Part shown: piece after piece, positions 1-64,000 of the stretch
How positions within the stretch are numbered: the stretch's first letter is position 1
Layout: each line of letters begins with the position of its first letter
Assembly: GCF_988243305.1 (NCBI RefSeq)
Contig: NZ_OZ547136.1
Length of the DNA: 64,000 nt
Reading direction: 5' to 3' (one strand)
Position numbers and translations under genes: made by a program
The notes under the pieces: generated by a model
What the model saw: the letters and a program-made list of their open reading frames with translations, nothing else
The model's database searches: none
Told to the model about the DNA's origin: nothing

Positions 1-10
1 ATTTTTTCAT
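1..10 (-). CDS. cpsG: Probable 5' end of phosphomannomutase gene (cpsG/manB), truncated by the window edge
   Basis: Reverse complement of nt 1-10 is ATGAAAAAAT (M-K-K...), matching the MKK start of ManB, which follows cpsB in the colanic-acid operon. Only 10 nt are visible. Confidence 0.25.
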
Positions 11-100
11 GTCGTTACCCTTTTTCAGGCAATAGTTGGCCCTGACCGAAGCGGCCAATTTTGTTTTTGTCGTTATTTACACCGCGGTTTCGCATTCATT

Positions 101-290
<190 letters not shown>

Positions 291-1736
291 TTACACCCGT
301 CCGTAGCGATCCGCGAAGCGCACCACATCATCCTCTTCGAGATAAGAGCCGGAGCGCACTTCAATTAAATCGAGCGGAATTTTCCCCGGGTTTTCCAGGC
401 AATGCGTCGCCCCCAGCGGAATATAAATGGACTCGTTTTCACCAAGCAGTTTGATATCACCGTCGATAGTGACTTTTGCCGTTCCCGCGACCACCACCCA
501 GTGTTCCGCGCGGTGATGGTGCATCTGTACCGACAAGCCCTCGCCCGGTTTCACGGTGATGCGTTTCACCTGGTAGCGGTCGCCCGCGTCGATAGAGTCA
601 TATTTGCCCCACGGACGATACACTTCGCGATGCACCCGATGCTCATGGCGACCATCGGCTTTGATCTGCTCGACCACTTTTTTCACATCCTGCACCGCGT
701 TACGGTCGGCAATCAGCACCGCATCTTTGGTCTGCACCACTACCAGATCTTTCACCCCGACGGTGGTGACCAGGCCAGATTCGGCGTACACATAGCTGTT
801 TTCAGTTTTGTGATTAATCACATCACCGTGGCAAACGTTGCCCTCGGCGGTGTGGGCGCTGATCTCCCATAATGAAGACCAGGAACCGACATCGCTCCAG
901 CCCGCATCCATCGGCACCACAACGGCATCTGCCGTACGTTCCATGACCGCGTAATCCACCGACTCTTCCGGGCAGGCCAGAAACGCTTCTTCATCCACGC
1001 GAATAAAATCGAGATCCGGATCGACGGCGCTCATCGCTTGTTCACAGGCGTCGAGAATATCCGGGCGATATTTTTTCAGTTCTTCGAGATAGCGTCCGGC
1101 GCGGAACAGGAACATGCCGCTGTTCCAGTAATATTCGCCGCTTGCCACATAGGCCTGGGCGGTTTCCAGATTCGGTTTTTCGACAAACTGCGCCACTTCA
1201 AAGGCCACCGTATCCTGCTCACCCGCAGATACTTCACCGCGACGAATATAGCCATATCCGGTTTCAGGTAGATCCGGCACAATGCCGAAGGTCACCAGCT
1301 TGCCCGCTTCGGCATATGGCATGGCATTACGCACGGCGGTGCGAAAAGCGTCTTCATCGGCAATCACATGATCCGCCGCCAGCACCAGCATTAACGGGTC
1401 GCTCTCCGGGCTATGACGTTTTGCCGCCAGCGCCGCCAGCGCCGCCAGCGCAATGGCAGGTGCAGTGTTACGCCCTGCCGGTTCGAGAATAATGTTCTCG
1501 GTGAGTTTGTTCAGTTGGCGCAGCTGTTCCGCGACAATAAAGCGGTGCTGCTCATTGCAAATCACCACCGGGCTTTCGCACTCTACGCCTTTCAGGCGGC
1601 AGATGGTGGTTTGCAGCATGGTGAGATCGCCTTTCAGGCATAAAAACTGCTTGGGGTAAAGTACGCGGGAAAGCGGCCATAAGCGGCTACCGGAGCCACC
1701 TGCCATCACAACTGGATAGAGTTTCGACTGCGCCAT
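291..1736 (-). CDS. cpsB: Mannose-1-phosphate guanylyltransferase (GDP-mannose pyrophosphorylase), colanic acid pathway
   Basis: 481-aa ORF beginning [24 protein letters not shown] (nucleotidyltransferase G-rich motif) with a C-terminal cupin-type mannose-6-phosphate isomerase-like region. Position upstream of the cpsG start fits the cps operon. Confidence 0.9.
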
Positions 1737-1738
1737 AA

Positions 1739-2962
1739 TTATCCCCGAATATCATTTATAAATTGACGTAACACGTTCTCTTTATCGAGCGTGCGTTCGG
1801 CATATTCACGTGCCACCGTGTTGTGTTTGGGCAGCAGAAGCGCCTGACGGATCCCCGCCACCAGCGCCTCGACCGATTCCGGTTCTACGCAAACCGCAAT
1901 TCCCGGAAAGGTTTCGCAAAGCTGCCCCAGTTCTGTGTGGGCTTCCGCGGTAATCACCGCGTTACCGCCTACCGCCAGAATATTGGTCAGTTTCGACGGC
2001 AATACGGCATCTGCCGCGCCGCGTTTTTGCACCACCAGATGGCAATCGCCCATCTTCAGCAGTGCGGGTAAAGCGTCATACGATTGCAGCGGGAAAAATT
2101 GCATGTTGCGCAGTCCACGCTGCTGCGCCATTTTTTCCAGCCGCGCTTTGCCGCCGCCCTGCCCGACAATGGCAAAAATCAGCGGTTCATCGCGCAGGAG
2201 ATCGGCAGCTTCAATAACGTTTTCCAGCCCCTGCTTTTCACCAATATTGCCGGAGTAAAGAATGATTTTTTTGTTATCCGGCAGGCCAAGCTGGTTACGA
2301 AGAGCGTCAACATCGGCATCTGCAACATGCTGAAAACGGGCAATTTCCGACCAGTTGGGGAAGAAGATGACGTTTTCCGCCGCCACGCCTTTTTCGATGG
2401 CTTTATTCATCATCGAACGCGAAATCGTGGAGACGTTATCGACGTTATGCAGTCCGCTACGTTCGAACGCCGTTGCCAGCTGTGCCACTTTGCCGCCTTT
2501 GCCTTTTCCGGCAAGGCCCAGCCCCAGCATGGCGTCCACTTCGTAATCCTGAATATGCAGCACGGTACGCGCACCAGAGAGTTTCGCCAGCAGGCGCATT
2601 CCCGGCGTGCAAAACAGCGTTGGCACCACGCCAATAATGCGATCCGGCTTCCAGCGACGTTGCGCCATCAACGGGAAAAAACTGCTGACGGCAAAACTGC
2701 CGAGATGTAACAGGCGTTTCAGGGTGCTCGGCTGTTTTGGCACGTACAGCGGGCAGCGCCACACCGTAGCGGCCCCCTCTTCTCGTTTGTATCGCCAGGC
2801 GGAATAGTTCTCGCCCACCTGCCACTGCGGGTAGTAAGGTGGTGCGGTAATGACCCGCACCTCATGACCTTGTGCCGCCAGCCATTCCACCATCTCGCCG
2901 GTGTATTTGCCGATGCCGGTTAACTCCGGCGAGTAGTTAATGCCGTAGACCAGTATTTTCAT
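1739..2962 (-). CDS. wcaI: Colanic acid biosynthesis glycosyltransferase WcaI (GT4 family)
   Basis: 407-aa [27 protein letters not shown]...; operon position between gmm and cpsB. Confidence 0.9.
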
Positions 2963-3441
2963 AATCCGGGTACTCCGGCACGCTTCTCAGCGAGAAAATA
3001 GGCGCGGCTGTTAGCGTGAACATCGTTACTGGCGAGCAGCGCGTCCGGCGTCAGCCAGCGGTAATCGTCATGCTGCTCATCCGGCAGTATCAGATCTTCT
3101 TCAGCGACTCTGAAGCGAAAACCGAGCACCACATAGTGAGTGGTGAAATCCGTGCCGGAGAAGTTATCGTCATAAAAGTGCTGCCAGACACCGTAAAACT
3201 GGCCTGCTGTTATCGGCAGACGCAGCCCCAGTTCCGCCATCGTCAGCCGCTCGAATGCGGCTTCCAGCGTTTCGTCTTTCTGCACGCGCCCTCCCGGCAC
3301 AAACCAGTAACCCTGCGCCGGGCGGTTGGTTCTTTTGCCAAGCAGAAACTCGCCGCGACTGTTCTCGACAATAAAGTCGAGAGAGACAAGCGGGGTGGAG
3401 CGCACTACCGTGGCAAAGTCTTCCTGACGTAAAAACATCAT
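2959..3441 (-). CDS. gmm: GDP-mannose mannosyl hydrolase (Nudix family)
   Basis: 160-aa ORF with a Nudix-like box ([23 protein letters not shown]); 4-nt overlap with the wcaI start, 1-nt overlap with the fcl stop. Confidence 0.88.
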
Positions 3442-4406
3442 TACCCCCGAAAGCGGTCTTGATTCTCAAGGAACCACTGGTAAGTGCTGGCAAGCCCCGC
3501 TTCCAGTGAGATTTCGTGATACCAGCCAAGCTGATGCAGGCGCGTCACATCCAGCAGTTTGCGCGGCGTGCCATCCGGTTTGCTGGCATCAAAAACCACC
3601 CGGCCTTTGTAACCCACCACTTTGGCGATGGTTTGCGCCAGCTCGCGGATAGTGCAGTCAACGCCCGTGCCGACGTTAATGTGCGACAACATCGGCTGGG
3701 TGTTCTCCAGCCAGACTTCATGCGCCAGCTCCATGACATGAATGCTCGCCGCCGCCATATCATCGACGTGCAGAAATTCGCGCATCGGTGTACCGCTGCC
3801 CCATACCACCACGTCCGGCGCATTCTGTGCCGTCGCCTCGTGGAAGCGACGCAGCAATGCTGGGATCACATGCGAATTACTCGGGTGGAAGTTGTCGTGT
3901 GGCCCGTACAGGTTGGTCGGCATGACTGAGCGGTAATCGCGTCCGTACTGGCGGTTGTATGATTCGCACAGTTTGATCCCGGCGATTTTGGCAATAGCAT
4001 AAGGCTCGTTAGTCGGCTCCAGCGTGCCCTGCAACAACTCGCTTTCTGCCATCGGCTGTTTTGCCAGTTTCGGGTAGATGCAGGACGATCCGAGAAACAG
4101 CAGTTTGTTCACGTCGTTCTGATGCGCGGCGTGAATGATGTTGCTCTCAATCATCATGTTCTGGTAGATGAAATCCGCCGGATAGGTGTTGTTGGCAACA
4201 ATGCCGCCCACTTTCGCCGCCGCCAGATAGACCTGGTCAATACGTTCGCTGGCAAAGAAATCATGCACGGCGCGGCTGTCCAGCAGGTTCAGCTCGTCGC
4301 GGGTGCGTAATACCAGTTCCACATCACCGCGCTGTTCGAGCTGCCGCCTGATGGCAGAACCGACCATCCCGCGATGGCCAGCGATAAAAATGCGTTGTTT
4401 ACTCAT
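3441..4406 (-). CDS. fcl: GDP-L-fucose synthase (GDP-4-keto-6-deoxymannose epimerase/reductase)
   Basis: 321-aa [26 protein letters not shown] with a Rossmann GxxGxxG motif, short-chain dehydrogenase/epimerase fold; follows gmd. Confidence 0.92.
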
Positions 4407-4408
4407 GC

Positions 4409-5530
4409 TTATGACTCCAGCGCGATCGCCACGTCGTAGCCGTGAGATTTCAGCAGAGAGTGTTTTTTCGCCGCTTCGAGGTCATTAGCCACCATTTCAG
4501 ACACCATCTCTCTGAGGGTGATTTCCGGTTTCCAGCCCAGTTTTTCGTGCGCTTTGGTCGGGTCGCCGAGCAGCGTTTCAACTTCTGCCGGACGGAAGTA
4601 ACGCGGGTCAACGGCGATAATCACATCACCCGGTTTAACGCCCGGCGCGTCATGCCCGGTGACGGAAACCACAATGCCCTTCTCTTCAACACCCGTGCCT
4701 TCAAAGCGCAGTTTGATGCCCAGCTGTGCTGCCGCCATTTCCACGAACTGACGTACGGAGTACTGAACGCCGGTAGCGATAACAAAATCTTCCGGCTGTT
4801 CCTGTTGCAGCATCATCCACTGCATTTTTACGTAGTCTTTGGCATGGCCCCAGTCACGCAGGGAATCCATATTGCCGAGGTACAGACACGACTCCAGCCC
4901 CTGGGCGATGTTGGCGATTGCGCGGGTGATTTTGCGGGTAACGAAGGTTTCACCGCGGCGCGGGGATTCATGGTTGAAGAGAATACCGTTACAGGCGTAC
5001 ATGCCGTAGGATTCGCGGTAGTTAACGGTGATCCAGTAGGCGTACAGTTTGGCGACCGCATACGGAGATCGCGGGTAGAACGGCGTGGTCTCTTTCTGCG
5101 GAATTTCCTGCACCAGACCATACAGTTCAGAGGTGGAAGCCTGATAGAAACGAGTTTTCTTTTCCAGACCGAGGAAGCGGATCGCCTCCAGCAGGCGCAG
5201 CGTACCCATCGCGTCGACGTCAGCGGTATATTCTGGTGACTCAAAAGAGACCGCAACGTGGCTCATTGCGCCCAGGTTGTACACTTCATCCGGCTGTACT
5301 TCACGCAAAATGCGCGTCAGGTTAGAGGTATCACTCAGGTCGCCATAATGCAGATGGAATTTCGGGTTGCAGGTGTGCGGATCCTGATAAATGTGATCCA
5401 CGCGCTCGGTGTTGAATGACGATGCGCGACGCTTAATACCATGCACCTCGTAACCTTTTTCCAGCAGAAACTCTGCCAGGTAAGAACCGTCTTGTCCGGT
5501 TACACCGGTGATGAGAGCGACTTTTGACAT
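4409..5530 (-). CDS. gmd: GDP-mannose 4,6-dehydratase
   Basis: 373-aa [38 protein letters not shown], a canonical Gmd N-terminus. Confidence 0.93.
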
Positions 5531-5555
5531 GTCTTATTCCTCTGTATTTTTGAAT

Positions 5556-6104
5556 TTATTCAGTTTCAACGCGTTCGCGTATCACCACTGCGGGATTCCC
5601 CCGGCAAACCACATTTGCCGGAAGCGATTTAAAAACACTGCTTCGTGCACCCACGACGGTGCCGTCGCCGATTGTGACGCCTGGGGCAACAAAGACATCG
5701 GTTGCCAGCCAGCATTTCTCGCCAATCACAATAGGCGTGGCGTTAATGGTGAAATGTTGACTTGCATGGTCGTGGCTACCGGTGCATAAATAACTTTTTT
5801 GCGATATCACCGAATGTGCGCCAATGGTTATTTCACCGAGGGTATATAAATTGACGTCATCGCCGACCCACGCGTAATCACCTAAGGTTAATTTCCACGG
5901 ATAGGTAATTTTTACTGACGGACGAATAACTACGTTTTTTCCTATTTTTGCTCCGAATAAACGTAATAAAAAAGCCCGCCAGCGATACAATACTTGTGGC
6001 GACCAGGCAAATATTGTTGCCTGTACTGCCCACCATAATTGCACTTTAATAGCGTTGCCGCCCCGGAACCCTTTCGGCACCGAGAAACCGCTTAAATCTT
6101 GCAT
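5556..6104 (-). CDS. wcaF: Colanic acid biosynthesis acetyltransferase WcaF (hexapeptide-repeat family)
   Basis: 182-aa ORF with left-handed beta-helix hexapeptide repeats (IGAHSVISQKSYLCTGSHD...VIGEKCWLATDVFVAPGVTIGDGTVVGARSSV). Confidence 0.88.
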   Translation of the reverse strand: MQDLSGFSVPKGFRGGNAIKVQLWWAVQATIFAWSPQVLYRWRAFLLRLFGAKIGKNVVIRPSVKITYPWKLTLGDYAWVGDDVNLYTLGEITIGAHSVISQKSYLCTGSHDHASQHFTINATPIVIGEKCWLATDVFVAPGVTIGDGTVVGARSSVFKSLPANVVCRGNPAVVIRERVETE

Positions 6105-6119
6105 TGGTTTTCCTTATAT

Positions 6120-6866
6120 TCAGACTTTGTTATATAAGGCTTTCGTCTTTGAGGTAGTACGTTGGCGTAAATGCCAGGATAATTCAGCCCAAAAGCCAGG
6201 CACATGTAATATTTGTCGTTGGACTTTTTTCGCGTCAGCACACAATTCCATATTATTGGTGGTAGATACCCCACCCATGGAAAATTCAGACACCAGGCCA
6301 TTGAGTTTTTTAAATGCATAACCGGCTTTATACATTTTGGCTGCCAGCGCGTAGTCGGAAGAAACTTTATATTCCAGGTCATAACGCCATTTTTTCAAGC
6401 CGGATACAGGGAAAAATATCGCCTGATGACTGGCGGGCAGGCTGTGATAAATATACCAGCCCGGTTTGGCGCTACGTTTAATTTTATGCCCGTCGCCAAA
6501 ATCCAGCAGCGCATCGCCGGTGATCATCACGTTATCTTTTTGCATTTTTAACTTACGGACAAAATTTGCGGCATTCTGATGAAAAATATCGCCCGAATTG
6601 AGAAACAACGCGAACTTGCCTTGTGCCATCGCAATGCCTTTGTTCATGGCGTCGTAGATACCGTTATCTGGCTCGCTGACAAAGCGTAGGTTAAAGATAC
6701 CATTGAGATTTTCCAGATACTCACGGGTGCCGTCGTTGGAACCGCCATCGACAACAATCCATTCGAAGCTGATATCTTCCACCTGCGCCAGATGCGCCAG
6801 CGAGGCATGTGTTTTGACTATCCCTTCGAGGTTACGAAACGCGACAGTGATTATGCTAAGCAACAT
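6120..6866 (-). CDS. wcaE: Colanic acid biosynthesis glycosyltransferase WcaE (GT2 family)
   Basis: 248-aa [26 protein letters not shown]...[10 protein letters not shown], a GT2 signature; operon position. Confidence 0.88.
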
Positions 6867-6876
6867 GTTCTTATTC

Positions 6877-8094
6877 TTACCTCGTAATATTTAACGCTTT
6901 TCGCAAAATAAACGGACAGACGATTAAAAATGCATATTCCGGGCTAAATATCGAACCGGTAAAAAACAGCGATACCGGAGTAAAAAGATATAATTGCACG
7001 CGAAAATTGCGGTTATCACCAAAAGCGTTGATCATCATTTTTATCACTTTCCCCATGTACCACAGCGATAAAAACACTGCGAACCAGGAAAAATAAATAA
7101 TCAGCAGATACAAACCATTGTCTATGGTTTTTCCGACATCCGCACCGTTAAATATTCCGAATGATGCGACATATTCATAAAGTGAGCCAAATCTGACTAC
7201 ACCGTCAATATGGGTCAAAGAATAACCGACCATCACCAGCGGACCGACAATACGATAATACGATGACGATCCTTCCGTGCCTAAATCACCCAGACGGGTG
7301 GAAATATAAGGAAATGCAATTACCACACCAACCAGGAATACAGCCAGAGAAATCAATGCTAACGGTAACTTTTTCTTAATCGCCTCTTTATTCAGATATT
7401 GAAATGCCCACTCCAGCAAATAAAACAGGATAAAGGTCATAACCCCTGAAAACGATCCGGATAATATTATCCCTGCGAGAATCATAGCATCGGTTTTAGG
7501 GGTTTTGATACCAAACTGTTTGATGCTGAGCCAAATTGAGATTAATGCCAGAGCGAAAAATGCCGGTTCGAAATAAAGTGCTGTCGTGCGCTTGCCGCCG
7601 AATTTGATGAAATTCAGCACATAGCTGTTGCTGTAAATCAGATATTTCGAAATCGATTCCATAATACTGCTGCCGCCGGTGAGGATAATTTGCGCCATCT
7701 CCACCGCCGCCAGCGCCACCACCAACCCGACCACCAGATAAAAGAAACGTAATATCTTGCGATGGTTGTGTGGCGAAATCGTTTTAAAGCGAATACTCCA
7801 CACCATGCCAATAATGATCACAATATAGACAAACAGCATGGTTGAAGTGACGTATTTACTGGCATCCAACGACTGACCAAACAGGTAGTTAAACGCCGTG
7901 AGTCCCGCGCCAATCCCCAGGGCAATCATTAATTTTTTAACGCTGATGCGCTCTAAAAACAGCAGCAGCAAGACAGGTAAAAAAGTGACGATGGTGATGG
8001 GGAAACTTTCGCCCAGCTGGGCGATTTTGACGTTAACCAGCAGGTAAATCAGCGGCAGCAGCAGGTAGCTACAGATTCTGATAGAAGTTGACAT
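6877..8094 (-). CDS. wcaD: Putative colanic acid polymerase WcaD (polytopic membrane protein)
   Basis: The ORF track gives 429 aa; I place the start at the internal Met ([19 protein letters not shown]..., 405 aa, ATG at 8092-8094) because the 24-aa extension lies inside wcaC. Highly hydrophobic multi-TM sequence. Confidence 0.85.
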
Positions 8095-9286
8095 ACTCCT
8101 CCAGCATCTGTTGTCCACTGTAGGCGGCGCGGCTGCATTGGCTGAACTCAGCCAGCGTGGTGCCAAATATCGCCTTCGCGATTTCCGGTTTGCTTAACTG
8201 CACCAGTTGCAGCACGTCTTCTTCGCTGACGGTTTTACCGCCGGATTTTTGCAGCACTTCACGTGCCGCGTCGCTATGGGTGGCAATCACCGGCACGCCA
8301 ATCGATAGCGCCTCACACAAAATCAGCGGGTAGTTATCGACGCGAGAACTGAATACCAGCGCATCCATCTGATTGAGCGCGCTCATCAACTTGCGCTTGT
8401 CAGTTTCAAAGCCGTGATTAACCACGTTGCCAGCGGTGAACGGCGAGAACTTACCAAAGGTATGCAGTTCGATTTTGTCGCCCAGCGCCATCATCTCGCG
8501 TACCAGTTGCTGGTTAGTTTTGCCGTCGTAACGCAGATCATGCGCCACCACCGCGATTTTCGGCTTGCCCTGAGTTTCGCGCACCGGAGGCAGGTCCGCC
8601 AGAATCGCTTCGGTTGCCATATCAATGCCATTATTGATAATCCGGCAACGCCCTGGACCGTACAGACTATTGAAAGCATCAGCCACATGCTGGCTGGGGG
8701 AAATAAACTGACAGCCCAGCGCCAGCATCTCACGGAATAACTGGCGTTTGCCCGCCACCAGCTGGTGTGCGCGATCAATCTTCACCGGCGGATAGTTATT
8801 TAAGGTCGGGCATTTCTGGCAGCCCTTTTTCCAGCCTTCACAACCGTCGGTAAAGGCGCAGCGTCCGGTAACGCTCCAGTGATCGTGTAACGTCCAGACC
8901 AAAGTGACATTCGGTTTGTGGTTTTTCACCTTTTCGCAAAAGCGCACCACGCTCTTAAGATTCAACCAGTAGCTGTGCAGCACATGAAAATGCAGGACCA
9001 CCGGACCCGGTGTGCGAGTAATGGTGCGATATAACTCATTGAAATTGCCGAACAGATCGCGATTAAACAGACGAAACAGGGCAATGTTCGCCATCGCGGT
9101 CATCCGCGGCGTATGTTTGATGACCTGCGGATAGTTCTGATGGCTGACGCTCTCTTTGCCGCCTTTGCCGTAACCGTAGACAAAATGTGACGCCAGCCCC
9201 TGTTGCAGCGCACGCTGGTGGAGATCTAACGCCACACCTGCCGCCCCGCCTTCCGCCAGTCGCACATTAAATTGCAGAATATTCAT
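8069..9286 (-). CDS. wcaC: Colanic acid biosynthesis glycosyltransferase WcaC (GT4 family)
   Basis: 405-aa ORF MNILQFNVRLAEGGAAGVALDLHQRA...; operon position. Confidence 0.88.
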   Translation of the reverse strand: MNILQFNVRLAEGGAAGVALDLHQRALQQGLASHFVYGYGKGGKESVSHQNYPQVIKHTPRMTAMANIALFRLFNRDLFGNFNELYRTITRTPGPVVLHFHVLHSYWLNLKSVVRFCEKVKNHKPNVTLVWTLHDHWSVTGRCAFTDGCEGWKKGCQKCPTLNNYPPVKIDRAHQLVAGKRQLFREMLALGCQFISPSQHVADAFNSLYGPGRCRIINNGIDMATEAILADLPPVRETQGKPKIAVVAHDLRYDGKTNQQLVREMMALGDKIELHTFGKFSPFTAGNVVNHGFETDKRKLMSALNQMDALVFSSRVDNYPLILCEALSIGVPVIATHSDAAREVLQKSGGKTVSEEDVLQLVQLSKPEIAKAIFGTTLAEFSQCSRAAYSGQQMLEEYVNFYQNL

Positions 9287-9771
9287 TTAATTACCTTCAC
9301 TCGCGCTTTTTCTCCCACCACCAGCGCGTTGTCCGGGACAGAGTCGAGCACCACGCTGCCCGCGCCCACGGTGACGTTGTTACCAAGCGTGATATCACCA
9401 AGAATAATGACGTTGGCACCGAGCTCGACGCCGTTGCCAATGTGTGGACATGCCATGTTATCGGCACCACGATTGCCGATAGTGACGCCGTGGCGAATGG
9501 TGAAATCATCCCCCGCTACCACGTTTTTATTGATCACTACGGCGTAACCGTGATGGATAGTGAAACGGCGACCAATGGTTGCGGCTGCCTGGATTTCATA
9601 ACCGAAAAAGCATTCGGTGATAATGCGATACAGCACCAGCAGCGGGGCCGCCCAAATATTGTTGAGGACGTTCTTTTTGCGCCACACCGAACAAAAATGA
9701 GCGACGCGATAGGCAAGAACCATGCAGCACGGGCGTAAACTCCAGCTGTTGGCGCGCAGATCTTCCAGCAT
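9283..9771 (-). CDS. wcaB: Colanic acid biosynthesis acetyltransferase WcaB (serine acetyltransferase-like hexapeptide protein)
   Basis: 162-aa ORF with hexapeptide repeats (TIHHGYAVVINKNVVAGDDFTIRHGVTIGNRG...); 4-nt overlap with the wcaC start. Confidence 0.88.
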   Translation of the reverse strand: MLEDLRANSWSLRPCCMVLAYRVAHFCSVWRKKNVLNNIWAAPLLVLYRIITECFFGYEIQAAATIGRRFTIHHGYAVVINKNVVAGDDFTIRHGVTIGNRGADNMACPHIGNGVELGANVIILGDITLGNNVTVGAGSVVLDSVPDNALVVGEKARVKVIK

Positions 9772-9773
9772 CT

Positions 9774-10613
9774 TTAGCGCCCCCGAATACCATCAGCCAG
9801 ACGTTTGCCGTTACGCACCGACAGCAGCGTCAGCAAAGTGCGCCAGGTCATGCGTTTATTGCGGATCTGGTAGAGGGTAAACAGCTGATATTTTTTGCTG
9901 GCACGGTCGAATTTGTCTTTGTGCTTGCGGTAAAAGTGGAAGTACCCGGAGAATTTTTTCGGTGACGAGGTGATCTGCATTTCACCGTGATTGATATGCA
10001 GGATCTGCGTCGCCTCTTCCACTTTCCACGGTTCGCCATACTCCACCACCATCCGCAGGAAGATGTCGTAATCCTGTGCCGCTTTCAGTTCGGTATCAAA
10101 CAAACACTCTTTGAAACGCCATGCCCAGGTAAAGACCTGATTGCCAATGATATTGCGTTTGTAGAACAGGCGGCGTGAATACGGCGATTTGGGATACAGC
10201 GGTAAGCTTGCCGGTTGGGAATAGACTTCGCCCTGGCAAACGTAATCGTTAGCGTACAAAAAGGCGTGAGTGACCAGTTGCTGTTTATGGGCGAGGAAGA
10301 CGCTCAGACGGTTGGGGGTCCATTCATCATCATCATCGATCCCGGTGATGTATTCCCCTTGCGCCAGCATAATAGCCTGGTTACGTACCGCGCACGCCCC
10401 GCTGTTAATGTCGTTGTGAATGTAGGTAATACGCGGATCGTTGAGGGCGGTGACGTACTGTTGCAGTTGTTCCCAGGAGGTGGAGCAATCATCCACGACG
10501 ATCATCTCCCAGTTGTTGTAGTCCTGGCGCAGGACCGATTTTATCGCCCGAATCGCCAGTTGTTGGCGGTTCCAGGTCGGCATATAGATTGAGATCAGCG
10601 GATTGTCTTTCAT
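9774..10613 (-). CDS. wcaA: Colanic acid biosynthesis glycosyltransferase WcaA (GT2 family)
   Basis: 279-aa ORF MKDNPLISIYMPTWNRQQLAIRAIKSVLRQDYNNWEMIVVDDCS, a GT2 signature. Confidence 0.88.
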   Translation of the reverse strand: MKDNPLISIYMPTWNRQQLAIRAIKSVLRQDYNNWEMIVVDDCSTSWEQLQQYVTALNDPRITYIHNDINSGACAVRNQAIMLAQGEYITGIDDDDEWTPNRLSVFLAHKQQLVTHAFLYANDYVCQGEVYSQPASLPLYPKSPYSRRLFYKRNIIGNQVFTWAWRFKECLFDTELKAAQDYDIFLRMVVEYGEPWKVEEATQILHINHGEMQITSSPKKFSGYFHFYRKHKDKFDRASKKYQLFTLYQIRNKRMTWRTLLTLLSVRNGKRLADGIRGR

Positions 10614-10647
10614 AGGTTGTTCTCCCGGCTTATGAGCTGGTTTGCTT

Positions 10648-10720
10648 GCCGGATGCGGCGTGAGCGCCTTATCCGGCCTACGGGGCGGTGCGAATGCAGG
10701 CGTCGTTATTTCGCATCCGA
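10648..10720. repeat. REP palindromic elements between wzc and wcaA
   Basis: gccggatgcggcgtgagcgccttatccggcctac followed by a second partial palindrome (gcgaatgcaggcgtcgttatttcgcatccgac) that overlaps the wzc stop. Confidence 0.7.
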
Positions 10721-12868
10721 CTTATATTCGTATTCGTAATAGCCATAATCCTGATACGCGCTGGCGCGACGGAAGATGGAGTTCAGAATCACCCCTTTCA
10801 CCGGAATACCGTTTTGCTCAAAGCGGCTCAGACTGGTTTCCACTTCTTTCAATGTGTTGACCGCATAACGCGCCACCATTAACGTGGTTCCGACATGACG
10901 ACCAACAATTGCCGCATCGGTCACTGCCAGAATCGGCGGCGTATCAATCAACACCAGGTCATAGTTTTTACTCGCCCAGTTCACCAGTTCGGCAAAGCGT
11001 TCGCTCATCAACAGTTCAGAAGGATTTGGCGGTACCTGACCGCGCGGGATCAGGTCAAATTTGGCAATAGAGGTCGGTTTAGCAGCGGTAGTAATATCGC
11101 CCTGACCAATCAAAATTTCCGACAGGCCATTGACGTTATTGGTGCCCAACAGCTCGTGGGTGTAGCCTTTGCGCATATCGCAGTCGATCAACAACACCCG
11201 TTTATTGGTCTGACTGATCACCGCCGCCAGGTTAGCGCAGACAAAGGTTTTACCGATTGACGGGCTAACCCCGGTCATCATCAACACATTGTTCTGCGCC
11301 TGCATCATCGCGAAGTGCAGACTGGTACGCAGACTGCGGATGGCTTCAATCGCCAGATCGGTTGGATTCCCCACCGCCAGTAGCTGGCTCTGTTTATAGC
11401 GTTTAACCCCTTTGATGGTTTTGACGCTATCGCGCGCTTTCTGCCATTCCGACAGCGGGATGCTGGCATAGACGCTAATACCGTGTTCTTCCAGCACCTG
11501 TGGGCTTTCGATGCCGCGATTGAACAACGAGCGCAGCAGCACACCCACGATAGAGAGCATCAGGCCGAGGATAATCGCGCCGAGGATAATCAGCCCTTTC
11601 TTCGGTTTTAGCACGCCAGGCTGGGTGATTGCCGGGTCAACAATGCGCACATCGCCGACGGTGCTGGCCTCGGTGATTTTCAGCTCCTGCTCTTTATTCA
11701 GCAGTTGCATATAGACCTGTTGACCAGACTCGACATCGCGGGTCAGACGGACAATTTCCTGCTGGGTTTTCGGCATCGCCGTTACGCGACCGTTAAGTTT
11801 GGCTTTTTCGTCTTCCAGCGCCTGCCGTTTCTCCAGCAGCGTGCGGTACGCCGGGTGAACTTTGGTGTACAGCTTGGAGATTTCCGCTTCTTTAAAGGTC
11901 AGTTCGTTCAACTGCGCGTCGATGTTCACCATCGAATCGAGCACCGCTTTCGCTTCCAGCGGCAGATCAACAGAATCTTTATCCTGACGGAAGGCATTCA
12001 GTTTGTTTTCGGCAACATCGAGGCGGCTACGTACTTCCGGTAACTGTTGCGCGAGGAAAGCGAGGCTTTTCGACGCTTCCGCCGATTTGCGCTCAATATT
12101 TTGTTCCTGATAGTTACGGGCGATGCTGTTAAGAATGTCGCGGATCTGTTCGCGATCTTCACCGGTATAAGTCAGGCTCAAAACGCCAGCATCTTTGCCG
12201 TTCTCCGTTACCGTCAGGCTGTTTTGCAGTTGGTTGATCATCCCCAGCGTGGAGTATTTGGTGACGGTAAACTCACTGCCCGGGCTGGCGTGAATGGCTT
12301 CAACCATCAGCGTGACGCCTTCTTTTTTCAGCATCTGGCCCGCTTGCCCACGGGCGCTAAAGCCGCCATCACTGCTCAGGGTGTAGTTTTTGTCATCAAG
12401 CACATTAAGCGTAAACACCTGATCCGCCATCTCTTTCGGGCGGTTAAAGGTGGTCACTTTCACCGTCTCGTTCTGACGTCCCATCAGGCGATCCCAGCCC
12501 GCACCGAAAATCGGGAACGTGTTTTTGCTCACCGCAATATCGAGGTCGAGATCGTCCACCGTTTTACCAAGCACCAGACGCGAACGAATCAACTGGATCT
12601 CGGCGTCCGATGCTGGCGGTTTGTTGGCTAATGCCGAACCAATGTCCTGCACTAACGAATTGCCGCTGTTTTGCTCGATTTGTACCAGTGCGTCGGCACT
12701 ATAAATCGGCGTGGCGAAGAAGGTGTAAACCACGGCACAGAGGGCGAATACGGCAGTGATGCCAATTACCCACCAGCGCGCCTCAATGACGGTGCCAACC
12801 AGGCGACCAATATCGATTTCATCACTGCCCGTTACCGGAGCGGCATGTTGTTTTACTTTTTCTGTCAT
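10706..12868 (-). CDS. wzc: Tyrosine autokinase Wzc (polysaccharide co-polymerase with BY-kinase domain)
   Basis: ORF track gives 732 aa; I start at the internal MTEKVKQHAAPVTGSDEIDIGRL (720 aa, ATG at 12866-12868). Walker A GVSPSIGKT and a C-terminal Tyr-rich tail (YQDYGYYEYEYKSDAK). Confidence 0.92.
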   Translation of the reverse strand: MTEKVKQHAAPVTGSDEIDIGRLVGTVIEARWWVIGITAVFALCAVVYTFFATPIYSADALVQIEQNSGNSLVQDIGSALANKPPASDAEIQLIRSRLVLGKTVDDLDLDIAVSKNTFPIFGAGWDRLMGRQNETVKVTTFNRPKEMADQVFTLNVLDDKNYTLSSDGGFSARGQAGQMLKKEGVTLMVEAIHASPGSEFTVTKYSTLGMINQLQNSLTVTENGKDAGVLSLTYTGEDREQIRDILNSIARNYQEQNIERKSAEASKSLAFLAQQLPEVRSRLDVAENKLNAFRQDKDSVDLPLEAKAVLDSMVNIDAQLNELTFKEAEISKLYTKVHPAYRTLLEKRQALEDEKAKLNGRVTAMPKTQQEIVRLTRDVESGQQVYMQLLNKEQELKITEASTVGDVRIVDPAITQPGVLKPKKGLIILGAIILGLMLSIVGVLLRSLFNRGIESPQVLEEHGISVYASIPLSEWQKARDSVKTIKGVKRYKQSQLLAVGNPTDLAIEAIRSLRTSLHFAMMQAQNNVLMMTGVSPSIGKTFVCANLAAVISQTNKRVLLIDCDMRKGYTHELLGTNNVNGLSEILIGQGDITTAAKPTSIAKFDLIPRGQVPPNPSELLMSERFAELVNWASKNYDLVLIDTPPILAVTDAAIVGRHVGTTLMVARYAVNTLKEVETSLSRFEQNGIPVKGVILNSIFRRASAYQDYGYYEYEYKSDAK

Positions 12869-12870
12869 TC

Positions 12871-13314
12871 TTATACCTGCTCTGCGTTCAATGCCTGCGC
12901 CCACTGGCGGGCAGACCGTTCAAGTAATGTGTACACCGCTGCAAACGTTTCCCGGCTTTTGCGATACGGATCGGGGATTTCACATTCGTTATCCCAGTGA
13001 CCAAACAGCATCACTTTGCCGCGCATCTCAGGTGCCATCTCGCATAAGCGTTCGATATGGCGCTTTTCCATGGTCAAAATCAGGTCGTAGTTGCGACACA
13101 GGCGACGGCTGATTTGCCGTGCACAGTGACCTTCCAGAGACAGTTGATGTTCTGCGGCGACGCTGATAGCAGTAGGGTCAGCGCCCTTACCGACCAGCGC
13201 GCCGAGTCCAGCGGACTCCACTTTCAGCTCCGGGTGATAACGTTGCAGTAAGCGTTCCGCCGTCGGGGAACGGCAAATATTGCCGACACAGACAACTAAG
13301 ATGTTGTTAAACAT
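12871..13314 (-). CDS. wzb: Low-molecular-weight protein-tyrosine phosphatase Wzb
   Basis: 147-aa ORF MFNNILVVCVGNICRSPTAERLL containing the CxGNxCRS P-loop of LMW-PTPs. Confidence 0.93.
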   Translation of the reverse strand: MFNNILVVCVGNICRSPTAERLLQRYHPELKVESAGLGALVGKGADPTAISVAAEHQLSLEGHCARQISRRLCRNYDLILTMEKRHIERLCEMAPEMRGKVMLFGHWDNECEIPDPYRKSRETFAAVYTLLERSARQWAQALNAEQV

Positions 13315-13319
13315 GACGA

Positions 13320-14459
13320 TTACCAGTTATGAATGTCGCTGGCTGTATCCGTCATGTAACGGACACCGCTAATAGTTGGCAGCAACTGATTGATCAGACG
13401 GTTCCAGCGGGAAACCGGGGCGGTGGTGACATACACCACGTCATAAGGTTGCAGGCGGAATTCTGTCGCCATCACCAGCGACGTGGCATCGGACATATCC
13501 AGCTGGTAGATATTGGCAATCTTGCCGTTACGCCCACCCTCGCCTTTCAGCGGACGAATGACAAAGATGCCGCTGGCGTTGGAGGTGGTCATGTCGATGC
13601 CTTCAGCATTGCCCAGGGCTTCAGTCAGGGTCATGCCGCTAAAGTCCATTTTCAGGGTGCTCTGTTTTTTAACTTCACCCATCACAAATACTTTCAGATC
13701 ATCATTACGCGGCACGTAGAGAATATCGCCGGGGTAAAGCAGTCGGTTCTGATTGAGGTCGCCGTTTTGCATCAGCGCCTGCAAAGAAATGCGTTCTTCA
13801 CGACCATTGTGTGTTAGCACCACGTTGCGCCAGTCAGCGGTGTCGGTCAGACCACCTGCGGCGTTGATGGCATCGAGAATGGTCAGTGGTACGTTGGTGA
13901 TGGCCTGTTGACCGGATTTATTCACCTGACCTGAGATATACGCTTTTTGCGAGCGGAAGGCGGCGATATTAACGTCCACCTGCGGGTCAGCGATGTACGT
14001 CGCTAAGCGCCCGGTAATATCACTGCGGATTTCAGCGAGCGTTTTCCCCACCACGTGAACTTTGCCGATATACGGGTAGAACATGGTGCCGTCAGGCTGT
14101 ACCCAGTTGCCGGTGTCGCTGGAGCTGCGGTACTGACCGGCTGGCGTGGTAAGTTCCGGGTGATCCCAGACGGTGACATTAAGAACGTCCCCCGGCCCGA
14201 CGCGATACTGGTAATTCGCGATCTCGCTTTCCAGCGTCATATTGGGGCGCGCTACGTTGGGTCGTGGGCGTAATTGATCAATCAGGCGCGGGGTCAACGG
14301 ATAAACATTCACCATTTTGTCGAGATCGAAATCAGCGTCCTGCTGTTTGATGACGTCTTTGCCCATCGTCGACATATTGCTGCCCGGAAGTACTGTGCAA
14401 CCGCTTATCAAGGTTACTGACACCAATAATGGCATCAATTTCATTTTGGATTTCATCAT
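13320..14459 (-). CDS. wza: Outer-membrane polysaccharide export lipoprotein Wza
   Basis: 379-aa [26 protein letters not shown] (lipoprotein signal with lipobox Cys); first gene of the colanic acid operon. Confidence 0.93.
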
Positions 14460-14637
14460 TGTTTATTTATCACTTTGGCAGAGTAATTATCCTGTGCACT
14501 ATTAATAGCAATGTCGCCATGCACATTTACCTTGCAGTTAATTGAATAAAAATTTAACTGGCATCAGTCCTAAAAAAATTGATTTCATCCGCAGGCTATT
14601 GACAGAATAATTCAGACTGGTCTTTCAGGCATCCAGA

Positions 14638-14649
14638 CACGCTACCGCC
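14638..14649 (-). promoter_or_regulatory. ops element (GGCGGTAGCGTG) within a JUMPStart sequence in the wza leader; RfaH-dependent antitermination site
   Basis: Plus strand 14638-14649 reads cacgctaccgcc, whose reverse complement is GGCGGTAGCGTG, the 12-nt ops consensus. It lies about 180 nt upstream of the wza start on the coding strand. Confidence 0.75.
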
Positions 14650-15117
14650 CCTGGCTTTTTAGCTACCAATACACTGATTTAGCTTAATTTTTAAAACCCT
14701 CTCAACATACAGTCGTTGATGAGAAAGGGTTATTGCGGAAATTAACTTCCGAATATAAGGTGACATTATGGTAATTGAATATTGGCTCTCCAATAATGCA
14801 GGAGGAAGTGTTACAGCTAACGGAATAGCAGGCAAGGTAACAATTCGGCAATTGGCTATTTTTAAGAATTATATTAAGTGTCATTCAACATGGTTTTTAG
14901 GAGTTTCTTTAGGTTGACAATATTTAATATAGTGTCTCCACATGCGATATTTCTTAAATAATGTTTTATTATTACCACTTTTAATTCAGGGATAATGTGA
15001 GGTTATAAACCTCAAATAATATGAGATAAATAGTGCTGCAACATTGCATTTTTGCCCCGATTTATCCATGATCGAATTGTGACATTTGTCATACAACGAA
15101 TAGGTTTTGTACTTACT

Positions 15118-16701
15118 ATGGAATGGATTGCCGATCCGTCTATCTGGGCCGGGTTAATCACGCTGATTGTGATCGAACTGGTCCTCGGCATTGATAACCT
15201 GGTCTTTATTGCCATCCTCGCCGAAAAACTACCGCCGAAGCAGCGCGACCGCGCACGGGTTACCGGGCTGCTGCTGGCGATGTTAATGCGCCTGTTACTG
15301 CTGGCGTCAATCTCCTGGCTGGTCACCCTGACACAACCGCTATTCAGCTTTCGCTCGTTTACCTTTAGCGCCCGCGACTTAATCATGCTGTTTGGTGGTT
15401 TCTTCCTGCTGTTCAAAGCCACGATGGAGCTGAACGAACGGCTGGAAGGGAAAGACAGCAATAACCCCACGCAACGCAAAGGTGCGAAGTTCTGGGGGGT
15501 GGTGACACAAATTGTGGTACTGGACGCCATCTTCTCACTCGACTCGGTGATTACCGCCGTCGGGATGGTCGACCATTTACTGGTCATGATGGCCGCCGTC
15601 GTTATCGCTATTAGCCTGATGTTGATGGCCAGCAAGCCGTTAACGCAATTTGTTAACAGTCACCCGACGATCGTTATTCTCTGCTTAAGCTTCCTGTTGA
15701 TGATTGGCTTTAGCCTGGTGGCAGAAGGTTTCGGCTTCGTCATTCCGAAAGGCTACCTGTACGCTGCTATTGGTTTCTCGGTGATGATCGAGGCGCTCAA
15801 TCAGTTGGCTATCTTTAACCGGCGACGTTTTCTTTCCGCTAACCAGACACTGCGCCAGCGGACTACCGAAGCGGTAATGCGCCTGCTTAGCGGGCAAAAA
15901 GAAGATGCGGAACTGGACGCCGAAACCGCGTCCATGCTGGTGGATCATGGTAACCAGCAGATCTTTAATCCGCAGGAACGGCGGATGATTGAGCGGGTAC
16001 TTAATCTTAACCAGCGTACTGTCAGCAGCATTATGACGTCGCGCCACGATATTGAGCATATCGATCTCAACGCGCCGGAAGAAGAAATCCGCCAGTTGCT
16101 GGAGCGAAATCAGCATACGCGGTTGGTGGTTACCGACGGTGATGACGCAGAAGATTTGCTCGGTGTTGTTCACGTTATCGACCTGCTACAACAGTCACTG
16201 CGCGGCGAACCGCTCAACCTGCGGGTGTTGATTCGCCAGCCGCTGGTGTTCCCGGAAACCTTGCCGTTGTTACCTGCTTTGGAGCAGTTCCGTAATGCCC
16301 GCACACACTTTGCTTTTGTGGTGGATGAGTTTGGCTCGGTGGAAGGGATTGTGACATTAAGTGACGTCACGGAAACTATTGCCGGTAACTTGCCGAACGA
16401 AGTGGAAGAGATCGACGCCCGCCATGATATTCAGAAAAACGCCGACGGTTCCTGGACGGCGAATGGTCATATGCCACTGGAAGATCTGGTGCAATATGTG
16501 CCGCTACCGCTGGATGAGAAACGCGAATATCACACCATTGCCGGGCTGCTGATGGAATATTTGCAGCGTATTCCAAAACCTGGCGAAGAAGTTCAGGTGG
16601 GGGATTATTTGCTTAAAACGTTGCAGGTGGAAAGCCATCGCGTGCAGAAGGTGCAGATTATACCGCTGCGTAAGGATGGCGAGATGGAGTACGAGGTGTG
16701 A
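15118..16701 (+). CDS. yegH: Inner-membrane protein YegH (TerC-family integral membrane domain fused to CBS pair and CorC/HlyC-type transporter-associated domain)
   Basis: ORF track gives 549 aa; I start at [34 protein letters not shown] (527 aa, ATG 15118). Hydrophobic N-terminal half and soluble C-terminal half. Confidence 0.85.
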
Positions 16702-16934
16702 TGGTATCGCCATTTTACCCGATGCTGCGTAACGCCTTATAACTTCAGCAATGAAGCGATGTCTGTGGTACATGGACATCACAGCGGGGGTGTGGGTCCG
16801 GGTTGCCAGGGTGGTGGAGATTGAGCCACCCTGGCACGTTCACCGGCTTGAGCGTTCCATAGTAGCGAGGAACATCAAGTGAACGGAACAGCCTTCGATC
16901 TTACATATTCAGAATATAATGGTGCCGCCACGAA

Positions 16935-16972
16935 CGCCTGATGCGACGCTTTACGCGTCTTATCAGGCCTAC
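16935..16972. repeat. REP element downstream of asmA
   Basis: gcctgatgcgacgctttacgcgtcttatcaggcctaca palindrome. Confidence 0.7.
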
Positions 16973-16992
16973 AGGACAGGTCACCTGGTAAA

Positions 16993-18846
16993 CTACATCT
17001 TCTCCAGCAACTTCTTCACATCTTTGCCATTGCGGGAATCTTTATTCCGCTCGGCCCAGTCATTCAGGCGACGTTTCGCTTCGTCCTGTAGATGTTTGCG
17101 CAGCAGCTGGTCCACTTGCAGGCTGTAATTGAGTTGCTGCCAGTTGCCATAAACCCGCAGCGGTACTGGCGTTTCTTTGAGGAAATCAATCAGTTTGCTT
17201 TCTCCGTTCCATCCACCCACGACCCGAATATCAAACTGGGTGTCGCAGGTTTGCTCCGCCAGATTCAACGTACCAGCCCCGGAAAGCGCCAGCACAGGCG
17301 ATTGACCTTGCATGTCGTTTAACGTCACGACGCCATCCTTCAACGTCAAATAGGTGGTAAAGCGGTCAAGACGCGTCACGTTATCGAAGTTTTCAGCGGC
17401 CTTCACATCACCACCATTACGTTCTACCGCTTGCTGAATCATCTGCTGGAAGTTCATCCCTTCCATGCGTGTGTCGGTCATTTCGACATGTGCCTGTCCT
17501 TGCCAGTTGTGGCGGAATGCGTCGGCATCTATGTCAGCACCGGAGAAATCACCAGCCAGTGACATCTTTCCGGTCAACGAAATCGGATAGTTAAACGCCT
17601 TCAGAATGGTGCCTATCTCAACGTTTTCCAGCCGTGGCTGGAAGTTTATCCGCGGATTTATTGATGTCGCGTCCAGCGTGCCCGGCAGTGAAACCTGTCC
17701 ACCGTTAAGCTTGCCCTGCAGTTGAGTAATTTCCAGCAAACCCGACTTGTTGGTCATTTGCGTGGCAACATCTGTAAAATTCATTCCGCGCCAGCGCACG
17801 TTACTGGCCTGCAACAAAATATCAGCCGTAAAGCCTTGCAGTCCCTGATAGGCCGGTTCATCAATACGCGAAGAAATGACCGGGCGCGGCAACGTTGATT
17901 GGCTCTGCCCCTGCTGCGCGGCACCGTTTTCACCGTTCGCTGTTTCATTAAGCGGGATGAGGTTGTCAAGATTCAGTTGCGGGAATTGCAGTCTCAGCTG
18001 CCATTCCGGTTTCTCTGTCAACGTGACCTGTGCTTGCCCGCTCAGCGTACTGTCATTGGCGGTCAAACTAATTTGGTTAAATGAAAGGCGTTTATGTGAC
18101 TCCTGCCACTGGGCCTGGAAACTCCCCTGCCCCTGAATACCTTGTTTTGGTAAATCTGCACCCTGCAACTGCCAGTTAATTTGTTCAATAGCCGCCGTTA
18201 AATCATGCGGATAATCAGAAGCATCTACCGTACCGTTAAGGGATATCGTGAGATCGCGCTGATCGCGATTAACCCGCCCGGAGAACTCAAATGAGCCACG
18301 ATGTTGGGGATCTTGTTCCATTTGCAGACGGATATTGCGGATTGTCACCTGCTCGTCATCTTCATGCTGGAACACCAGCACGCTGTCCGCCACCTTAAGA
18401 CTGGATATATCAAACGACCATCCGCGATCGTCTGACAGATCCGGCAAGGTATTGTCGCGCGGTGCAACCGGAGCGTCTTCACTGCGCACCGCTTCCGTCT
18501 GCGGCGTCAGTTGGATCACTGCCCCTTTTAGCATCACCTGCTTAACGCTCAGTTGATGACTCAGTAGTGGTAAAAGCGCCACGTCCAGACGCATGTTGTC
18601 GGCGCGAACCAGTGGCTGGCTCGCGCCCTGGGCGGTGAGAGACATTCGCCCGGAGAGGATACTAAGCTGCGGCCAGACGTGCCAACGCAGTGGCCCGTCG
18701 AGCTGCAATTGATAACCGCTACGTGCAGCAACTTGCTTGACCATATAGTCGCGGAAATCATTCGGATTCACCAGCAACACTAACGCAGATAACCCGGCCA
18801 CCAGCACGACCAGGAGTATCATCAGCGTCGTCAGAAATCGTCTCAT
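16993..18846 (-). CDS. asmA: AsmA, outer-membrane protein assembly / AsmA-like lipid transport family protein
   Basis: 617-aa ORF MRRFLTTLMILLVVLVAGLSALVLLVNPNDFRDYM (N-terminal TM anchor); located upstream of dcd-udk as in E. coli. Confidence 0.88.
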   Translation of the reverse strand: MRRFLTTLMILLVVLVAGLSALVLLVNPNDFRDYMVKQVAARSGYQLQLDGPLRWHVWPQLSILSGRMSLTAQGASQPLVRADNMRLDVALLPLLSHQLSVKQVMLKGAVIQLTPQTEAVRSEDAPVAPRDNTLPDLSDDRGWSFDISSLKVADSVLVFQHEDDEQVTIRNIRLQMEQDPQHRGSFEFSGRVNRDQRDLTISLNGTVDASDYPHDLTAAIEQINWQLQGADLPKQGIQGQGSFQAQWQESHKRLSFNQISLTANDSTLSGQAQVTLTEKPEWQLRLQFPQLNLDNLIPLNETANGENGAAQQGQSQSTLPRPVISSRIDEPAYQGLQGFTADILLQASNVRWRGMNFTDVATQMTNKSGLLEITQLQGKLNGGQVSLPGTLDATSINPRINFQPRLENVEIGTILKAFNYPISLTGKMSLAGDFSGADIDADAFRHNWQGQAHVEMTDTRMEGMNFQQMIQQAVERNGGDVKAAENFDNVTRLDRFTTYLTLKDGVVTLNDMQGQSPVLALSGAGTLNLAEQTCDTQFDIRVVGGWNGESKLIDFLKETPVPLRVYGNWQQLNYSLQVDQLLRKHLQDEAKRRLNDWAERNKDSRNGKDVKKLLEKM

Positions 18847-18867
18847 GGTATCCTCAATGGGCCTGAA

Positions 18868-19449
18868 TTAGTCTTTATCGATTCGGCTGGCTACCGCGCC
18901 CTGCTGGTTGCGATATTTCGCATCTTCACGGCGGTTGTAAGGTCGCGCCGCCGGGCCGGAAAGCGGCTCAAAGCTCAGCGCACCAATTAACATGCCCGGA
19001 CGCAGCGCCAGCGGCAGCTTACCGGAGTTGTAGAACTCCAGCACAATACAGCCAGACCAGCCCGGATCGATACGGTGCGCGGTGACGTGCACCATAAGCC
19101 CCAGACGCGCCAGTGAGGAACGACCGTCCAGCCATCCCACCAGATCGGCTGGCAGCGTCACCGACTCCAGCGTCACCGCCAGCGCCAGCTCTCCTGGGTG
19201 AAGATAAAACGCCTCGCTTTCATCGAGTACGATCTCATCGCTCATCACGCGGTCAAGCGCGGCGCTCACTTCATCTTTGGGACCGCTCAGATCGATAAAC
19301 GCTGCCGTGTGACCACGGAAGGTACGAAATTTATTGCCCAGGCGCACATCCACCGTCGCGCCATTAATACGCTCCACTGGCGGACGTGGGTTGATCGACA
19401 AACGGCCTTCATCAAGCCAGGCTTCAATATCTCGGTCACACAGACGCAT
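18868..19449 (-). CDS. dcd: dCTP deaminase
   Basis: 193-aa [41 protein letters not shown], a canonical Dcd N-terminus. Confidence 0.93.
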
Positions 19450-19540
19450 GGCATTTTCTCCTTTCGTGCATCACTCCCTTAACGCCAATTACGTCAAGGG
19501 CATACCAGGTTATCACTGAACGGTACACAATTTATCAAGC

Positions 19541-20182
19541 TTATTCAAAGAACTGACTTATTTTCGCTTTCAATATATCGATGGCGATGCGGTTTTTCCC
19601 GCCGCGCGGCACGATAATGTCCGCATATTGTTTAGAAGGCTCAATGAATTGCAGGAACATCGGACGCACGGTTTTTTGATATTGCGCCATCACTGAATCC
19701 ATTGAACGCCCACGCTCGTTAACGTCACGCTTGATGCGGCGCATCAGGCAGATATCCAGCGGGGTATCAACGAAAATTGAGAAGTTAAGTTCATCACGCA
19801 AACGCGCATCCGTTAGCAGCAAAATGCCTTCGAGAATGATGACTTTCTTCGGCTCAACCGTCACCGTTTCTTTCATACGCGTATGTTCAACATAGCTGTA
19901 AACCGGCAGGTCAATTGCCGAGCCGCGTTTCAACGCTTGTAAATGCTCAAGCAGCAGGCTGTGATCCATCGCGCTGGGATGGTCGTAGTTGGTCTTAACG
20001 CGTTCTTCCATCGACAGATGGCTTTGATCTTTGTAATAGCAGTCTTCGGGAATTACGCCGATGTGTTCATCACCGACTTGCTCACGTAATTCACGATAAA
20101 GGGTACTGGCAATAAGACTCTTGCCGGAAGCCGATGCGCCAGCGATACCGATAATGACGCACTGATGAGACTGATCAGTCAT
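19541..20182 (-). CDS. udk: Uridine/cytidine kinase
   Basis: ORF track gives 234 aa; I start at [26 protein letters not shown] (213 aa, ATG 20180-20182), with Walker A GASASGKS. Confidence 0.92.
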
Positions 20183-20499
20183 ATATTTAGCGACCTGATT
20201 AACCTGGATGTTAGGAAGGGGGCGACGAAGCGCCAAACGCGGCAATTATAGGGATTTCATCCGCCTGATACCAGTCGAATAGCGTTGCCGCGCGCTCAGA
20301 GTTAATTGTTGACAAAGAATTCCCGGTGGCAAATTACGTTGATCAGTTTTATACAAGGTAAAAAATGTTATACGCCGTTGCGCAAATTATCCGCCTTTAC
20401 GTCACTTTATGAGCAATTCGCATATAAAATGTAAAACTTTTGTACTAGCATAAACACAGAAACGAATACTGGCGACCTGGTCTTGCGGATAAAGCGGTA

Positions 20500-23400
20500 A
20501 TGAGCAAACAATCACAGCATGTATTAATTGCCCTGCCCCACCCGCTGCTTCACCTGGTCAGTTTAGGTTTAGTCTCGTTTATCTTTACCCTTTTCTCGCT
20601 TGAGCTTTCGCAGTTTGGCACCCAACTCGCCCCACTGTGGTTCCCGACGTCCATCATGATGGTGGCGTTTTATCGCCATGCCGGGCGTATGTGGCCGGGG
20701 ATTGCGCTGAGCTGCTCACTGGGAAATATCGCCGCATCCATCCTGCTTTTTTCCACCAGCTCGCTGAACATGACCTGGACGACCATCAATATTGTTGAAG
20801 CCGTGGTCGGGGCAGTGCTACTGCGTAAATTGCTGCCGTGGTATAACCCATTGCAAAATCTGGCTGACTGGCTGCGTCTGGCACTCGGCAGCGCCATTGT
20901 TCCGCCTCTGTTGGGGGGTGTTCTGGTTATCCTGCTGACGCCCGGAGACGATCCTCTCAGGGCATTTTTGATATGGGTACTGTCAGAATCCATCGGCGCA
21001 CTGGCACTGGTGCCACTGGGATTGTTATTTAAACCACACTATCTGCTGCGCCATCGCAACCCAAGGTTGCTTTTTGAGTCGCTGCTCACGTTAGCCATCA
21101 CACTGACGTTAAGCTGGCTTTCGATGCTGTATCTGCCGTGGCCTTTTACTTTCATTATTGTGCTGTTGATGTGGAGCGCCGTGCGCCTGCCACGAATGGA
21201 AGCCTTTTTGATCTTCCTTACCACGGTGATGATGGTGTCACTGATGATGGCCGCGGATCCCTCCCTGCTTGCTACGCCGCGTACATACCTGATGAGCCAT
21301 ATGCCGTGGCTACCGTTTTTGCTGATCCTGCTGCCCGCCAACATCATGACCATGGTGATGTATGCCTTTCGTGCGGAACGCAAACACATTTCCGAAAGCG
21401 AAACCCGCTTTCGGAACGCGATGGAATATTCCGCTATCGGTATGGCGTTAGTGGGCACCGAGGGACAATGGCTGCAATCCAACAAAGCACTCTGCCAGTT
21501 TCTCGGTTACAGTCAGGAAGAGCTGCGCGGACTCACCTTTCAGCAACTGACCTGGCCGGAGGATCTCAATAAAGATCTGCAACAGGTTGAAAAGCTGATC
21601 AGCGGTGAAATAAACACCTATTCAATGGAAAAACGCTACTACAACCGCAATGGCGATGTTGTCTGGGCGTTGCTTGCCGTCTCACTGGTGCGCCACACGG
21701 ATGGCACGCCGCTCTATTTTATCGCTCAGATTGAAGACATTAACGAGCTAAAACGCACCGAACAGGTGAATCAGCAACTGATGGAGCGCATCACGCTGGC
21801 TAACGAAGCGGGCGGGATTGGCATCTGGGAGTGGGAGCTTAAGCCGAATATTTTTAGCTGGGATAAGCGGATGTTCGAGCTGTATGAAATTCCTCCGCAT
21901 ATCAAACCGAACTGGCAGGTGTGGTACGAGTGCGTGCTGCCGGAAGATCGCCAGCATGCCGAAAAAGTGATTCGTGATTCGTTGCAATCACGCTCTCCCT
22001 TTAAACTGGAATTTCGCATTACCGTGAAAGACGGCATTCGCCATATCCGCGCCCTCGCTAACCGGGTACTGAATAAAGAAGGCGAAGTCGAACGCCTGCT
22101 CGGCATTAATATGGATATGACCGAGGTAAAACAGCTTAACGAGGCATTGTTTCAGGAAAAAGAGCGCCTGCACATTACGCTGGATTCCATCGGCGAAGCC
22201 GTGGTCTGTATTGATATGGCAATGAAAATTACCTTTATGAATCCGGTGGCGGAGAAGATGAGCGGCTGGACGCAGGAAGAAGCGTTAGGTGTTCCACTCC
22301 TGACGGTGTTGCATATTACTTTTGGCGACAACGGACCATTAATGGAGAACATTTACAGTGCCGACACCTCACGTTCCGCGATTGAACAAGATGTGGTGTT
22401 GCACTGCCGAAGCGGCGGCAGCTACGACGTGCATTACAGTATTACGCCGTTAAGTACTCTGGACGGCAGCAATATTGGTTCGGTTCTGGTGATTCAGGAC
22501 GTCACCGAATCGCGCAAAATGCTGCGCCAGCTGAGCTACAGCGCCTCCCATGATGCACTGACGCATCTCGCCAATCGCGCCAGTTTTGAGAAGCAACTAC
22601 GCATCCTGCTGCAAACGGTAAACAGTACACATCAGCGACATGCACTGGTGTTTATCGATCTTGATCGCTTTAAAGCGGTGAATGACAGCGCCGGGCACGC
22701 CGCTGGCGACGCTTTACTGCGCGAACTGGCGTCATTGATGCTGAGTATGCTGCGCTCCAGCGACGTGCTGGCGCGACTCGGTGGCGATGAATTTGGTCTG
22801 CTGCTGCCAGATTGTAATGTCGAAAGTGCGCGTTTTATCGCTACACGCATTATCAGCGCCGTGAATGACTATCACTTTATCTGGGAAGGACGTGTACATC
22901 GGGTAGGTGCCAGTGCCGGGATTACCTTGATTGATGACAACAATCATCAGGCGGCTGAAGTGATGTCGCAGGCTGATATCGCCTGTTATGCCTCCAAAAA
23001 TGGTGGCCGGGGCCGGGTGACGATTTACGAACCGCAGCAAGCTGCCGCACATAGCGAACGGGCGGCGATGTCGCTTGATGAACAGTGGCGGATGATTAAA
23101 GAGAATCAGTTGATGATGATCGCCCACGGTGTCGCTTCGCCGCGGATCCCGCAAGCGCGTAATTTGTGGCTGATTTCACTTAAGCTCTGGAGTTGCGAAG
23201 GCGAGATTATTGATGAACAAACATTTCGTCGTAGCTTCAGCGATCCGGCACTTAGCCATGCTCTTGACCGACGGGTATTCCACGATTTTTTCCAGCAGGC
23301 CGCCAAAGCGGTTGCCAGTAAAGGTATAAGCATCGCCCTCCCGCTTTCCGTTGCCGGTTTGAGTAGCGCCACGCTGGTGAATGAACTAATTGAGCAGCTG

Positions 23401-23817
23401 GAAAATAGCCCTCTACCACCACGGTTATTACATCTGATTATTCCGGCAGACGCGATTTTAGATCACGCAGAAAGCGTGCAAAAACTGCGGCTGGCGGGAT
23501 GTCGGATCGTATTCAGTCAGGTGGGCCGCGATCTGCAAATCTTCAACTCGCTGAAAGCGAATATGGCAGATTACCTGCTACTTGATGGTGAGTTATGCGC
23601 CAACGTGCAGGGAAATTTGATGGATGAGATGCTGATTACGATCATTCAGGGGCACGCTCAGCGGCTCGGGATGAAGACCATCGCCGGGCCAGTAGTTTTA
23701 CCCCTGGTGATGGATACGCTTTCTGGCATCGGCGTCGATCTGATTTATGGCGATGTGATTGCCGATGCCCAACCGCTGGATTTGCTGGTGAATAGCAGTT
23801 ATTTCGCGATTAACTGA
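20500..23817 (+). CDS. dgcE: Multidomain diguanylate cyclase DgcE (YegE): N-terminal MASE1 membrane domain, PAS repeats, GGDEF and degenerate EAL domains
   Basis: 1105-aa ORF with a hydrophobic N-terminus, PAS-like segments, a GGDEF motif (ARLGGDEFGLLL) and a C-terminal EAL-like region. Confidence 0.88.
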   Translation: MSKQSQHVLIALPHPLLHLVSLGLVSFIFTLFSLELSQFGTQLAPLWFPTSIMMVAFYRHAGRMWPGIALSCSLGNIAASILLFSTSSLNMTWTTINIVEAVVGAVLLRKLLPWYNPLQNLADWLRLALGSAIVPPLLGGVLVILLTPGDDPLRAFLIWVLSESIGALALVPLGLLFKPHYLLRHRNPRLLFESLLTLAITLTLSWLSMLYLPWPFTFIIVLLMWSAVRLPRMEAFLIFLTTVMMVSLMMAADPSLLATPRTYLMSHMPWLPFLLILLPANIMTMVMYAFRAERKHISESETRFRNAMEYSAIGMALVGTEGQWLQSNKALCQFLGYSQEELRGLTFQQLTWPEDLNKDLQQVEKLISGEINTYSMEKRYYNRNGDVVWALLAVSLVRHTDGTPLYFIAQIEDINELKRTEQVNQQLMERITLANEAGGIGIWEWELKPNIFSWDKRMFELYEIPPHIKPNWQVWYECVLPEDRQHAEKVIRDSLQSRSPFKLEFRITVKDGIRHIRALANRVLNKEGEVERLLGINMDMTEVKQLNEALFQEKERLHITLDSIGEAVVCIDMAMKITFMNPVAEKMSGWTQEEALGVPLLTVLHITFGDNGPLMENIYSADTSRSAIEQDVVLHCRSGGSYDVHYSITPLSTLDGSNIGSVLVIQDVTESRKMLRQLSYSASHDALTHLANRASFEKQLRILLQTVNSTHQRHALVFIDLDRFKAVNDSAGHAAGDALLRELASLMLSMLRSSDVLARLGGDEFGLLLPDCNVESARFIATRIISAVNDYHFIWEGRVHRVGASAGITLIDDNNHQAAEVMSQADIACYASKNGGRGRVTIYEPQQAAAHSERAAMSLDEQWRMIKENQLMMIAHGVASPRIPQARNLWLISLKLWSCEGEIIDEQTFRRSFSDPALSHALDRRVFHDFFQQAAKAVASKGISIALPLSVAGLSSATLVNELIEQLENSPLPPRLLHLIIPADAILDHAESVQKLRLAGCRIVFSQVGRDLQIFNSLKANMADYLLLDGELCANVQGNLMDEMLITIIQGHAQRLGMKTIAGPVVLPLVMDTLSGIGVDLIYGDVIADAQPLDLLVNSSYFAIN

Positions 23818-23833
23818 GGCGTGCTTCCCCATC

Positions 23834-23858
23834 GCCTGATGCGGCGTATCAGGCCTAC
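23834..23858. repeat. REP element between dgcE and alkA
   Basis: gcctgatgcggcgtatcaggcctac palindrome immediately after the dgcE stop. Confidence 0.65.
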
Positions 23859-24712
23859 AATTCGTCCGTTCCGTCTGGTTGCCAGCCTTCCGTATACCAG
23901 ATATGCAACAGCGCATAAGAACGCCAGGGCTTCCAGCGTTCGGCATAACGGCGGATTTGTGCCGGTGTCATTCCCGGAAATCGCTGTTTAATCAGATAAT
24001 CATCCGGCAGGAAAACATCTTTCGCCTGCCAGCCACGTAAGGCGAAATAATTCGCCGTCCAGCGCCCGATACCCGGAAAAGTTTGCAGCGTTTTCATCGC
24101 TTGCTCTACGTCGCCCGGAAATGTCATTGGTAAGGTGCCCTCCAGCGCCGCATTTGCCAGATGAATCAGTGCCTCTGCCCGTTTCAACGGCATACCTAAC
24201 GCTTTTAATGCCTGCGGGTCGGCTGCAGCCAGCCGCTGAGGCGTGGGGAAGCAGACATAATCCGGAAAATCATCCAGCCGTTCGCCATAAAGCTGTGCCA
24301 CTCTGGCGGTCAATTTTGCCGCCATCGCCACGCTCACCAGTTGGCCTAAAATCGCCCGCACGCCCTGCTCAAAAGCATCAACACTGCCGGGTAAACGCAA
24401 TCCGGGCCGCGCCGCGCCTAACTTGCCCAACGCACCGTTAACAATCTGCGGGTTACATTGCAGATCAAACAGGCGGCTCATTTTCGCCAGACACTCTGCG
24501 GCAACAGGTTCTAAACCTGCACTTAAATTTATGTGCAGAGTATGGCGGGCTATATCCGGAATAGCAGTCACCACGCCGCGATATTCGCCCACCGCCAGAC
24601 TACGGGCATAATAATCGTCAGCGACCGTTTCCACACCGTTCACCGCACGGGCGGCGAGAAATCCCAACATCCACGACCAGTCATACGGCGGCTGCCAGTT
24701 CAGGGTATACAT
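23855..24712 (-). CDS. alkA: DNA-3-methyladenine glycosylase II
   Basis: 285-aa ORF MYTLNWQPPYDWSWMLGFLAARAV, a canonical AlkA N-terminus; helix-hairpin-helix glycosylase fold. Confidence 0.9.
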   Translation of the reverse strand: MYTLNWQPPYDWSWMLGFLAARAVNGVETVADDYYARSLAVGEYRGVVTAIPDIARHTLHINLSAGLEPVAAECLAKMSRLFDLQCNPQIVNGALGKLGAARPGLRLPGSVDAFEQGVRAILGQLVSVAMAAKLTARVAQLYGERLDDFPDYVCFPTPQRLAAADPQALKALGMPLKRAEALIHLANAALEGTLPMTFPGDVEQAMKTLQTFPGIGRWTANYFALRGWQAKDVFLPDDYLIKQRFPGMTPAQIRRYAERWKPWRSYALLHIWYTEGWQPDGTDEL

Positions 24713-24845
24713 CGCATCTCCTTGTTAATCCGCTTTCAGCATAAACGTTATTCAGACGTTACGCTTTGCTTTCATATTCCGGTTGTCGCGACGGCAACAT
24801 TTCGCTAAAGTCACGCCCCTTCTTCACCGGCATGGGGATTATTTC

Positions 24846-26198
24846 GTGTTTATTGGTTTTGATTACGGTACAGCAAACTGTTCAGTGGCGGTCATGCGCG
24901 ACGGTAAACCGCATTTGCTAAAAATGGAAAACGACAGCACGCTGCTGCCTTCAATGCTTTGCGCGCCAACGCGTGAAGCGGTAAGCGAATGGCTGTACCG
25001 CCATCATGATGTTCCGGCAGACGACGATGAAACGCAGGCGCTGCTGCGTCGGGCGATTCGTTATAACCGCGAAGAAGATATCGATGTTACGGCGAAAAGC
25101 GTGCAGTTCGGTCTTTCCTCACTGGCACAGTACATTGATGATCCAGAAGAAGTGTGGTTTGTGAAATCACCAAAATCGTTCCTCGGTGCCAGCGGCTTAA
25201 AACCGCAGCAGGTAGCGCTGTTTGAGGATCTGGTCTGCGCAATGATGTTGCACATTCGCCAGCAGGCGCAGGCACAGCTGCCAGAAGCGATTACTCAGGC
25301 GGTGATTGGTCGCCCTATCAACTTCCAGGGGCTGGGCGGCGATGAAGCAAACACCCAGGCGCAGGGGATTCTGGAACGCGCGGCGAAGCGTGCCGGGTTT
25401 AAGGATGTGGTATTCCAGTACGAGCCGGTCGCGGCTGGGCTGGATTACGAAGCCACCTTGCAGGAAGAAAAACGGGTGCTGGTGGTGGATATCGGCGGTG
25501 GTACGACTGACTGTTCATTGCTGCTGATGGGGCCGCAGTGGCGTTCGCGTCTCGATCGTGAAGCCAGCCTGCTGGGTCACAGTGGTTGCCGTATTGGCGG
25601 TAACGATCTGGATATCGCACTGGCGTTTAAAAACCTGATGCCGTTACTGGGCATGGGTGGCGAAACCGAAAAAGGCATCGCCCTGCCGATTCTGCCGTGG
25701 TGGAATGCGGTTGCCATCAACGACGTACCTGCGCAAAGTGATTTCTACAGTAGTGCCAACGGTCGTCTGCTTAACGATCTGGTACGCGATGCCCGCGAAC
25801 CGGAAAAAGTGGCCCTGTTACAGAAAGTCTGGCGTCAGCGTTTAAGCTATCGCCTGGTACGTAGCGCAGAAGAGAGCAAAATTGCGCTTTCAAGCGTAGC
25901 GGAAACCCGCGCCTCACTGCCGTTTATCAGCGATGAACTGGCTACGCTGATTAGCCAGCAAGGGCTGGAAAGCGCCCTCAACCAGCCACTGATGCGGATT
26001 CTGGAACAGGTGCAACTGGCGCTGGATAACGCCCAGGAAAAACCGGATGTCATCTACCTGACCGGCGGTAGCGCCCGTTCGCCGCTGATTAAAAAAGCGC
26101 TGGCAGAACAGTTGCCGGGCATTCCGATTGCAGGCGGCGATGACTTTGGCTCCGTCACCGCCGGGCTGGCACGCTGGGCGGAGGTGGTGTTTCGTTAA
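24846..26198 (+). CDS. yegD: Hsp70/actin-like ATPase family protein YegD
   Basis: Track ORF begins at an upstream ATG, but the K-12-like N-terminus MFIGFDYGTANCSVAV corresponds to a GTG start at 24846 (450 aa). DYGT and DIGGGTTD ATPase motifs of the sugar-kinase/Hsp70/actin superfamily. Confidence 0.82.
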   Translation: MFIGFDYGTANCSVAVMRDGKPHLLKMENDSTLLPSMLCAPTREAVSEWLYRHHDVPADDDETQALLRRAIRYNREEDIDVTAKSVQFGLSSLAQYIDDPEEVWFVKSPKSFLGASGLKPQQVALFEDLVCAMMLHIRQQAQAQLPEAITQAVIGRPINFQGLGGDEANTQAQGILERAAKRAGFKDVVFQYEPVAAGLDYEATLQEEKRVLVVDIGGGTTDCSLLLMGPQWRSRLDREASLLGHSGCRIGGNDLDIALAFKNLMPLLGMGGETEKGIALPILPWWNAVAINDVPAQSDFYSSANGRLLNDLVRDAREPEKVALLQKVWRQRLSYRLVRSAEESKIALSSVAETRASLPFISDELATLISQQGLESALNQPLMRILEQVQLALDNAQEKPDVIYLTGGSARSPLIKKALAEQLPGIPIAGGDDFGSVTAGLARWAEVVFR

Positions 26199-26210
26199 TT
26201 GAAAACTGGC

Positions 26211-28157
26211 TCAGCAACGGCTTAAATCAGCCTGCGCCTGAGCCAGTTTTTCTGCCGCCTGACGTAACGGTTCCATCAACGGCATGGTCCGTGCTGGAGC
26301 ATGAAGGCGGAATCGCTGCAACTCTGTCGCACCGACAGTCAGCGCCGATTCCAGCCGATGTCGTTTGGCGGCCATTTTTGCCATTACCGCTTGTCTGTCT
26401 GCAGGCGTTACCGCTTCGTTCGGCCTGAAAACAAAACGGCGTTCGCAACTCGCTTTCCAGTCGATAACCGCCTGGGTCAGATGATCACCAAAACCTTTTA
26501 CTTGCTTAACGCTCCGTCGGGTAACGTCTGCCGCCGTTTCAATACCAAAGGACCGTAACGCCGCTTTACGCGCAGGGCCAACGCCGGGAATAGAGGCAAC
26601 ATCAATAAAAAATCCCTCCAGAAACTTCTGCTTCTGCCGTTCCCTTGCGGTGTCCTGAAGTGCTGCCAGATCGCGCTTTTCTTCTTCCGGTAACCCAAGA
26701 ATTTCGTCCTTCATTTTTTCGAGCATCGTCCGTTTGGCGATAAAACCTTCCAGCCCGCCCAACCGTTGGATCTGGCTGACTAAATGGTCATAGTCCATTT
26801 TCGCGCGATTAAACGCCTCACGGCGTTGCTGGATTTCTGCTTTGTACGCTTTGCTTGTCAGGCTGCCAATAATCCAGATAGCCGCCAGCACAGGAACCAA
26901 AATAATATAACGCGGTTCTGCCTGAAGGCCGCAAAGCAACAGCGATAACGCTGACAGTGCGATCTCAATCAGAATGATGTATTCGCGCCGTAACAGGCCT
27001 AAAGGAAGCGGCCTGCCAGTCAGTTGGAAATGATCGGGTAATGGCAGTTGCAATGCTGGCGGTGCTACTGACGCCATCACCATCGCCCAGACTTTCGCCA
27101 GCACAAAATCACCGCTGGTGGTAATGACCTCTTCGCCGAGATCAATAAAATAGATAACGCCTTGATTATCCAGCGCACACCACGGGCAGTCAGTCAAATG
27201 ACCGGGGTAAACATGCATTGCCGAAACGGTACATTTCTTTAACTGTTGGCGTAGTAAATCAAGTGCCGCAACCCACGCTTTTGCCGTCGGACGCCCGGTT
27301 GCCACGCCACTTTCCGTGAATGCCTGCTGAAACATGGTTTCAACATCGCCCGGTAACATCGACAGCGGAATAGATCGTGGCGGCGGTTTTAAACCACGTC
27401 GCTGATTATCTGACGCGTAGGCATAACGGAAATGGGCAATATCCGTCTCCAGTGCATTACCCGCATCAGAGACAAGCGGTACACCGGAATAAGGATGCCG
27501 CCCACCAAACAAGACGTGAAAAATCAGCAACGCAAGGCCAAAATTATCGTGATTCGCGGTGCGTTCAAAGCCGACAAATGATGGCAAGGTTTGCAGCTCT
27601 GGCGGCGTAAAATGCGACACGCCGACTTCGCATAAATGCAGCGTGCCATTGGCGTTAATCTGAAAGGAGTCGCTATCAATCAACACCACTTTGCTGTCAC
27701 GGCCTACCATAAAGCTGTTCTGGTTTACGTCACCCACGACATGCCCGTGCTCGTGAACCGTAGCAAAAGATGAAGCAATATTGCGCGCAACATAGAGTAG
27801 AAAATCCCACGCACAATGAGGGTAACGTTGGCGACGATGTGCCGGGCTATAGATCATATGAATCGGTTCTTTACCAGAAACTTTTGGCATCATAAAACCG
27901 ATAACCTTTCCGCCTCGTCCACCGTGAAGCGTTGCCTGCGGCCAGGCGACATAATTCAACAATTGCGCGTCAGCTGTCGCAGCCATAAAGGCAAGTTTGT
28001 CCTGTTTTAAGGCGGGTGGCGGCGTGTGATAAATCTTGGCGACACTATCGACAAACTCCTCGATATCATAAACCGCGCCTTCGCCACCTTTTCCCAGTTC
28101 ACGCCCGAGAGTGGTCAATTCACCTGTCGATGTAAATACTTTTATATTTGTCTTCAT
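26211..28157 (-). CDS. yegI: Membrane-associated Ser/Thr protein kinase-like protein YegI (N-terminal kinase-like domain, two predicted TM helices, C-terminal helix-hairpin-helix region)
   Basis: 648-aa ORF. Gly-rich loop LGKGGEGAV (res 21-29), candidate catalytic region HGHVVGDVNQN (137-147) and LIDSDS (159-164). Hydrophobic stretches at res ~393-433 (YIILIEIALSALSLLLCG / YIILVPVLAAIWIIGSL). HhH-like motifs IPGVGPARKAALRSFGIETAADV and VKGFGDHLTQAV (res ~521-565). Confidence 0.85.
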   Translation of the reverse strand: MKTNIKVFTSTGELTTLGRELGKGGEGAVYDIEEFVDSVAKIYHTPPPALKQDKLAFMAATADAQLLNYVAWPQATLHGGRGGKVIGFMMPKVSGKEPIHMIYSPAHRRQRYPHCAWDFLLYVARNIASSFATVHEHGHVVGDVNQNSFMVGRDSKVVLIDSDSFQINANGTLHLCEVGVSHFTPPELQTLPSFVGFERTANHDNFGLALLIFHVLFGGRHPYSGVPLVSDAGNALETDIAHFRYAYASDNQRRGLKPPPRSIPLSMLPGDVETMFQQAFTESGVATGRPTAKAWVAALDLLRQQLKKCTVSAMHVYPGHLTDCPWCALDNQGVIYFIDLGEEVITTSGDFVLAKVWAMVMASVAPPALQLPLPDHFQLTGRPLPLGLLRREYIILIEIALSALSLLLCGLQAEPRYIILVPVLAAIWIIGSLTSKAYKAEIQQRREAFNRAKMDYDHLVSQIQRLGGLEGFIAKRTMLEKMKDEILGLPEEEKRDLAALQDTARERQKQKFLEGFFIDVASIPGVGPARKAALRSFGIETAADVTRRSVKQVKGFGDHLTQAVIDWKASCERRFVFRPNEAVTPADRQAVMAKMAAKRHRLESALTVGATELQRFRLHAPARTMPLMEPLRQAAEKLAQAQADLSRC

Positions 28158-28357
28158 AATGTTTTAAGGGCAGTCATATTATATTTTAATGAATAATAAC
28201 ACTGCCCATTATAATTATTTCCATATTGGAAGAGTCCCACTCAAGAATAAAAATGATAATGCAATTTCATCAGGATACAATTCAATTCCAACCTGATAAT
28301 GATTCACTTCCACAGATTTTTTGCTAACTTTTACTACACAGGGATTCTGGAAAAAAG

Positions 28358-28819
28358 ATGAAAAAGATATTACTTATGTTGAGTCTGCTATTTTTTACTA
28401 CCGCGGGCTTTAGTGAAGTTTCGGATACGTTAGTGACGGGAGGTTATGATAAACAAGCGATGTCTGACGCCATTCAACATGCGCGGAAAGAAACCGATCA
28501 ATTCATCGAAATTATGAATAAAAAAGATGCCGATACTTTCGCGGTCAAAGCCCCGATAACCGATCACGGAAGAACAGAGCATTTCTGGCTTACGGATGTC
28601 ACTTATTCTAACGGCATGTTTATTGGCGTAATAAGCAATGACCCTGGTATTGTTACAAACGTAGAATATGGTCAGGAGTGGAAAATCAAGAAAGAAGATA
28701 TTTCAGACTGGATGTATACGCGCGGGGATAAAATTTACGGCGGTTATACCATTGATCCTTTATTAGTCACCTATCCAAAAGAAGAAGCCGACGAGCTAAG
28801 AGCAAAATTAGTTCGCTAA
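28358..28819 (+). CDS. yegJ: Secreted/periplasmic DUF2314-family protein YegJ
   Basis: 153-aa ORF with an N-terminal signal peptide (MKKILLMLSLLFFTTAGFS); divergent from yegI and convergent with pphC. Confidence 0.75.
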   Translation: MKKILLMLSLLFFTTAGFSEVSDTLVTGGYDKQAMSDAIQHARKETDQFIEIMNKKDADTFAVKAPITDHGRTEHFWLTDVTYSNGMFIGVISNDPGIVTNVEYGQEWKIKKEDISDWMYTRGDKIYGGYTIDPLLVTYPKEEADELRAKLVR

Positions 28820-28846
28820 CCAGCCATTATATTGATTGCTTAAACT

Positions 28847-28874
28847 GGCGGTTGAACTGTTGTCTTCAACCGCC
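28847..28874. terminator. Perfect 10-bp stem hairpin between convergent yegJ and pphC (candidate bidirectional terminator)
   Basis: ggcggttgaa-ctgttgtc-ttcaaccgcc read directly; lies in the 64-bp gap between the two stop codons. No strong U-tract on either side. Confidence 0.5.
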
Positions 28875-28883
28875 ATGCGATGT

Positions 28884-29645
28884 TCATTCTGTCCACAGCG
28901 CCAGTGCCAACGTTTTATCATCATCCGTACGCTCGTTTACCGCCGGGCTGGACAAAAACTGCTTTAACAATTCAGGTAATAAATCGAGTTGTTCCTGCGT
29001 TGCTGACGCCAGTCCATTGAAAAACGGGGTAAAAAAAGGCACATGCGGAGAATTATTCAACATATTTAACGCCAGCCTCTGAATACCATCCGTAAATGCT
29101 GCAACTTTATGCGCACGCTCAGTACTGGTGTAAGTTTCCAGTCTGGAAACAGCATCGTCATCGGTAATGAAGTGCGTCATGTTGGCATATTCACCCACCA
29201 TCGGCGTGAGAGGCAATTGCAGACCGTGACCCAAATCTACCACCATGCCGCCATCGCCAATCTGCATAATCAAGGTGCCGTCAGGCGATGAAATCAGTCC
29301 CAGAAATGTACAGGCAAAATCGCGAACCGCTAATTCTTTGGCCTCTGCCTCGGCAAAAAGTCGCTGACGAATGGTCAGCACAATATCCGTGGCGAGGACA
29401 TCATTAAGCCCCAATTCCCCACCCTGCACTTTTTGCGACATATAAGCCATCGCTTCATTGACGGCGAGCATCGCGCCTTCGCCACCCTGCGAGACGCTGC
29501 CTGCGCCATCAGCGACAAATACCGACAATAATGGCTGCTGGTCATTTAACCAGGCAACCTGCATCTGGCAGGCATCCTGGCAAGGCAAGTCCGCGCTGAT
29601 GTGCGACGTTCCAACGGTTGATGCATAGACCAGACGCCAGCTCAC
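28884..29645 (-). CDS. pphC: PP2C-family Ser/Thr protein phosphatase PphC (YegK)
   Basis: 253-aa ORF with PP2C-like metal-binding aspartate motifs ([20 protein letters not shown]). Start codon overlaps the yegL stop by 4 nt. Confidence 0.85.
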
Positions 29646-30301
29646 ACTGACGTCCAGCCTTTTGGCGCTTCCAGCACAACTTCCGTTCCCGGCGTGGAGC
29701 GGGAAACCGAACGCAGCGAACTGGATAACCAGCTAAACAGTTCACGGAATTGTAATCCCTGCAGTGGCAAAGGCTGACGAACGCTGATTTGTGCCAAAGT
29801 CTTCATATCCGCCCCCTGAACACCGATGGAAAAGAAGGCAAACTTCTTATCTTCTTCCCCCTGAAACACTTTGTTGGCGGCAGCCTGCCACTCATCGGTT
29901 GGAGCGCCATCGGTGATCAGGAAAATCCACGGGCGATAATAGGAAATACCATTGGCGCGATACTCACGTTTGCGCTCCTCAACCATATCCAGGGCTTTGG
30001 TAATGGCGGCCCCCATTGGTGTATCGCCCTGGGCAAACAGGATGGGCGGGAAAAAATTAGCGGCGCTGGTAAAGGGTTGTTCCACATGCACCGGGCCGAA
30101 CGTCACAATACCGAGTTCCACTCTTTTTAAGGCCAGCGGATCGGCAAGCAGTTCATCGCGAAAGGTAACCAATCCGGCGTTAAGTTCATTAATAGGTCTA
30201 CCACTCATCGAACCAGAAACATCCAACAGCAAAATGCAGGGGCAACGTGGTTCCGGGTTACTGGCAAAATCGCTGGTGGCAAACGTGATTTGTTCGCTCA
30301 T
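29642..30301 (-). CDS. yegL: von Willebrand factor A (vWA) domain protein YegL, TerY-like
   Basis: 219-aa ORF with a MIDAS motif DVSGSMSG (res 27-34) and conserved v[11 protein letters not shown]. Confidence 0.85.
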
Positions 30302-30480
30302 AAGAAATCCTTTCTTAGAGAATTATTGAGGTCCGGTATCATACCGATTGCAATAATGAAATAAGAGCAAACGAAGAAACTTTCAGAATTAGGCCCGGCG
30401 GCGCAGAAAATTTTGCTATTCGCCTCGCAAGAACGGAGAGCCGTCGATTGACACTAAGGGCGGAGTGACATAATTTCAGG

Positions 30481-30628
30481 AGTGAGGGTTAGGGAGAGGT
30501 TTCTCCCTCCCCCTGGTGTTCTTAGTAAGCCTGGAAGCTAATCACTAAGAGTATCTCCAGTATGATGACGTGCTTCATCATAACCCTTTCCTTATTAAAA
30601 GCCCTCTTCTCCGGGAGAGGGTTTCCCG
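30481..30628 (+). ncRNA. sibA: Sib-family antisense sRNA (antitoxin), copy 1; boundaries approximate
   Basis: Plus-strand region fully antisense to the ibs ORF, preceded by a CATAAT -10-like hexamer (30469-30474) and ending at a GC-rich hairpin plus T-rich tract (gccctcttctccgggagagggtttcccgttt, ~30601-30628). Confidence 0.5.
30522..30581 (-). CDS. ibsA: Ibs-family type I toxin peptide, copy 1 (19 aa: MMKHVIILEILLVISFQAY)
   Basis: Minus-strand ATGATGAAG...TAA ORF read by hand; matches the Ibs hydrophobic peptide pattern MMK-h(15)-AY. Confidence 0.6.
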   Translation of the reverse strand: MMKHVIILEILLVISFQAY

Positions 30629-30815
30629 TTTCAGCGTCCCGCTGAAATCGTCGGCTTACCTCCTTTCGCCCTGAATGCAGTCTATCGCTAACGCGTGAAC
30701 AAAATAGTTTCCTCTGTGATTATTGCGTAACGACTCGCAAAGAATATTTGCTGGCAGGATCGCAGACTGAAAAGCCTGCAGATTGACAATCTTATCGTGA
30801 AGGCATAATTTCAGG

Positions 30816-30958
30816 AGTGAGGGTAGAGCGGGGTTTCCCCCGCCCTGGTAGTCTTAGTAAGCCGGGAAGCTTATGACTAAGAGCACCACGATGATGATCC
30901 ACTTCATCATGACCCTTTCCTTATTTAAGGCCCCTTCCTCGGGAGGGGCTTTCCCGTT
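30816..30958 (+). ncRNA. Sib-family antisense sRNA, copy 2; boundaries approximate
   Basis: Same arrangement as copy 1: CATAAT at 30804-30809, hairpin ggccccttcctcgggaggggcttt followed by a T-rich tract ending ~30958. Confidence 0.5.
30854..30910 (-). CDS. Ibs-family type I toxin peptide, copy 2 (18 aa: MMKWIIIVVLLVISFPAY)
   Basis: Minus-strand ORF read by hand inside repeat unit 2. Confidence 0.6.
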   Translation of the reverse strand: MMKWIIIVVLLVISFPAY

Positions 30959-31143
30959 TCAGCGTCCCGCTGAAATCGTCGGCTTACCTCCTTTCGCCCT
31001 GAATGCAGTCTATCGCTAACGCGTGAACAAAATAGTTTCCTCTGTGATTATTGCGTAACGACTCGCAAAGAATATTTGCTGGCAGGATCGCAGACTGCAA
31101 AGCCTGCAGATTGACAATCTTATCGTGAAGGCATAATTTCAGG

Positions 31144-31284
31144 AGTGAGGGTAGAGCGGGGTTTCCCCCGCCCTGGTAGTCTTAGTATGCTGGGTAGCTA
31201 ATCACTAAGAGCACCACGATGATGAGTAGCTTCATCATGACCCTTTCCTTATTTATGGCCCCTTCCTCGGGAGGGGCTTTCCCG
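31144..31284 (+). ncRNA. sibB: Sib-family antisense sRNA, copy 3; boundaries approximate
   Basis: Same arrangement: CATAAT at 31132-31137, hairpin and T-tract ending ~31284. Confidence 0.5.
31182..31238 (-). CDS. ibsB: Ibs-family type I toxin peptide, copy 3 (18 aa: MMKLLIIVVLLVISYPAY)
   Basis: Minus-strand ORF read by hand inside repeat unit 3; closest to IbsB as I recall it. Confidence 0.6.
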   Translation of the reverse strand: MMKLLIIVVLLVISYPAY

Positions 31285-31445
31285 TTTCAGCGTCCCGCTG
31301 AAATCATCGGCTTACCTCCTTTCGCCATGCACGTAGTCTATCGCTAACGCGTAGATAAAATAGTTTCATGTATTATTACTGGATGCGTGCTCGCAAATGT
31401 GCCCGCCATTCAGACGATTCCCGATAGTGTTTCATAATTCCTCCA

Positions 31446-31463
31446 TTTTTCTCCCTTATTGGC
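31446..31463 (+). promoter_or_regulatory. Candidate BaeR-binding box upstream of mdtA
   Basis: TTTTTCTCCCTTATTGGC read at 31446-31463 matches the reported BaeR box consensus TTTTTCTCCATDATTGGC at 16 of 18 positions; about 55 nt upstream of the mdtA ATG. Confidence 0.6.
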
Positions 31464-31516
31464 TGGCTACACTAGTATCATTCCGCGAAACGTTTCAGGA
31501 AGAGAAACTCTTAACG

Positions 31517-32764
31517 ATGAAAGGCAGTTATAAATCCCGTTGGGTAATCGTAATCGTGGTGGTTATCGCCGCCATCGCCGCATTCTGGTTCTGGCAAGGC
31601 CGCAATGACTCCCGGAGTGCAGCCCCAGGGGCGACGAAACAAGCGCAGCAATCGCCAGCGGGTGGTCGCCGTGGTATGCGTTCCGGCCCATTAGCCCCGG
31701 TTCAGGCGGCGACCGCCGTAGAACAGGCAGTTCCGCGTTACCTCACCGGGCTTGGCACCATTACCGCCGCTAATACTGTTACGGTGCGCAGCCGCGTGGA
31801 CGGTCAACTGATGGCGTTACATTTCCAGGAAGGCCAGCAGGTCAAAGCAGGCGATTTACTGGCAGAAATTGACCCAAGCCAGTTCAAAGTTGCATTAGCA
31901 CAAGCCCAGGGCCAACTGGCAAAAGATAAAGCCACGCTTGCCAACGCCCGCCGTGACCTGGCGCGTTATCAGCAACTGGCAAAAACCAATCTCGTATCTC
32001 GTCAGGAACTGGATGCCCAACAAGCGCTGGTCAGTGAAACCGAAGGCACCATTAAGGCTGATGAAGCAAGCGTCGCCAGCGCGCAGCTGCAACTCGACTG
32101 GAGCCGCATCACCGCACCAGTCGATGGTCGCGTTGGTCTCAAGCAGGTTGATGTTGGTAACCAAATCTCCAGTGGTGATACCACCGGGATTGTGGTGATC
32201 ACCCAGACGCATCCTATCGATTTGCTCTTTACCCTGCCGGAAAGCGATATCGCTACCGTAGTACAGGCGCAAAAAGCCGGAAAACCGCTGGTTGTTGAAG
32301 CCTGGGATCGCACCAACTCGAAGAAATTAAGTGAAGGCACGCTGTTAAGTCTCGATAACCAAATCGATGCCACTACCGGTACGATTAAAGTGAAAGCACG
32401 CTTTAATAATCAGGATGATGCGCTGTTTCCCAATCAGTTTGTTAACGCGCGTATGTTAGTCGACACCGAACAAAACGCCGTGGTGATCCCCACCGCCGCT
32501 CTGCAAATGGGCAACGAAGGCCATTTTGTCTGGGTGCTGAATAGCGAAAACAAGGTCAGCAAACATCTGGTGACGCCGGGCATTCAGGACAGTCAGAAAG
32601 TGGTGATCCGCGCAGGTATTTCTGCGGGCGACCGCGTAGTGACGGATGGCATTGATCGCCTGACCGAAGGGGCGAAAGTGGAAGTGGTGGAAGCCCAGAG
32701 CGCCACCACTTCGGAAGAGAAAGCCACCAGCCGCGAATACGCGAAAAAAGGAGCACGCTCCTGA
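31517..32764 (+). CDS. mdtA: Multidrug efflux RND membrane fusion (periplasmic adaptor) protein MdtA
   Basis: ORF track gives 455 aa; I start at [26 protein letters not shown] (415 aa, ATG 31517), preceded by an RBS. Confidence 0.9.
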
Positions 32765-35700
32765 TGCAGGTGTTACCCCCGAGCAGCACAGGCGGCCCGT
32801 CGCGCCTGTTTATTATGCGTCCTGTCGCCACCACGCTGCTGATGGTGGCGATCTTACTCGCCGGGATTATCGGTTATCGAGCACTGCCCGTTTCGGCGCT
32901 ACCGGAAGTGGACTATCCGACCATTCAGGTAGTCACGCTCTACCCAGGTGCGAGCCCGGATGTCATGACCTCTGCCGTTACCGCGCCGCTTGAACGCCAG
33001 TTTGGGCAGATGTCTGGCCTGAAACAGATGTCGTCGCAAAGTTCCGGCGGTGCGTCAGTTATCACCTTACAGTTCCAGCTAACATTACCGCTCGATGTCG
33101 CCGAGCAGGAAGTGCAGGCCGCGATTAACGCTGCGACCAACTTGTTGCCGAGCGATCTGCCTAACCCGCCGGTTTACAGCAAAGTGAACCCGGCAGATCC
33201 ACCAATCATGACGCTCGCCGTCACCTCAACCGCCATGCCAATGACGCAAGTGGAAGATATGGTGGAAACCCGCGTCGCGCAGAAAATCTCGCAGATTTCC
33301 GGCGTCGGCCTGGTGACACTTTCCGGCGGTCAGCGTCCGGCTGTTCGCGTCAAACTTAACGCTCAGGCGATTGCCGCCCTCGGCCTGACCAGCGAAACCG
33401 TGCGCACCGCCATTACCGGCGCTAACGTCAACTCGGCAAAAGGTAGCCTCGACGGCCCTTCTCGTGCGGTTACGCTTTCCGCGAACGACCAGATGCAATC
33501 CGCCGAAGAGTATCGCCAGCTAATCATCGCCTACCAGAACGGCGCACCGATTCGTCTGGGCGATGTCGCAACCGTAGAGCAAGGTGCAGAAAACAGCTGG
33601 CTTGGCGCATGGGCTAACAAAGAACAGGCCATTGTGATGAATGTTCAGCGCCAGCCCGGTGCTAACATTATCTCCACCGCCGACAGCATCCGGCAGATGC
33701 TGCCACAACTCACCGAGAGTTTGCCGAAATCGGTAAAAGTGACGGTACTTTCTGACCGTACCACCAATATTCGCGCATCCGTCGATGATACTCAGTTTGA
33801 ATTGATGATGGCTATCGCGCTGGTAGTCATGATTATCTACCTGTTTTTGCGTAATATTCCGGCGACTATCATTCCCGGCGTCGCAGTGCCGCTGTCGTTA
33901 ATCGGCACCTTCGCGGTCATGGTGTTTCTCGATTTTTCAATCAATAACCTGACGCTGATGGCGTTAACTATCGCCACCGGATTTGTGGTCGATGACGCCA
34001 TCGTGGTGATCGAAAACATTTCCCGCTATATCGAAAAAGGCGAAAAACCGTTGGCGGCGGCGCTCAAAGGCGCGGGTGAAATCGGCTTTACCATTATCTC
34101 GCTGACCTTCTCACTGATTGCAGTGTTGATCCCACTGCTATTTATGGGCGATATCGTCGGGCGACTGTTCCGCGAATTTGCTATTACTCTGGCAGTCGCG
34201 ATTTTGATCTCAGCCGTGGTGTCGCTGACTCTGACGCCGATGATGTGCGCGCGGATGCTCAGCCAGGAGTCGCTGCGTAAACAGAATCGCTTCTCCCGAG
34301 CCTCGGAGAAAATGTTCGACAGGATAATCGCCGCCTATGGTCGTGGACTGGCGAAAGTGCTGAATCATCCGTGGCTGACCTTAAGCGTGGCACTCAGCAC
34401 GCTGCTGCTTAGTGTTCTCTTGTGGGTATTCATTCCGAAAGGTTTCTTCCCGGTACAGGACAACGGCATTATTCAGGGCACTTTGCAGGCACCGCAATCC
34501 AGCTCCTTTGCCAATATGGCCCAGCGGCAACGCCAGGTCGCGGATGTGATTTTGCAGGATCCGGCAGTGCAAAGCCTGACCTCATTTGTTGGCGTTGATG
34601 GCACTAACCCGTCGCTGAACAGTGCGCGTTTGCAGATCAACCTCAAACCACTGGATGAACGAGATGACCGGGTGCAAAAAGTCATCGCCCGTCTGCAAAC
34701 GGCGGTGGATAAAGTGCCGGGCGTCGATCTCTTCCTGCAACCAACGCAGGACCTGACCATCGATACTCAGGTCAGCCGCACCCAGTACCAGTTTACCTTG
34801 CAGGCCACGTCACTGGATGCGCTCAGTACCTGGGTGCCACAGTTGATGGAAAAACTCCAGCAGCTGCCACAGCTTTCTGATGTCTCCAGCGACTGGCAGG
34901 ACAAAGGGCTGGTGGCGTATGTCAATGTCGACAGGGACAGCGCCAGCCGTCTGGGGATCAGCATGGCGGATGTCGATAACGCCCTGTACAACGCGTTTGG
35001 TCAGCGACTGATTTCCACTATTTATACTCAGGCTAACCAGTATCGCGTGGTGCTGGAACACAACACCGAAAATACCCCAGGCCTCGCGGCGCTGGATACC
35101 ATTCGCCTGACCAGCAGCGACGGTGGCGTGGTGCCGTTAAGCTCAATTGCCAAAATTGAGCAGCGTTTTGCGCCGCTTTCCATCAACCATCTGGATCAGT
35201 TCCCGGTAACGACTATCTCCTTTAACGTGCCGGATAACTATTCGCTGGGCGATGCGGTGCAGGCGATTATGGACACAGAGAAGACGCTGAATCTGCCGGT
35301 GGATATCACCACGCAGTTCCAGGGCAGCACCCTCGCCTTCCAGTCGGCATTGGGCAGCACTGTCTGGCTGATTGTCGCGGCGGTGGTGGCGATGTATATC
35401 GTGCTCGGCATTCTGTACGAGAGCTTTATTCACCCGATCACCATTCTCTCGACGCTACCCACCGCAGGGGTCGGCGCACTGCTGGCGTTAATGATTGCCG
35501 GTAGCGAGCTGGATGTGATTGCGATTATCGGCATTATTTTGCTGATCGGTATCGTGAAGAAGAACGCCATCATGATGATCGACTTCGCGCTGGCTGCTGA
35601 GCGCGAGCAAGGCATGTCGCCGCGCGAGGCAATCTACCAGGCTTGTCTGTTGCGTTTTCGTCCGATCCTGATGACCACTCTGGCGGCTCTGCTTGGCGCA

Positions 35701-35886
35701 CTGCCGCTGATGTTGAGTACCGGGGTCGGCGCGGAACTGCGTCGTCCGTTAGGTATCGGCATGGTCGGCGGTCTGATTGTCAGCCAGGTGCTGACGCTGT
35801 TTACCACGCCTGTGATTTATTTGCTGTTCGACCGCCTGGCATTGTGGACCAAAAGCCGCTTTGCTCGTCATGAAGAGGAGGCGTAA
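32764..35886 (+). CDS. mdtB: RND multidrug efflux transporter permease MdtB
   Basis: 1040-aa ORF, 12-TM RND architecture with large periplasmic loops; start overlaps the mdtA stop (TGATG). Confidence 0.92.
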
Positions 35887-38800
35887 GTGAAGTTTTTTGC
35901 CCTCTTCATTTACCGCCCGGTGGCGACGATTTTACTGTCGGTCGCCATTACCCTGTGCGGCATACTGGGCTTCCGTATGCTGCCGGTCGCCCCACTGCCG
36001 CAGGTCGATTTTCCGGTGATTATGGTCAGCGCCTCGCTGCCCGGTGCGTCACCAGAAACAATGGCGTCTTCCGTTGCCACGCCGCTGGAACGTTCGCTTG
36101 GGCGCATTGCCGGGGTCAGTGAAATGACCTCCAGCAGTTCGCTCGGCAGCACGCGCATTATTTTGCAGTTTGATTTTGACCGCGATATCAACGGCGCAGC
36201 GCGCGATGTGCAAGCGGCGATCAACGCCGCGCAAAGTTTGCTGCCCAGCGGGATGCCCAGCCGTCCGACCTATCGCAAAGCGAACCCGTCGGATGCGCCA
36301 ATTATGATCCTGACGCTAACATCCGATACTTATTCGCAAGGTGAACTGTACGATTTTGCCTCGACGCAGCTGGCTCCGACGATTTCGCAAATCGACGGTG
36401 TCGGTGATGTCGATGTTGGCGGCAGCTCGCTACCTGCGGTGCGCGTCGGGCTGAACCCGCAGGCGCTGTTTAATCAGGGCGTGTCGCTGGACGATGTGCG
36501 CACCGCCATCAGCAATGCCAACGTGCGTAAACCGCAGGGGGCGCTGGAAGATGATACTCACCGCTGGCAGATCCAGACTAACGATGAACTGAAAACCGCC
36601 GCTGAATATCAGCCGTTGATTATTCATTACAACAACGGCGGCGCGGTTCGTCTGGGCGATGTGGCGACGGTGACCGACTCTGTACAAGATGTACGTAACG
36701 CCGGGATGACCAACGCCAAACCGGCTATTTTGCTGATGATCCGCAAGCTGCCGGAAGCCAATATAATCCAGACGGTTGACAGCATCCGGGCAAAATTACC
36801 GGAGTTGCAGGAGACCATTCCGGCGGCGATTGATCTGCAAATTGCCCAGGATCGCTCCCCCACCATTCGCGCCTCGCTGGAAGAAGTCGAGCAAACGCTG
36901 ATTATCTCGGTGGCGCTGGTGATTCTGGTGGTGTTTTTATTCCTGCGCTCGGGTCGCGCCACTATTATTCCCGCCGTTGCGGTGCCGGTTTCGCTGATTG
37001 GTACGTTTGCGGCGATGTACCTGTGCGGATTCAGTCTCAATAACCTGTCGTTAATGGCGCTCACTATTGCTACTGGTTTCGTGGTGGATGACGCCATCGT
37101 GGTGCTGGAAAACATTGCCCGTCACCTGGAAGCGGGGATAAAACCACTACAGGCCGCACTGCAAGGTACTCGCGAAGTCGGTTTTACGGTGCTGTCGATG
37201 AGTCTTTCACTGGTGGCGGTGTTTCTGCCGCTGCTGTTGATGGGCGGATTGCCGGGCCGACTGTTACGCGAGTTTGCCGTGACGCTTTCTGTCGCCATTG
37301 GTATTTCGTTGCTGGTTTCCCTGACGCTAACGCCGATGATGTGTGGCTGGATGCTGAAAGCCAGCAAGCCGCGCGAGCAAAAGCGACTGCGTGGTTTTGG
37401 TCGCATGTTGGTAGCCCTGCAACAAGGCTATGGCAAGTCGCTGAAATGGGTGCTCAATCATACCCGTCTGGTGGGCGTGGTGCTGCTTGGCACCATTGCG
37501 CTGAATATCTGGTTATATATCTCGATCCCGAAAACCTTCTTCCCGGAGCAGGATACCGGCGTCCTGATGGGTGGGATACAGGCGGATCAGAGTATTTCGT
37601 TTCAGGCAATGCGCGGTAAGTTGCAGGATTTTATGAAAATTATCCGTGACGATCCGGCGGTGGATAATGTTACCGGCTTTACCGGCGGTTCGCGGGTGAA
37701 CAGCGGGATGATGTTTATCACGCTGAAGCCACGCGGCGAACGCAGCGAAACGGCGCAGCAAATTATCGACCGTCTGCGCGTGAAGCTGGCGAAAGAACCG
37801 GGGGCGAATCTGTTCCTGATGGCGGTACAGGATATTCGCGTTGGCGGACGTCAGTCGAACGCCAGCTACCAGTACACGTTGTTATCCGACGACCTGGCGG
37901 CACTGCGCGAATGGGAGCCGAAAATCCGCAAAAAACTGGCGACATTGCCGGAACTGGCGGACGTGAACTCCGACCAGCAGGATAACGGCGCGGAGATGAA
38001 TCTGGTTTACGACCGCGACACCATGGCACGGCTGGGAATCGACGTGCAAGCCGCCAACAGTCTGTTAAATAACGCCTTCGGTCAGCGGCAAATCTCGACC
38101 ATTTACCAGCCGATGAACCAGTATAAAGTGGTGATGGAAGTGGATCCGCGCTATACCCAGGACATCAGCGCGCTGGAAAAAATGTTCGTTATCAATAACG
38201 AAGGAAAAGCGATCCCGCTGTCGTATTTCGCTAAATGGCAACCGGCGAATGCTCCGCTGTCGGTGAATCATCAGGGATTATCGGCAGCCTCGACCATCTC
38301 GTTCAACCTGCCGACCGGGAAATCGCTCTCGGACGCCAGTGCAGCGATCGATCGCGCAATGACCCAGCTTGGTGTGCCTTCGACGGTGCGCGGTAGTTTT
38401 GCCGGCACGGCGCAGGTGTTCCAGGAGACGATGAACTCGCAGGTGATCCTGATTATCGCCGCCATCGCCACGGTGTATATCGTGCTGGGTATCCTTTACG
38501 AGAGTTACGTACATCCGCTGACGATTCTCTCCACCCTGCCCTCGGCGGGCGTTGGAGCGCTGCTGGCGCTGGAGCTGTTCAATGCCCCGTTCAGCCTAAT
38601 CGCCCTGATAGGGATCATGCTATTAATCGGCATCGTGAAGAAAAACGCCATTATGATGGTCGATTTTGCGCTTGAAGCCCAACGGCACGGTAACCTGACG
38701 CCGCAGGAAGCTATTTTCCAGGCCTGTCTGCTGCGTTTTCGCCCGATTATGATGACTACCCTGGCGGCGCTGTTTGGTGCGCTGCCGCTGGTATTGTCAG

Positions 38801-38964
38801 GCGGTGACGGCTCGGAGTTGCGGCAACCATTGGGGATCACCATTGTCGGCGGTCTGGTCATGAGCCAGCTTCTGACGCTGTATACCACGCCGGTGGTGTA
38901 TCTCTTTTTCGACCGTCTGCGGCTGCGTTTTTCGCGTAAACCTAAACAAACGGTAACCGAGTAA
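35887..38964 (+). CDS. mdtC: RND multidrug efflux transporter permease MdtC
   Basis: 1025-aa ORF paralogous to MdtB ([25 protein letters not shown]...). Confidence 0.92.
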
Positions 38965-40380
38965 ATGACAGATCTTCCCGACAGCACCCGCTGGCAATTG
39001 TGGATTGTGGCTTTCGGCTTCTTTATGCAGTCGCTGGACACCACCATCGTTAACACCGCGCTTCCCTCAATGGCGCAAAGTCTCGGGGAAAGTCCGTTGC
39101 ATATGCACATGGTCATTGTCTCTTATGTACTGACCGTGGCGGTGATGCTGCCCGCCAGCGGCTGGCTGGCGGACAAAGTCGGCGTGCGCAATATTTTCTT
39201 TACCGCCATCGTGCTGTTTACTCTCGGTTCACTGTTTTGCGCGCTTTCCGGCACGCTGAACGAACTGTTGCTGGCACGCGCGTTACAGGGCGTTGGCGGT
39301 GCGATGATGGTGCCGGTCGGCAGGTTGACGGTGATGAAAATCGTACCGCGCGAGCAATATATGGCGGCGATGACCTTTGTCACGTTACCCGGTCAGGTCG
39401 GGCCGCTGCTCGGTCCGGCGCTCGGCGGCCTGCTGGTGGAGTACGCCTCCTGGCACTGGATCTTTTTGATCAACATTCCGGTGGGGATTATCGGTGCGAT
39501 CGCCACACTGATGTTAATGCCGAACTACACCATGCAGACGCGGCGCTTTGATCTCTTCGGCTTTTTATTGCTGGCGGTTGGCATGGCGGTATTAACCCTG
39601 GCGCTGGACGGCAGTAAAGGTACAGGTTTATCGCCGCTGGCGATTGCTGGCCTGGTCGCAGTTGGCGTGGTAGCACTGGTGCTTTATCTGCTGCACGCCA
39701 GAAATAACAACCGCGCTCTTTTCAGTCTGAAACTGTTCCGTACTCGTACCTTTTCGCTGGGCCTGGCGGGGAGTTTTGCCGGACGTATCGGTAGCGGCAT
39801 GTTGCCCTTTATGACGCCGGTTTTCCTGCAAATTGGCCTTGGCTTCTCACCGTTTCATGCCGGACTGATGATGATCCCGATGGTGCTCGGCAGCATGGGG
39901 ATGAAGCGAATTGTGGTACAGGTGGTGAATCGCTTTGGTTATCGTCGGGTACTGGTGGCGACCACGCTGGGTCTGTCGCTGGTCACCCTGTTGTTTATGA
40001 CTACCGCCCTGCTGGGCTGGTACTACGTTTTGCCGTTCGTCCTGTTTTTACAAGGGATGGTCAACTCGACGCGTTTCTCCTCCATGAACACCCTGACGCT
40101 GAAAGATCTCCCGGACAATCTGGCGAGCAGCGGAAACAGCCTGCTGTCGATGATTATGCAATTGTCGATGAGTATCGGCGTCACCATCGCCGGGCTGTTG
40201 CTGGGACTTTTTGGTTCGCAGCATGTCAGCGTCGACAGCGGCACCACACAAACCGTCTTTATGTACACCTGGCTTAGCATGGCGTTTATCATTGCCCTTC
40301 CGGCGTTCATCTTTGCCAGAGTGCCGAACGATACGCATCAAAATGTAGCTATTTCGCGGCGAAAAAGGAGCGCGCAATGA
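38965..40380 (+). CDS. mdtD: MFS-family efflux transporter MdtD
   Basis: 471-aa hydrophobic ORF with MFS 14-TM features; immediately follows mdtC. Confidence 0.9.
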
Positions 40381-41780
40381 AGTTCTGGCGACCCGGTATT
40401 ACCGGCAAACTGTTTCTGGCGATTTTCGCCACCTGCATTGTCTTGCTGATCAGTATGCACTGGGCGGTGCGTATCAGTTTTGAGCGTGGCTTTATTGATT
40501 ACATCAAACACGGCAATGAACAGCGATTACAGCTGTTAAGTGATGCGCTTGGCGAGCAGTATGCGCAGCATGGCAACTGGCGCTTCCTGCGCAACAACGA
40601 TCGCTTTGTCTTTCAGATCCTGCGTTCATTTGAACACGATAATTCGGAAGATAAACCCGGCCCGGGTATGCCTCCGCACGGCTGGCGTACTCAGTTCTGG
40701 GTGATCGATCAAAACAACAAAGTGCTGGTTGGTCCGCGAGCGCCGATTCCACCTGACGGTACACGGCGACCCATTCTGGTCAACGGTGCGGAAGTGGGTG
40801 CGGTGATTGCCTCCCCTGTTGAGCGACTGACCCGCAATACTGATATCAATTTCGATAAACAACAGCGGCAAACCAGCTGGCTGATTGTCGCCCTGGCTAC
40901 GTTACTCGCGGCACTCGCCACCTTTCTGCTGGCGCGTGGTCTGTTGGCCCCGGTCAAACGGCTGGTGGACGGCACGCACAAACTGGCGGCGGGCGATTTC
41001 ACTACCCGCGTGACACCCACCAGTGAAGATGAACTGGGCAAACTGGCGCAAGACTTCAACCAGCTTGCCAGCACGCTGGAGAAAAACCAGCAAATGCGGC
41101 GCGATTTTATGGCCGATATTTCTCACGAACTGCGTACGCCATTAGCGGTGCTGCGCGGTGAACTGGAAGCCATTCAGGATGGCGTGCGTAAATTCACGCC
41201 GGAGACGGTGGCGTCTTTACAGGCGGAGGTCGGTACACTGACCAAACTGGTTGACGATCTCCATCAGTTGTCGATGTCTGATGAAGGCGCTCTCGCCTAT
41301 CAAAAAGCACCGGTAGATTTGATCCCACTGCTGGAAGTGGCGGGCGGCGCATTTCGCGAACGATTCGCCAGCCGTGGCCTGAAACTGCAATTTTCCCTGC
41401 CAGACAGTATTACCGTATTTGGCGATCGCGACCGTTTAATGCAGTTATTCAATAACTTACTGGAAAACAGCCTGCGCTACACTGACAGCGGCGGTAGCCT
41501 GAAAATCTCTGCCGAGCAGCACGACAAAACGGTGCGACTGACCTTTGCCGACAGCGCGCCGGGCGTCAGTGACGATCAGCTACAAAAATTGTTTGAACGT
41601 TTTTATCGCACCGAAGGTTCCCGCAACCGAGCCAGCGGCGGTTCCGGGCTGGGGCTGGCGATTTGCCTGAACATTGTTGAAGCACATAATGGTCGCATTA
41701 TTGCTGCCCATTCGCCTTTTGGCGGGGTAAGCATTACAGTAGAGTTACCGCTGGAACGGGATTTACAGAGAGAAGTATGA
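40377..41780 (+). CDS. baeS: Envelope-stress sensor histidine kinase BaeS
   Basis: 467-aa ORF with TM segments, H-box ISHELRTPL and an ATPase G-box (GSGLGLAI); 4-nt overlap with mdtD. Confidence 0.92.
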
Positions 41781-42499
41781 CCGAGTTACCAATCGACGAA
41801 AACACACCGCGTATTTTGATCGTGGAAGATGAACCGAAGCTGGGGCAGTTACTCATTGATTATCTGCGTGCTGCGAGCTATGCGCCAACGTTGATTAGCC
41901 ACGGCGATCAGGTACTGCCATATGTACGCCAGACACCACCGGATCTGATTCTGTTGGATCTTATGCTTCCTGGCACCGATGGCCTGACGCTGTGCCGGGA
42001 GATTCGTCGTTTTTCTGACATTCCGATCGTGATGGTGACAGCAAAAATCGAAGAGATCGACCGCCTGCTGGGGCTGGAAATTGGCGCAGATGACTACATC
42101 TGCAAACCGTACAGCCCACGGGAAGTGGTAGCGCGCGTCAAAACCATTTTGCGCCGTTGCAAACCGCAACGCGAACTTCAGCAACAGGATGCCGAAAGCC
42201 CGTTGATTATCGACGAAGGTCGTTTTCAGGCTTCATGGCGCGGTAAAATGCTTGACCTGACGCCTGCGGAATTTCGTCTGTTGAAAACGCTCTCTCATGA
42301 ACCAGGAAAAGTGTTCTCCCGCGAGCAATTGCTCAATCATCTTTATGACGACTACCGCGTAGTAACCGACCGCACCATCGACAGCCACATTAAAAACCTG
42401 CGTCGCAAGCTGGAATCTCTCGACGCCGAACAGTCCTTTATCCGTGCCGTTTACGGCGTCGGTTACCGCTGGGAAGCCGACGCCTGCCGCATCGTTTAA
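41777..42499 (+). CDS. baeR: OmpR-family response regulator BaeR
   Basis: 240-aa ORF with a receiver domain (ILIVEDEP...[11 protein letters not shown]) and a winged-helix C-terminus; overlaps the baeS stop. Confidence 0.93.
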
Positions 42500-42678
42500 C
42501 ATTTTTTCCTGCCGGAGAAGGCATTCACGCCGCATCCGGCAACATTATCCCACGCATGGTCAGCAAACTGACATTATCTCTCCGCCCTGGCAACCGCCTG
42601 AAAATCGCTCATACTTTAATCGGTAAACAGTTCTTTTAGATGCTGTTTTCGATACGCAATTTCAATCAAGGAGTCATT

Positions 42679-43011
42679 ATGGCTGGTTGGTTTGAACTCA
42701 GTAAGAGCAGTGATAATCAGTTCCGGTTTGTGCTAAAAGCGGGCAATGGTGAGACTATCCTCACCAGCGAGCTATATACCTCAAAAGCCTCTGCGGAAAA
42801 GGGTATCGCGTCGGTGCGTAGCAACAGCCCGCAAGAAGAACGCTATGAGAAAAAAACGGCAAGCAACGGCAAATTCTATTTCAATCTGAAAGCCGCCAAT
42901 CATCAAATTATCGGCTCCAGCCAGATGTACGCCACCGCGCAATCTCGTGAAACCGGAATTGCCTCCGTTAAAGCCAATGGCACAAGCCAGACGGTGAAAG
43001 ACAATACGTAA
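42679..43011 (+). CDS. yegP: UPF0339/DUF1508 family protein YegP (two internal repeats)
   Basis: ORF track start is upstream; I start at MAGWFELSKSSDNQFRFVLKAGNGETI (110 aa, ATG 42679), preceded by RBS aggagt. The two halves are homologous (FRFVLKAGNGETILTSELYTSKASAEKGIASVRSN vs FYFNLKAANHQIIGSSQMYATAQSRETGIASVKAN). Confidence 0.82.
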   Translation: MAGWFELSKSSDNQFRFVLKAGNGETILTSELYTSKASAEKGIASVRSNSPQEERYEKKTASNGKFYFNLKAANHQIIGSSQMYATAQSRETGIASVKANGTSQTVKDNT

Positions 43012-43158
43012 TTACGATGCCGGGCGTGGGTTGTTGGCGTCCGGCGCTTTACCAGCTCCCCCCTACAGCGCTACAATGCCCGCCCTTAAAGTGGGGGCAC
43101 TCCCCTGGCCGCTTCATCAGGTGAAGCGGATCTGACCTGTCATCAGAACGAGAGAATT

Positions 43159-44520
43159 ATGTTTAAACCGGAACTCCTTTCCCCGGCGGGAACGCTGAAA
43201 AATATGCGTTACGCTTTCGCTTATGGCGCAGATGCTGTTTATGCGGGCCAGCCGCGTTACTCCCTGCGTGTGCGCAACAACGAATTTAACCACGAAAATC
43301 TTCAGCTCGGCATCAATGAAGCCCACGCGCTGGGGAAAAAGTTTTATGTCGTGGTCAACATTGCACCGCACAACGCCAAGCTGAAAACCTTTATCCGTGA
43401 CCTGAAACCGGTGGTGGAAATGGGGCCGGATGCGCTGATTATGTCCGATCCGGGGCTGATTATGCTGGTGCGCGAGCACTTCCCTGAAATGCCGATCCAT
43501 CTCTCAGTACAGGCTAACGCCGTGAACTGGGCGACGGTGAAATTCTGGCAGCAAATGGGTCTGACCCGCGTGATCCTCTCTCGCGAACTGTCACTGGAAG
43601 AGATTGAAGAGATCCGCAATCAGGTGCCAGATATGGAGATCGAAATCTTCGTTCACGGCGCGCTGTGCATGGCCTACTCCGGTCGCTGCCTGCTCTCTGG
43701 CTATATCAACAAGCGCGACCCGAACCAGGGCACCTGCACCAACGCCTGCCGCTGGGAGTACAACGTCCAGGAAGGGAAAGAAGATGACGTTGGCAACATC
43801 GTGCACAAGTACGAGCCGATTCCGGTGCAAAATGTTGAGCCGACGCTGGGTATCGGCGCACCAACTGACAAAGTGTTTATGATCGAAGAAGCCCAGCGTC
43901 CGGGCGAGTATATGACCGCGTTTGAAGATGAGCACGGCACTTACATCATGAACTCGAAAGATCTGCGCGCTATCGCCCACGTTGAACGCCTGACCAAAAT
44001 GGGCGTGCATTCGCTGAAAATCGAAGGCCGTACTAAATCTTTCTACTATTGCGCACGCACCGCACAGGTTTACCGTAAAGCTATCGATGACGCCGCTGCG
44101 GGCAAACCGTTCGATACCAGCCTGCTGGAAACTCTGGAAGGTCTGGCGCATCGTGGCTATACCGAAGGTTTCCTGCGTCGTCATACTCACGACGATTATC
44201 AGAACTACGAATACGGTTATTCAGTTTCTGACCGCCAGCAGTTTGTTGGTGAGTTTACCGGTGAGCGCAAGGGCGACCTCGCGGCGGTAGCGGTGAAAAA
44301 TAAATTCTCCGTTGGCGACAGCCTTGAGCTGATGACGCCGCAAGGGAACATTAACTTTACCCTTGAGCAGATGGAAAACGCCAAAGGCGAAGCAATGCCG
44401 GTCGCACCGGGCGATGGTTATACTGTGTGGATCCCGGTCCCGCAGGATCTTGAGCTAAATTACGCGCTGCTGATGCGTAATTTCTCCGGGGAAACCACGC
44501 GTAACCCACACGGTAAGTGA
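43159..44520 (+). CDS. yegQ: Peptidase U32-family protein YegQ (TrhP; associated with tRNA ho5U34 hydroxylation)
   Basis: 453-aa ORF MFKPELLSPAGTLKNMRYAFAYGADAVYAGQPRYSLR, a typical U32 N-terminus. Confidence 0.88.
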   Translation: MFKPELLSPAGTLKNMRYAFAYGADAVYAGQPRYSLRVRNNEFNHENLQLGINEAHALGKKFYVVVNIAPHNAKLKTFIRDLKPVVEMGPDALIMSDPGLIMLVREHFPEMPIHLSVQANAVNWATVKFWQQMGLTRVILSRELSLEEIEEIRNQVPDMEIEIFVHGALCMAYSGRCLLSGYINKRDPNQGTCTNACRWEYNVQEGKEDDVGNIVHKYEPIPVQNVEPTLGIGAPTDKVFMIEEAQRPGEYMTAFEDEHGTYIMNSKDLRAIAHVERLTKMGVHSLKIEGRTKSFYYCARTAQVYRKAIDDAAAGKPFDTSLLETLEGLAHRGYTEGFLRRHTHDDYQNYEYGYSVSDRQQFVGEFTGERKGDLAAVAVKNKFSVGDSLELMTPQGNINFTLEQMENAKGEAMPVAPGDGYTVWIPVPQDLELNYALLMRNFSGETTRNPHGK

Positions 44521-44604
44521 TTAATTTCGATTATTTTTCCCGGATGGAAAATTCTTAGAAACCGATCACATACAGCTGCATTTATTAAGGTTATCATCCG
44601 TTTC

Positions 44605-44691
44605 GCTGAAAAACATAACCCATAAAATGCTAGCTGTACCAGGAACCACCTCCTTAGCCTGTGTAATCTCCCTTACACGGGCTTATTTTTT
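44605..44691 (+). ncRNA. cyaR: CyaR (RyeE) Hfq-dependent, CRP-activated sRNA
   Basis: GCTGAAAAACATAACCCATAAAATGCTAGCTGTACCAGGAACCACCTCCTTAGCCTGTGTAATCTCCCTTACACGGGCTTATTTTTT read on the plus strand matches my recollection of E. coli CyaR, including the terminator hairpin and U-tract. Confidence 0.8.
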
Positions 44692-44849
44692 ATGCATAGG
44701 CCCTATCCCTGGTCACCGTCTTCCATTGACCACATCGATAGAATCTCCCTTCATAGCACGATGCCTTTCACGTAACGGCATCGTGCTCGCACTAGTTCCG
44801 GCTAAGCACAACCAGAACGCGCATGTTTGACGCTTACCAAAAAATATTC

Positions 44850-45167
44850 TCACTCTCCACATTTGAATGTCAGACGAGCGACGCCATGTAATCCTGCACC
44901 TTCTGTCTTCAGGTCAACTATCTGCATTTTTTTGCCCTGAGTAACACAGAAATGAGCTGCATCATTTTTTACTATATTTTCTGCACCAGATATTCTGCCC
45001 CTGGCTAAAGAAGCTTCGGCTTCGGTGTAGTATTGGTTATCGAGTTTACGCTGAATATTACTTTTATATGCAAGACCAAATTTACCGATACTTGTCTCAT
45101 CATTATGTACAGCACACCCAGACATAAGAAAAACACTAATTAATGATATAGCAGCTATCTTTTTCAT
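44850..45167 (-). CDS. yegR: Small lipoprotein YegR
   Basis: Track ORF 125 aa; I start at MKKIAAISLISVFLMSGCAVHN (105 aa, ATG 45165-45167), which carries a lipobox. Confidence 0.8.
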   Translation of the reverse strand: MKKIAAISLISVFLMSGCAVHNDETSIGKFGLAYKSNIQRKLDNQYYTEAEASLARGRISGAENIVKNDAAHFCVTQGKKMQIVDLKTEGAGLHGVARLTFKCGE

Positions 45168-45581
45168 CTTACCTTCCCCCATTAAATACCAACGACACGC
45201 TCTGGTGTTAAAATATAATAATGGCATGATTATTATAATTGAATAGGATTATAATAAATGTTCTGTACAACATTTCCTACATAAGTAGGAATTACAAACA
45301 TGAAGCCCTGCCCAGGTATCCCCATGAGGGCTTTAATATATTTAGAATAAGATAGTGAAGATGCCACTGTTTAGTTGAATATTAGGTATATGCTCTTTTT
45401 TGAAATTTACCGGTGGCTACCGTTAACATTCACTGTCCCCATTGCAAGCTCCTGGTGGTAACCACTGAATCCTCCATACTTGAACTGACTTTTTATCCTC
45501 CGACTTTCATCCTGTTCTGACTCCACCTTTTCTTTTCTGCTCTACACTATCTACAGACCAATCATAAAGGCACATACGATC

Positions 45582-46481
45582 ATGGCAGAATTTCCCGCCA
45601 GCTTACTGATTCTTAATGGCAAAAGTACTGACAATTTACCATTGCGCGAAGCAATTATGCTGTTGCGTGAGGAAGGAATGACGATCCATGTGCGGGTCAC
45701 CTGGGAGAAAGGCGATGCCGCACGATATGTAGAGGAGGCCCGGAAGTTGGGCGTCGCAACGGTGATTGCCGGTGGTGGCGATGGCACCATTAATGAAGTT
45801 TCTACGGCGTTGATTCAGTGTGAGGGGGATGACATACCCGCGCTGGGAATTTTGCCATTAGGAACCGCCAATGATTTTGCCACCAGTGTAGGGATTCCTG
45901 AGGCACTGGATAAGGCGCTGAAACTGGCAATTGCCGGTAACGCCATTGCGATAGATATGGCGCAGGTCAACAAACAAACCTGTTTTATTAATATGGCGAC
46001 AGGCGGGTTTGGGACGCGTATTACCACAGAAACGCCGGAAAAATTAAAAGCCGCGCTGGGTGGCGTCTCTTACATCATTCATGGCTTAATGCGCATGGAC
46101 ACTCTGCAACCGGACCGTTGTGAGATCCGCGGTGAAAACTTTCACTGGCAAGGTGACGCCCTGGTCATTGGTATTGGTAACGGGCGTCAGGCCGGTGGCG
46201 GTCAACAATTGTGCCCGAACGCGTTAATTAACGATGGCTTGCTGCAACTGCGCATTTTTACCGGCGATGAAATTCTTCCGGCTCTCGTATCAACCTTAAA
46301 ATCTGACGAAGATAACCCGAATATTATCGAAGGCGCTTCGTCGTGGTTTGATATACAAGCCCCACACGAAATCACTTTTAATCTTGATGGCGAACCGTTG
46401 AGCGGACAAAACTTTCATATTGAAATACTTCCGGCGGCGTTGCGTTGTCGATTACCACCGGATTGTCCATTATTGCGTTAA
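45582..46481 (+). CDS. yegS: Lipid kinase YegS (diacylglycerol-kinase-like catalytic domain)
   Basis: 299-aa [21 protein letters not shown]...GGDGTINEV, a DAGK_cat signature. Confidence 0.9.
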
Positions 46482-46519
46482 TCAAACTATTCTCTCTTGA
46501 ACCAGGGAGAAACAGTTAT

Positions 46520-46553
46520 GCCGGATGCGGTATAAACACCTTATCCGGCCTAC
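46520..46553. repeat. REP element between yegS and gatR
   Basis: gccggatgcggtataaacaccttatccggcctac palindrome. Confidence 0.65.
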
Positions 46554-46562
46554 TGAACAATA

Positions 46563-47342
46563 CTACACCGTAATTAATTTCACCCGTGTCTTCTGCAATG
46601 CCAGTTTATCCACCTCTGACACGGCATCATCGGTAATAATAATGTCGATTTTTTCGATTGGCAGTACCTGATTAAAACCGCGACGATTAAATTTCGATGA
46701 ATCGAGAACGGCAATCACTTTATTTGCGGCTGTGACCATCGCCCCGCTAATCGAATAACCTTCATTAAAGGTCGTAATACCATTAACCGCATCAATACCA
46801 TCAGCACCGACAAACATTAAATCGGCATTAATATCCTGCAATGAACGCTCGGCAATGGAACCATGCATCGAGCGTGTTTTATGGCGGACGGTCCCACCAC
46901 AGACGACCAGAGTAATGTCTTTATTTTCGGAAAGGGCAAACGCCGCCGGGAGACTGTTGGTAATCACCGTGATATTTTTGGCGGTCATTAAACCTTCGGC
47001 GATAAGCATTGTGGTACTTCCGCTGTCGAGAATAACGGTCATCCCTTCGTGGATCATTTTGACTGCCGCCTGCGCTATTCTGTTTTTTGGCGCACTGGCG
47101 AGCTGAAATCGCTCTTTAAACCCAACTTCCTGGGTCTCGGTTTCACTATTACCGGACATTATTTTCGCCGCACCGCCATGAAAGCGCGTAACTACGCCTT
47201 TTTGTTCGAGAAAGCGCAAATCGGCACGGATTGTCGCTTCCGAGGCAGCAAATACTCCCGCCAGATCCTGAACAAGCACGGTTCCCTGTTCATTCACTAA
47301 TTGGATGATCTTATTCCTTCGCTCGAATGAATTCATCGTCAT
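46563..47342 (-). CDS. gatR: DeoR-family transcriptional repressor of the galactitol operon (intact)
   Basis: 259-aa uninterrupted ORF MTMNSFERRNKIIQLVNEQGTVLVQDLAGVFAASEATIRADLRFLEQKGVV (DeoR HTH) plus a C-terminal sugar-binding domain. Confidence 0.88.
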   Translation of the reverse strand: MTMNSFERRNKIIQLVNEQGTVLVQDLAGVFAASEATIRADLRFLEQKGVVTRFHGGAAKIMSGNSETETQEVGFKERFQLASAPKNRIAQAAVKMIHEGMTVILDSGSTTMLIAEGLMTAKNITVITNSLPAAFALSENKDITLVVCGGTVRHKTRSMHGSIAERSLQDINADLMFVGADGIDAVNGITTFNEGYSISGAMVTAANKVIAVLDSSKFNRRGFNQVLPIEKIDIIITDDAVSEVDKLALQKTRVKLITV

Positions 47343-47441
47343 TTACCCATATTCAATTGTGGCTAGTGTAAACGAAGGGGGACCATTGGTGAATGATCTG
47401 TTTTGCACAATACCGGGCCAGCATCACGCTGGCCCGCGGTT

Positions 47442-48482
47442 TCAGGGAATGAGCAACACTTTGCCCGGCATAGCATTACGAGCGATGTCACGCACCGCCT
47501 GGGCGAAGCTTTCAAAGCTTCCACGGTGAGCGATTAATGGCTCCAGGCTTAACTTACGTTCTGTCAGCAACCGGCTCGCCGTTTCCCACTCCTGCCCCGG
47601 CCAAGGGCTGGAGTAGTTCATCCAGCTGCCGATAACCGTCAGCTCTTTACGCAATATTTTGCCAAACGTTGCCGATGTTAAATGCAGATCCTGATGCAAC
47701 GTGCCCACCAGCGCCAGCTGGGCATGAGGCCCGGCAATCTCTACCGCCAGTTCGACGGTTTGCGGGACGCCAGCCGTCTCGAGGATAAGCTGATTAAAGC
47801 GCAGTTCGCGTAAAACGCTCTGCATTTGCGGCGCGCTCATTTCGCTACTGTTAAATGTTTGCATCGCACCGAAAGATTTTGCCAGTGCCAGTTTTTCTGA
47901 GCTAATGTCGATAGCCGTCACACTCTTTGCTCCCAGCGCGACAGCGCACTGAATTGCCAGCAGGCCAATGGTTCCGGCACCAATAATAATAACGTTTTTA
48001 TTCTCACAACCTTGCGCTAAATGAAAAGCATGCAGGCCAACGGTAATCGGTTCAATAAAAGCCCCATCCTCAATAGGCATATCCGTGGGTAGAGCAAAGA
48101 CATTTTTTCGCTTAACGACAATATATTCAGCAAATCCACCATCACGCCGCGAGCCAATAAAATCATATTTTGCGCACTGGGAATAAAACCCTTTCAAACA
48201 CTCTGGACAAGTAAAACAGGGTAATAACGGCACACAGGCAACCGCATCGCCAGGGTGTAAATCATCAACACCGGATCCCACCGCATCAATATAGCCGCTA
48301 AATTCATGGCCTAACGTTATTGGATAATAATGTGCACCATTTTTAAATATCCTGGGTAAATCGGAACCACATAAGCCCGAGCTGGTAATTTTTACCCGTA
48401 CCTCATCCTGATGTTTAATTTCAGGAATGACGCTTTCTGCAACGCGCACGATACCATCAGTATCATTCACCACTGATTTCAT
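47442..48482 (-). CDS. gatD: Galactitol-1-phosphate 5-dehydrogenase (Zn-dependent MDR family)
   Basis: 346-aa ORF with MDR zinc-ligand motifs (GHEFSG, CxxCxxC) and a Rossmann GAGTIG motif. Confidence 0.92.
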   Translation of the reverse strand: MKSVVNDTDGIVRVAESVIPEIKHQDEVRVKITSSGLCGSDLPRIFKNGAHYYPITLGHEFSGYIDAVGSGVDDLHPGDAVACVPLLPCFTCPECLKGFYSQCAKYDFIGSRRDGGFAEYIVVKRKNVFALPTDMPIEDGAFIEPITVGLHAFHLAQGCENKNVIIIGAGTIGLLAIQCAVALGAKSVTAIDISSEKLALAKSFGAMQTFNSSEMSAPQMQSVLRELRFNQLILETAGVPQTVELAVEIAGPHAQLALVGTLHQDLHLTSATFGKILRKELTVIGSWMNYSSPWPGQEWETASRLLTERKLSLEPLIAHRGSFESFAQAVRDIARNAMPGKVLLIP

Positions 48483-48529
48483 AAAAACTCCTGATTGTTA
48501 AGGGGGATTACCTCCCCCTCAGGTAAAAA

Positions 48530-49885
48530 TTATTCTGCGAGAACGGCTTTCTCTTGTTTAATAAAACCACGCGCTCTACGCCAGGTCATGAAAATACCGG
48601 TCAGATAAATTGCGCCGATAATAATGAAACCGGGAATATTTTGCGGGGAGAAAACCTGAATCAGTAACCAGGTAATGGGAGAACCGCCCTGATCCATTGA
48701 AGCCACCATACCCCCGGCTTTTAACGCCCCAGCATTAGCCGCCAGTTGGGTGTGCAAACCAATAGTTTGCGTCGCGATCCACAGGGTGATGCTCATAATG
48801 ATGACACCCGAGATTAAGGTGCGGAACAGATTTCCACGATGCACGGCAACTGCCATCGCCACAAAGAAGCCGATAGTTGCAAGATCGCCAAACGGCAGCA
48901 CCTGATTACCCGGCACACAAACAGCAATTAAAATGGTGAGCGGGATAAAAATCAGGCTTGCCGATACCACCGCCGTATGCCCCAGCAGCAACGCCGGATC
49001 AAGGCCAATCAGGAACTCCTGACCGCCGAACTTCGCCTGTAAACGACTACGGGCCTGCTTAGCGATGGGCGTTAAACCATCCATGATGGGTTTAATCACC
49101 CGTGGCATCAGCAGCATCACCGCCGCCGTTTTTACCGCCAGCTGCAATACACCTTTGACATCGTAACCCGCGAGGATGCCGATAATCAGCCCCATCACAA
49201 AACCCACGGTGACAGGCTCGCCAAACGGACCAAATTTGCGCTGAATATCGTCGGCGCTAAATTTAATACGGTTAACGCCTGGGATTTTCTCGATGATAGC
49301 ATCCACCAGCACCGCAATTGGCCCCAGATACGCCGACGTACCGTGCGGAATAGCAATGCCTTCCAGCTCAAAGAAATTTCGGGTATCGCGGGCAAACCAG
49401 TCGCCGAGCTTATAAACAAACGCCGCGTGAATTACCACACCCGCCATCCCTATCATCCATGAACCGGTTGCCAGATGCAGCAACGCGCCGGTGAAGGTCA
49501 TATGCCAGATATTCCAGATATCAACATTTACCACCCGCGTCATACGGGTCAGTAGCATCGCCACGTTAACCAGAATCGCAATCGGAATCGCCACCAGCGC
49601 AATTTGCGACGCCCAGGTCATTGGTGAAGAGCCCGGCCAACCGACATCGACCACATGCAGATTCAGGTCGAAATTTTCCGCCATCGCTTTCGCCGCCGGG
49701 CCAATGGAATCCAGCATTAAGCCAATCACAAGGCCAATGCCAACAAAGCCAATCCCGATATGCAGACCTGCTTTAAAGCAATCGCCTGCCTTCATGCCTA
49801 ATATTTTAGAAAAAATAATGATGACAATCGGTAGCATCACCGTAGGGCCGAGGTCGAGAATATAACGCATGACTTCTGAAAACAT
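48530..49885 (-). CDS. gatC: PTS galactitol-specific EIIC component
   Basis: 451-aa polytopic membrane ORF within the gat operon. Confidence 0.92.
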   Translation of the reverse strand: MFSEVMRYILDLGPTVMLPIVIIIFSKILGMKAGDCFKAGLHIGIGFVGIGLVIGLMLDSIGPAAKAMAENFDLNLHVVDVGWPGSSPMTWASQIALVAIPIAILVNVAMLLTRMTRVVNVDIWNIWHMTFTGALLHLATGSWMIGMAGVVIHAAFVYKLGDWFARDTRNFFELEGIAIPHGTSAYLGPIAVLVDAIIEKIPGVNRIKFSADDIQRKFGPFGEPVTVGFVMGLIIGILAGYDVKGVLQLAVKTAAVMLLMPRVIKPIMDGLTPIAKQARSRLQAKFGGQEFLIGLDPALLLGHTAVVSASLIFIPLTILIAVCVPGNQVLPFGDLATIGFFVAMAVAVHRGNLFRTLISGVIIMSITLWIATQTIGLHTQLAANAGALKAGGMVASMDQGGSPITWLLIQVFSPQNIPGFIIIGAIYLTGIFMTWRRARGFIKQEKAVLAE

Positions 49886-49888
49886 AGG

Positions 49889-50173
49889 TCACCCCTGTAA
49901 GATAGTCAGAATTTTATTTTGTAATGCTTCGATACCGACACCAGAAACAAAAGGCATGCCGTGAACTAACGGAATATCGCCAAAACTACGGTCAACTTTG
50001 GCGGTAGTACATATCAAATGCACGCCATCCATATAGGTTTCTATTTCATTAACCCGACACTGGATTAATTCAACAGGAATATTATGACTCTGACACAACT
50101 CTTTAATTTCTTCCGCCGCCATCGTAGAGGTCGCAACCGCGCCTCCGCAAGCGACAATAATCTTGCGTTTCAT
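49889..50173 (-). CDS. gatB: PTS galactitol-specific EIIB component
   Basis: 94-aa [26 protein letters not shown], with the EIIB active-site Cys region. Confidence 0.92.
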
Positions 50174-50203
50174 AAATAGTCCTTTTTATTGTTACAGAGG
50201 GAT

Positions 50204-50656
50204 TTATTCGTCTGAATCTAAAACATACTTTGTGAAGTATTCCTTTAACTGGGTTTCAGGAAGAGTGATTAGTGTCTCGACGATATCGGGCTGTTGTAAC
50301 TTGCCAAATAAACAGCGTAAAAGTTTCAATTGCTGCTGCGGATTTTCCACAATCAACGCAATAACCAACGATACCGCCACGTCATTATCATCATCCGCTT
50401 GCTGAAAATGAACTTTATTTGTTGGCCTTAACAGATAAATGGCTGACGACTTAGCATGAATCGCCTCACAATGCGGTATTGCGATGGCGTGCTGCTCAAG
50501 CATTATCCCGGTAGGGAATTCTGCTTCTCTGGCAATTAATGCCTGTGGCCAGGTATCATGAACCACACCTTTCGCGAGCATCTCATTACCGATATGGGTT
50601 AAAACTTCGCTACGATCGGCAAAAGAAATTCCGCTACGAACAAACAGGTTAGTCAT
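50204..50656 (-). CDS. gatA: PTS galactitol-specific EIIA component
   Basis: 150-aa ORF; operon position between gatZ and gatB. Confidence 0.9.
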   Translation of the reverse strand: MTNLFVRSGISFADRSEVLTHIGNEMLAKGVVHDTWPQALIAREAEFPTGIMLEQHAIAIPHCEAIHAKSSAIYLLRPTNKVHFQQADDDNDVAVSLVIALIVENPQQQLKLLRCLFGKLQQPDIVETLITLPETQLKEYFTKYVLDSDE

Positions 50657-50665
50657 ATACCATCC

Positions 50666-52865
<2,200 letters not shown>

Positions 52866-53041
52866 TTAAATGTCGAGATAACGATCACAAAAACGACAAT
52901 ATGAAAATTGTTCGAGGAGTGAAAGGCAAAAAAAACGGCCTCCCGATAGGGAAGCCGTAGCAAAGTGCGCGTGTTTTTATGCCGGATGCGACGTAAACGC
53001 CTTTTCCGTCATACGTGGTAGTGCTGTTCGTATAAGGCGTA

Positions 53042-54094
53042 TCAGGCGATAGTAATTTTGCTATCGAGATAAACGTCCTGCACGGCGTTAATCAGTTTCA
53101 CGCCGTCAGCCATCGATTTCTTGAACGCCTTACGTCCAAGAATCAGCCCCATTCCGCCAGCGCGTTTGTTGATGACCGCAGTACGCACTGCATCGCTGAG
53201 GTCAGTTTCACCGCCTGCAGCACCGCCGGAGTTTATCAACCCTGCCCGGCCCATATAGCAGTTAGCTAACTGATAACGCACCAGATCAATCGGGTTTTCG
53301 CTGGTCAATTTGCTATAAACACGATCGTCGGTATAACCGTAATTAATCGCTTTATAGCCGCCGTTATTTTCCGCCATTTTTTGTTTGACGATATCCGCAC
53401 CTATAGTCGCCGCCAGATGGTTTGCCTGACCGGTCAGGTCGGCGGAAACATGGTAATCAACGCCATCTTTCTTAAAGGCGGAGTTACGCAAATAGGCCCA
53501 CAGCACTGTCACCATGCCCAGCTCGTGCGCACGTTCAAAAGCCGCAGAAATTTCTTCAATCTGGCGTCGTGACTCTTCCGAGCCAAAATAGATAGTCGCC
53601 CCAACCGCCACCGCGCCCATGTTGAACGCCTGCTCCACGCTGGCATACAGCGTTTGATCGTAGGTATTCGGGTAACTTAGCGTCTCGTTGTGATTAAGTT
53701 TGACGAGGAATGGAATGCGATGCGCGTAACGCCGCGATACCGACGCCAGCACGCCGTAAGTTGACGCCACGCAGTTACAGCCCGCTTCGATCGCCAGTTC
53801 AACAATGTTTTTCGGGTCAAAGTAGAGCGGGTTAGCGGCAAATGAAGCTCCGGCAGAGTGCTCAACGCCCTGGTCAACCGGCAGAATAGAAAGATATCCT
53901 GTGCCAGCCAGACGCCCAGTGTTGTACAACGTCTGCATATTACGTAACACCGCTGGCGGGCGATTATTGTCAATCATCACGCGGTCTACGTAGTCATGTC
54001 CGGGGAGATAAAGCTGGTCAGAAGGAATAGTCATACAACGGTGCTGTAAAAGGTTGTCGGCGTCTTTGCCAAGCAACTGCGCAATATCTGTCAT
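53042..54094 (-). CDS. fbaB: Fructose-bisphosphate aldolase class I
   Basis: Track ORF 374 aa; I start at [32 protein letters not shown] (350 aa, ATG 54092-54094). Confidence 0.9.
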
Positions 54095-54350
54095 TACTAT
54101 GCTCCCGTAAATTCCGATTGGATATCGGCTATGGATTGTCCTGGCCCGCCTTTTGCGGGCAATCATAATCCTGGTCGTTACAGGCGAGTTTTTCCATCTT
54201 TTGGATGTTTTTTCAGCGTTTTCTGTTGGCTCGATTCATCAGAAAAAATGTTACCGCGGTCAAGTTTTCACCGCAAAGGTATTTAAAAGGTATTATTAAA
54301 TGGTATTGTCATCGCGTACCTTACATTACCTGTCATGAAGGAATTAAAAG

Positions 54351-55628
54351 ATGAAAACAACAGCAAAGCTGTCGTTCATGATGTTTGTTGAATGGTTTAT
54401 CTGGGGCGCGTGGTTTGTGCCATTGTGGTTGTGGTTAAGTAAAAGCGGTTTTAGTGCCGGAGAAATTGGCTGGTCGTATGCCTGTACCGCCATTTCGGCG
54501 ATCCTGTCGCCAATTCTGGTTGGCTCCATCACTGACCGCTTTTTCTCGGCGCAGAAAGTGCTGGCGGTATTGATGTTCGCTGGCGCGGTACTGATGTATT
54601 TCGCTGCGCAACAGACCACTTTTGCCGGGTTCTTCCCGTTACTGCTGGCCTACTCGCTAACCTATATGCCGACCATTGCGCTGACTAACAGTATCGCTTT
54701 TGCCAACGTGCCGGATGTGGAGCGTGATTTCCCACGCATTCGTGTGATGGGCACTATCGGCTGGATTGCCTCCGGTCTGGCATGTGGATTTTTGCCGCAA
54801 ATGCTGGGTTATGCCGATATCTCTCCGACTAACATCCCGCTGCTGATTACCGCCGGAAGTTCTGCTCTGCTCGGTGTGTTTGCGTTTTTCCTGCCCGACA
54901 CGCCGCCAAAAAGCACCGGCAAAATGGACATTAAAGTCATGCTCGGCCTGGATGCGCTGATCCTGCTGCGCGATAAAAACTTCCTCGTCTTTTTCTTCTG
55001 TTCATTTCTGTTTGCGATGCCACTGGCGTTCTATTACATCTTTGCCAACGGTTATCTGACCGAAGTTGGCATGAAAAACGCCACCGGCTGGATGACGCTC
55101 GGCCAGTTCTCTGAAATCTTCTTTATGCTGGCATTGCCGTTTTTTACCAAACGCTTTGGTATCAAAAAGGTATTATTGCTTGGTCTGGTCACCGCTGCGA
55201 TCCGCTATGGCTTCTTTATTTACGGTAGTGCGGATGAATATTTCACCTACGCGTTACTGTTCCTCGGTATTTTGCTTCACGGCGTAAGTTACGATTTTTA
55301 CTACGTTACCGCTTACATCTATGTCGATAAAAAAGCCCCCGTGCATATGCGTACCGCCGCGCAGGGGCTGATCACGCTCTGCTGCCAGGGCTTCGGCAGT
55401 TTGCTCGGCTATCGTCTTGGCGGTGTGATGATGGAAAAGATGTTCGCTTATCAGGAACCGGTAAACGGGCTGACCTTCAACTGGGCCGGGATGTGGACTT
55501 TTGGCGCGGTGATGATTGCCATTATCGCCGTGCTGTTCATGATTTTTTTCCGCGAATCCGACAACGAAATTACGGCTATCAAGGTCGATGATCGCGATAT
55601 TGCGTTGACACAAGGGGAAGTTAAATGA
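54351..55628 (+). CDS. yegT: Nucleoside:H+ symporter-family MFS transporter YegT
   Basis: 425-aa hydrophobic ORF MKTTAKLSFMMFVEWFIWGAWFVPLWLWL, resembling the NupG/XapB family. Confidence 0.85.
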   Translation: MKTTAKLSFMMFVEWFIWGAWFVPLWLWLSKSGFSAGEIGWSYACTAISAILSPILVGSITDRFFSAQKVLAVLMFAGAVLMYFAAQQTTFAGFFPLLLAYSLTYMPTIALTNSIAFANVPDVERDFPRIRVMGTIGWIASGLACGFLPQMLGYADISPTNIPLLITAGSSALLGVFAFFLPDTPPKSTGKMDIKVMLGLDALILLRDKNFLVFFFCSFLFAMPLAFYYIFANGYLTEVGMKNATGWMTLGQFSEIFFMLALPFFTKRFGIKKVLLLGLVTAAIRYGFFIYGSADEYFTYALLFLGILLHGVSYDFYYVTAYIYVDKKAPVHMRTAAQGLITLCCQGFGSLLGYRLGGVMMEKMFAYQEPVNGLTFNWAGMWTFGAVMIAIIAVLFMIFFRESDNEITAIKVDDRDIALTQGEVK

Positions 55629-56629
55629 AAACAGAACGTATTCTCGGTGCTCTTTACGGGCAGGCGTTAGGGGATGCGATGGGGATGCCCTCCGAGCTTT
55701 GGCCACGCAGCCGCGTTAAAGCACACTTTGGCTGGATTGACCGTTTTCTGCCTGGACCAAAGGAGAATAACGCGGCCTGTTATTTTAACCGCGCCGAATT
55801 CACCGACGATACCTCGATGGCGCTGTGTCTGGCGGATGCGTTGCTGGAACGTGAAGGCAAGATCGATCCGGATCTGATTGGGCGTAATATTCTCGACTGG
55901 GCGCTACGTTTCGACGCCTTCAACAAAAACGTGCTAGGTCCGACCTCGAAGATTGCGCTTAACGCCATTCGCGACGGTAAACCCGTTGCTGAACTGGAAA
56001 ACAACGGCGTGACCAACGGCGCAGCGATGCGCGTCTCGCCATTAGGTTGTTTGCTTCCGGCGCGCGATGTTGATTCCTTTATTGATGATGTGGCGCTGGC
56101 GTCCAGCCCGACCCATAAATCCGATCTGGCGGTTGCAGGTGCGGTAGTCATCGCGTGGGCAATTTCTCGTGCCATTGACGGAGAAAGCTGGTCAGCGATT
56201 GTTGATTCTCTACCCTCGATTGCGCGACATGCACAGCAAAAACGCATCACCACCTTCAACGCCTCACTGGCGGCGCGGCTGGAGATTGCGCTGAAAATTG
56301 TGCGCAATGCCGACGGCACCGAATCCGCCAGCGAACAGCTTTACCAGGTCGTTGGCGCAGGTACCAGCACTATTGAGTCCGTTCCGTGCGCCATTGCGCT
56401 GGTTGAACTGGCTCAAACCGACCCGAACCGTTGCGCCGTCCTGTGCGCTAACCTTGGCGGCGACACAGACACCATCGGTGCTATGGCAACAGCAATTTGC
56501 GGCGCGTTGCATGGCGTTAAAGCAATCGATCCTGCGTTAAAGACGGAACTGGATGCGGTAAATCAGCTTGATTTCAACCGCTATGCCACAGCGCTGGCGA
56601 AATATCGTCAACAACGGGAGGCGGTATGA
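55625..56629 (+). CDS. yegU: ADP-ribosylglycohydrolase-family protein YegU
   Basis: 334-aa ORF MKTERILGALYGQALGDAMGMP, the typical DraG/ARH family N-terminus; overlaps the yegT stop by 4 nt. Confidence 0.85.
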   Translation: MKTERILGALYGQALGDAMGMPSELWPRSRVKAHFGWIDRFLPGPKENNAACYFNRAEFTDDTSMALCLADALLEREGKIDPDLIGRNILDWALRFDAFNKNVLGPTSKIALNAIRDGKPVAELENNGVTNGAAMRVSPLGCLLPARDVDSFIDDVALASSPTHKSDLAVAGAVVIAWAISRAIDGESWSAIVDSLPSIARHAQQKRITTFNASLAARLEIALKIVRNADGTESASEQLYQVVGAGTSTIESVPCAIALVELAQTDPNRCAVLCANLGGDTDTIGAMATAICGALHGVKAIDPALKTELDAVNQLDFNRYATALAKYRQQREAV

Positions 56630-57591
56630 GCGGCGCTCGATTACACACGCTGCTGCCTGAATTAACCACGCGTCAGTCGGTGATGGTCGTCGGCGCGGCG
56701 GTCATTGACGTGATCGCCGACGCTTATGCCCTCCCCTGGCGTGGGTGCGATATCGAACTGAAACAGCAGAGCGTTAACGTTGGCGGCTGCGCACTGAATA
56801 TTGCCGTGGCGTTAAAGCGCCTCGGCATCGAAGCGGGTAATGCCCTGCCGCTCGGTCAGGGCGTGTGGGCGGAGATTATTCGCAACCGGATGGCGAAAGA
56901 GGGGTTAATCAGCCTGATCGATAACGCTGAAGGCGATAACGGCTGGTGTCTGGCGCTGGTTGAGCCGGATGGCGAACGCACTTTTATGTCATTCAGTGGT
57001 GTGGAAAATCAGTGGAATCGCGAATGGCTGGCGCGATTAACCGTTGCGCCTGGCAGCCTGCTCTATTTTTCCGGTTATCAACTGGCCTCGCCCTGCGGCG
57101 AATTGTTAGTGGAATGGCTGGAAGAGCTGCAAGACGTGACGCCGTTTATCGATTTTGGCCCACGTATTGGTGATATCCCGGATGCATTACTTGCGCGGAT
57201 CATGGCCTGTCGACCTGTCGTATCACTCAATCGTCAAGAGGCTGAGATTGCCGCCGAACGTTTTGCTTTATCCGCAGAGATAACAACGCTTGGCAAGCAA
57301 TGGCAGGAAAAATTTGCCGCGTCGTTGATCGTTCGTCTCGATAAAGAAGGTGCCTGGTATTTCAGCGACAACACGTCAGGCTGCGCTCCCGCATTTCCAA
57401 CGCAAGTTGTAGACACCATTGGCGCAGGTGATAGCCACGCAGGTGGCGTACTTGCCGGGCTGGCCTCCGGTCTGCCACTGGCGGATGCCGTATTACTGGG
57501 CAATGCAGTGGCATCGTGGGTTGTCGGACATCGGGGCGGTGATTGCGCGCCGACGCGCGAGGAACTACTCCTCACACACAAAAACGTATAG
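56626..57591 (+). CDS. yegV: PfkB-family carbohydrate/nucleoside kinase YegV
   Basis: 321-aa ORF with the PfkB C-terminal motif DTIGAGDSHAGG; overlaps the yegU stop by 4 nt. Confidence 0.85.
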   Translation: MSGARLHTLLPELTTRQSVMVVGAAVIDVIADAYALPWRGCDIELKQQSVNVGGCALNIAVALKRLGIEAGNALPLGQGVWAEIIRNRMAKEGLISLIDNAEGDNGWCLALVEPDGERTFMSFSGVENQWNREWLARLTVAPGSLLYFSGYQLASPCGELLVEWLEELQDVTPFIDFGPRIGDIPDALLARIMACRPVVSLNRQEAEIAAERFALSAEITTLGKQWQEKFAASLIVRLDKEGAWYFSDNTSGCAPAFPTQVVDTIGAGDSHAGGVLAGLASGLPLADAVLLGNAVASWVVGHRGGDCAPTREELLLTHKNV

Positions 57592-58311
57592 ATCGCTACG
57601 ACAGTGGCTGATGCTGTACTCAATAGGCCGTTGCTGTTGGTCAAGTGCCACTTGCTTGATCACCAGCACCGGTATTTTGCTATCTAACTGAATATGTGAC
57701 TGAAACTCAGCATCCGGCATTCGGGCGCTAACACGGGAACGGGTACGCTTTGGAAAAATATGCTGACTGCGAAAGTAGTCATAGAGAGAAATACCGATGG
57801 CATCAACATCATGAATTAAATGCGCCGGAACCCACGATTCCTCAATGGATACCGCGTCTTCATCGACATAGCGAATACGCTTAAGCAAAAAGACATCACT
57901 GCCCGCTTCGACCGCCAGTTGCTGCGCCACCTCTTCAGGGCATTTAACCACTCGCTTGTTAACCCACAGCGTATCGGGCTTTTTCCCGCGCAACACCACC
58001 TGTTGAGAAAAACCTCGCGCTTCTTTCAACGAGTATTCAAAGATGTTGTTGATCTGCGTGCCGTAACCACGCGAACGTGTCACCACGCCCTCTTCTTCCA
58101 GCGCCTGCATCGCCTTGCGCACCGTAATACGCGAAACGCCGGTTAACTGACTTAAATCACGCTCGCCGGGTAAAATATTGCCATGTTCCAGCACCCCGCT
58201 GCGCACGGCATTTTTTACCGTTTCGGCAAACTTAATATAAAGCGGCGTGTTGTCCGCCGCTAAAATACGTTCATTCAGTTGAGCAATAAGCTGGGTATGC
58301 GCTTGTTCCAT
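57565..58311 (-). CDS. yegW: GntR/HutC-family transcriptional regulator YegW
   Basis: 248-aa ORF with an N-terminal GntR HTH (LPGERDLSQLTGVSRITVRKAMQALEEEGVV) and a UTRA-like C-terminal domain. Confidence 0.85.
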   Translation of the reverse strand: MEQAHTQLIAQLNERILAADNTPLYIKFAETVKNAVRSGVLEHGNILPGERDLSQLTGVSRITVRKAMQALEEEGVVTRSRGYGTQINNIFEYSLKEARGFSQQVVLRGKKPDTLWVNKRVVKCPEEVAQQLAVEAGSDVFLLKRIRYVDEDAVSIEESWVPAHLIHDVDAIGISLYDYFRSQHIFPKRTRSRVSARMPDAEFQSHIQLDSKIPVLVIKQVALDQQQRPIEYSISHCRSDLYVFVCEE

Positions 58312-58362
58312 TTGTCTTTTTCCAGGCGATGAGTCTGGAGGAAGTATATCACTGCTGGTTAT

Positions 58363-59181
58363 TTAAGGCGTTTCTTTAATGTCATCAACGAAAGCCTGCA
58401 ATTCCTCCACCTTGCCATTAAACACATTAAAATCCACCGGACCATTAATGCCATCTACCTGTCCACGGTCGGAATGCTGCCAGAAGTGCCAGGCCATTCC
58501 GTCATTGTCCGGACGACGTTGATAATAGTGCGCCACCCACCACGGATACTCATTGAAATACCCCGCCAGATTCGTGTGATAAAACACGGCTCCGGAGTAA
58601 ATAATCGGCTTTTTTCCCGTGCTTTTTTCGACCATTTTTAGCCACTGACTTACCCGCTTGCGTAATTCTTTTGCCGATAATTTTCCTCGCTCTTCTACGT
58701 CCAGCACGGCAGGGAAATCGCCGTGGGCAAAATCCACCGTTTGCAGAAATAATCTGGCCTGAACTGAAGCGGATACCGACGGGGAAAAATAATGATACGC
58801 CCCGCGCAGCAGGCCATTTTCGCGGCTTAGTTGCCAGTTACGCGAAAAATAGGGGTCCACCAGCTTTTCGCCTTCCGTCGCCTTAATAAAGGCAAATTGT
58901 AAGCGAATACCGTTATCGCGCATTTTTGCCACCCGCTGCCAGTCGATCCGTTCCTGCCAGCGCGAAACATCTATTCCGTGAATGGTGTAACTGGCAGGAA
59001 TGCGAATAGCGAAAGATTTAACCGGGCGATAACCGTAGAAGTGGATGTAGTCTTTAATCTGAATTGCTGTCGAATAGAAAAAATTCACCGTCTGACGCGG
59101 ATGAATCGCAACGATGGAAATTAGCCCAAGAGAGCATAATAAAGCGGTGAATTTTTTTCGACTGGTGATTCTAAGCTGCAT
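58363..59181 (-). CDS. yegX: Glycoside hydrolase family 25 (lysozyme-like) protein YegX
   Basis: Start placed at MQLRITSRKKFTALLCSLGLISIV (272 aa); an ATG three codons upstream (59188-59190) is an alternative. GH25-like DVSRWQ motif after the signal/anchor sequence. Confidence 0.8.
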   Translation of the reverse strand: MQLRITSRKKFTALLCSLGLISIVAIHPRQTVNFFYSTAIQIKDYIHFYGYRPVKSFAIRIPASYTIHGIDVSRWQERIDWQRVAKMRDNGIRLQFAFIKATEGEKLVDPYFSRNWQLSRENGLLRGAYHYFSPSVSASVQARLFLQTVDFAHGDFPAVLDVEERGKLSAKELRKRVSQWLKMVEKSTGKKPIIYSGAVFYHTNLAGYFNEYPWWVAHYYQRRPDNDGMAWHFWQHSDRGQVDGINGPVDFNVFNGKVEELQAFVDDIKETP

Positions 59182-59245
59182 TGGTTTCATCCCTGAATGT
59201 CAGCGCCAAAGACTGACAATAACCAAAGCAGCTATAGTAAGGTGC

Positions 59246-60046
59246 TCACCACCACGCGTGGAAGTGGTGAACCGGACCAATACCGTGACCAACTTCCAGC
59301 GTGTCGGCCTGGGCTAACGCCGATGAAAGCCAGCTTTTTGCCTCCTGTACGGTGTCAGCCCAGTTTGTATGGCGCGGGCGTAGTGCAGCCAACGCCGCAG
59401 AGAGTGTACAACCAGTGCCGTGGGTGTTTTTGGTCATAATGCGCGGTGCGGTAAACCGTTGTTCACCCTCGCGGGTAAACAGCCAGTCCGGGCTTTGCTC
59501 ATCATCCAGATGACCACCTTTCATTAGCACTGCGCCACAGCCCATCGCCAACAGCGATCGCCCTTGTTCCAGCATTTCCTGTTCGGTGCGCGCGTGTGGC
59601 GCGTCGAGCAAGGCGGCAGCTTCGGGCAAGTTTGGCGTTATTAATGAAACCTGTGGCAATAATCGACTGCGCAGCGTAGCAACCGCCGAAGGTGAAAGCA
59701 GCGGGTCGCCGCTTTTTGCCAGCATAACGGTGTCGAGTACCACGTTTTGGATCTGATAACGTTGCAACCTTTCTGCCACCGCTTCAACAATATCGGTTTC
59801 CGCCAACATACCGATTTTAGTGGTGTCGATTCGCACATCGCTGAACACCGAATCGAGCTGGGCGGCGACAAAATCAGGCTCAATGCGATACACCGACTGT
59901 ACGCCACGGGTATTTTGCGCCACCAGTGCAGTAATCACTGAGCAACCATAAGCGCCAAGTGCCGAGAAGGTTTTAAGATCGGCCTGAATCCCCGCACCAC
60001 CACTCGGATCAGTACCGGCAATCGTCAGAGCGTTAATTCGTTTCAT
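59246..60046 (-). CDS. thiD: Hydroxymethylpyrimidine/phosphomethylpyrimidine kinase
   Basis: 266-aa [37 protein letters not shown], a canonical ThiD N-terminus. Confidence 0.93.
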
Positions 60047-60831
60047 GCCTGCACCTCCTGCGTCAATTGCCAGAGCGCATCAAGGAAATGTGGAACAAAA
60101 CTGCCTGGCCCCTCGCTTCTGGCGGCTGCGCGTTCTCCGGCTTGTTTCATCCAGTGACAGGCAGATGCGACATTTTCCAGCATATCGCCTGGTAACGCAC
60201 AACAGGCAGCGACAACCGCCGATAATGCACAGCCAGTTCCTACCACTTTGGTCATTAACGGATCGCCACCGTGAATACCAATGATACGATGTCCATCGGT
60301 AACATAATCCATCTCGCCAGTGACCACGACGATTGCGCCAGTTTCCCGTGCCAGTGTTTGTGCAGCGGGTATCGCGTTAGCTGCGGCGTCAGTGGTATCC
60401 ACTCCCCGTCCACCATTAGCAACGCCAGCTAATGCCATGATTTCCGAAGCATTACCACGTATGGCGGTTGGCTTATGAGACAGAAGTTCCAGACAAAAAC
60501 GGCGGCGATAATCGAGTGCACCCACCGCTACTGGATCAAGCATCCAGGGTGTTTGAGAGCGTTTTGCCTGTTCAACGGCGGCACGCATCGCCTGTGCGCG
60601 TGGCTGCGTCAGTGTGCCAACGTTAATCAGCAACGCACTGGCGATAGCCGCAAACTGACTGGCCTCTTCGGTTTCGATGACCATTGCTGGCGATGCACCG
60701 AGCGCCAGTAAGGTATTGGCAGTAAAGGTTTGCACCACATCGTTGGTCATGCAGTGCACAAGAGGGGAATGTTGGTGAAAAAGGTGTAACGCGTGCGCAG
60801 ATTGCGCGGAACTCAGCAGGTCGACTTGCAT
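60043..60831 (-). CDS. thiM: Hydroxyethylthiazole kinase
   Basis: 262-aa [39 protein letters not shown]; 4-nt overlap with thiD. Confidence 0.93.
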
Positions 60832-60975
60832 AGTTTGCTCCTGCCATAACGTGAAGAAGCAATGACCTGGTGGTCCGTGACTTCCCTACGCTGGCATTAT
60901 CCAGATCAGGTGATACGGGTATTTCTCAGCCTTCACGCAGAAGGGCACCCCGAGTCGTTTGATTGCGATGATAAA
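60832..60975 (-). promoter_or_regulatory. TPP (thi-box) riboswitch in the thiM 5' leader
   Basis: Reverse complement of ~60878-60955 reads GACTCGGGGTGCCCTTCTGCGTGAAGGCTGAGAAATACCCGTATCACCTGATCTGGATAATGCCAGCGTAGGGAAGTC, containing the conserved CTGAGA and thi-box core and lying directly upstream of thiM. Confidence 0.9.
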
Positions 60976-61053
60976 TCGCAGAGGAGGATGGTAATGTCCA
61001 GCGCACGCGTTGTAAACGAGGAAAAACGGCAGTTTTACAATAGCGTTAATAAA

Positions 61054-61326
61054 TTATTTGATATAAGAATCCAGCACCTTCAGAACGACATCCAGATCTT
61101 CTTCACGTTTTAGCTCATCCCCCTGGTGAACGATGTGTTCCGTCAGATGACCTTTAATCACTTCCCGCATCAGACCGTTTACCGCGCCACGGATAGCAGC
61201 AATCTGTTGTAAAACTGCAGCGCATTCGTGCGGCTCGTCGAGCATTTTCTTGAGCGCCACGACCTGGCCCTGAATCTTACTGGCACGCGCTTTCAGTTTC
61301 TGTTTATCACGGATGGTATGAGACAT
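61054..61326 (-). CDS. rcnR: Ni(II)/Co(II)-responsive transcriptional repressor RcnR (CsoR/RcnR family)
   Basis: 90-aa [32 protein letters not shown]...; divergent from rcnA. Confidence 0.92.
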
Positions 61327-61374
61327 GGCAACACCTGGTTAATAAGAATATGAAAAATCATAGCACTATTAATC

Positions 61375-61409
61375 TACTGGGGGGTAGTATCAGGTACTGG
61401 GGGGGAGTA
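61375..61409. promoter_or_regulatory. Two RcnR operator sites (TACT-G6/7-N-AGTA) in the rcnR-rcnA intergenic region
   Basis: TACTGGGGGGTAGTA at 61375-61389 and TACTGGGGGGGAGTA at 61395-61409, read directly; matches the known G-tract-containing RcnR operator. Confidence 0.85.
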
Positions 61410-61446
61410 GAATCAGATTGCCGAATTAATACTAAGAATTATTATC

Positions 61447-62271
61447 ATGACCGAATTTACAACTCTTCTTCAGCAAGGAAACGCCTGGTTCTTCATCCCC
61501 AGCGCCATCTTACTTGGTGCGCTTCATGGCCTGGAACCAGGGCACTCAAAAACGATGATGGCGGCGTTTATCATCGCCATCAAAGGCACCATTAAACAGG
61601 CGGTGATGCTCGGACTGGCAGCAACCATTTCGCATACCGCAGTGGTCTGGTTGATTGCCTTTGGCGGGATGGTGATCAGCAAGCGCTTTACTGCTCAATC
61701 AGCAGAACCGTGGCTCCAGTTGATTTCCGCAGTGATCATTATTGGCACCGCGTTCTGGATGTTCTGGCGTACCTGGCGCGGCGAACGAAACTGGCTGGAG
61801 AATATGCACGAGCATGATCATGAGCATCATCACCACGATCACGAAGATCACCACGACCATGGACATCATCACCATCACGAACATGGCGAGTATCAGGATG
61901 CCCATGCACGAGCCCATGCCAATGACATTAAACGACGCTTTGATGGTAGAGAGGTCACCAACTGGCAAATTTTGTTATTTGGCTTAACCGGTGGCCTTAT
62001 CCCCTGCCCGGCAGCAATTACCGTGCTGTTGATTTGCATTCAGTTGAAAGCCCTGACACTGGGCGCAACACTGGTCGTCAGTTTCAGCATTGGCCTGGCG
62101 TTAACGCTGGTCACCGTAGGCGTTGGCGCAGCAATCAGCGTTCAGCAGGTCGCAAAACGCTGGAGCGGATTTAACACTCTCGCTAAACGCGCCCCCTATT
62201 TTTCCAGTCTGTTGATTGGCTTAGTTGGTGTGTATATGGGCGTACATGGCTTCATGGGCATAATGCGATAA
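61447..62271 (+). CDS. rcnA: Nickel/cobalt efflux protein RcnA with His-rich cytoplasmic loop
   Basis: 274-aa ORF MTEFTTLLQQGNAWFFIPSAILLGALHGLEPGHSK with the loop HEHDHEHHHHDHEDHHDHGHHHHHEHGEY. Confidence 0.93.
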   Translation: MTEFTTLLQQGNAWFFIPSAILLGALHGLEPGHSKTMMAAFIIAIKGTIKQAVMLGLAATISHTAVVWLIAFGGMVISKRFTAQSAEPWLQLISAVIIIGTAFWMFWRTWRGERNWLENMHEHDHEHHHHDHEDHHDHGHHHHHEHGEYQDAHARAHANDIKRRFDGREVTNWQILLFGLTGGLIPCPAAITVLLICIQLKALTLGATLVVSFSIGLALTLVTVGVGAAISVQQVAKRWSGFNTLAKRAPYFSSLLIGLVGVYMGVHGFMGIMR

Positions 62272-62489
62272 CTCAATCCTTTAGGCTTGCATGTTATCTT
62301 CAGCCCAGGATGATTCTTAAATCAGCTATTTCCGCTGACTCTCTGCTCGCTAAGGATGCTTTTAGGGCATCCTTTCATTTACACTTTTTACGAAATCATG
62401 GGATCACTAACAAAATATCGCTTGTCAGTTATATTGTATGGCAGGAAAGATATGCGACTGATATTACAGATCCCCAAAGTGGAGAGTTT

Positions 62490-62670
62490 ATGACCATTAA
62501 AAATAAGATGTTGCTGGGTGTGCTTTTGCTGGTTACCAGTGCCGCCTGGGCCGCACCAGCCACCGCGGGTTCGACCAATACCTCGGGAATTTCTAAGTAT
62601 GAGTTAAGCAGTTTCATTGCTGACTTTAAGCATTTCAAACCAGGCGATACCGTCCCAGAGATGTACCGCA
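62490..62670 (+). pseudogene. rcnB: rcnB (yohN) 5' fragment, interrupted after about codon 60 by IS10
   Basis: MTIKNKMLLGVLLLVTSAAWAAPATAGSTNTSGISKYELSSFIADFKHFKPGDTVPEMYR, then the frame runs into IS10 terminal sequence (..IRRSPHNFPKA*). RBS ggagag precedes the ATG at 62490. The remainder of the gene would lie beyond the window. Confidence 0.8.
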
Positions 62671-63999
62671 TAAGGAGATCCCCTCATAATTTCCCCAAAG
62701 CGTAACCATGTGTGAATAAATTTTGAGCTAGTAGGGTTGCAGCCACGAGTAAGTCTTCCCTTGTTATTGTGTAGCCAGAATGCCGCAAAACTTCCATGCC
62801 TAAGCGAACTGTTGAGAGTACGTTTCGATTTCTGACTGTGTTAGCCTGGAAGTGCTTGTCCCAACCTTGTTTCTGAGCATGAACGCCCGCAAGCCAACAT
62901 GTTAGTTGAAGCATCAGGGCGATTAGCAGCATGATATCAAAACGCTCTGAGCTGCTCGTTCGGCTATGGCGTAGGCCTAGTCCGTAGGCAGGACTTTTCA
63001 AGTCTCGGAAGGTTTCTTCAATCTGCATTCGCTTCGAATAGATATTAACAAGTTGTTTGGGTGTTCGAATTTCAACAGGTAAGTTAGTTGCTAGAACCCA
63101 TGGCTCCTTTGCCGACGCTGAGTAGATTTTAGGTGACGGGTGGTGACAATGAGTCCGTGTCGAGCGCTGATTTTTTCGGCCTTTAGAGCGAGATTTATAC
63201 AATAGAATTTGGCATGAGATTGGATTGCTTTTAGTCAGCCTCTTATAGCCTAAAGTCTTTGAGTGACTAGATGACATATCATGTAAGTTGCTGATAGGTT
63301 TCCAGTTTTCCGCTCCTAGGTCTGCATATTGTACTTTTCCTCTTACTCGACTTAACCAGTACCAACCCAGCTTCTCAACGGATTTATACCATGGCACTTT
63401 AAAGCCAGCATCACTGACAATGAGCGGTGTGGTGTTACTCGGTAGAATGCTCGCAAGGTCGGCTAGAAATTGGTCATGAGCTTTCTTTGAACATTGCTCT
63501 GAAAGCGGGAACGCTTTCTCATAAAGAGTAACAGAACGACCGTGTAGTGCGACTGAAGCTCGCAATACCATAAGTCGTTTTTGCTCACGAATATCAGACC
63601 AGTCAACAAGTACAATGGGCATCGTATTGCCCGAACAGATAAAGCTAGCATGCCAACGGTATACAGCGAGTCGCTCTTTGTGGAGGTGACGATTACCTAA
63701 CAATCGGTCGATTCGTTTGATGTTATGTTTTGTTCTCGCTTTGGTTGGCAGGTTACGGCCAAGTTCGGTAAGAGTGAGAGTTTTACAGTCAAGTAATGCG
63801 TGGCAAGCCAACGTTAAGCTGTTGAGTCGTTTTAAGTGTAATTCGGGGCAGAATTGGTAAAGAGAGTCGTGTAAAATATCGAGTTCGCACATCTTGTTGT
63901 CTGATTATTGATTTTTGGCGAAACCATTTGATCATATGACAAGATGTGTATCTACCTTAACTTAATGATTTTTACCAAAATCATTAGGGGATTCATCAG
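62671..63999 (-). mobile_element. IS10 insertion sequence (IS4 family), about 1329 bp
   Basis: Right terminus at 63999 matches the IS10 outside end (reverse complement CTGATGAATCCCCTAATGATTTTGGTAAAAATCATTAAG). Left end contains GAGATCCCCTCATAATTTCCCCAAAGCGTAACC, the IS10 inside end. Left junction is placed to within a few nt. Confidence 0.88.
62684..63892 (-). CDS. IS10 transposase
   Basis: 402-aa ORF MCELDILHDSLYQFCPELHLKRLNSLTLACHALLDCKTLTLTELGRNLPTKARTKHNIKRIDRLLGNRHLHKERLAVYRWH..., full length and apparently intact. Confidence 0.93.
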   Translation of the reverse strand: MCELDILHDSLYQFCPELHLKRLNSLTLACHALLDCKTLTLTELGRNLPTKARTKHNIKRIDRLLGNRHLHKERLAVYRWHASFICSGNTMPIVLVDWSDIREQKRLMVLRASVALHGRSVTLYEKAFPLSEQCSKKAHDQFLADLASILPSNTTPLIVSDAGFKVPWYKSVEKLGWYWLSRVRGKVQYADLGAENWKPISNLHDMSSSHSKTLGYKRLTKSNPISCQILLYKSRSKGRKNQRSTRTHCHHPSPKIYSASAKEPWVLATNLPVEIRTPKQLVNIYSKRMQIEETFRDLKSPAYGLGLRHSRTSSSERFDIMLLIALMLQLTCWLAGVHAQKQGWDKHFQANTVRNRNVLSTVRLGMEVLRHSGYTITREDLLVAATLLAQNLFTHGYALGKL

Positions 64000-64000
64000 T

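Follow-up and report, generated by a model that had tools for sequence, protein, structure and literature searches.

The 64,000-nucleotide stretch of DNA analysed here (referred to as the window) carries near its beginning a minus-strand gene for a protein of 481 aa, which is identified from its sequence as CpsB/ManC, the mannose-1-phosphate guanylyltransferase of the colanic-acid cluster (Table 1). Residues 1-481 align to positions 1-478 of the 478 positions of the NCBIfam equivalog profile NF012004 with 1107.4 bits (cut-off 859), and TIGR01479 (GMP_PMI) is matched with 806.7 bits (cut-off 372.95). The protein has the domain order NTP_transferase, ManC beta-helix and C-terminal mannose-6-P isomerase/cupin, with Pfam matches to PF00483 (residues 8-297), PF22640 (304-357), PF01050 (362-476) and PF07883 (393-460). 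Because wcaI, the gene of a colanic-acid fucosyltransferase, lies immediately upstream in the operon, the gene is the colanic-acid cpsB and not an O-antigen manC. The order of the ORFs in the window and the RefSeq annotation of matching loci give an intact cluster with the operon order gmd-fcl-gmm-wcaI-cpsB-cpsG, and the Pfam families of the neighbours in one matching locus (L016) agree with the colanic-acid operon, including cpsG downstream. A preliminary description of this DNA had spoken of a capsule biosynthesis enzyme; colanic acid, however, is not a classical capsule but an exopolysaccharide that is secreted (M antigen).

The spacer between cpsB and cpsG contains a REP/BIME-type tandem repeat, and REP-type repeats expand it to ~280 bp in the window and in strain MS1679, compared with 104 bp in K-12 (L001 438-541). 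Further along the window, three tandem SIB_RNA/ibs type I toxin-antitoxin units are found just upstream of mdtA. K-12 has two units at this locus, sibA and sibB, and a genome search showed that the three-unit form is common (e.g. in O157:H7, with the full span of 1151 bp) and that two-unit (~823 bp) and four-unit (~1411 bp) forms occur too, so that the SIB array is a copy-number polymorphism on a larger scale in the same window as the array in cpsB. The mdtB-mdtC segment reaches a best identity of 98.4% over 6.2 kb among 5,426 complete E. coli genomes, as against 99.7% for cpsB (with MS1679), which suggests that the segment is divergent or recombinant, or else that the lineage is under-sampled. 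The low identity of mdtABC also raised the question whether the window is E. coli at all; this doubt was dismissed in view of the match of cpsB to MS1679 and of an E. coli assembly that contains the exact CpsB protein and 4.7 kb of the DNA. The right-hand end of the window has a DDE transposase ORF overlapped by an RNA-OUT match, which identifies, at the level of sequence, an IS10-like element. Rfam matches to a JUMPstart element, the CyaR sRNA and a TPP riboswitch lie where they would be expected (Table 1).

Table 1. Positions of the features of the window that are referred to in the text.
Feature	Position	Strand	Basis or remark
cpsB-cpsG spacer	1-290		
algC RNA motif	15-64	-	ahead of cpsG
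REP/BIME-type tandem repeat	101-289		88 bp x2.1, 99% matches; in cpsB-cpsG spacer
naRNA4	151-221		Rfam match in cpsB-cpsG spacer
cpsB/manC CDS, 481 aa	291-1736	-	ORF, NCBIfam, Pfam, RefSeq annotation of matching loci
Antisense ORF, 116 aa	1142-1492	+	across the repeat
Isolated fourth gccgccagc copy	1375-1383		40 bp from the array
Region coding predicted α-helix residues 94-108	1413-1457	-	AF2 models; holds the whole repeat
Perfect 9-bp tandem array, 3.2 copies	1423-1451	-	direct reading, Tandem Repeats Finder; unit GCCGCCAGC (plus strand)
wcaI CDS	1739-2962	-	ORF; neighbours in matching loci (annotation, Pfam families)
JUMPstart element	14638-14676	-	Rfam; upstream of wza
SIB_RNA/ibs array	30448-31367	+	TRF period 328 x2.7
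SIB_RNA unit	30448-30596	+	Rfam RF00113
SIB_RNA unit	30783-30925	+	Rfam RF00113
SIB_RNA unit	31111-31253	+	Rfam RF00113
mdtA	31397		
mdtB-mdtC segment	32764-38964		
CyaR sRNA	44603-44688	+	Rfam
TPP riboswitch	60866-60962	-	Rfam
IS10-like element	62684-63954		
DDE transposase ORF, 402 aa	62684-63892	-	PF01609
RNA-OUT antisense RNA match	63885-63954	+	99.5 bits; overlaps transposase ORF

On the plus strand, gccgccagc is read within cpsB at 1423-1431, 1432-1440 and 1441-1449 and is followed by gc, so that the triple tandem that had been described for 1423-1449 is present as claimed; Tandem Repeats Finder returns the same perfect tract of 29 nt with period 9, 100% matches and no indels. On the coding strand, three copies of GCGCTGGCG followed by GC encode residues 96-105 of CpsB. 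The peptide had been given as LAA three times, which is correct for the residues but differs in phase, the in-frame unit being GCG-CTG-GCG, i.e. Ala-Leu-Ala, which is repeated three times and followed by GCA. No other perfect tandem repeat in the 64-kb window (periods 4-30) reaches three copies, and when the bases of the window were shuffled 300 times, the longest period-9 run was 12 bases and thus never as long as 20. With the peptide and the local codon usage as given, two further ALA units would both be written as GCG-CTG-GCG by chance with a probability of ~0.014, and duplication is therefore favoured over coincidence. An isolated fourth copy of gccgccagc encodes the LAA of the peptide LVLAADH and could in principle support a larger misalignment (48-bp deletion or duplication). 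The antisense ORF across the repeat, with the peptide PPAPPAPPA, was set aside, as it follows mechanically from the GC-rich repeat.

The cpsB gene of K-12 (MC1061) is 1437 bp long and encodes 478 aa (WP_000079274.1), which is the length that the preliminary description had given. In a pairwise alignment, the gene of the window differs from it by 36 substitutions (97.5% DNA identity) and a single indel of 9 bp at gene positions 286-294, corresponding to exactly one repeat unit. K-12 has GCGCTGGCG twice, within the peptide IALAALAAK, and the window has it three times and thus one Ala-Leu-Ala more; five amino-acid substitutions between the two proteins lie outside the array. The single extra 9-bp unit that had been proposed relative to K-12 is thereby confirmed, since the alignment gap falls exactly in the array. 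Two observations had been named as speaking against this reading, namely reference alleles that have three units themselves, or a length difference located elsewhere; both were looked for, and neither was found, the E. coli alleles having two units in ~99.6% of cases.

This frequency derives from searches of the complete E. coli genomes, 4,663 of which (of 5,426) were matched by a 401-bp query around the array. In a spread sample of these matches, the full-length ones, with a single exception, span 392 bp and so fall 9 bp short of the query. Two units were assigned to ~4,640 genomes from the identity bands of a long-flank four-unit probe with 60-nt flanks, and three units to 12 genomes with a 39-nt probe that is unable to seed on two-unit alleles. 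A single unit was found in five genomes by five ungapped matches of a long-flank one-unit probe, all of them intact ORFs of 475 aa; a short one-unit probe of 35 nt matched just two genomes, an under-count caused by SNPs in the flanks. The four-unit allele is absent from the complete E. coli genomes: with the four-unit probe the best matches were the twelve three-unit alleles, all of them with a gap of 9 bp, and no match covered the query over its whole length. Alleles other than the two-unit form thus make up less than 0.4% of the genomes, and translation of the alleles that were retrieved gave intact ORFs throughout, of 475, 478 and 481 aa for one, two and three units, respectively.

Ten of the twelve three-unit genomes (L003-L012) share an identical cpsB (WP_000079306.1) and form a clone from nine countries, with genomes of human, poultry, wastewater and river origin. 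The remaining two, VREC0761 (L002) and L013, encode different proteins (RefSeq WP_236323814.1 and WP_101360998.1). The exact 481-aa protein of the window is on record as HHS8764768.1 (E. coli, assembly GCA_052135155.1), and it is encoded by a third contig as well. The window is 100% identical to a contig of GCA_052135155.1 over 4,736 bp and to the Logan assembly of run ERR15423954 over 4,477 bp, although these two may derive from the same isolate and are then independent only in part. The three-unit allele is accordingly already present in public databases, where it is annotated as ordinary cpsB without comment, and a full-text literature search found no paper describing an indel in the cpsB repeat.

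Within the protein family, the length of this segment hardly varies. In a full-length alignment of 115 Enterobacterales CpsB/ManC proteins (cluster representatives, 79-98% identity), all other sequences have the two-unit length after NTAPAI, mostly as ALAALAA, which marks the helix peptide repeat as ancient and length-constrained at the sequence level. Homologues of 480-481 aa from Salmonella, Cronobacter, Siccibacter and Buttiauxella do not owe their length to an extra unit, as their added residues are located elsewhere in the alignment. AlphaFold2 (AF2) models of both alleles were built from the same 60-sequence alignment and have a modest mean pLDDT of 61-62, but the nucleotidyltransferase domain can be used, with block means of 64-92; the modelled domain superposes on that of H. 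pylori (PDB 2qh5) with a TM of 0.86, an rmsd of 2.7 Å and a Foldseek probability of 1.0. The repeat-bearing helix of the window protein is predicted to follow the conserved GRNTAPA motif (88-94) and to precede a loop (109-114) and the strand LMLVLA (115-120). In the two-unit model of K-12 the helix comprises residues 92-105, the loop 106-111 and the strand 112-117, so that between the two models the helix end and the following strand are shifted by exactly three residues. According to the models, the insert would be absorbed by lengthening the helix C-terminally by nearly one turn, with the length of the loop unchanged. The pLDDT of residues 91-100 falls from 86 with two units to 64 with three, but this was given little weight, because the window protein is the only one with the insert in the alignment and the fall is thus expected.

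More distant enzymes, the GDP-mannose pyrophosphorylase of Thermotoga maritima (PDB 2x5s/2x65) and H. pylori 2qh5, share the nucleotidyltransferase fold and the NTAPA motif (E-values of 4e-60 and 6e-55), but they do not have the C-terminal isomerase/cupin domain, and their segment from NTAPA to the next strand is 7-8 residues shorter, indicating that the helix-to-strand segment tolerates changes of length over long evolutionary distances. The invariant motifs are conserved in the 481-aa allele. Together with the intact ORF and the persistence of the three-unit form in a globally spread clone, this is indirect evidence that GDP-mannose pyrophosphorylase activity is retained, and the longer CpsB is most likely functional.

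The three-unit array occurs on four cpsB backgrounds (including that of the window), which are 23-50 substitutions per 1.4 kb apart; from the window itself, the other three alleles differ by 23-42 substitutions across the gene. For each background, one unit was deleted in silico and the search repeated, yielding the nearest two-unit gene. The ten-genome clone then has no difference over 1437 bp from the gene of at least 25 two-unit genomes, L013 is two substitutions away from strain 2020N21-246, and the window is five substitutions away from strain MS1679, with which its cpsB is 99.7% identical. All five lie at gene positions 1104-1419 and more than 780 bp from the array, and the first 1,100 bp, including the array, are identical except for the extra unit. 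VREC0761 has no close two-unit relative in the collection (best 98.2%). The one-unit alleles are in turn distributed over three backgrounds, one of which equals K-12 at every site within 200 bp of the array that varies among the aligned alleles. Except for VREC0761, each allele with other than two units is closer to a two-unit allele than to the alleles of its own copy number, indicating several independent gains and losses of a unit. By this comparison of genes, the other three-unit alleles appear to be parallel events and not one shared allele, with the exception of VREC0761, for which a close relative is lacking.

Taken together, the array is very probably a one-unit (2 to 3) in-frame expansion that is recurrent but rare, with replication slippage as its most likely origin and with an enzyme that has most likely kept its function. 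The common allele contains a perfect repeat tract of 20 nt that would serve as the substrate for misalignment; judging from codon counts, it results from the use of the preferred E. coli codons GCG and CTG for the conserved helix peptide ALAALAA. During replication, the nascent strand may misalign on the tract, so that one whole 9-bp unit would be gained or lost. A gain would add Ala-Leu-Ala to the helix after the NTAPA nucleotide-binding motif and leave the frame and every other residue unchanged. Through misalignment at short direct repeats, units are reportedly gained and lost independently of RecA (work of S. Lovett). The pattern of alleles is the one expected of a slippage polymorphism: the units are perfect and arranged head to tail, the indel is one whole unit, the alleles differ by integer numbers of units in both directions, and they have arisen recurrently on unrelated haplotypes with near-identical two-unit parents. 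The slippage-type in-frame indel polymorphism that had been put forward is thus supported by alleles of one, two or three whole units on independent backgrounds, the mechanism itself being deduced from this pattern.

The most serious competitor, although an unlikely one, is that the three-unit array arose once or rarely and that the lineage of the window obtained it from another three-unit E. coli, through homologous recombination or gene conversion. The cpsB locus adjoins the O-antigen region, which is a hotspot of recombination, and the gene is a mosaic, with the five differences between the window and MS1679 clustered in the last 340 bp. Moreover, the window, VREC0761 and L013 have identical flanks from ~50 bp upstream to ~40 bp downstream of the array and do not differ at any site between gene columns 237/218 and 353, so that a short conversion tract (about 115-135 bp or less) could, on sequence grounds, have carried the array among these three. 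However, the imported patch would have to be that short, the window is identical to a two-unit allele over the first 1100 bp apart from the unit, and losses of a unit recur as well, on three backgrounds. The clone L003-L012 differs in its flanks from the other three-unit alleles at columns 278, 334 and 341 and has a perfect two-unit parent, and at least two independent gains are therefore needed in any case. Far less probable still is that the third unit stems from an error in sequencing or assembling the window genome: a tract of 29 nt is far shorter than any read, the identical three-unit array is found in 12 complete genomes from many laboratories, and the window agrees without a mismatch over 4.7 kb and 4.5 kb with the assemblies GCA_052135155.1 and ERR15423954 (possibly of the same isolate).

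The remaining two proposals assign a function to the copy number. It is very improbable that the length of the helix next to NTAPA tunes the activity or stability of the GDP-mannose pyrophosphorylase, and hence the output of colanic acid, and that it is selected in particular clones. The insert does lie in the helix that begins at the conserved nucleotide-binding motif, the local AF2 confidence changes with it, and one three-unit clone has spread globally; yet such spread can be hitch-hiking, a lower confidence is what the composition of the alignment predicts, alleles with other than two units are confined to less than 0.4% of the genomes and to recent tips, 0-5 substitutions from their two-unit parents, and in the 115-sequence alignment no lineage outside E. 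coli is fixed for a different length. If tuning did apply, for which the chances are equally slim, gain or loss of one unit would alter the supply of colanic acid or GDP-fucose, and the three-unit form would have been selected both in the clone that has spread globally and in the lineage of the window. The perfect tandem repeat inside a surface-polysaccharide gene would suit a contingency (phase-variation) locus by which cpsB is turned on and off, but this reading can be dismissed almost entirely, because a 9-bp unit never shifts the frame and the variability is very low: the fetched ORFs of all three lengths are intact, 99.6% of the genomes have one length, the ten members of the clone all have three units and identical genes, and two or three units are far fewer than in known contingency tracts.

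With slippage as the preferred origin, we infer that the variants are near-neutral to mildly deleterious, arising repeatedly and seldom persisting, because alleles with other than two units are rare and placed at recent tips, and because the length is invariant in other genera. The invariance of the two-unit form in the 115-sequence alignment and in 99.6% of E. coli, together with the fall in AF2 confidence, may mean that they are mildly deleterious and not neutral. On the other hand, the occurrence of the three-unit clone in nine countries and several sources indicates that the allele is not obviously unfit and is compatible with success in nature. Capsule biology, typing and pathogenicity are not evidently affected. 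A length of 475, 478 or 481 aa is no ground for marking a CpsB as wrongly annotated or assembled, and the cpsB alleles provide a natural series of one, two and three units for the tolerance of helix length in sugar nucleotidyltransferases. The locus also exemplifies how a conserved helix peptide can, through the use of preferred codons, give rise to a short direct repeat in the DNA that slips repeatedly in steps of whole codon triplets.

Compared with CpsB/ManC of K-12, which represents the common two-unit allele, the gene of the window has the same identity, position between wcaI and cpsG, domain architecture, repeat unit and repeat site, and differs in having three units where K-12 has two. 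With the other three-unit cpsB alleles in RefSeq it shares an identical 29-nt array and the identical length of 481 aa. The array resembles the VNTR/SSR indels that slipped-strand mispairing generates in bacterial coding regions, in its perfect head-to-tail units, in differences of whole units at one site, in the occurrence of both gains and losses and in the recurrence on unrelated backgrounds. The gene is an ordinary cpsB with an ordinary kind of polymorphism, which is rare and recurrent and probably harmless. Unlike classical VNTR and contingency loci, the cpsB array has a range of one to three copies, with one allele in 99.6% of the genomes, is not hypermutable and would be of no use as a typing marker.

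Follow-up and report, generated by a model that had tools for sequence, protein, structure and literature searches.

The DNA analysed here is a single 64,000-nucleotide stretch ("the window") of contig NZ_OZ547136.1 from NCBI RefSeq assembly GCF_988243305.1. The part of interest is the region between wza, the first gene of the colanic-acid operon, and yegH, which are transcribed divergently from its two sides, as follows.

13320 to 14459, minus strand: wza, gene 1 of the colanic-acid operon, whose ATG is the complement of 14457-14459
14460 to 15117, not assigned to a strand: the wza-yegH divergent intergenic region (spacer), 658 bp, 34% G+C
15118 to 16701, plus strand: yegH, encoding a TerC-family membrane protein, divergent from wza, with its ATG at 15118

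The first-pass annotation, which was made from the sequence alone, had described about 660 bp of low-GC DNA between the two divergent starts, and the measured values (658 bp, 34% G+C) bear this out. Taken in 200-nt segments, the G+C fraction of the spacer lies between 0.31 and 0.39 (0.34 overall), compared with 0.50 to 0.60 (about 52%) in the flanking genes. The window is Escherichia coli DNA. The surrounding 1-kb stretch is 99.9% identical to that of E. coli strain 042, whose RefSeq annotation aligns base for base with the window; of 5,426 complete genomes of this species, 4,818 contain the stretch. The corresponding spacer of K-12 strain MG1655 (2137244-2137901) is of equal length and differs from that of the window by 12 substitutions, none of which falls in a functional motif discussed below. 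Because the two spacers are nearly identical and the substitutions spare these motifs, the literature on K-12 applies directly to this locus.

Downstream of the spacer, the genes within the window run in the order wza-wzb-wzc, followed by a 128-bp gap (10578-10705) and then by wcaA through cpsG, which is truncated at position 1. A length of some 14 kb had been given for the colanic-acid operon; this figure holds for the part within the window, from wza to the truncated cpsG, but not for the operon as a whole, which extends past the left edge. Within the wzc-wcaA gap, at about 10648-10677 on the minus strand, there is a REP-type hairpin (GCCGGAUAAGGCGCUCACGCCGCAUCCGGC) that is not followed by a U tract.

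To assess conservation, we took one genome per species from the Enterobacteriaceae, which yielded 80 loci with close relatives of Wza, and compared 77 sequences. A yegH homologue lies divergent from wza at 76 of the 80 loci, across spacers that range from 475 to 935 bp in length and from 34 to 41% in G+C content. The AT-richness of the spacer is retained in every one of the 77 species (G+C fraction of 0.34 to 0.41) and is, therefore, an ancestral property and not the product of a recent horizontal transfer.

The ops and JUMPstart elements lie on the wza side of the spacer.

14638 to 14649, minus strand: ops element GGCGGTAGCGTG, an exact 12-nt match, for which the wza-sense strand is the non-template strand
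14638 to 14676, minus strand: JUMPstart element CAGTGTATTGGTAGCTAAAAAGCCAGGGGCGGTAGCGTG (Rfam RF01707), with a small hairpin, UUGGU/GCCAG, formed by 14669-14665 and 14655-14651

An exact ops element had been announced at 14638-14649 of the minus strand, and it is there, reading GGCGGTAGCGTG on the wza-sense strand, on the same strand as wza and separated from the wza ATG by a gap of 178 nt. The element thereby falls within the leader, between a conserved promoter block (14835-14807, from which we place the transcription start only by inference) and the first gene of an operon of at least 15 genes. The surrounding JUMPStart context, whose absence on alignment had been set beforehand as grounds for rejecting this reading, is also present: the match to RF01707 scores 57.3 bits (gathering score of 35; E = 1e-11) and covers all 38 positions of the model (1-38), with ops at the element's 3′ end.

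Both elements are strongly conserved. The ops core, GGCGGTAG, is kept in 72 of the 77 species at 186 to 199 nt (about 190) upstream of the wza ATG, a count that includes one species in which an insertion has moved it to 308 nt. That species is Citrobacter amalonaticus (strain S646), in which 118 nt have been inserted between ops and wza, placing ops 308 nt from the ATG instead of about 190. The pairs of the JUMPstart hairpin are preserved in 99.5% of alignment cells, with a closing pair that alternates between U-G and U-A, and the cross-species consensus of the element reads CAGTG.aTTGGTa.CTg..aAAGCCA.GGGCGGTAGCgTG.

The first-pass annotation regarded the ops-bearing leader as consistent with RfaH-dependent read-through of the operon, and this is supported by the exact ops on the non-template strand, the full JUMPstart, its conservation in 72 of 77 species, and published RfaH chromatin immunoprecipitation (ChIP). 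In E. coli strain CFT073, the ops site of wza-wcaM yields an RfaH ChIP signal once silencing by H-NS/StpA is removed, and recruitment of RfaH requires that ops be on the non-template strand (PMC9765446). Others have referred to a "JUMPStart-RfaH antitermination mechanism" of a wca operon activated by RcsA/RcsB (PMC9976346), and have stated that RfaH is required for the genes downstream of wzc, together with activation by RcsAB (PMC3673037). The REP-type hairpin in the wzc-wcaA gap is a plausible candidate for the barrier at which this dependence on RfaH reportedly begins, although that connection is our own.

It is also conceivable that ops is an inert relic, such that the expression of the distal colanic-acid genes is set by RcsAB-dependent initiation alone, without RfaH. 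Across the window, the ops pattern GGCGGTAGNNTG has two matches, compared with 0.06 expected from shuffled sequences. The second is an ops-like 12-mer, GGCGGTAGCCTG, at 41490-41501 of the plus strand, on the sense strand within the coding sequence of baeS; it most likely arose by chance, and we group it with the intragenic matches that give no RfaH signal in CFT073 (PMC9765446). That functionless matches of this kind exist is in keeping with a relic, as is the finding that 34 of the 42 ops sites in CFT073, intragenic matches among them, are without RfaH signal (PMC9765446). Moreover, some lineages keep wza without an intact element: the whole JUMPstart has been cleanly deleted in three species of the Pseudescherichia vulneris group, which have a 475-bp spacer and an intact wza, and in Citrobacter sp. 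On2M, a G-to-A change at the second position of ops (yielding GACGGTAGCGTG) is accompanied by a retained wza. Because wza persists in the three species that have lost JUMPstart and in the one with a mutated ops, ops is not indispensable in every lineage, and these species represent natural tests of its dispensability. What a relic does not account for is that 72 of 77 species maintain the entire 39-nt JUMPstart, and not just the 12 nt of ops, with its distance fixed in a leader that is otherwise variable, and that RfaH gives a ChIP signal at this exact site (PMC9765446). We, therefore, consider it highly improbable that ops is inert here, and retain RfaH-dependent elongation as the preferred interpretation.

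The promoter and the RcsAB box were expected to lie further upstream of ops, where the first-pass annotation could not place them. Phylogenetic footprinting of the 77 sequences bears out this expectation and yields candidates for both. Two sites come into consideration as the wza promoter.

14807 to 14835, minus strand: candidate wza promoter recognized by conservation, with the -35 hexamer TTGCCT at 14835-14830, a 17-nt spacer, and the -10 hexamer AACACT at 14812-14807
14765 to 14792, minus strand: sigma-70 consensus-scan match, TGGAGA-16-CATAAT, with 9 of 12 positions matching

The columns of the first site are more than 90% identical across the 77 species (consensus CTTGCCTG..TTAGCTGcAACAAT), and the block in which it resides, 14842-14800, is among the best conserved of the spacer (consensus CTTGCCTG..tatt.g.TTAGCTGcAACAATtc). 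Its 17-nt spacer ends in TG (14815-14814), and its -10 hexamer is AACAAT in most species; the AACACT found in E. coli matches the -10 consensus at three of six positions but keeps the key A (position 2) and T (position 6). Taken together, TTGCCT-17-(TG)AACACT is most likely a weak, activator-dependent wza promoter, from which transcription would start near 14800, producing a leader of about 341 nt in which ops extends from about +152. By eye, the conserved block contains neither the GG-N10-GC of a sigma-54 promoter nor, in a conserved position, the GGAACTT-N16-TCNAA of a sigma-E promoter, and both readings were rejected.

The sigma-70 motif scan that had been recommended for this region (applied to 14300-15300) missed the conserved block at 14835-14807. 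It returned only one match, at 14792-14765, where chance would yield 3.5, and this match lacks conservation. Nevertheless, this E. coli-specific TGGAGA-16-CATAAT could be the functional wza promoter, with a start near 14758, in which case the conserved block would be the site of an activator or architectural protein and the RcsAB-like box C (described below) would be centred near -111. The RcsAB box is usually placed about 100 bp upstream of the point where transcription begins, which is in line with such an arrangement, and TGGAGA-16-CATAAT alone passes the consensus scan. PMC2478693 describes a single promoter, located upstream of wza and accompanied by an RcsAB box. Two promoters are listed for the operon by RegulonDB in the portion quoted in PMC9764084, a secondary source, which would favour the E. 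coli-specific site and makes an additional or different wza start possible. However, the site is not conserved outside Escherichia, with a column identity of 10 to 50%, and even within the species, its -35 hexamer reads TGGAAA in MG1655. By comparison, TTGCCT-17-TGnAACAAT is more than 90% conserved and has the correct promoter spacing, and its use would place box B at about -105. We, thus, reject TGGAGA-16-CATAAT as the main promoter and view the arrangement built on it as unlikely; its role would at most be that of a secondary promoter specific to E. coli, and the conserved block remains our candidate for the principal one.

Upstream of this conserved promoter block, footprinting reveals three candidate RcsAB boxes, whose centres are given relative to the predicted start near 14800.

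14863 to 14876, minus strand: RcsAB-like box C, TAATATAATTCTTA (plus strand TAAGAATTATATTA), centred at about -69.5 and recognized by conservation
14898 to 14911, minus strand: RcsAB-like box B, TAAAGAAACTCCTA, centred at about -104.5 and preceded by a conserved TTGTCAA (14921-14915)
14943 to 14956, minus strand: RcsAB-like box A, TAAGAAATATCGCA, centred at about -149.5, 60 to 90% conserved

All three are situated 28 to 121 bp upstream of the conserved -35 hexamer. The RcsAB consensus is TaAGaatatTCctA, whose five most-conserved positions are T1, A3, G4, T10, and C11 (PMC4325325); its right half corresponds to the RcsB half-site, wwTTCykA, which usually faces the promoter (PMC3950696), and a related pattern, TN(G/A)GAN4TC(T/C)NA, describes the RcsB box. 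Counted by hand against TaAGaatatTCctA, box A agrees at 9 of 14 positions, among them all five of the core, and boxes B and C each agree at 10 of 14, among them four of the five. A search of the spacer with the RcsAB consensus, allowing up to three mismatches, returned no 14-mer, and the placement of the boxes, therefore, rests on conservation and not on motif score. When one mismatch is allowed, boxes A and C are recovered by the degenerate RcsB pattern, whose 35 matches across the window, compared with 54 expected, show no enrichment.

The individual boxes differ in how well they are preserved. Box C is more than 90% conserved (consensus TTaATaTTA.TCTTAAAA), departs from the RcsB box pattern by one mismatch, and has a promoter-facing half, AATTCTTA, that fits the half-site wwTTCykA perfectly. 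The right half of box B, TCCTA, is likewise more than 90% conserved along with the A-tract that accompanies it (consensus TGTCAAtaT.aagaaAaTCCTAAAA), and box A, with the consensus tagga.aTatcgca, has one mismatch to TNRGANNNNTCYNA. In the region upstream of MG1655 rcsA, a gene that RcsAB regulates as well, two boxes (TAATATAATTCCGT and TAAGGATTATCCGA) are 33 bp apart, and boxes B and C of wza are 35 bp apart. The first of these rcsA boxes has TTAATATAATTC in common with box C, but a 12-nt identity also arises in 56 of 1,000 shuffles, and the likeness to rcsA is, as independent support for box C, only suggestive. Wehland and Bernhard (2000) are said to have described the binding of RcsA/RcsB to "the wza RcsAB box" and a loss of induction upon its mutation; in this sequence, that box may be any of A, B, and C. 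The outcome is a conservation-based placement of a promoter together with three candidate RcsAB boxes.

An annotated reading frame also lies across this stretch.

14768 to 14917, plus strand: a 49-codon open reading frame, annotated by RefSeq/PGAP in strain 042 as "hypothetical protein" WP_162829205.1, overlapping the wza promoter and boxes

Many E. coli genomes carry the WP_162829205.1 annotation over the wza promoter, but the reading frame is intact in just 2 of 77 orthologous regions and is broken even in another E. coli. The comparison exposes this RefSeq "hypothetical protein" as spurious, and we do not consider it a real gene.

Based on the sequence, strand, and position of ops and JUMPstart, all seen directly in the DNA, and on the conservation of promoter, boxes, and ops, this region very probably controls the colanic-acid (wca/cps) operon of E. 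coli, combining initiation activated by Rcs with RfaH-dependent elongation by way of JUMPstart/ops. At the level of initiation, the weak promoter at 14835-14807 would start transcription near 14800 when activated by RcsB/RcsA bound to the upstream boxes (near -70, -105, and -150), and without such activation, the AT-rich DNA would keep the promoter silent through H-NS. Consistent with the latter, wza of CFT073 is occupied by H-NS and its initiation is silenced, with sigma-70 peaks appearing only in an hns stpA mutant (PMC9765446). At the level of elongation, the polymerase would transcribe JUMPstart/ops about 150 nt into a leader of roughly 340 nt, and RfaH would be recruited by the ops bases that the paused complex exposes on its non-template strand. 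By remaining with the polymerase, RfaH would suppress pausing, Rho-dependent termination, and H-NS roadblocks, such that transcription could continue past wza-wzb-wzc and the REP hairpin between wzc and wcaA and so reach the distal biosynthetic genes. RfaH occupancy, activation by RcsAB, and silencing by H-NS are taken here from published work, with the exact start and the RcsAB-binding box or boxes supplied by inference.

Each component of this scheme has close counterparts. JUMPstart/ops leaders controlled by RfaH are known from hlyCABD, waaQ/rfa, rfb, kps region 3, tra, and the group 1 K30 cps cluster, and they resemble the wza leader in having a JUMPstart of 39 nt whose 3′ end carries the 12-nt ops. 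They also share the placement of ops on the non-template strand, a long untranslated leader, and a long polysaccharide operon, and the wza locus is itself among the RfaH-bound sites of CFT073 (PMC9765446); in these features, we see no material difference between them and wza. Unlike hly, kps, and rfa, however, initiation at wza is normally silent and needs Rcs activation, for which reason RfaH occupies the site only when silencing is lifted (PMC9765446).

The candidate boxes, in turn, are comparable to those of exopolysaccharide promoters that depend on an RcsAB box (E. coli rcsA, Erwinia amylovora amsG, Pantoea stewartii cpsA, Klebsiella K2 galF, and Salmonella Typhi tviA), all of which have 14-nt pseudo-palindromes like TaAGaatatTCctA. 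At these promoters, as with the wza candidates, the boxes are upstream of a weak promoter and their RcsB-type right halves (TCYKA plus A-tract) face it. The wza candidates differ from the RcsAB consensus at 4 to 5 of 14 positions each, and there are three conserved candidates instead of the single box that is usually cited. Finally, the spacer, with 34% G+C beside genes of 52% G+C, is like the AT-rich regions that H-NS silences and whose silencing RfaH counteracts during elongation. H-NS occupancy and silencing of wza initiation are known from CFT073 (PMC9765446), and by its composition the present sequence would belong to this class. The JUMPstart-RfaH mechanism, activation by RcsAB, and silencing by H-NS at this locus have already been documented in publications. 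The locus is a textbook case of two-layer control over a costly surface-polysaccharide operon, to which this interpretation adds nothing new.

Conservation is again high in the remainder of the leader, between ops and wza.

14538 to 14612, minus strand: conserved, near-invariant leader blocks ATTATTCTGTCAATAGCC, TTTTTAGGACTGATGCCAGTTA, and ATTAACTGC
14538 to 14588, minus strand: a 16-codon upstream open reading frame, MKSIFLGLMPVKFLFN, beginning 50 nt after ops and containing an internal UAGGA-N3-AUG start
14460 to 14497, minus strand: the near-invariant 38 nt preceding the wza ATG, GCACAGGATAATTACTCTGCCAAAGTGATAAATAAACA, recognized by conservation

These blocks could constitute a separate post-transcriptional element, either in the form of an upstream reading frame that loads ribosomes early or as a long-range helix in which the initiation region of wza is hidden. 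The near-invariance of 14612-14538 and 14497-14460 invites this reading, as does the lack of a canonical Shine-Dalgarno sequence before wza, where only a GUGAU (14472-14468) is present. Of 73 species, 43 have the upstream reading frame intact from its start codon to its end, and 47 have an intact copy of a nested 8-codon frame, which begins at the ATG at 14564 and is preceded by UAGGA (59 to 64% for the two). In the remaining species, amounting to about 40% for the longer frame, it is broken by frame-shifting indels in T runs or by loss of the start codon. Furthermore, the best-conserved codons of this frame are invariant at their third positions as well, and constraint on coding is, therefore, indistinguishable from constraint at the nucleotide level.

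With respect to the helix, RNAalifold pairs the ops RNA (14646-14639) with 14484-14477 and pairs 14612-14601 with 14497-14485, a composite complementarity of 19 bp. Its covariation is no better than that of shuffled controls (94.7% versus 94.6% of cells paired, and 2 versus 1.9 double-sided changes, over 73 sequences), and two species have lost the 5′ arm while keeping the 3′ arm. Although the complementarity is real, the long-range helix is, thus, not supported, and we regard a separate post-transcriptional element of either form as improbable. We hold as more doubtful still the specific proposal that the 190-nt leader past ops, with the upstream frame MKSIFLGLMPVKFLFN and the 38 nt before the AUG, is an uncharacterised translation-control module, serving an mRNA without a canonical Shine-Dalgarno sequence, instead of a passive spacer; such a module could act by loading ribosomes early behind the RfaH-modified polymerase or through long-range pairing of the ops RNA with the initiation region.

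At the opposite end of the spacer, a further conserved block precedes yegH.

15044 to 15104, plus strand: conserved yegH-side block, comprising a promoter-like TTGCAT (15044-15049)-17-CATGAT (15067-15072), a palindrome, and an AGG Shine-Dalgarno sequence (15102-15104)

Its consensus reads ATTGCa...TTAtCCATgATcg.a.tgtgaCa.ttgtcatat...aaGGT. The palindrome, TGTGACATTTGTCATA at 15078-15093, lies between the yegH -10 hexamer and ribosome-binding site, is a perfect TGACAATTGTCA in most species, and also has 9 of 10 positions in common with CRP half-sites. From its arrangement, TTGCAT-17-CATGAT is a candidate yegH promoter, and the palindrome appears operator-like. In the literature that we examined, we found no explanation for the conservation of either the leader past ops or this DNA upstream of yegH, and the evidence for a new function in the leader blocks or at the yegH palindrome is weak. 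An Rfam search of 13000-17000 (E up to 1) returned no riboswitch or small RNA family besides JUMPstart and a subthreshold naRNA4. The naRNA4 match (33 bits, relative to a gathering score of 59.5) lies just past yegH, at 16897-16969 of the plus strand, and corresponds to a REP/BIME-like repeat.

Follow-up and report, generated by a model that had tools for sequence, protein, structure and literature searches.

The U-less hairpin between yegH and asmA of Escherichia coli belongs to an internally deleted TRIP1/RRS-family repeat and probably blocks exonucleases at the RNA level

The 291-bp spacer between yegH (plus strand) and the convergent gene asmA (minus strand, ending at 16993) holds a strong hairpin that carries no U-tract, which raises the question of where this structure comes from and what it does. 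We analysed it in the whole stretch of 64,000 nucleotides to which it belongs, called the window here. A sequence-only reading had described a perfect 10-bp stem without U-tract 3' of yegH, and direct inspection confirmed it: the core arms GCCAGGGTGG (16805-14) and CCACCCTGGC (16826-35) pair perfectly, and an eleventh Watson-Crick pair, T16804-A16836, extends the stem. The stem stood as described and the loop boundary did not, the last G of the loop having been assigned to the 3' arm; the loop TGGAGATTGAG (16815-25) is 11 nt long. The core of this hairpin, termed H3, begins 103 nt beyond the yegH stop codon, which ends at 16701, and a REP unit (16933-16969, a sub-threshold naRNA4/REP match) follows about 100 nt 3' of it. 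Our reading, to which we assign a probability of roughly 75%, is that H3 forms the central, conserved stem-loop in the 3' domain of a repeat of the TRIP1/RRS family, and that this repeat is present as a remnant whose stem-loop likely blocks exonucleases at the RNA level.

The RNA folding that the earlier reading had proposed as a check gave a stable structure (-23.7 kcal/mol for the plus strand and -21.2 for the minus strand; z about -5.3 to -5.8), with none of 200 shuffles equally good. Folded as DNA, H3 reached -13.4 (plus) and -13.1 kcal/mol (minus). Counting perfect hairpins with a stem of at least 10 bp and a loop of 3-15 nt, we found seven in the 64-kb window against 0.87 ± 0.88 in dinucleotide shuffles; a lone hairpin of this size in the window is suggestive and weakly significant at best. 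Further hairpins of this kind lie at 21390-21416, 28846-28875, 32681-32712, 44755-44787 and 45230-45257.

Neither strand has a T-run next to the stem, and scanning 16500-17200 for terminators returned no terminator-like site. Of the two parts of an intrinsic (Rho-independent) terminator, a GC-rich stem-loop and a U-tract, H3 has only the first, and the earlier judgement that it is no obvious intrinsic terminator was right. So was the statement that it is not a REP: the REP consensus did not match at H3, the only REP-like match of the spacer being at 16897-16969, away from the hairpin. An Rfam scan of the yegH-asmA spacer likewise returned nothing at H3, just REP-like sub-threshold matches. An open reading frame that overlaps H3 (16751-16882, 43 aa) was rejected, as it stops after 18 codons in the long allele of the spacer described below and its start is deleted in MG1655.

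Family membership and history of the spacer

What the earlier reading had overlooked is that H3 is one module of the dispersed TRIP1/RRS-family repeats, of which the window contains an internally deleted remnant. A covariance model of the 3' domain (R1; H3 plus stem P5, built from 62 diverse copies) found a single match in the 64 kb, which covered the full length of the model (1-102) with 83.6 bits and an E value of 5.9e-20. In MG1655 the same model scored the yegH-asmA copy at 88.3 bits, RRS-dusC at 75.5 and RRS-lysO at 72.8. Several sequence alignments also supported the homology of the window element to TRIP1/RRS, and the 5' domain of the full-length yegH-asmA allele is about 91% identical to TRIP1a. 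The window copy itself is not a complete 'double-Y' element, which spans about 220-270 bp including a 5' hairpin domain. The features of the locus are collected in Table 1.

Table 1. Features of the repeat remnant in the yegH-asmA spacer, in window coordinates
Feature	Position	Strand	Description and basis
Hairpin H3	16804..16836	both	11-bp perfect stem, 16804-16814 with 16826-16836; 11-nt loop
3' domain, complete	16794..16895	+	'A-type' subfamily with ACGTTCAC...GTGAACGGAA stem; R1 match
Stem P5	16837..16885	+	CGTTCAC (16837-43) pairs with GTGAACG (16879-85); encloses variable arm with inner GTTCC/GGAAC stem; folding, covariation
Probable 5' leader (TTCAGCAATGAAG...GGGGGTGTGGGT)	16744..16797	+	Travels with the element in the inverted copy L044; boundary approximate
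3' tail (GAACAGCCTTCGATCTTACATATTC)	16886..16910	+	Similarity to other copies stops at about 16910; boundary approximate
Deletion junction, CCGG	16798..16801		Alignment to the long allele L003; 159 bp lost, including the whole 5' TwoAYGGAY-like hairpin domain
Expected RNA 3' end, yegH-sense	16841	+	Transferred from MG1655 2139607
Expected RNA 3' end, asmA-sense	16800	-	Transferred from MG1655 2139566

Other copies of the repeat occur in E. coli at lysO-aqpZ, near putP and at proX-ygaY, and at further sites in Citrobacter and Klebsiella. The copies at lysO-aqpZ and putP identify the dispersed repeat as TRIP1 (Rudd 1999, as cited by Li et al. 2024). The TRIP1 loci given by Li et al. (2024) are aqpZ-ybjE, putP-ycdN, yohI-yohG, alx-sstT and copA-ybaP; TRIP1a is RRS-lysO and TRIP1c is RRS-dusC, the 'replication risk sequences' of Pham et al. 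(2023, 2024). Neither yegH-asmA nor proX-ygaY is one of these five loci, and the copies there are thus unlisted members of the family. The proX-ygaY spacer of E. coli CNREC_004-43 (L006, 1330-1600) carries a full-length copy of the yegH type, which is absent from the lists of the TRIP1/RRS papers. In 130 E. coli genomes the sole match to the 3' domain of the window was of the 60-80% identity kind, as is the proX-ygaY copy. A phage origin of the element was rejected, the phage matches covering nothing but query positions 395-436, where the REP lies, as was a plasmid origin: matches in the plasmid collection were mostly megabase-size or chromosome-like records, and the neighbours that were fetched proved to be ordinary chromosomal genes.

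The hairpin is maintained across this family. Scanning species-representative genomes with the 5'-domain pattern yielded at least 120 loci, nearly all from Enterobacteriaceae, with at least 5-7 repeat loci in each of several genomes among the matches listed; 97 distinct full-length copies were aligned. In a model-fitted alignment of 137 copies 96.8% of the cells paired, compared with 81.4% in shuffles, and the covariation score was 0.417 against 0.140, a value that none of 500 shuffles matched and that dropped to 0.10 or less when the partners were slid by 1-3 columns. Both-sided (compensatory) changes were found at 10 of the 11 H3 pairs among about 135 Enterobacteriaceae copies. This alignment is fitted to the structure; a structure-blind MAFFT alignment run beside it gave 91.2% against 82.7% paired, a score of 0.252 against 0.111 and compensation at 9 of the 11 pairs. 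The stem appears as AGGGTGG/CCACCCT, AGGGCGG/CCGCCCT, AAGGGCG/CGCCCTT, AAGGGTA/TACCCTT, GGGGGCGG/CCGCCCCC and AAGAGGG/CCCTCTT. In stem P5 98% of the cells paired, with UA<->CG and AU<->CG/UA exchanges between subfamilies. The conservation of H3 is one among paralogous copies, not orthologous ones. The loop motif GGCG is kept across the family and is replaced by GGAG in the window and in MG1655, which looks like decay rather than maintained function.

In other Enterobacteriaceae, 36 of 98 loci among the matches listed held two diverged copies head to head, about 500 bp apart, with the 3' domains facing outward and the 5' domains separated by about 60-90 nt of AT-rich sequence. In one such pair (L021, 904-1494) the copies are about 71% identical; others are found at L022, L042, L043, L054, L056, L057, L060, L085, L089, L096 and L097, among further loci. 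Five loci (L031, L065, L105, L108 and L111) carry an extra nested module with a third hairpin tipped by AYGGAY. At two loci of Enterobacter sp. MGH 24 (L061 and L063) the similarity to the repeat breaks off within the element at unrelated sequence, which may be an insertion sequence.

The yegH-asmA spacer of E. coli exists in at least four versions. The long form (451 bp; strain M9682, L003) holds a full-length repeat. The window form lacks, relative to it, 159 bp between two CCGG repeats, and the MG1655 form lacks 178 bp between two TACCCGAT repeats. In the O157 form a RelE/ParE-HTH toxin-antitoxin pair stands in place of everything; in an O157:H7 strain (L004, 677-1295) two genes, for a RelE/ParE-family toxin and an HTH antitoxin, take up the whole spacer, which behaves as an exchangeable cassette site. 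Among 5,426 complete E. coli genomes the 3' domain was present at 90% identity or more in about 4,333, the matching 5' domain, which marks the long allele, in 1,428, and the upstream segment missing from MG1655 in 1,887. By subtraction of these BLAST counts, which makes the shares approximate, about 26% of genomes carry the long allele, about 8% the window type, about 45% the MG1655 type and about 20% no element.

Conservation of the palindrome in other Enterobacteriaceae, which the sequence-only reading had proposed to look for, was absent from this position: the orthologous spacers of Salmonella, K. aerogenes and K. pneumoniae (85, 49 and 637 bp, the last made up of REP arrays) contained no copy, and the element is therefore an acquisition of the Escherichia lineage. 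The two CCGG repeats lie at the base of the long 5' hairpin domain, and the 159 bp between them were most likely lost by slippage across the palindrome. The K. pneumoniae spacer (L136, 2290-2760) contains about four tandem repeats of about 120 bp, each with a REP-like palindrome.

In E. coli SCPM-O-B-8794 (L044, 8560-9160) the full element lies between yegH and asmA in inverted orientation, with a REP on either side. The 5' arm of its hairpin reads GGGGGGGGG, which gives a weaker stem and a higher G4Hunter score, 2.1; this might also reflect a sequencing error in a homopolymer. We looked for a clean insertion site or a target-site duplication at alx-sstT (TRIP1d) and at yegH-asmA and could define none, because at both loci the alternative alleles replace the whole spacer; transposition of the element is putative. 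At alx-sstT E. coli has three alternative alleles (L140, L139, L141), one consisting of TRIP1d with an AT-rich leader of about 100 nt and two of unrelated palindromes of the CCCTCTCCC/GGGAGAGGG type. The products of alx and yegH are both TerC-family proteins, and about 100 nt beyond the stop codon of either gene lies a copy of the repeat family, which may be coincidence.

DNA-level comparison with replication risk sequences

As described by Pham et al. (2023, 2024), RRS are GC-rich 222-bp elements that block DNA polymerases at a 'G4' sequence, GGGGGTGCAGGGGGCGGCGG, and that, where the G4-bearing strand serves as lagging-strand template, trigger post-replication gaps on the lagging strand. H3 is the positional homolog of precisely this stretch, at which Pol I, II and IV stop, and the homologous sequence in the window is GGGTTGCCAGGGTGGTGG. 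The remnant could on these grounds be a weak RRS-like replication-risk site: on a single-stranded template the hairpin, alone or together with a two-tetrad G4, would halt synthesis of the lagging strand, and a transient gap would result. RRS-lysO and RRS-dusC share with the window copy H3, stem P5 and the ...CGNAA tail, one covariance model matching all three, and the hairpin is predicted on both DNA strands.

The window copy nevertheless differs from both in its 3'-domain subfamily (ACGTTCAC as opposed to GCGCTCC), in its shorter G-runs and in the deletion of the 5' domain. Its G4Hunter score (20-nt window) was 1.2, and the medians were 2.3 in the RRS/TRIP1a-e subfamily (n=24) and 1.15 in the larger yegH-type subfamily (n=109). 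The window copy thus has no strong G4-forming sequence of the kind found in functional RRS and, since the medians differ by subfamily, it is the hairpin that is kept family-wide and not strong G4 propensity. H3 is also the weaker hairpin as DNA, its -13.4 kcal/mol falling 4.6 short of the -18.0 of RRS-lysO.

The orientation is reversed as well. The G-rich strand is the plus strand at yegH-asmA (2.1396 Mb) and the minus strand at RRS-dusC on the same replichore; it is here the leading-strand template, in contrast to functional RRS, where it is the lagging-strand template. The GC skew of the plus strand of the window was -0.021. Across the family, local GC skew, a noisy measure applied to imperfect subfamily labels, gave no bias in replication orientation (21 versus 16 in the larger group). 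Pham et al. described only two prominent RecA/SSB peaks, lysO and dusC, and found inverted RRS to be without gaps in vivo; they report no gaps at the yegH-asmA copy, which is closer to the terminus than RRS-dusC by about 90 kb. In vitro, with the C-strand of RRS as lagging-strand template, about 66% of encounters reportedly led to a gap (Kusi-Appauh et al. 2026, preprint), so that reversed orientation alone leaves room for a DNA-level effect.

A further argument against such a site is that about 20% of E. coli genomes are without this 3' domain and that an O157:H7 strain carries a toxin-antitoxin pair instead. Given the weak G4, the weaker hairpin, the lost 5' domain and the opposite orientation, the yegH-asmA remnant is probably not a significant replication-gap site, and we regard even weak RRS-like action as unlikely. 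Internal loss in this family has a parallel: TRIP1b, 3' of putP in K-12, lost about 125 bp internally and kept its ends (Rudd 1999, as cited by Li et al. 2024), resembling the yegH-asmA deletions (159 bp in the window, 178 bp in MG1655) at another locus and in another subfamily.

RNA 3' ends on both strands of the hairpin

The evidence for a role at the RNA level comes from K-12. The Term-seq data of Adams et al. (2021; supplementary file 1) for MG1655 include two curated 'orphan' 3' ends, at 2139607 (+), seen in all three growth conditions with 2740, 2875 and 4207 reads, and at 2139566 (-), seen in two conditions with 42363 and 31838 reads. By model alignment the MG1655 hairpin, identical in sequence, occupies 2139570-2139602, which places the ends 5 nt past the stem on the plus strand and 4 nt past it on the minus strand, as expected of a protective stem-loop. 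The suggestion in the sequence-only reading of an RNase-related structure or a transcript 3' end was borne out by these positions; its other suggestion, a separate small transcript, found no support, as the ends fit read-through from yegH and asmA.

Adams et al. (2021) also reported a Rho termination region on the minus strand with a peak at 2139476 (Rho score 7.69, p 1e-18), which for asmA-sense transcripts is downstream of the hairpin, and minus-strand read-through at yegH-asmA in MG1655 rose 8-fold with bicyclomycin. Their tables contain no Rho region on the plus strand at 21394xx-21398xx. On the minus strand of the window, 21 C and 9 G fall within the 50 nt that directly follow the stem. 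This arrangement resembles the protective 3' stem-loops of Dar & Sorek (2018): Rho-dependent transcripts at steady state end right after stable stem-loops that lack a U-tract and shield them from PNPase and RNase II, with rut sites just downstream. H3 shares with these the stability, the missing U-tract, the 3' end a few nucleotides downstream and the Rho region with C-rich sequence that follows. It differs in that a single palindrome acts on both strands, for two convergent genes, and comes from a repeat remnant, and in that the exonuclease block is predicted.

Since the spacer has no intrinsic terminator, transcripts of yegH (plus) and asmA (minus) would run through H3. Termination would take place farther on, for the minus strand by Rho, as has been shown in K-12, and 3'-5' exonucleases would trim the transcripts back until the stable stem-loop stops them. 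The result would be the defined 3' ends 4-5 nt past the stem that are seen on both strands in K-12. REP elements are mRNA stabilisers of the same sort as protective 3' stem-loops. We infer that the K-12 ends would also form in the window strain through such trimming and that the yegH and asmA mRNAs would be stabilised; the window and MG1655 carry different deletions, so the flanks upstream of the hairpin differ. The role of H3 at this locus is most likely that of a by-product at the RNA level.

On the plus strand the Term-seq end is covered by a modest number of reads (about 3-4 thousand), and the minus strand alone showed Rho dependence. Ends 4-5 nt past the stem could come from hairpin-dependent pausing or termination instead of trimming, and H3 might then be a non-canonical bidirectional U-less terminator that itself stops RNA polymerase arriving from yegH and asmA. 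The occurrence of such ends on both strands between convergent genes and the very stable stem would suit this proposal. It sits badly with the lack of a U-tract on either side and with the 8-fold increase under bicyclomycin, which indicates Rho-dependent termination on the minus strand; moreover, stable U-less 3' stem-loops are the signature that Dar & Sorek (2018) describe for trimmed Rho-dependent transcripts. We consider direct termination by H3 quite improbable and favour a stem-loop that blocks exonucleases.

TwoAYGGAY resemblance and the wider family

The 5' domain of full-length copies has a layout like that of the TwoAYGGAY RNA motif (RF01731; Weinberg et al. 2010), with a long interrupted stem and two hairpins bearing AYGGAY-like loops. 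H3 might accordingly be part of a functional structured non-coding RNA of this kind, transcribed from the element itself. The long allele matched the Rfam model with 31.5 bits and other copies with 28-30, all below the gathering threshold of 43. Loop motifs are kept on one strand (AYGGAY twice, GGCG and AGAGAAGC), and wobble counts, made as a pointer to the functional strand, gave G-U pairs a slight plus-strand excess over A-C pairs within the 5' domain but not within the hairpin. AGGGAY, however, occupies the second loop, TwoAYGGAY has no counterpart of the 3' domain, and the domain that resembles it is deleted in the window, where the Rfam scan found no TwoAYGGAY match. In addition, no promoter-like site was found for the element, copies occur in either orientation relative to neighbouring genes, and the lists of Adams et al. 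(2021) contain no Term-seq ends at RRS-lysO or RRS-dusC. An RNA of this kind is very unlikely here. A chance palindrome without history or role has a negligible probability: a shuffled 64-kb window is expected to yield about 0.9 perfect 10-bp hairpins, and it is the homology (E 6e-20) and the covariation, with compensation at 10 of 11 pairs across about 135 copies, rather than the hairpin count that refute it, together with the in vivo 3' ends mapped at the stem.

For annotation, the preferred reading explains a U-less hairpin in a convergent spacer as a truncated TRIP1/RRS repeat that defines RNA 3' ends on both strands. For work on RRS it adds diverged E. coli members at loci outside the lists of Li et al. 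(2024) and Pham et al. (2024), namely yegH-asmA, occupied in about 80% of complete E. coli genomes, and proX-ygaY, occupied in some of them, and at least 5-7 loci per genome, often as head-to-head pairs, in other Enterobacteriaceae. The finding at yegH-asmA is ordinary in itself; its modest wider interest is that the RRS 'G4' shares sequence with the 5' arm of a hairpin that compensatory changes maintain across the family, and that a larger subfamily keeps the hairpin with a weak G4. This overlap, the weak G4 of the larger subfamily and the unlisted loci prompt one to ask whether it is the fold or the G4 that blocks polymerases. A speculative and rather doubtful extension is that the two 'essential' E. 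coli RRS elements are specialised members of a large, multi-copy Enterobacteriaceae family under structural constraint, which conserves a covarying hairpin within a two-domain fold and not the G-quadruplex, its diverged members, among them the yegH-asmA remnant, being weak gap or topology sites. E. coli would then contain a graded series of RRS-like sites, not just two, and the diverged members would act through hairpins on the strand that is the lagging-strand template.

Elsewhere in the window, three tandem SIB RNA (Sib antitoxin) copies scored above the Rfam gathering threshold (30448-30596, 30783-30925 and 31111-31253, all plus strand); K-12 has two copies at this locus, sibA and sibB. Matches above the gathering score were also obtained for an algC RNA motif (15-64, minus), the REP-derived family naRNA4 (151-221, plus), JUMPstart (14638-14676, minus), CyaR (44603-44688, plus) and a TPP riboswitch (60866-60962, minus). 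At the right edge of the window, a match to RNA-OUT, the IS10 antisense RNA (63885-63954, plus), is followed by a perfect hairpin (63963-63986), which suggests a copy of IS10/Tn10 there.

Follow-up and report, generated by a model that had tools for sequence, protein, structure and literature searches.

The window analysed here, a 64,000-nucleotide stretch of contig NZ_OZ547136.1, carries a reading frame for an Hsp70-like protein between the alkA gene and the gene for the YegI kinase. A first-pass annotation made from the letters alone had read it as YegD, an orphan ATPase of the Hsp70/actin fold with a GTG start and an unclear function. This raises the questions of where the protein begins, what kind of Hsp70 relative it is, and whether the genes around it say anything about its role. 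Current annotation and the literature already contain the gene with its GTG start, and also the Hsp70-like fold and the orphan status; we examined how the start, the promoter, the domain content and the neighbourhood bear on what YegD might do.

Identity and translation start of yegD

Read from GTG 24846, the gene is predicted to encode a protein of 450 aa with the N-terminus MFIGFDYGTANCSV, the reading frame closing with a TAA at 26198. This protein matched the NCBIfam equivalog NF008673 (PRK11678) over its full length (residues 1-450 on profile positions 1-450 of 450) with a score of 810.1 bits, the curated cut-off being 331 bits, and it matched the Pfam HSP70 profile with E=3e-24, far beyond chance. 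Together with the alignment to DnaK described below, these matches bear out the earlier reading of the protein as YegD with an Hsp70/actin-type ATPase fold. In K-12 MG1655 the gene is annotated as b2069 (2147674..2149026, NP_416573.4, 'HSP70 family protein YegD') with a GTG start, and in strain XJ6.1, which matched the window best, the RefSeq yegD gene ('molecular chaperone') begins at the same GTG. The K-12 and window proteins are identical at 444 of 450 residues (99%), with six substitutions, and the promoter and leader of the window gene are the same as those of K-12 base for base. The order dgcE-alkA-yegD-yegI is common to both, which confirmed the orthology and synteny with b2069. The likeness extends to the GTG start and to the neighbours including yegJ, and the differences lie in the dgcE-alkA spacer (108 nt in K-12 versus 37 nt in the window) and in the length of AlkA (282 versus 285 aa). 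The window comes from E. coli: a 1.9-kb segment with yegD was present in 5417 of the 5426 complete genomes of this species, the top identity being 99.2%. We regard it as virtually certain that the gene is yegD (b2069) and that its GTG is the start. The coordinates of the gene and of the elements around it are collected in Table 1.

Table 1. Features of the yegD locus in the window (TSS, transcription start site; SD, Shine-Dalgarno).
Feature	Position	Strand	Description
21-codon extension of the mechanical 471-aa ORF	24783..24845	+	includes MSRRQHFAKVTPLLHRHGDYF; promoter and leader, non-coding
-35 hexamer TTGTCG	24783..24788	+	TTG invariant in 8 enterobacterial species; TSS 36 nt downstream
-10 hexamer TAAAGT	24806..24811	+	invariant in 8 species; TSS 8 nt downstream
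GC-rich discriminator CACGCCC	24812..24818	+	6/7 bases G/C; part of conserved gammaproteobacterial motif
27-nt 5' UTR	24819..24845	+	SD-like GGGGAT at 24834-24839; out-of-frame AUG at 24832
yegD CDS	24846..26198	+	GTG start, 450 codons, TAA stop; product is an Hsp70-type nucleotide-binding domain only
Bidirectional terminator-like hairpin	26201..26251	both	arms CTGGCTCAG (26206-26214) and CTGAGCCAG (26238-26246), inner GGCT/AGCC stem

The mechanical open reading frame in the yegD frame is longer (24783..26198, 471 aa) and is TTG-initiated. It had been described as an ATG-initiated frame that adds 21 non-conserved residues; the number of residues and their lack of conservation held, and the start codon proved to be TTG 24783. 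The nearest in-frame stop upstream is TAA 24726, and TTG 24783 is the only canonical start between it and the GTG. We found no in-frame ATG between the stop at 24726 and GTG 24846, the sole nearby ATG (24832) being out of frame, and the in-frame codons of the 27-nt leader (CTT CTT CAC CGG CAT GGG GAT TAT TTC) include no start codon.

Alignment of yegD genes from other species showed that the start codon is GTG in E. coli, E. albertii, Citrobacter, two Enterobacter species and Superficieibacter, and ATG at the aligned position in Enterobacter sp. Ag1, Acerihabitans, Providencia, Vibrio, Shewanella, Aeromonas, Colwellia, Pseudoalteromonas, Cellvibrionaceae and others. Among 23 aligned family representatives with at most 54% identity, 11 have the aligned Met as the protein start, three residues ahead of the G-x-D-[FY]-G-T phosphate-1 motif. 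When eight enterobacterial species were compared, variable columns fell on the three codon positions as 22/12/45 in codons 2-50 and as 10/11/12 in the 63 nt ahead of the start codon. The aligned TTG stands 63, 63, 64, 61, 63, 63, 67 and 59 nt from the start codon in the eight species, a spacing that is not a multiple of three in four of them, and Superficieibacter has a stop codon in frame within the extension.

Published experiments point to the same start. The transcription start site of b2069 was placed by SMRT-Cappable-seq at NC_000913.3:2147647 on the forward strand, with a monocistronic transcript (PMC6131387 supplement; one dataset, one position). This K-12 position corresponds to C 24819 in the window, 27 nt before the GTG (K-12 2147674). 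Because it lies downstream of TTG 24783, the TTG is absent from the mRNA. A yegD'-'lacZ translational fusion that covers -300 to +24, counted from the GTG, was expressed and regulated (PMC4666370). The first-pass annotation had proposed ribosome profiling or N-terminal proteomics to fix the start; published Ribo-seq and the in-frame fusion (PMC4666370), as well as the cap-selected 5' end (PMC6131387), agree with the GTG. The choice of GTG 24846 is thus upheld by the RefSeq and K-12 annotations, the codon comparison, the non-coding signature upstream, the start site and the lacZ fusion.

That the real product is the 471-aa protein from TTG 24783 has next to no probability, even though the frame is open from that codon and TTG is a permitted start. 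The mapped transcript begins downstream of it; the TTG lies inside an invariant -35-like hexamer at a fixed 17 nt from TAAAGT; the segment has lengths not divisible by three in four of eight species, one in-frame stop and no third-position bias; and distant orthologues all begin at the MFIGFDYG position, as does the family HMM. The 471-aa frame is an artefact and its TTG is the -35 element of the promoter.

Promoter, leader and 3' end of the transcript

The yegD gene is transcribed as a monocistronic unit from a sigma70-type promoter, in which TTGTCG is followed after 17 nt by TAAAGT, a GC-rich discriminator and a +1 at 24819. Both hexamers and the 17-nt spacing are invariant in the eight enterobacterial sequences, including that of Acerihabitans, where YegD is only 69% identical. 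The same layout was seen across genera: TAnnnT, a GC-rich block of ~8 nt (typically GCGCGGCC) and a T-run lie 20-35 nt ahead of the ATG and recur upstream of yegD in Vibrio, Shewanella, Colwellia, Pseudoalteromonas, Aeromonas, Providencia and others. In a motif set of 19 sequences, 16 of which are from outside the Enterobacteriaceae, TAnnnT was at the equivalent place in 16, and a one-occurrence-per-sequence search yielded 14.5 bits of motif information as compared to 9.6±0.2 bits in 30 shuffled sets (maximum 10.1). This core-promoter motif of -10 hexamer, GC-rich discriminator and T-run across gammaproteobacterial yegD genes is a new detail.

The promoter was assigned by inspection, and so was a candidate sigma32 heat-shock promoter that we rejected. 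The sequence CCCCTTCT is like a sigma32 -10 element, yet no CTTGAAA-like -35 element lies 13-15 nt upstream of it, and expression data also oppose this candidate, the Photobacterium orthologue being turned down at 37 C.

Promoters of the rrnB P1 type with a GC-rich discriminator of similar length are sensitive to ppGpp and DksA. The composition of the conserved yegD discriminator and indirect expression reports led us to consider, tentatively, that the promoter may be under growth-phase or stringent-type control. Expression of yegD is low and conditional. Its mRNA builds up as cells recover from stationary phase and is strongly induced by moderate overproduction of YegJ (PMC13232886), and an rpoS mutant of O157:H7 has 14-fold more of it (PMC2907692). 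In Photobacterium yegD was reported as 7-fold down at 37 C, in a list where it stands with cold-shock genes (PMC7396505). The results on stationary-phase recovery and on the rpoS mutant fit ppGpp-type control without proving it. The induction by YegJ is the sole experimental tie between yegD and its neighbourhood.

Translation from GTG 24846 takes place behind the modest SD sequence GGGGAT on the 27-nt leader. This 5' UTR is nearly invariant in the Enterobacteriaceae (+1 to +21 is CTTCTTCACCGGCATGGGGAT), and the near-invariance of +1 to +21 exceeds what an SD sequence requires. Folding revealed no significant structure in the 5' UTR (z=0.36). Several other readings of the leader were considered and rejected. 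A hairpin that sequesters the SD sequence by pairing CACGCCCC with GGGG...CGUG, as in an RNA thermometer or an element opened by RyhB, forms only in folds of RNAs that extend beyond the real transcript; we set it aside because a start at 24819 leaves the C-run off the mRNA and the 5' UTR has a z of 0.36. Start-site selection like that of pyrC and pyrD, where extra 5' Cs pair with the SD sequence, was also examined; the folding energies of E. coli transcripts begun at one discriminator position after another barely vary (-7.8 to -6.9), and the effect differs from species to species. An upstream ORF from the invariant AUG 24832 was discarded as well, since the frame of this AUG relative to yegD varies by species and the peptide is not conserved. 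The equivalent AUG is in frame with yegD in Citrobacter, which accounts for the 455-aa annotations there, and out of frame elsewhere.

The small RNA RyhB raises translation of yegD and not its transcription (PMC4666370), and published predictions of RyhB-yegD pairing are weak (PMC7154689). Nor was a site for direct pairing with RyhB evident in a crude unrestricted duplex calculation, where 72% of random window segments were equal or better.

At the 3' end, a hairpin begins 3 nt past the yegD stop codon between an A-tract and a T-tract, and it spans the last codons and the stop (26211-26213) of the convergent yegI gene. Folding gave -26.9 kcal/mol (z -3.7) on the plus strand and -30.5 kcal/mol (z -4.4) on the minus strand. 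A simple terminator scan missed this hairpin because its loop is long. The hairpin looks like a common bidirectional terminator for the yegD/yegI pair, and the occurrence of yegD-yegI among overlapping convergent transcript pairs (PMC12288877) is in keeping with this. The presence of a bidirectional hairpin inside the 3' end of yegI is a new detail.

Domain content of YegD

Pfam matched YegD to the N-terminal part of the HSP70 profile only (positions up to 205 of 599 in the best stretch), together with a short MreB-type phosphate-2 match. A profile built from 93 family members aligned to residues 1-379 of DnaK with 99.9% probability. Nothing in YegD aligned to DnaK 380-638 in this profile alignment, YegD ending at about DnaK 384, and the alignment to DnaK showed that the VLLL linker, the beta-sandwich substrate-binding domain and the helical lid are all absent. 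The first-pass annotation had noted the lack of an obvious substrate-binding domain, and YegD indeed stops where the DnaK nucleotide-binding domain stops.

Within this domain, D6, K110, E193, D215, G217, G219, T220, D222, G252, D256 and G407-G408 are invariant in the 93 sequences. Residues D6, K110, E193, D215, T220, D222 and G407-G408 align to DnaK D8, K70, E171, D194, T199, D201 and G341-G342, G407-G408 being in the adenosine loop, and G217 and G219 align to the phosphate-2 glycines. YegD has an actin-like nucleotide-binding domain with the catalytic Asp/Lys/Glu/Asp/Thr/Asp set. The invariance of the catalytic residues means that purifying selection has kept the ATP-hydrolysis machinery, and with an ATP site unchanged throughout the family YegD would most likely bind and hydrolyze ATP. 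These alignments make it very probable that YegD consists of the nucleotide-binding domain only and is competent as an ATPase.

The likeness to the nucleotide-binding domain of DnaK and other Hsp70s covers the two-lobed actin-like fold, the catalytic and adenosine-binding residues, equivalents of E267 and K270, and the GG...P loop. YegD differs from DnaK in more than the loss of the linker, substrate-binding domain and lid. Its subdomain IB is remodelled, with two family-specific helices (43-53 and 61-76) replacing the beta-rich part of this subdomain (DnaK ~76-112), and its subdomain IIB is ~50 residues larger (helices 283-347) and has a conserved ND..AQ..FY motif. In DnaK, the signal of the J-domain and linker passes through R151, R167 and N170. 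Their counterparts in YegD are T170, V189 and Y192, which are not conserved in the family consensus, and YegD also differs from DnaK in having neither a heat-shock-type promoter nor co-chaperone genes. We found no solved structure of a close YegD relative; the best PDB sequence match was DnaK itself (E=2.5e-16).

Other proteins with an Hsp70-type domain offer points of comparison. Mammalian HSPA13/STCH is an Hsp70 relative with the nucleotide-binding domain only. Bacterial EutJ (3h1q) is another, much shorter (~275 aa) and far more distant one, whose gene belongs to the eut operon. The nucleotide-binding domain of Hsp110/Sse1 (6gfa, 3d2e) and Ssz1 of the ribosome-associated complex (4gni, 5mb9) belong to related atypical Hsp70s that are regulators and not foldases. 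MreB and the bacterial actins are less similar to YegD than are the Hsp70 nucleotide-binding domains. It is highly improbable that YegD is a polymerizing ATPase of the actin/MreB type, which would form a cytomotive filament rather than act as an Hsp70-like switch: YegD gave neither a full-length match to the MreB profile (PF06723) nor closest fold neighbours among the actins, and filament interfaces are not evident.

Neighbours and possible function

The alkA gene is divergent from yegD and lies 133 nt upstream of it, with dgcE beyond alkA. On the other side yegI is convergent with yegD, with 12 nt between the stop codons, and is followed by yegJ on the plus strand, pphC and yegL. The placement next to alkA and the convergence with yegI agree with the first-pass annotation; its description of yegD as immediately upstream of yegI does not fit, and the two genes are better called tail-to-tail. 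YegL, PphC and YegI form a cassette of vWA protein, PP2C phosphatase and Ser/Thr kinase that we take to be of the 'TerY-P triad' type. The remark that no dnaJ or grpE is nearby also stood up: in the closest annotated genome we found no dnaJ, J-protein or grpE gene within ±20 kb of yegD. This differs from dnaK-dnaJ, hscB-hscA and hscC-djlC, where a co-chaperone gene is adjacent.

We compared this neighbourhood with 77 loci from other species, one genome per species, by look-ups of Pfam-annotated neighbours, by tblastn of the window neighbours against 82 loci and by all-vs-all clustering of 3076 ORFs. Throughout the Enterobacteriaceae and in Acerihabitans yegD is preceded by dgcE and usually by alkA too. 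Synteny was seen at the level of the genus or family only (dgcE, alkA, mdtA), and outside the Enterobacteriaceae no conserved neighbour was common between genera in the 77 loci. A sister family that is ~30% identical (Pseudomonas, Mesorhizobium, Burkholderiales) is equally solitary, and with neighbours that are not conserved this supports the designation of yegD as an orphan. In the tblastn comparison E. coli alone had yegI and pphC next to yegD. In E. albertii the 3' end of yegI and 43 codons of yegL survive as a deletion scar. The ryeC/sibA small RNA locus comes after yegD in Salmonella (PMC2515195) and after yegL in K-12.

These comparisons bear on whether YegD is a component or target of a signalling module made of the YegI kinase, the PphC phosphatase and the vWA protein YegL, perhaps with YegJ. 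The tail-to-tail arrangement with the common terminator hairpin and the overlapping convergent transcripts (PMC12288877) would fit such a module, as would the strong rise in yegD mRNA when YegJ is moderately overproduced (PMC13232886). Superficieibacter, too, has a yegJ homologue as the next gene after yegD, without the kinase genes. However, yegI, pphC and yegL adjoin yegD in E. coli only; the cassette is absent from this place in Citrobacter, Enterobacter, Superficieibacter, Acerihabitans, Providencia, Vibrio, Shewanella and the rest, and E. albertii has just the deletion remnant. The convergent orientation also means that the genes are not an operon, the yegD transcript is monocistronic, and the link to yegJ is one overexpression experiment. 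We consider a role in the kinase module quite unlikely. The link to the yegI kinase implied by the first-pass annotation found no support in the comparison of loci, and the adjacency of yegD and the kinase is a lineage-specific accident of Escherichia genome history.

A second alternative is that YegD is a genuine Hsp70 chaperone that borrows DnaJ, CbpA and GrpE, or a substrate-binding partner, encoded elsewhere. The homology to the Hsp70 nucleotide-binding domain is clear and the catalytic set is intact. Chaperone screens have treated yegD as one of four Hsp70-family genes of E. coli and put the protein among the Hsp70s (PMC3930520, PMC6598250), and the ASKA clone of yegD is among those recovered in an overexpression screen for H2O2 resistance (PMC8228696). 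Yet the linker and the substrate-binding domain are missing, the equivalents of R151, R167 and N170 are not conserved, and a co-chaperone gene is neither nearby nor conserved in the 77 loci. The promoter looks like a sigma70 promoter and lacks a CTTGAAA-type -35 element, and the Photobacterium orthologue, which is listed together with cold-shock genes, is 7-fold lower at 37 C. We judge this alternative unlikely. Because the linker, the substrate-binding domain and the J-domain and allosteric residues have been lost, YegD is probably not a peptide-clamping chaperone driven by DnaJ and GrpE, although the loss of R151 and R167 is no proof against the action of a J-protein on YegD.

The explanation that we favor, with a probability of about 0.8 for the whole, is that yegD has a sigma70 promoter and a GTG start and encodes a stand-alone Hsp70 nucleotide-binding domain that would serve as a partner-engaging module. 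YegD may act as an ATP-gated binding module in which nucleotide-dependent movements of the lobes engage a partner, and the contact could be made through the helical insert in subdomain IB (~41-85) and the enlarged subdomain IIB (~266-335). We infer both the ATPase activity and the proposed partner from sequence features; the searchable literature, where 36 papers name yegD, yielded no work on the biochemistry, structure or phenotype of YegD. A search of PADLOC-DB gave no full-length match to an anti-phage defence protein, the sole match being 27 residues of PDC-M61B at the DIGGGTTD motif with 23 bits.

The new points are small: the extension is explained as a -35 element and promoter, a promoter motif is described, the J-coupling residues are found to be lost, the adjacency to the kinase is lineage-specific, and yegD and yegI have a common terminator. 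Their discovery value is small, and the outcomes are corrective and practical. YegD is the ATPase core only, and 'molecular chaperone' is a stronger label than its sequence warrants. No guilt-by-association argument should be drawn for YegD from its place beside the yegI kinase. The conserved promoter motif and the inducing conditions, which are iron starvation through RyhB, overproduction of YegJ and exit from stationary phase, provide handles on the function of YegD.

The core promoter and leader of yegD

Genes for yegD in gammaproteobacteria are preceded by a conserved core-promoter motif that contains a TAnnnT hexamer, a GC-rich block of about 8 nt (GCGCGGCC-type) and a T-run, 20-35 nt 5' of the start codon. 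The motif is present in the window and upstream of the yegD orthologue in the compared loci L002, L011, L012, L014-L025 and L029, and it scored 14.5 bits vs 9.6 ± 0.2 for shuffles. It is similar to rrn-P1-type discriminators. Directly adjoining the -35 hexamer of yegD is GCTTTGCTTTCATA (AAAGCAAAGC on the alkA strand), which lies at about -57 to -44 relative to the yegD start site and which we take to be where Ada binds in the alkA promoter.

The opening 21 nt of the yegD 5' UTR, CTTCTTCACCGGCATGGGGAT, are near-invariant from E. coli to Superficieibacter, and this conservation exceeds SD needs. The leader contains an invariant AUG (24832) that is out of frame; its equivalent in Citrobacter is in frame with yegD, which explains the 455-aa YegD annotations in that genus. 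We found no structure or sRNA site accounting for the conserved leader.

Features in and around yegD (window coordinates)
Feature	Position	Location
dgcE-alkA spacer	23818-23854	
Presumed Ada-binding region	24762-24775	alkA-yegD intergenic region
Core-promoter motif	24783-24830	5' of yegD
Conserved leader	24819-24839	yegD 5' UTR
Strong hairpin with A-tract and T-tract	26201-26251	between/within 3' ends of convergent yegD and yegI
yegI	26214-28157	
yegJ (DUF2314)	28358-28819	opposite strand, between yegI and pphC

Linkage of dgcE, alkA and yegD

The spacer between dgcE and alkA is 108 nt long in K-12 (locus L084, 3585-3692) vs 37 nt in the window and likewise in strain XJ6.1. The annotated length of AlkA is 282 aa in K-12 vs 285 aa in the window. 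The two sequences thus differ by an indel where the 3' ends of dgcE and alkA converge. In Acerihabitans arboris (locus L011, 3596-8350), a dgcE homologue with 44% identity is on the same strand as yegD and ends 82 nt upstream of it, with no alkA separating the two. The dgcE-yegD linkage thus predates the insertion of alkA, and it could reflect co-transcription in A. arboris.

The kinase cassette and yegJ

The hairpin at the 3' ends of yegD and yegI includes the stop codon of yegI and resembles a bidirectional terminator; it was overlooked by a simple terminator scan because its loop is long. In Escherichia albertii (locus L006, 8351-8495), yegD has beside it only two pieces of the cassette: 43 codons of yegL, and the yegI 3' end with its terminator-like region. 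These remnants look like a deletion scar and imply that the ancestor of Escherichia carried the kinase cassette.

YegI is a Ser/Thr kinase, as established biochemically, and a very divergent one. It had no Pfam Pkinase match at E ≤ 0.001 and weak kinase-domain matches to lanthionine-synthetase and PD-T4-6 models. Residues 517-553 had only a weak helix-hairpin-helix match (Pfam), and nucleic-acid binding by the C-terminal region is possible.

K-12 has yegJ in the same place as the window. The closest-matching strain, XJ6.1, is without yegJ, and its yegI and pphC genes share 4 nt (locus L001, 9649-9652); this presence/absence polymorphism is already known (PMC13232886; bioRxiv 303594). Superficieibacter electus (locus L010) has a yegJ homologue with 74% identity (8549-8983) directly 3' of yegD and on the same strand, and yegI, pphC and yegL are absent beside this pair. 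The adjacency of yegD and yegJ in S. electus is of note because overproduction of YegJ reportedly induces yegD in E. coli (PMC13232886).

Follow-up and report, generated by a model that had tools for sequence, protein, structure and literature searches.

The yegL, pphC and yegI genes of Escherichia coli, which encode a vWA protein, a PP2C phosphatase and a Ser/Thr kinase, form a module that is under study as one of the few Ser/Thr kinase-phosphatase pairs of this species. In the stretch of DNA analysed here (64,000 nucleotides of contig NZ_OZ547136.1, assembly GCF_988243305.1, hereafter the window), a fourth gene, yegJ, lies within this triad, which raises the questions of whether it belongs to the module, how it arrived there and what its presence means for the expression of the kinase gene. 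The arrangement itself is already known as a within-species polymorphism (Rajagopalan & Dworkin 2018, 2020; Göpel 2026). In K strains, yegJ separates pphC from yegI and runs opposite to them; in B strains and O157:H7, the two genes share a 4-nt ATGA overlap, and it has been proposed that the insertion may disrupt co-ordinated expression (Rajagopalan, Nagle & Dworkin 2018; Rajagopalan & Dworkin 2020; 10.1101/303594, 10.1101/819920). The core observation is thus in print and no field is changed by what follows; the additions are the borders of the inserted cassette (28104-28892), the gene ends that it replaced, the polarity of the change from outgroups, the Imm34/lipoprotein nature of the YegJ family and a prevalence that extends beyond 'only K strains', at 35% of 5426 genomes.

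The locus is laid out as follows.

26211-28157, minus strand: yegI, Ser/Thr kinase, 648 aa (from the ORF listing and the sequence)
28104-28892: cassette, 789 bp, 37.9% GC against 51.7% for the window, standing in for the 53-bp pphC/yegI overlap junction (net +736 bp)
28158-28357: yegI-yegJ spacer, exactly 200 bp, 30% GC, between divergent genes; published H-NS target and RNA polymerase sigma-70 binding site (Shimada 2014, PMC3946193)
28173-28202, minus strand: yegI promoter-like site, GTGTTA-18-TATGAC, read from the sequence
28253-28281, plus strand: yegJ promoter-like site, ATGATA-17-TACAAT
28358-28819, plus strand: yegJ, DUF2314/Imm34 protein, 153 aa, with a signal-peptide-like segment (aa 1 to ~20) and an ExxW motif (E74-W77)
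28820-28883: yegJ/pphC gap, exactly 64 bp, between convergent 3′ ends
28846-28875: inverted repeat or hairpin, arms 28846-28856 and 28865-28875
28884-29645, minus strand: pphC, PP2C phosphatase, 253 aa
29642-30301, minus strand: yegL, vWA protein, first gene of the triad, with a 4-bp overlap with pphC

The original prediction had placed yegJ on the plus strand between two minus-strand genes and behind a divergent AT-rich spacer of about 200 bp, and the ORF listing and the sequence bear out both statements. PphC and YegL are recognized by Pfam as PP2C_2 (1.5e-52) and VWA (6.4e-10), respectively. In YegI, Pfam did not detect a kinase domain and returned only a weak helix-hairpin-helix match (HHH_5, residues 517-553); the kinase domain appears as weak PADLOC/NCBIfam matches, and kinase activity of YegI has been published (bioRxiv 10.1101/819920). 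Neither PADLOC nor NCBIfam placed YegJ, PphC or YegL in an informative family. A search for known RNA families between 26000 and 31500 found none in the cassette and matched just three SIB antitoxin RNAs, which lie downstream of yegL.

The reading that we favour, with a probability of about 0.75, is that horizontal transfer brought in 28104-28892 as a low-GC cassette, which replaced the junction of a translationally coupled yegL-pphC-yegI operon, with yegJ as a passenger and yegI uncoupled. The cassette would have brought four things: yegJ on the opposite strand, encoding an exported DUF2314/Imm34 protein; a 200-bp AT-rich spacer with promoter-like hexamers in both directions, for yegJ and, newly, for yegI; a foreign 18-codon 5′ end of yegI without a Shine-Dalgarno sequence; and a new 3′ end of pphC with a conserved 11-bp hairpin beyond it. 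Transcripts of yegL-pphC would then mostly end at the hairpin or within a 726-nt untranslated antisense stretch, and yegI would be left to its own silenced promoter, so that the kinase:phosphatase ratio would no longer be fixed.

The borders were set by aligning the junction with those of yegJ-less strains and outgroups, and the BLAST span of the region is 4401 bp in yegJ-carrying against 3665 bp in yegJ-less strains. The composition of yegJ stands apart from that of its surroundings, its GC3 being 0.40 against 0.51-0.60 in the neighbouring genes. Each flanking gene has one of its ends in cassette DNA. The first 18 codons of yegI (28104-28157) take the place of 16 ancestral codons, and the N-terminus that they encode, MKTNIKVFTSTGELTTL, agrees with the family consensus, in which GRELGKGGEG is preceded by a hydrophobic residue that is L or I at most loci; this 5′ end is therefore foreign but genuinely that of a yegI, from another triad. 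No Shine-Dalgarno sequence precedes the yegI ATG in this allele. At the other border, the stop and the last two sense codons of pphC (28884-28892) lie inside the cassette, and the protein ends in ...WTE instead of the ancestral ...WLP. The cassette of the window is ~94.4% identical to that of K-12 and 99.7% identical to that of strain 789, while its flanks are mosaic and closer to a yegJ-less strain than to K-12, which suggests that the cassette has spread by recombination.

The triad is present in 5417 of 5426 complete E. coli genomes and the yegJ segment in 1924 (35%); the K-12 arrangement is therefore a derived minority allele. In yegJ-less strains such as O157:H7, pphC and yegI overlap by 4 bp, and the same ATGA/GTGA overlap is found in Escherichia sp. 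E1V33, MOD1-EC7003, E. whittamii, E. coli E69 and Klebsiella spallanzanii; all six Enterobacteriaceae junctions that were read have it, and none contains yegJ. With each species represented by one genome, a scan yielded 79 triad loci, none of which has a YegJ match. In every one, yegL and pphC are co-directional and adjacent, and yegI comes directly next except at four loci: L055, L056 and L076, which have no YegI match, and L075, where yegI lies ~1.25 kb downstream. Homologues of YegJ occur in eight other genomic contexts, never beside a triad; in Superficieibacter electus and a related metagenome scaffold, the order is yegD-yegJ-...-mdtA, that is, the same chromosomal interval with no triad. 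These sequence comparisons demonstrate that the yegJ arrangement is a derived insertion into a contiguous triad. The opposite polarity, a yegJ-containing ancestor from which the contiguous operon arose elsewhere through deletion, is a formal possibility, and one strain in which IS1 has replaced most of yegJ illustrates that losses happen. Yet the exact ATGA/GTGA junction and the N-terminal codons are common to yegJ-less E. coli, other Escherichia and Klebsiella, and the GC content of the cassette is foreign; deletion could not have recreated the overlap together with the ancestral codons, and this polarity is effectively refuted.

No terminal inverted repeats are found at 28104/28892, nor an integrase or IS, and a transposable element, MITE or integron cassette was rejected on the terminal inverted repeat, target-site duplication, transposase and attC criteria. 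Flanking direct repeats are limited to a 9-mer, TTGTCTTCA, at 28148 and 28860, which is expected by chance and imperfect in K-12. A plasmid or phage origin was likewise rejected, tblastn having returned no phage matches and no clear match on a true plasmid: two 'E. coli plasmid' records of 4.9 Mb must be mislabelled chromosomes, one 365-kb record has a partial match, and the other plasmid matches are distant DUF2314 genes of <43% identity. Nor is the cassette as a whole shared with Superficieibacter, where homology covers only the ribosome-binding site and coding sequence (28329-28819, 74%), to the exclusion of the promoter spacer and the hairpin. No genome outside E. coli was found to carry yegJ between pphC and yegI; of the YegJ proteins from other organisms whose genomic context is available, the closest has 75% identity. 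A more specific scenario, which we regard as possible but hold only tentatively, is that an orphan, periplasm-facing Imm34-type gene was gained by homologous recombination from an unsampled triad donor and made the module into two independently controlled, H-NS-silenced units. A donor triad already carrying the cassette would account for the foreign but genuine 5′ end of yegI. If this is so, the locus would represent a natural regulatory polymorphism of a TerY-P-like (possibly anti-phage/stress) system in a third of E. coli, and the cytoplasmic YegJ-RNase E interaction would be non-physiological, since native YegJ would be exported.

What the cassette means for transcription depends on the two intergenic regions. 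In the 64-bp gap, the original prediction had noted a perfect 10-bp hairpin at 28847-28874; the gap length and the perfect pairing hold, while the stem is one pair longer, an inverted repeat perfect over 11 bp (TGGCGGTTGAA, 28846-28856; TTCAACCGCCA, 28865-28875) with an 8-nt loop. Six of its pairs are G-C, as in the GC-rich stem-loop of an intrinsic terminator, and it contributes most of the minimum free energy of the gap (~-20 kcal/mol; folding z-scores -2.9 on the plus and -4.1 on the minus strand). An 11-bp perfect stem was reached in none of 2000 shuffles of the spacer and in two of 500 shuffles of the 789-bp cassette, and the repeat is thus beyond chance. Over five haplotypes, the stem is invariant (0/22 variable positions against 9/42 outside the stem; Fisher p = 0.016). 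No U-tract follows it on either side, the stem being followed by GUUUAAGC on the pphC-sense (minus) strand and by UGCGAUGUUC on the yegJ-sense strand (UGCGAUGU on plus); a terminator scan did not call the hairpin, which falls outside the simple definition of an intrinsic terminator and is probably a transcript-end or stabiliser element without a U-tract.

The spacer on the other side of yegJ is reported to be bound in vitro by sigma-70 holoenzyme and by H-NS, with divergent promoters predicted under the entry yegI <HNS> yegJ (Shimada 2014, PMC3946193). The promoter-like hexamers of yegJ are identical to those published (PMC3946193), whereas those of yegI are weaker in the window allele than in K-12 (TTGTTA-18-TATAAC; PMC3946193), and a promoter scan did not call the site in the window allele. 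Promoter-like hexamers are not in excess in the region (9 against 6.6 +/- 2.4 in shuffles). H-NS binding and de-repression are known from the literature for K-12 and for EAEC 042, and not for the strain of the window; yegJ rises 223-fold in delta-hns EAEC 042 (PMC7582179), and under laboratory conditions the genes of the triad locus show next to no expression (10.1101/303594; PMC13232886).

Judged from the sequence, the ATGA stop/start coupling of pphC and yegI is certainly lost in the cassette allele, and transcriptional uncoupling of the two genes is likely. The principal challenge to the favoured reading is that the triad might still be one transcription unit, with RNA polymerase reading from pphC through a weak hairpin and antisense yegJ into yegI, in which case the insertion would alter only translational coupling and add antisense interference with yegJ. 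The hairpin has no U-tract and was not called by the terminator scan, so that read-through into yegI is possible; the lack of a Shine-Dalgarno sequence and the weak promoter match in the window allele mean that yegI could still depend on upstream transcription; and yegI has been kept as an intact 648-aa ORF in yegJ-carrying strains. On the other hand, variation spares the hairpin stem but not its flanks, the spacer binds sigma-70 holoenzyme in vitro and yegI is given as a single-gene operon (PMC3946193). The read-through RNA would run untranslated for 726 nt over an H-NS-bound AT-rich tract, and untranslated RNA of this kind is a classic substrate for Rho-dependent polarity. Against the favoured reading, this RNA has only two C>G, Rho-loading-like stretches, both modest, and these are not decisive. 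We consider a single transcription unit unlikely, at about one chance in a few. The earlier claim that the kinase is not co-transcribed is plausible: the 4-bp coupling is destroyed and a yegI promoter is predicted in the polymerase-bound spacer (PMC3946193), but read-through past a hairpin without a U-tract is possible.

YegJ belongs to DUF2314 (PF10077; residues 33-146, E = 2.3e-25 with a score of 89.7 bits, the cut-off being 22), also described as Imm34, a predicted immunity family of polymorphic toxin systems with a conserved ExxW motif and C-terminal Asp (Zhang et al. 2012, PMC3482391); E74 and W77 (EHFW) and D117 do not vary among 28 homologues. Its AF2 model has a pLDDT of 86.6, residues 1-22 being low. 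The N-terminus, MKKILLMLSLLFFTTAGFSE, is a signal-peptide-like segment in which MKK, as a charged n-region, precedes a hydrophobic h-region, ILLMLSLLFFTTAGF, and an N-terminus of this type occurs in all 28 homologues. A lipobox Cys is present in 23 of the 28, which together with the signal points to an extracytoplasmic family; E. coli YegJ has Phe (TTT) in that column and would be either a substrate of signal peptidase I or anchored by its signal. The proposal of a secreted protein embedded in the locus is thus reinforced. Likeness to toxin-linked Imm34 loci is seen in S. electus, whose orthologue lies beside Rhs fragment, SUKH_5, Tli3, Tle3_C and Imm52 genes, and the Opitutaceae context is a tandem small-protein array, while five other YegJ loci have no toxin context. 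In contrast to such loci, E. coli yegJ has no adjacent toxin gene, its neighbours being yegI and pphC. Conservation within the YegJ subfamily is unusually high, the E. coli and Opitutaceae proteins sharing 50-60% identity, and the gene mostly stands as a lone lipoprotein gene in unrelated surroundings, which leaves immunity a putative function.

Two other views of YegJ have to be weighed against this background. One, speculated by Göpel et al. 2026, would have it serve the kinase/phosphatase module as an accessory within one pathway and be recruited for that role, which would fit its physical embedding in the triad locus and the strong rise of yegD, the gene adjoining yegI, on yegJ overexpression (PMC13232886). 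It is very improbable given that a YegJ homologue accompanies 0/79 triads elsewhere and a triad 0/8 YegJ contexts, that 65% of E. coli have the triad without yegJ, that the composition of yegJ is foreign and its orientation opposite, and that YegJ is predicted to be exported whereas PphC is cytoplasmic. The same synteny settles the alternative left by the original prediction, accessory or unrelated insertion, in favour of the latter; YegJ is most likely unrelated to the triad, an orphan immunity-type or periplasmic binding protein. The other view treats YegJ as a cytoplasmic RNase E-binding regulator, on the strength of two-hybrid and pull-down results with the N-terminal domain of RNase E and of transcriptome effects on overproduction (PMC13232886). 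However, the two-hybrid fragments comprised residues 16-153 behind T25 (PMC13232886), which truncates the signal peptide and forces a cytoplasmic location; the typical n/h-region signal and the lipobox Cys of most homologues argue for export, and the Cpx/Psp induction and membrane leakage seen on overproduction are expected of an overloaded exported or membrane-anchored protein. We therefore hold this view to be rather improbable, if less so than a recruited accessory, and regard the signal peptide and the lipoprotein homologues as a caution against YegJ as a cytoplasmic RNase E partner.

In K-12, the reference E. coli, the kinase gene is no longer translationally coupled to that of its phosphatase and lies downstream of a foreign promoter region under H-NS silencing, a position that may explain the difficulty of detecting expression. 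B strains or O157, which carry the native operon, would be the choice for work on the triad.

Set beside known systems, the cassette resembles the H-NS-silenced, acquired AT-rich islets of E. coli in its low GC, its annotation as an H-NS target and the 223-fold de-repression in delta-hns, and differs from them in being very small (789 bp, one gene), in lying inside an operon and not at a tRNA or intergenic hotspot, and in having no integrase, IS or terminal repeats. TerY-P triads combine a vWA protein, a PP2C phosphatase and a Ser/Thr kinase (Anantharaman et al. 2012, summarised in PMC11090510). PADLOC TerY-P defence models matched no triad protein, and neither the C-terminal zinc ribbon nor the OB-fold of TerY-P kinases (PMC11090510) was detected in YegI by Pfam. 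The three domain types nevertheless match, and the ancestral allele is a co-directional tight operon of vWA, PP2C and kinase genes, which in the window is interrupted by the 789-bp cassette instead of forming one contiguous operon. With the K-12 locus described by Rajagopalan and Dworkin, the window shares both genes and order, and represents a different allele of it.

The stretch from ~24.8 to 31.4 kb of the window corresponds to the E. coli yegD-yegI-yegJ-pphC-yegL-(ibs/sib)-mdtA region, and the ORF listing and the sequence bear out the placement of yegJ on the plus strand between two minus-strand genes of the triad, yegI (Ser/Thr kinase) and pphC (PP2C phosphatase), the third being yegL (vWA). 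The genes, as located by these two sources, and the hairpin are:

26211-28157, minus strand: yegI
28358-28819, plus strand: yegJ, 153 aa
28884-29645, minus strand: pphC
29642-30301, minus strand: yegL
28846-28856 and 28865-28875: hairpin arms TGGCGGTTGAA and TTCAACCGCCA, perfect 11-bp stem, 8-nt loop

Pfam agrees that YegJ is a DUF2314 protein and assigns PphC to PP2C_2 and YegL to VWA. The AT-rich region between yegI and yegJ, predicted at ~200 bp, is exactly 200 bp long with 30% GC, and yegJ and pphC lie exactly 64 bp apart; the hairpin of the original prediction is present, with a perfect stem of 11 rather than 10 bp.

Of 5426 complete E. coli genomes, 5417 contain the 4.4-kb locus but only 1924 (35%) the 726-bp yegJ segment, showing that yegJ is a presence/absence polymorphism within the species. 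Its carriers include strain 789, isolated from turkey septicaemia, together with an O78:H4 APEC strain, O169:H41 and EAEC strains, and the cassette is therefore not restricted to K strains. In yegJ-less strains, among them O157:H7 Vac_07.1 and M25631H, the annotated yegL, pphC and yegI successively overlap by 4 bp. Junction alignment places the cassette borders at 28104 and 28892, where 53 bp of ancestral sequence have been exchanged for a 789-bp segment of 37.9% GC; this adds 736 bp, precisely the BLAST length difference. The replaced stretch includes the first yegI codons (new N-terminus MKTNIKVFTSTGELTTLGRELGKG versus ancestral MKPTLYTATGECVTPGRELGKG) and the last two codons and stop of pphC (WTE* versus WLP*). 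The cassette has also been secondarily lost or disrupted, as IS1 stands in place of almost all of it in PCP06021 (L093, 2248-2945), leaving only the last 90 bp, and IS1B lies within the locus in strain 64EVA (match H4).

The contiguous operon is ancestral and the yegJ arrangement derived, because the triad is contiguous in distant bacteria, other Escherichia and Klebsiella, and the latter two share the overlap junction. A scan with PphC as query, using one genome per bacterial species, recovered 79 triad loci, spread over Proteobacteria, Actinobacteria, Firmicutes, Planctomycetes, Chloroflexi, Cyanobacteria and further groups. The yegL and pphC homologues are adjacent and co-directional in all 79, and a yegI homologue comes directly next in all but four, a YegI match being absent in three and lying ~1.25 kb downstream in one. 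The ATGA or GTGA stop/start overlap of yegJ-less E. coli recurs in four further Escherichia lineages (sp. E1V33, MOD1-EC7003, E. whittamii and E. coli E69) and in Klebsiella spallanzanii. An origin of the contiguous operon by deletion is ruled out, as this junction could not be recreated in that way. Having been offered as either an accessory or an unrelated insertion, yegJ proves to be the latter: the synteny comparison shows the polymorphism, and tblastn with YegJ gave no match in any of the 79 triad loci. In Escherichia sp. E1V33 (L011, 4521-6447), the tblastn match to yegI breaks into two overlapping segments that lie in different frames (q7-516 and q508-648), which suggests that the kinase gene of this yegJ-less lineage is frameshifted.

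Far from being random sequence, the new yegI 5′ end is nearer to the family consensus (F/Y-T-S-x-G ... hydrophobic-L before GRELGKGGEG) than the ancestral E. coli end, from which we infer another triad as its source; no donor triad carrying the cassette was found. Entry was probably by recombination, with crossovers in conserved yegI and pphC sequence. Neither terminal inverted repeats nor a meaningful target duplication were found at the cassette, and carriage by plasmid or phage was rejected, with no match on true plasmids or phages. Across yegI, pphC and yegL, the window is 96-100% identical per 200 bp to a yegJ-less strain in most windows, and less close (92-99%) to the yegJ-carrying, K-12-like HB101. 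The flanks are thus mosaic, implying that recombination transfers the cassette among backgrounds. Within E. coli, pphC (28884-29645) is unusually polymorphic, with 82-98% amino acid identity to the window (L001, L002, L003 and L035) and 200-bp DNA windows dropping to 71-88%, while yegL holds at 98-99%; the whole triad locus is a recombination mosaic.

Translational coupling between pphC and yegI is lost in the window allele, which has no Shine-Dalgarno sequence ahead of yegI. The spacer contains two promoter-like sites:

28253-28281: yegJ, ATGATA-17-TACAAT
28202-28173: yegI, GTGTTA-18-TATGAC, a weaker site

Such hexamers are overall not above shuffle frequency. Sigma-70 holoenzyme bound the spacer in vitro, with yegJ hexamers identical to those of the window and K-12 yegI hexamers of TTGTTA-18-TATAAC; the same study annotated the spacer as an H-NS target, with yegI given as a single-gene operon (Shimada et al. 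2014, PMC3946193). yegJ was up 223-fold in EAEC 042 delta-hns at 37 °C (PMC7582179), and published groups did not detect expression of the triad-locus genes under laboratory conditions (10.1101/303594, 10.1101/819920, PMC13232886). Two transcription units, as originally predicted, are the most likely reading (probability about 0.65-0.7), helped by the Rho/H-NS polarity to be expected where 726 nt of antisense RNA go untranslated. An imperfect palindrome of 15 nt (GGGCAGTCATATTAT / ATAATAACACTGCCC, 28168-28182 / 28193-28207) lies over the predicted yegI promoter and could be a regulator operator; both arms are altered, in part symmetrically, in K-12-type alleles (GGGTAG.../...CTAACC).

A perfect 11-bp stem was matched in 0 of 2000 spacer shuffles and 2 of 500 whole-cassette shuffles, and the folding z-scores are -2.9 and -4.1. 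The stem is the same in all five cassette haplotypes compared, against variation at 9 of the remaining 42 spacer positions (Fisher p = 0.016), which suggests selection on it. No U-tract follows it on either strand, and a terminator scan did not call it. A 15-codon mini-ORF (28887-28840, minus strand), whose ATG overlaps the pphC stop (ATGA), reads through the hairpin. In the K-12-type allele its frame is preserved, from a GTG start codon (VSFSWRLKTTIQPPV). The mini-ORF may have arisen by chance or survive from stop/start coupling in the donor.

DUF2314 is Imm34, a predicted polymorphic-toxin immunity protein with an ExxW motif (Zhang et al. 2012, PMC3482391), and E74 and W77 are invariant among the aligned YegJ homologues. 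The family is extracytoplasmic, since a signal-peptide-like N-terminal segment is present in 28 of 28 aligned homologues and a lipobox Cys in 23. The E. coli residue in that column is Phe, so the family-typical lipidation site has been lost; codons 17-18 are GGC TTT (28406-28411), TTT being one base from TGT. E. coli YegJ is probably either signal-anchored or processed by signal peptidase I. Its treatment as cytoplasmic is open to doubt, because the two-hybrid clones of Göpel et al. carried residues 16-153 behind T25 (PMC13232886); Cpx/Psp induction and membrane leakage on overproduction (PMC13232886) are as would be expected of an overloaded exported protein. Our best guess, held with modest confidence, is that YegJ acts as an orphan immunity-type protein or in periplasmic binding. 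The subfamily stands out for its conservation and in most cases has no toxin neighbour.

The data argue against YegJ acting in the 'same pathway' as the triad, as speculated by Göpel et al. (2026); a triad was found in none of eight genomic contexts of YegJ homologues. The closest non-E. coli YegJ with genomic context (75% identical) occurs in Superficieibacter electus and a related metagenome scaffold (L094), and the next closest (~50-66%) in environmental metagenomes and an Opitutaceae MAG. In S. electus and L094, yegJ directly follows yegD, within the yegD-mdtA interval that it also occupies in E. coli, without yegI, pphC or yegL. In S. electus (L004, 7914-11530), an Rhs-repeat fragment adjoins yegJ, followed by SUKH_5/SMI1_KNR4, Tli3, Tle3_C and Imm52 before mdtA, a polyimmunity or orphan toxin island that marks the yegD-mdtA interval of Enterobacteriaceae as a variable hotspot for 'conflict genes'. 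Between yegL and mdtA, the window encodes three SIB antitoxin RNAs, all of them full-length (Rfam RF00113, 142-146 bits):

30448-30596, plus strand: SIB RNA
30783-30925, plus strand: SIB RNA
31111-31253, plus strand: SIB RNA

Only two ibs toxin genes are annotated there in PCP06021, whose record (L093) spans the whole interval, and the window strain therefore appears to have an additional copy of the ibs/sib type I toxin-antitoxin pair.

The central finding has been published before: yegJ was described between pphC and yegI in opposite orientation in K strains, and an ATGA overlap was described for B strains and for O157:H7, with co-ordinated expression likely disrupted by yegJ (Rajagopalan, Nagle & Dworkin 2018, 10.1101/303594; Rajagopalan & Dworkin 2020, 10.1101/819920). 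What the present analysis contributes is where the cassette begins and ends, which arrangement is derived and how common it is, together with the Imm34/lipoprotein character of the YegJ family and its independence from triads. A transcriptional split of the triad is plausible, and the locus would gain modestly in significance if experiments bore out either the regulatory polymorphism or the view of YegJ as an exported, immunity-type protein.

Follow-up and report, generated by a model that had tools for sequence, protein, structure and literature searches.

Three tandem Ibs/Sib type I toxin-antitoxin modules upstream of mdtA as a common state of a one-to-four-unit array in Escherichia coli

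Tandem repeats of small toxin-antitoxin modules raise a recurrent question, namely whether a copy number that departs from the reference strain marks a recent event or an ordinary state of a variable locus. The region between yegL and mdtA is a case in point. In Escherichia coli K-12 MG1655 it carries two Ibs/Sib modules, sibA/ibsA and sibB/ibsB, as the original prediction for this DNA had stated. In the window analysed here, a stretch of 64,000 nucleotides from contig NZ_OZ547136.1 (assembly GCF_988243305.1), the same gap holds three. In this study, we dissected this array and compared it with those of other genomes. Our results indicate, with a probability of about 0.9, that the region consists of three tandem Ibs/Sib type I toxin-antitoxin modules, one of the IbsA/SibA type followed by two of the IbsB/SibB type, that it lies at the ancestral position upstream of mdtA, and that it represents a common allele of a polymorphism of one to four units and not a fresh duplication.

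The three units follow one another head to tail with periods of 335 and 328 bp (Table 1). When their boundaries are set at perfect TTGACA -35 boxes, dissection of the window sequence yields unit lengths of 335, 328 and 328 bp, and unit 3 gradually loses its similarity to units 1 and 2 in the stretch that precedes mdtA. A repeat search of the window returned direct-repeat families of three copies with start-to-start distances of 328-335 bp. Hence, the triple direct repeat of ~330 bp described in the original prediction is borne out, including its end near position 31397. Moreover, the Rfam scan that had been called for leaves little doubt about the family. The model RF00113 (SIB_RNA) matches the plus strand of the window three times and at full length (model positions 1-147), with scores of 142-146 bits against a curated gathering threshold of 56 bits for this covariance model of sequence and structure. 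The corresponding E-values (1e-29 to 3e-30) lie far beyond chance. Together with three ibs open reading frames and the yegL and mdtA flanks, these matches agree with the predicted family, position and count of three. The homology and the anatomy of the array are, in this sense, direct observations.

Table 1. Coordinates of the features of the yegL-mdtA array, in positions of the window
Feature	Position	Strand	Basis or remark
yegL	29642-30301	-	flanking gene
Repeat unit 1 (SibA/IbsA-type module and inter-unit spacer 1)	30448..30782, 335 bp	+	-35 boxes; direct-repeat families D2-D5
Sib1 putative promoter	-35 TTGACA 30448-30453, 15-nt spacer, CATAAT 30469-30474	+	sequence; RF00113 model positions 1-28
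Sib1 RNA (SibA type, 144 nt)	30484..30627	+	RF00113 145.9 bits (30448-30596); fold -54.8 kcal/mol, z -4.4
ibs1 ORF, 19 aa MMKHVIILEILLVISFQAY	30581..30522	-	ORF list; identical to WP_072146903.1
Sib1 terminator hairpin (CCCTCTTCTCCGGGAGAGGG), then TTTCC	30602..30626	+	fold, sequence
Putative ibs1 promoter	30647..30675; -35 TTCAGG, N17, -10 GACGAT (30652..30647)	-	alignment with K-12 ibsC/ibsD upstream regions
Spacer 1	30622-30782	+	between units 1 and 2
Repeat unit 2 (SibB-type module and inter-unit spacer 2)	30783..31110, 328 bp	+	repeat search, dissection
Sib2 putative promoter	TTGACA 30783, CATAAT 30804	+	sequence
Sib2 RNA (SibB type, 136 nt)	30819..30954	+	RF00113 141.6 bits (30783-30925); fold -61.7 kcal/mol, z -4.6
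ibs2 ORF, 18 aa MMKWIIIVVLLVISFPAY	30910..30854	-	ORF list; identical to WP_012767741.1
Sib2 terminator hairpin	30931-30954	+	fold, sequence
Putative ibs2 promoter	30975..31003; TTCAGG, N17, GACGAT (30980..30975)	-	alignment with K-12 ibsC/ibsD upstream regions
Spacer 2	30950..31110	+	between units 2 and 3; 160/161 identical to spacer 1
Repeat unit 3 (SibB-type module and proximal part of spacer)	31111..31397	+	third copy of D2 at 31259-31397, 82% identical
Sib3 putative promoter	TTGACA 31111, CATAAT 31132	+	sequence
Sib3 RNA (SibB type, 136 nt)	31147..31282	+	RF00113 143.1 bits (31111-31253); fold -58.1 kcal/mol, z -3.7
ibs3 ORF, 18 aa MMKLLIIVVLLVISYPAY	31238..31182	-	ORF list; identical to WP_001386901.1
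Sib3 terminator hairpin	31259-31282	+	fold, sequence
Putative ibs3 promoter	31303..31331; TGCATG, N17, GATGAT (31308..31303)	-	alignment with K-12 ibsC/ibsD upstream regions
mdtA	31517-32764	+	flanking gene

All three units carry an intact ibs open reading frame on the minus strand. The predicted hydrophobic open reading frames of 18-19 codons are present, and the peptides follow the Ibs family pattern, MM(K/R)...(A/T)Y. Each is preceded by the Shine-Dalgarno sequence AAGGAAAGGG, which ends 2 nt before the ATG (5-6 nt when counted from the AGGA/GGAA core). PGAP names the database proteins to which the three peptides correspond exactly as Ibs family toxins (for WP_012767741.1, 'type I toxin-antitoxin system Ibs family toxin'). 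In Salmonella, IbsA activity requires a basic residue at position 3 and the conserved Leu11 (preprint 10.1101/2025.05.26.656083); K3 and L11 are present in the three peptides of the window. The hydrophobic core is unbroken in the ibs2 and ibs3 peptides, and a Glu occupies position 9 in ibs1. When the sequences preceding the ibs genes are aligned with those of K-12 ibsC and ibsD, for which Han et al. 2010 (PMC2943612) determined the start sites, every unit appears to keep a weak putative ibs promoter. For ibs1, this promoter predicts a 5' UTR of ~59 nt.

On the plus strand, the ends of the three Sib RNAs were transferred from the K-12 sibA/sibB annotation. So delimited, the RNAs contain the three ibs open reading frames and their Shine-Dalgarno sequences, fold well below shuffled controls, and end in a strong 3' hairpin. 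In all the units, a CATAAT lies 15 nt downstream of a perfect TTGACA. TAATTT (30471-30476 in Sib1) is an alternative -10; its spacer would measure 17 nt, and 7 nt separate it from the 5' end given in the K-12 annotation. The 3' hairpins comprise 9-11 bp, are rich in G+C, and are followed by TTTCC(C)GTTTC. The plus-strand signals noticed originally, CATAAT boxes at 30469, 30804 and 31132 and hairpins with a T-tract, were thus found, with the qualification that the T-tract is interrupted. A generic promoter and terminator scan called none of the Sib signals, as its rules require a spacer of 16-18 nt, against 15 nt here, and do not cover a broken T-tract. We do not take this result as evidence against the signals, since the K-12 homologues are annotated RNAs. 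The putative promoters and terminators are assigned by homology to the annotated ends of K-12 sibA and sibB.

How such modules would work can be proposed from K-12 SibC/ibsC and related pairs, from which transcription, repression and toxicity at this locus are inferred. The minus strand of each unit would give rise to an mRNA for a hydrophobic Ibs peptide of 18-19 residues that resides in the inner membrane, and the plus strand would produce a Sib RNA of ~136-144 nt, perfectly complementary to the whole ibs initiation region and open reading frame. Sib would be made constitutively, and pairing would begin at one of two exposed segments, TRD1, inside the open reading frame, or TRD2, over the ribosome-binding region. 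It has been reported that either TRD suffices for pairing and that the ibs mRNA is then degraded (PMC2943612). In the units described here, pairing would likewise lead to degradation of the ibs mRNA and translational silencing, and toxin would appear only if Sib falls. Ibs peptides insert in the inner membrane and collapse the membrane potential and ATP (PMC8309996; preprint 10.1101/2025.05.26.656083). Finally, exchange among the repeats, through unequal recombination and gene conversion, would maintain the polymorphism of one to four units.

The closest known counterparts of this array are the K-12 modules sibA/ibsA and sibB/ibsB (QUAD1a/1b), which share its intergenic region, orientation and architecture. 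In the alignment of the units to each other and to K-12 that the original prediction proposed, Sib1 lies 3 nt from SibA, and Sib2 and Sib3 lie 6 and 5 nt, respectively, from SibB. The window differs from K-12 in having three units instead of two and an IbsA with the change V9E. Of note, K-12 IbsB (MMKLL...SFPAY) resembles unit 3 in its N-terminal variant and unit 2 in its C-terminal one. We considered K-12 IbsB as a chimera of units 2 and 3 left by a deletion in a three-unit ancestor, and downgraded this idea to one of two equal options, because the three-unit arrays of CE10, O145 and 158274-3 contain the LL...F allele as a unit of its own. Simple loss of the terminal unit explains the K-12 state equally well. 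Three-unit arrays of the same count and spacing are annotated by PGAP in O169:H41 strain Res13-Lact-PER13-34, O157:H7, CE10 and O145. The O169:H41 array, which is the best match to ours, agrees with the window in the toxins of units 2 and 3 and in their order; unlike the window, it has a wild-type IbsA and its spacers 1 and 2 differ from each other by 12 nt. The other three-unit strains carry different combinations of IbsB-type alleles.

Beyond this locus, SibC/ibsC is the member that has been dissected by experiment (reportedly by Fozo in 2008, and by Han in 2010). This pair belongs to the same RF00113 family, and its antisense RNA likewise overlaps the toxin gene completely, TRD1 lying in the open reading frame and TRD2 over the translation-initiation region. 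It differs in its locus, between fau and serA, and in being single copy, and identical runs between SibC and Sib2 or Sib3 do not exceed 7 nt in the recognition segments. The ldr/rdl modules of E. coli encode an unrelated 35-aa toxin and an unrelated RNA, and their antisense overlap is restricted to the 5' end. They resemble the Ibs/Sib array as tandem genes for a small membrane toxin and an antisense RNA with a strain-variable copy number (PMC2887945).

The distribution of copy number among complete genomes can be read directly from their sequences. The array and its flanks match 5,422 records among 5,426 complete E. coli genomes, and we counted units in two systematic rank samples of 40 and 60 rows, which together provide 98 distinct records. 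Three units were found in 40 of them (~40%), two in 42 (42%), four in 12 (12%), and a single unit in 3 (3%). Matches covering only 85% of the query proved to be four-unit arrays. Thus, the view of three copies as a notable departure, implied in the original prediction, does not survive comparison with the species at large. The toxins of these E. coli genomes are annotated as Ibs by PGAP. The composition of the array also varies, as illustrated by an ST131 array that lacks the IbsA-type unit. These counts are in line with a previous study describing strain-to-strain numbers of four to seven Ibs genes and discussing tandem duplication of ibs-sib (Fozo et al. 2010, PMC2887945). In that work, six to seven Ibs genes were reported for O157:H7 versus five for K-12, four for S. 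flexneri, and seven each for S. boydii and E. fergusonii. The three units that we found at yegL-mdtA in O157:H7 agree with the number given there for this serotype. Outside E. coli, one unit lies directly upstream of mdtA in many Citrobacter species, Kluyvera, S. enterica diarizonae and E. albertii; E. whittamii has at least one and Pseudocitrobacter two next to mdtA. The presence of an mdtA-adjacent unit in several genera indicates that the position is old and that tandem expansion is mainly a feature of Escherichia. Altogether, the three-unit array is an ordinary and already annotated polymorphism of E. coli, and the two units of K-12 are another common state of it.

The near-identity of the sequences flanking units 2 and 3 had been taken as a sign of recent tandem duplication. 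The near-identity itself is real: spacers 1 and 2 differ at a single one of 161 positions, and a 300-nt repeat (D1) is 96% identical between its copies. If a SibB/IbsB unit had been duplicated recently in this strain, these are the similarities that one would expect. However, such an event would copy the core as well, and the near-identity is confined to the inter-unit spacers. Between the 136-nt cores of Sib2 and Sib3 there are 10 differences, which group in the recognition loops. Moreover, in O169:H41 the unit 2 core is identical to Sib2 and that of unit 3 is 1 nt off Sib3, next to spacers that have diverged. Differences between spacers amount to 10-12 in O169 and WP4 versus one here, and both IbsB-type peptides of the window, as well as an exact copy of the Sib2 core, are found again in strains with spacers of this kind. 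The frequency of three-unit arrays among complete genomes also argues against a strain-specific origin, as do the four-unit arrays of LP26 and 22a, in which near-identical adjoining spacers sit beside different cores. We therefore regard a recent duplication of one unit as very improbable. The differences from O169:H41 point to another origin of the near-identity. There are 22 of them over 1.4 kb, and 11 are packed in 31002-31061, inside spacer 2, the pattern left when conversion copies a short tract of spacer 1 into its neighbour. Spacer 2 is probably such a gene-conversion tract, and an old array that recombines, with gene conversion between its spacers, accounts for the data better than a fresh duplication. 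A different objection is that assembly or polishing created the third repeat or made the two spacers nearly identical. Tandem repeats of 328 bp exceed the length of short reads, and the exact array is found in no complete E. coli genome, with a best match of 98.4%. Yet the flanks have diverged to the same extent (identities of 98.2% over 24 kb and 97.9% over 14 kb), the three distinct cores correspond to known alleles in a known order, and a simple copy-over would not leave the one base that still distinguishes the two spacers. Judged from these features of the sequence, an assembly artefact appears very unlikely.

A further alternative concerns the activity of the array and not its origin. 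It could be partly decayed, with unit 1 disarmed by a non-toxic IbsA V9E and only units 2 and 3 acting as functional pairs. The ibs1 change is GTG to GAG (T at 30556 on the plus strand), and strain WP4-S18-ESBL-07 carries the same allele (PGAP WP_072146903.1). It places a Glu for a Val in the middle of the hydrophobic segment, and the toxicity of IbsC is known to need its central hydrophobic residues 6-19, with at least 10 hydrophobic residues (review PMC8309996). The allele is rare, since 15 of the 5,426 complete genomes match the 101 nt around V9E at 100% identity, and Citrobacter species also have variants that disrupt the core. In addition, K-12 tolerates the loss of SibA, and expression of ibsA was without effect in cells deleted for ibsA/sibA (PMC2943612), which suggests a weak constraint on unit 1. 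Against a disarmed unit 1, its open reading frame, Shine-Dalgarno sequence, promoters and Sib1 are all intact and the allele persists in those 15 genomes. In an alanine scan of Salmonella IbsA only H3 and L11 proved essential (preprint 10.1101/2025.05.26.656083), indicating that many single changes are tolerated. On balance, we hold it possible but somewhat doubtful that the charge in the hydrophobic core weakens the IbsA toxin, and a partly decayed array with two active pairs is a tentative reading, at somewhat less than even odds.

Returning to the reading of three modules in a common polymorphic array, the question arises whether the two SibB-type units are independent of each other. Of the differences between Sib2 and Sib3, five map to the TRD1-equivalent segment, four to the P6 loop and the remaining one to +110, so that over TRD2 and the ribosome-binding region the two RNAs are identical for 26 nt in a row. 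Since either TRD suffices in SibC, Sib2 and Sib3 may repress each other's targets via their common TRD2. This prediction is weakened by K-12 SibD and SibE, which have a 36-nt identical run overlapping TRD2 and are reported not to cross-react, so that a long identical run alone is not sufficient. A strict orthogonality of the units within an array is not supported, as the arrays of LP26 and 22a hold two SibB-type units 1 nucleotide apart.

The variation among SibB-type units was surveyed in 33 units from 17 dissected arrays. From +1 to +117 of Sib, 16 positions are variable, 14 of which lie in +42-57, +80-83 or +110-112. The P of ~2e-10 for this clustering refers to patches picked after seeing the data and cannot count as an unbiased test. 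If the TRD windows defined beforehand by Han 2010 are used instead, P is 0.016 when only TRD1 is considered and 0.063 for both TRDs together. Seven of the 16 variable positions lie in the TRD1-equivalent segment (+41 to +63), and four of these seven are purely synonymous third-codon changes. Codons 6-11 are invariant across the 33 units. In the 17 arrays, residues 4-5 (LL, WI or IL) and 15 (F, Y or W) of the IbsB-type peptides occur in most combinations and in varied orders. The modest clustering fits the proposal by Han et al. that specificity evolves in the TRDs, and is not new in kind. A further idea, which we judge rather unlikely, is that the yegL-mdtA locus behaves as an array of cassettes that recombine and so generate new Sib/ibs specificities in their recognition loops. 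If true, units 2 and 3 would be distinct at TRD1 and redundant at TRD2, and either Sib could serve as a backup for its neighbour.

Earlier publications already cover the Ibs/Sib family, this locus, the mechanism and the differences in copy number between strains, and annotation of the genes is routine. The array thus carries little weight as a discovery, and its main use is as a correction. The two copies of K-12 are not the norm of the species, given that three are equally common and four are not rare, and comparisons referenced to K-12 consequently overstate how unusual such arrays are. In addition, if SibB-type neighbours that share TRD2 do protect against each other's toxins, this would bear on whether tandem type I modules act independently or redundantly.

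The strain from which this window derives belongs to a lineage without a close representative among 5,426 complete E. coli genomes. In this set, the top identities reached just 98.2% for positions 19000-43000 and 97.9% for positions 46000-60000, and the top-matching strain was not the same for the two segments.

The make-up of the Ibs/Sib array differs between E. coli strains. In the O25b:H4-ST131 strain 5506, the array consists of two SibB-type units and the IbsA-type unit is absent. One-unit and four-unit arrays were also found in other strains. In our window, codon 9 of ibs1, the toxin ORF of the IbsA-type unit, carries a V9E substitution (position 30556), which places a charged residue within the hydrophobic core of the peptide. 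This IbsA allele, annotated as WP_072146903.1, was present in 15 of the 5,426 complete genomes.

Beyond the array, Rfam matches revealed several other RNA elements in the window (see table). The algC RNA motif, naRNA4 and JUMPstart matches are presumably part of the polysaccharide gene clusters on the left side of the window. The RNA-OUT match indicates an IS10 copy at its right edge.

Promoter-like site and other RNA elements in the window
Feature	Position	Strand	Basis
algC RNA motif	15-64	-	Rfam match, 77 bits
naRNA4	151-221	+	Rfam match, 73 bits
JUMPstart element	14638-14676	-	Rfam match, 57 bits
Promoter-like TTCAGA-N18-CATAAT	31409-31438	+	Generic promoter scan; ~80 nt 5' of mdtA start codon
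CyaR sRNA	44603-44688	+	Rfam match, 101 bits
TPP riboswitch	60866-60962	-	Rfam match, 72 bits
RNA-OUT of IS10	63885-63954	+	Rfam match, 99.5 bits

The promoter-like site preceding mdtA was the sole sigma-70-like site called in the region by the generic scan. Among species-representative genomes, those of Citrobacter, Kluyvera, S. enterica diarizonae and E. albertii share one conserved Sib/ibs unit immediately 5' of mdtA. At least one unit lies directly upstream of this gene in E. whittamii, and Pseudocitrobacter carries two units upstream of it. Core-disrupting changes are present in some of these copies, namely R7 in C. amalonaticus, P11 in C. braakii and a lost stop codon in C. sedlakii.
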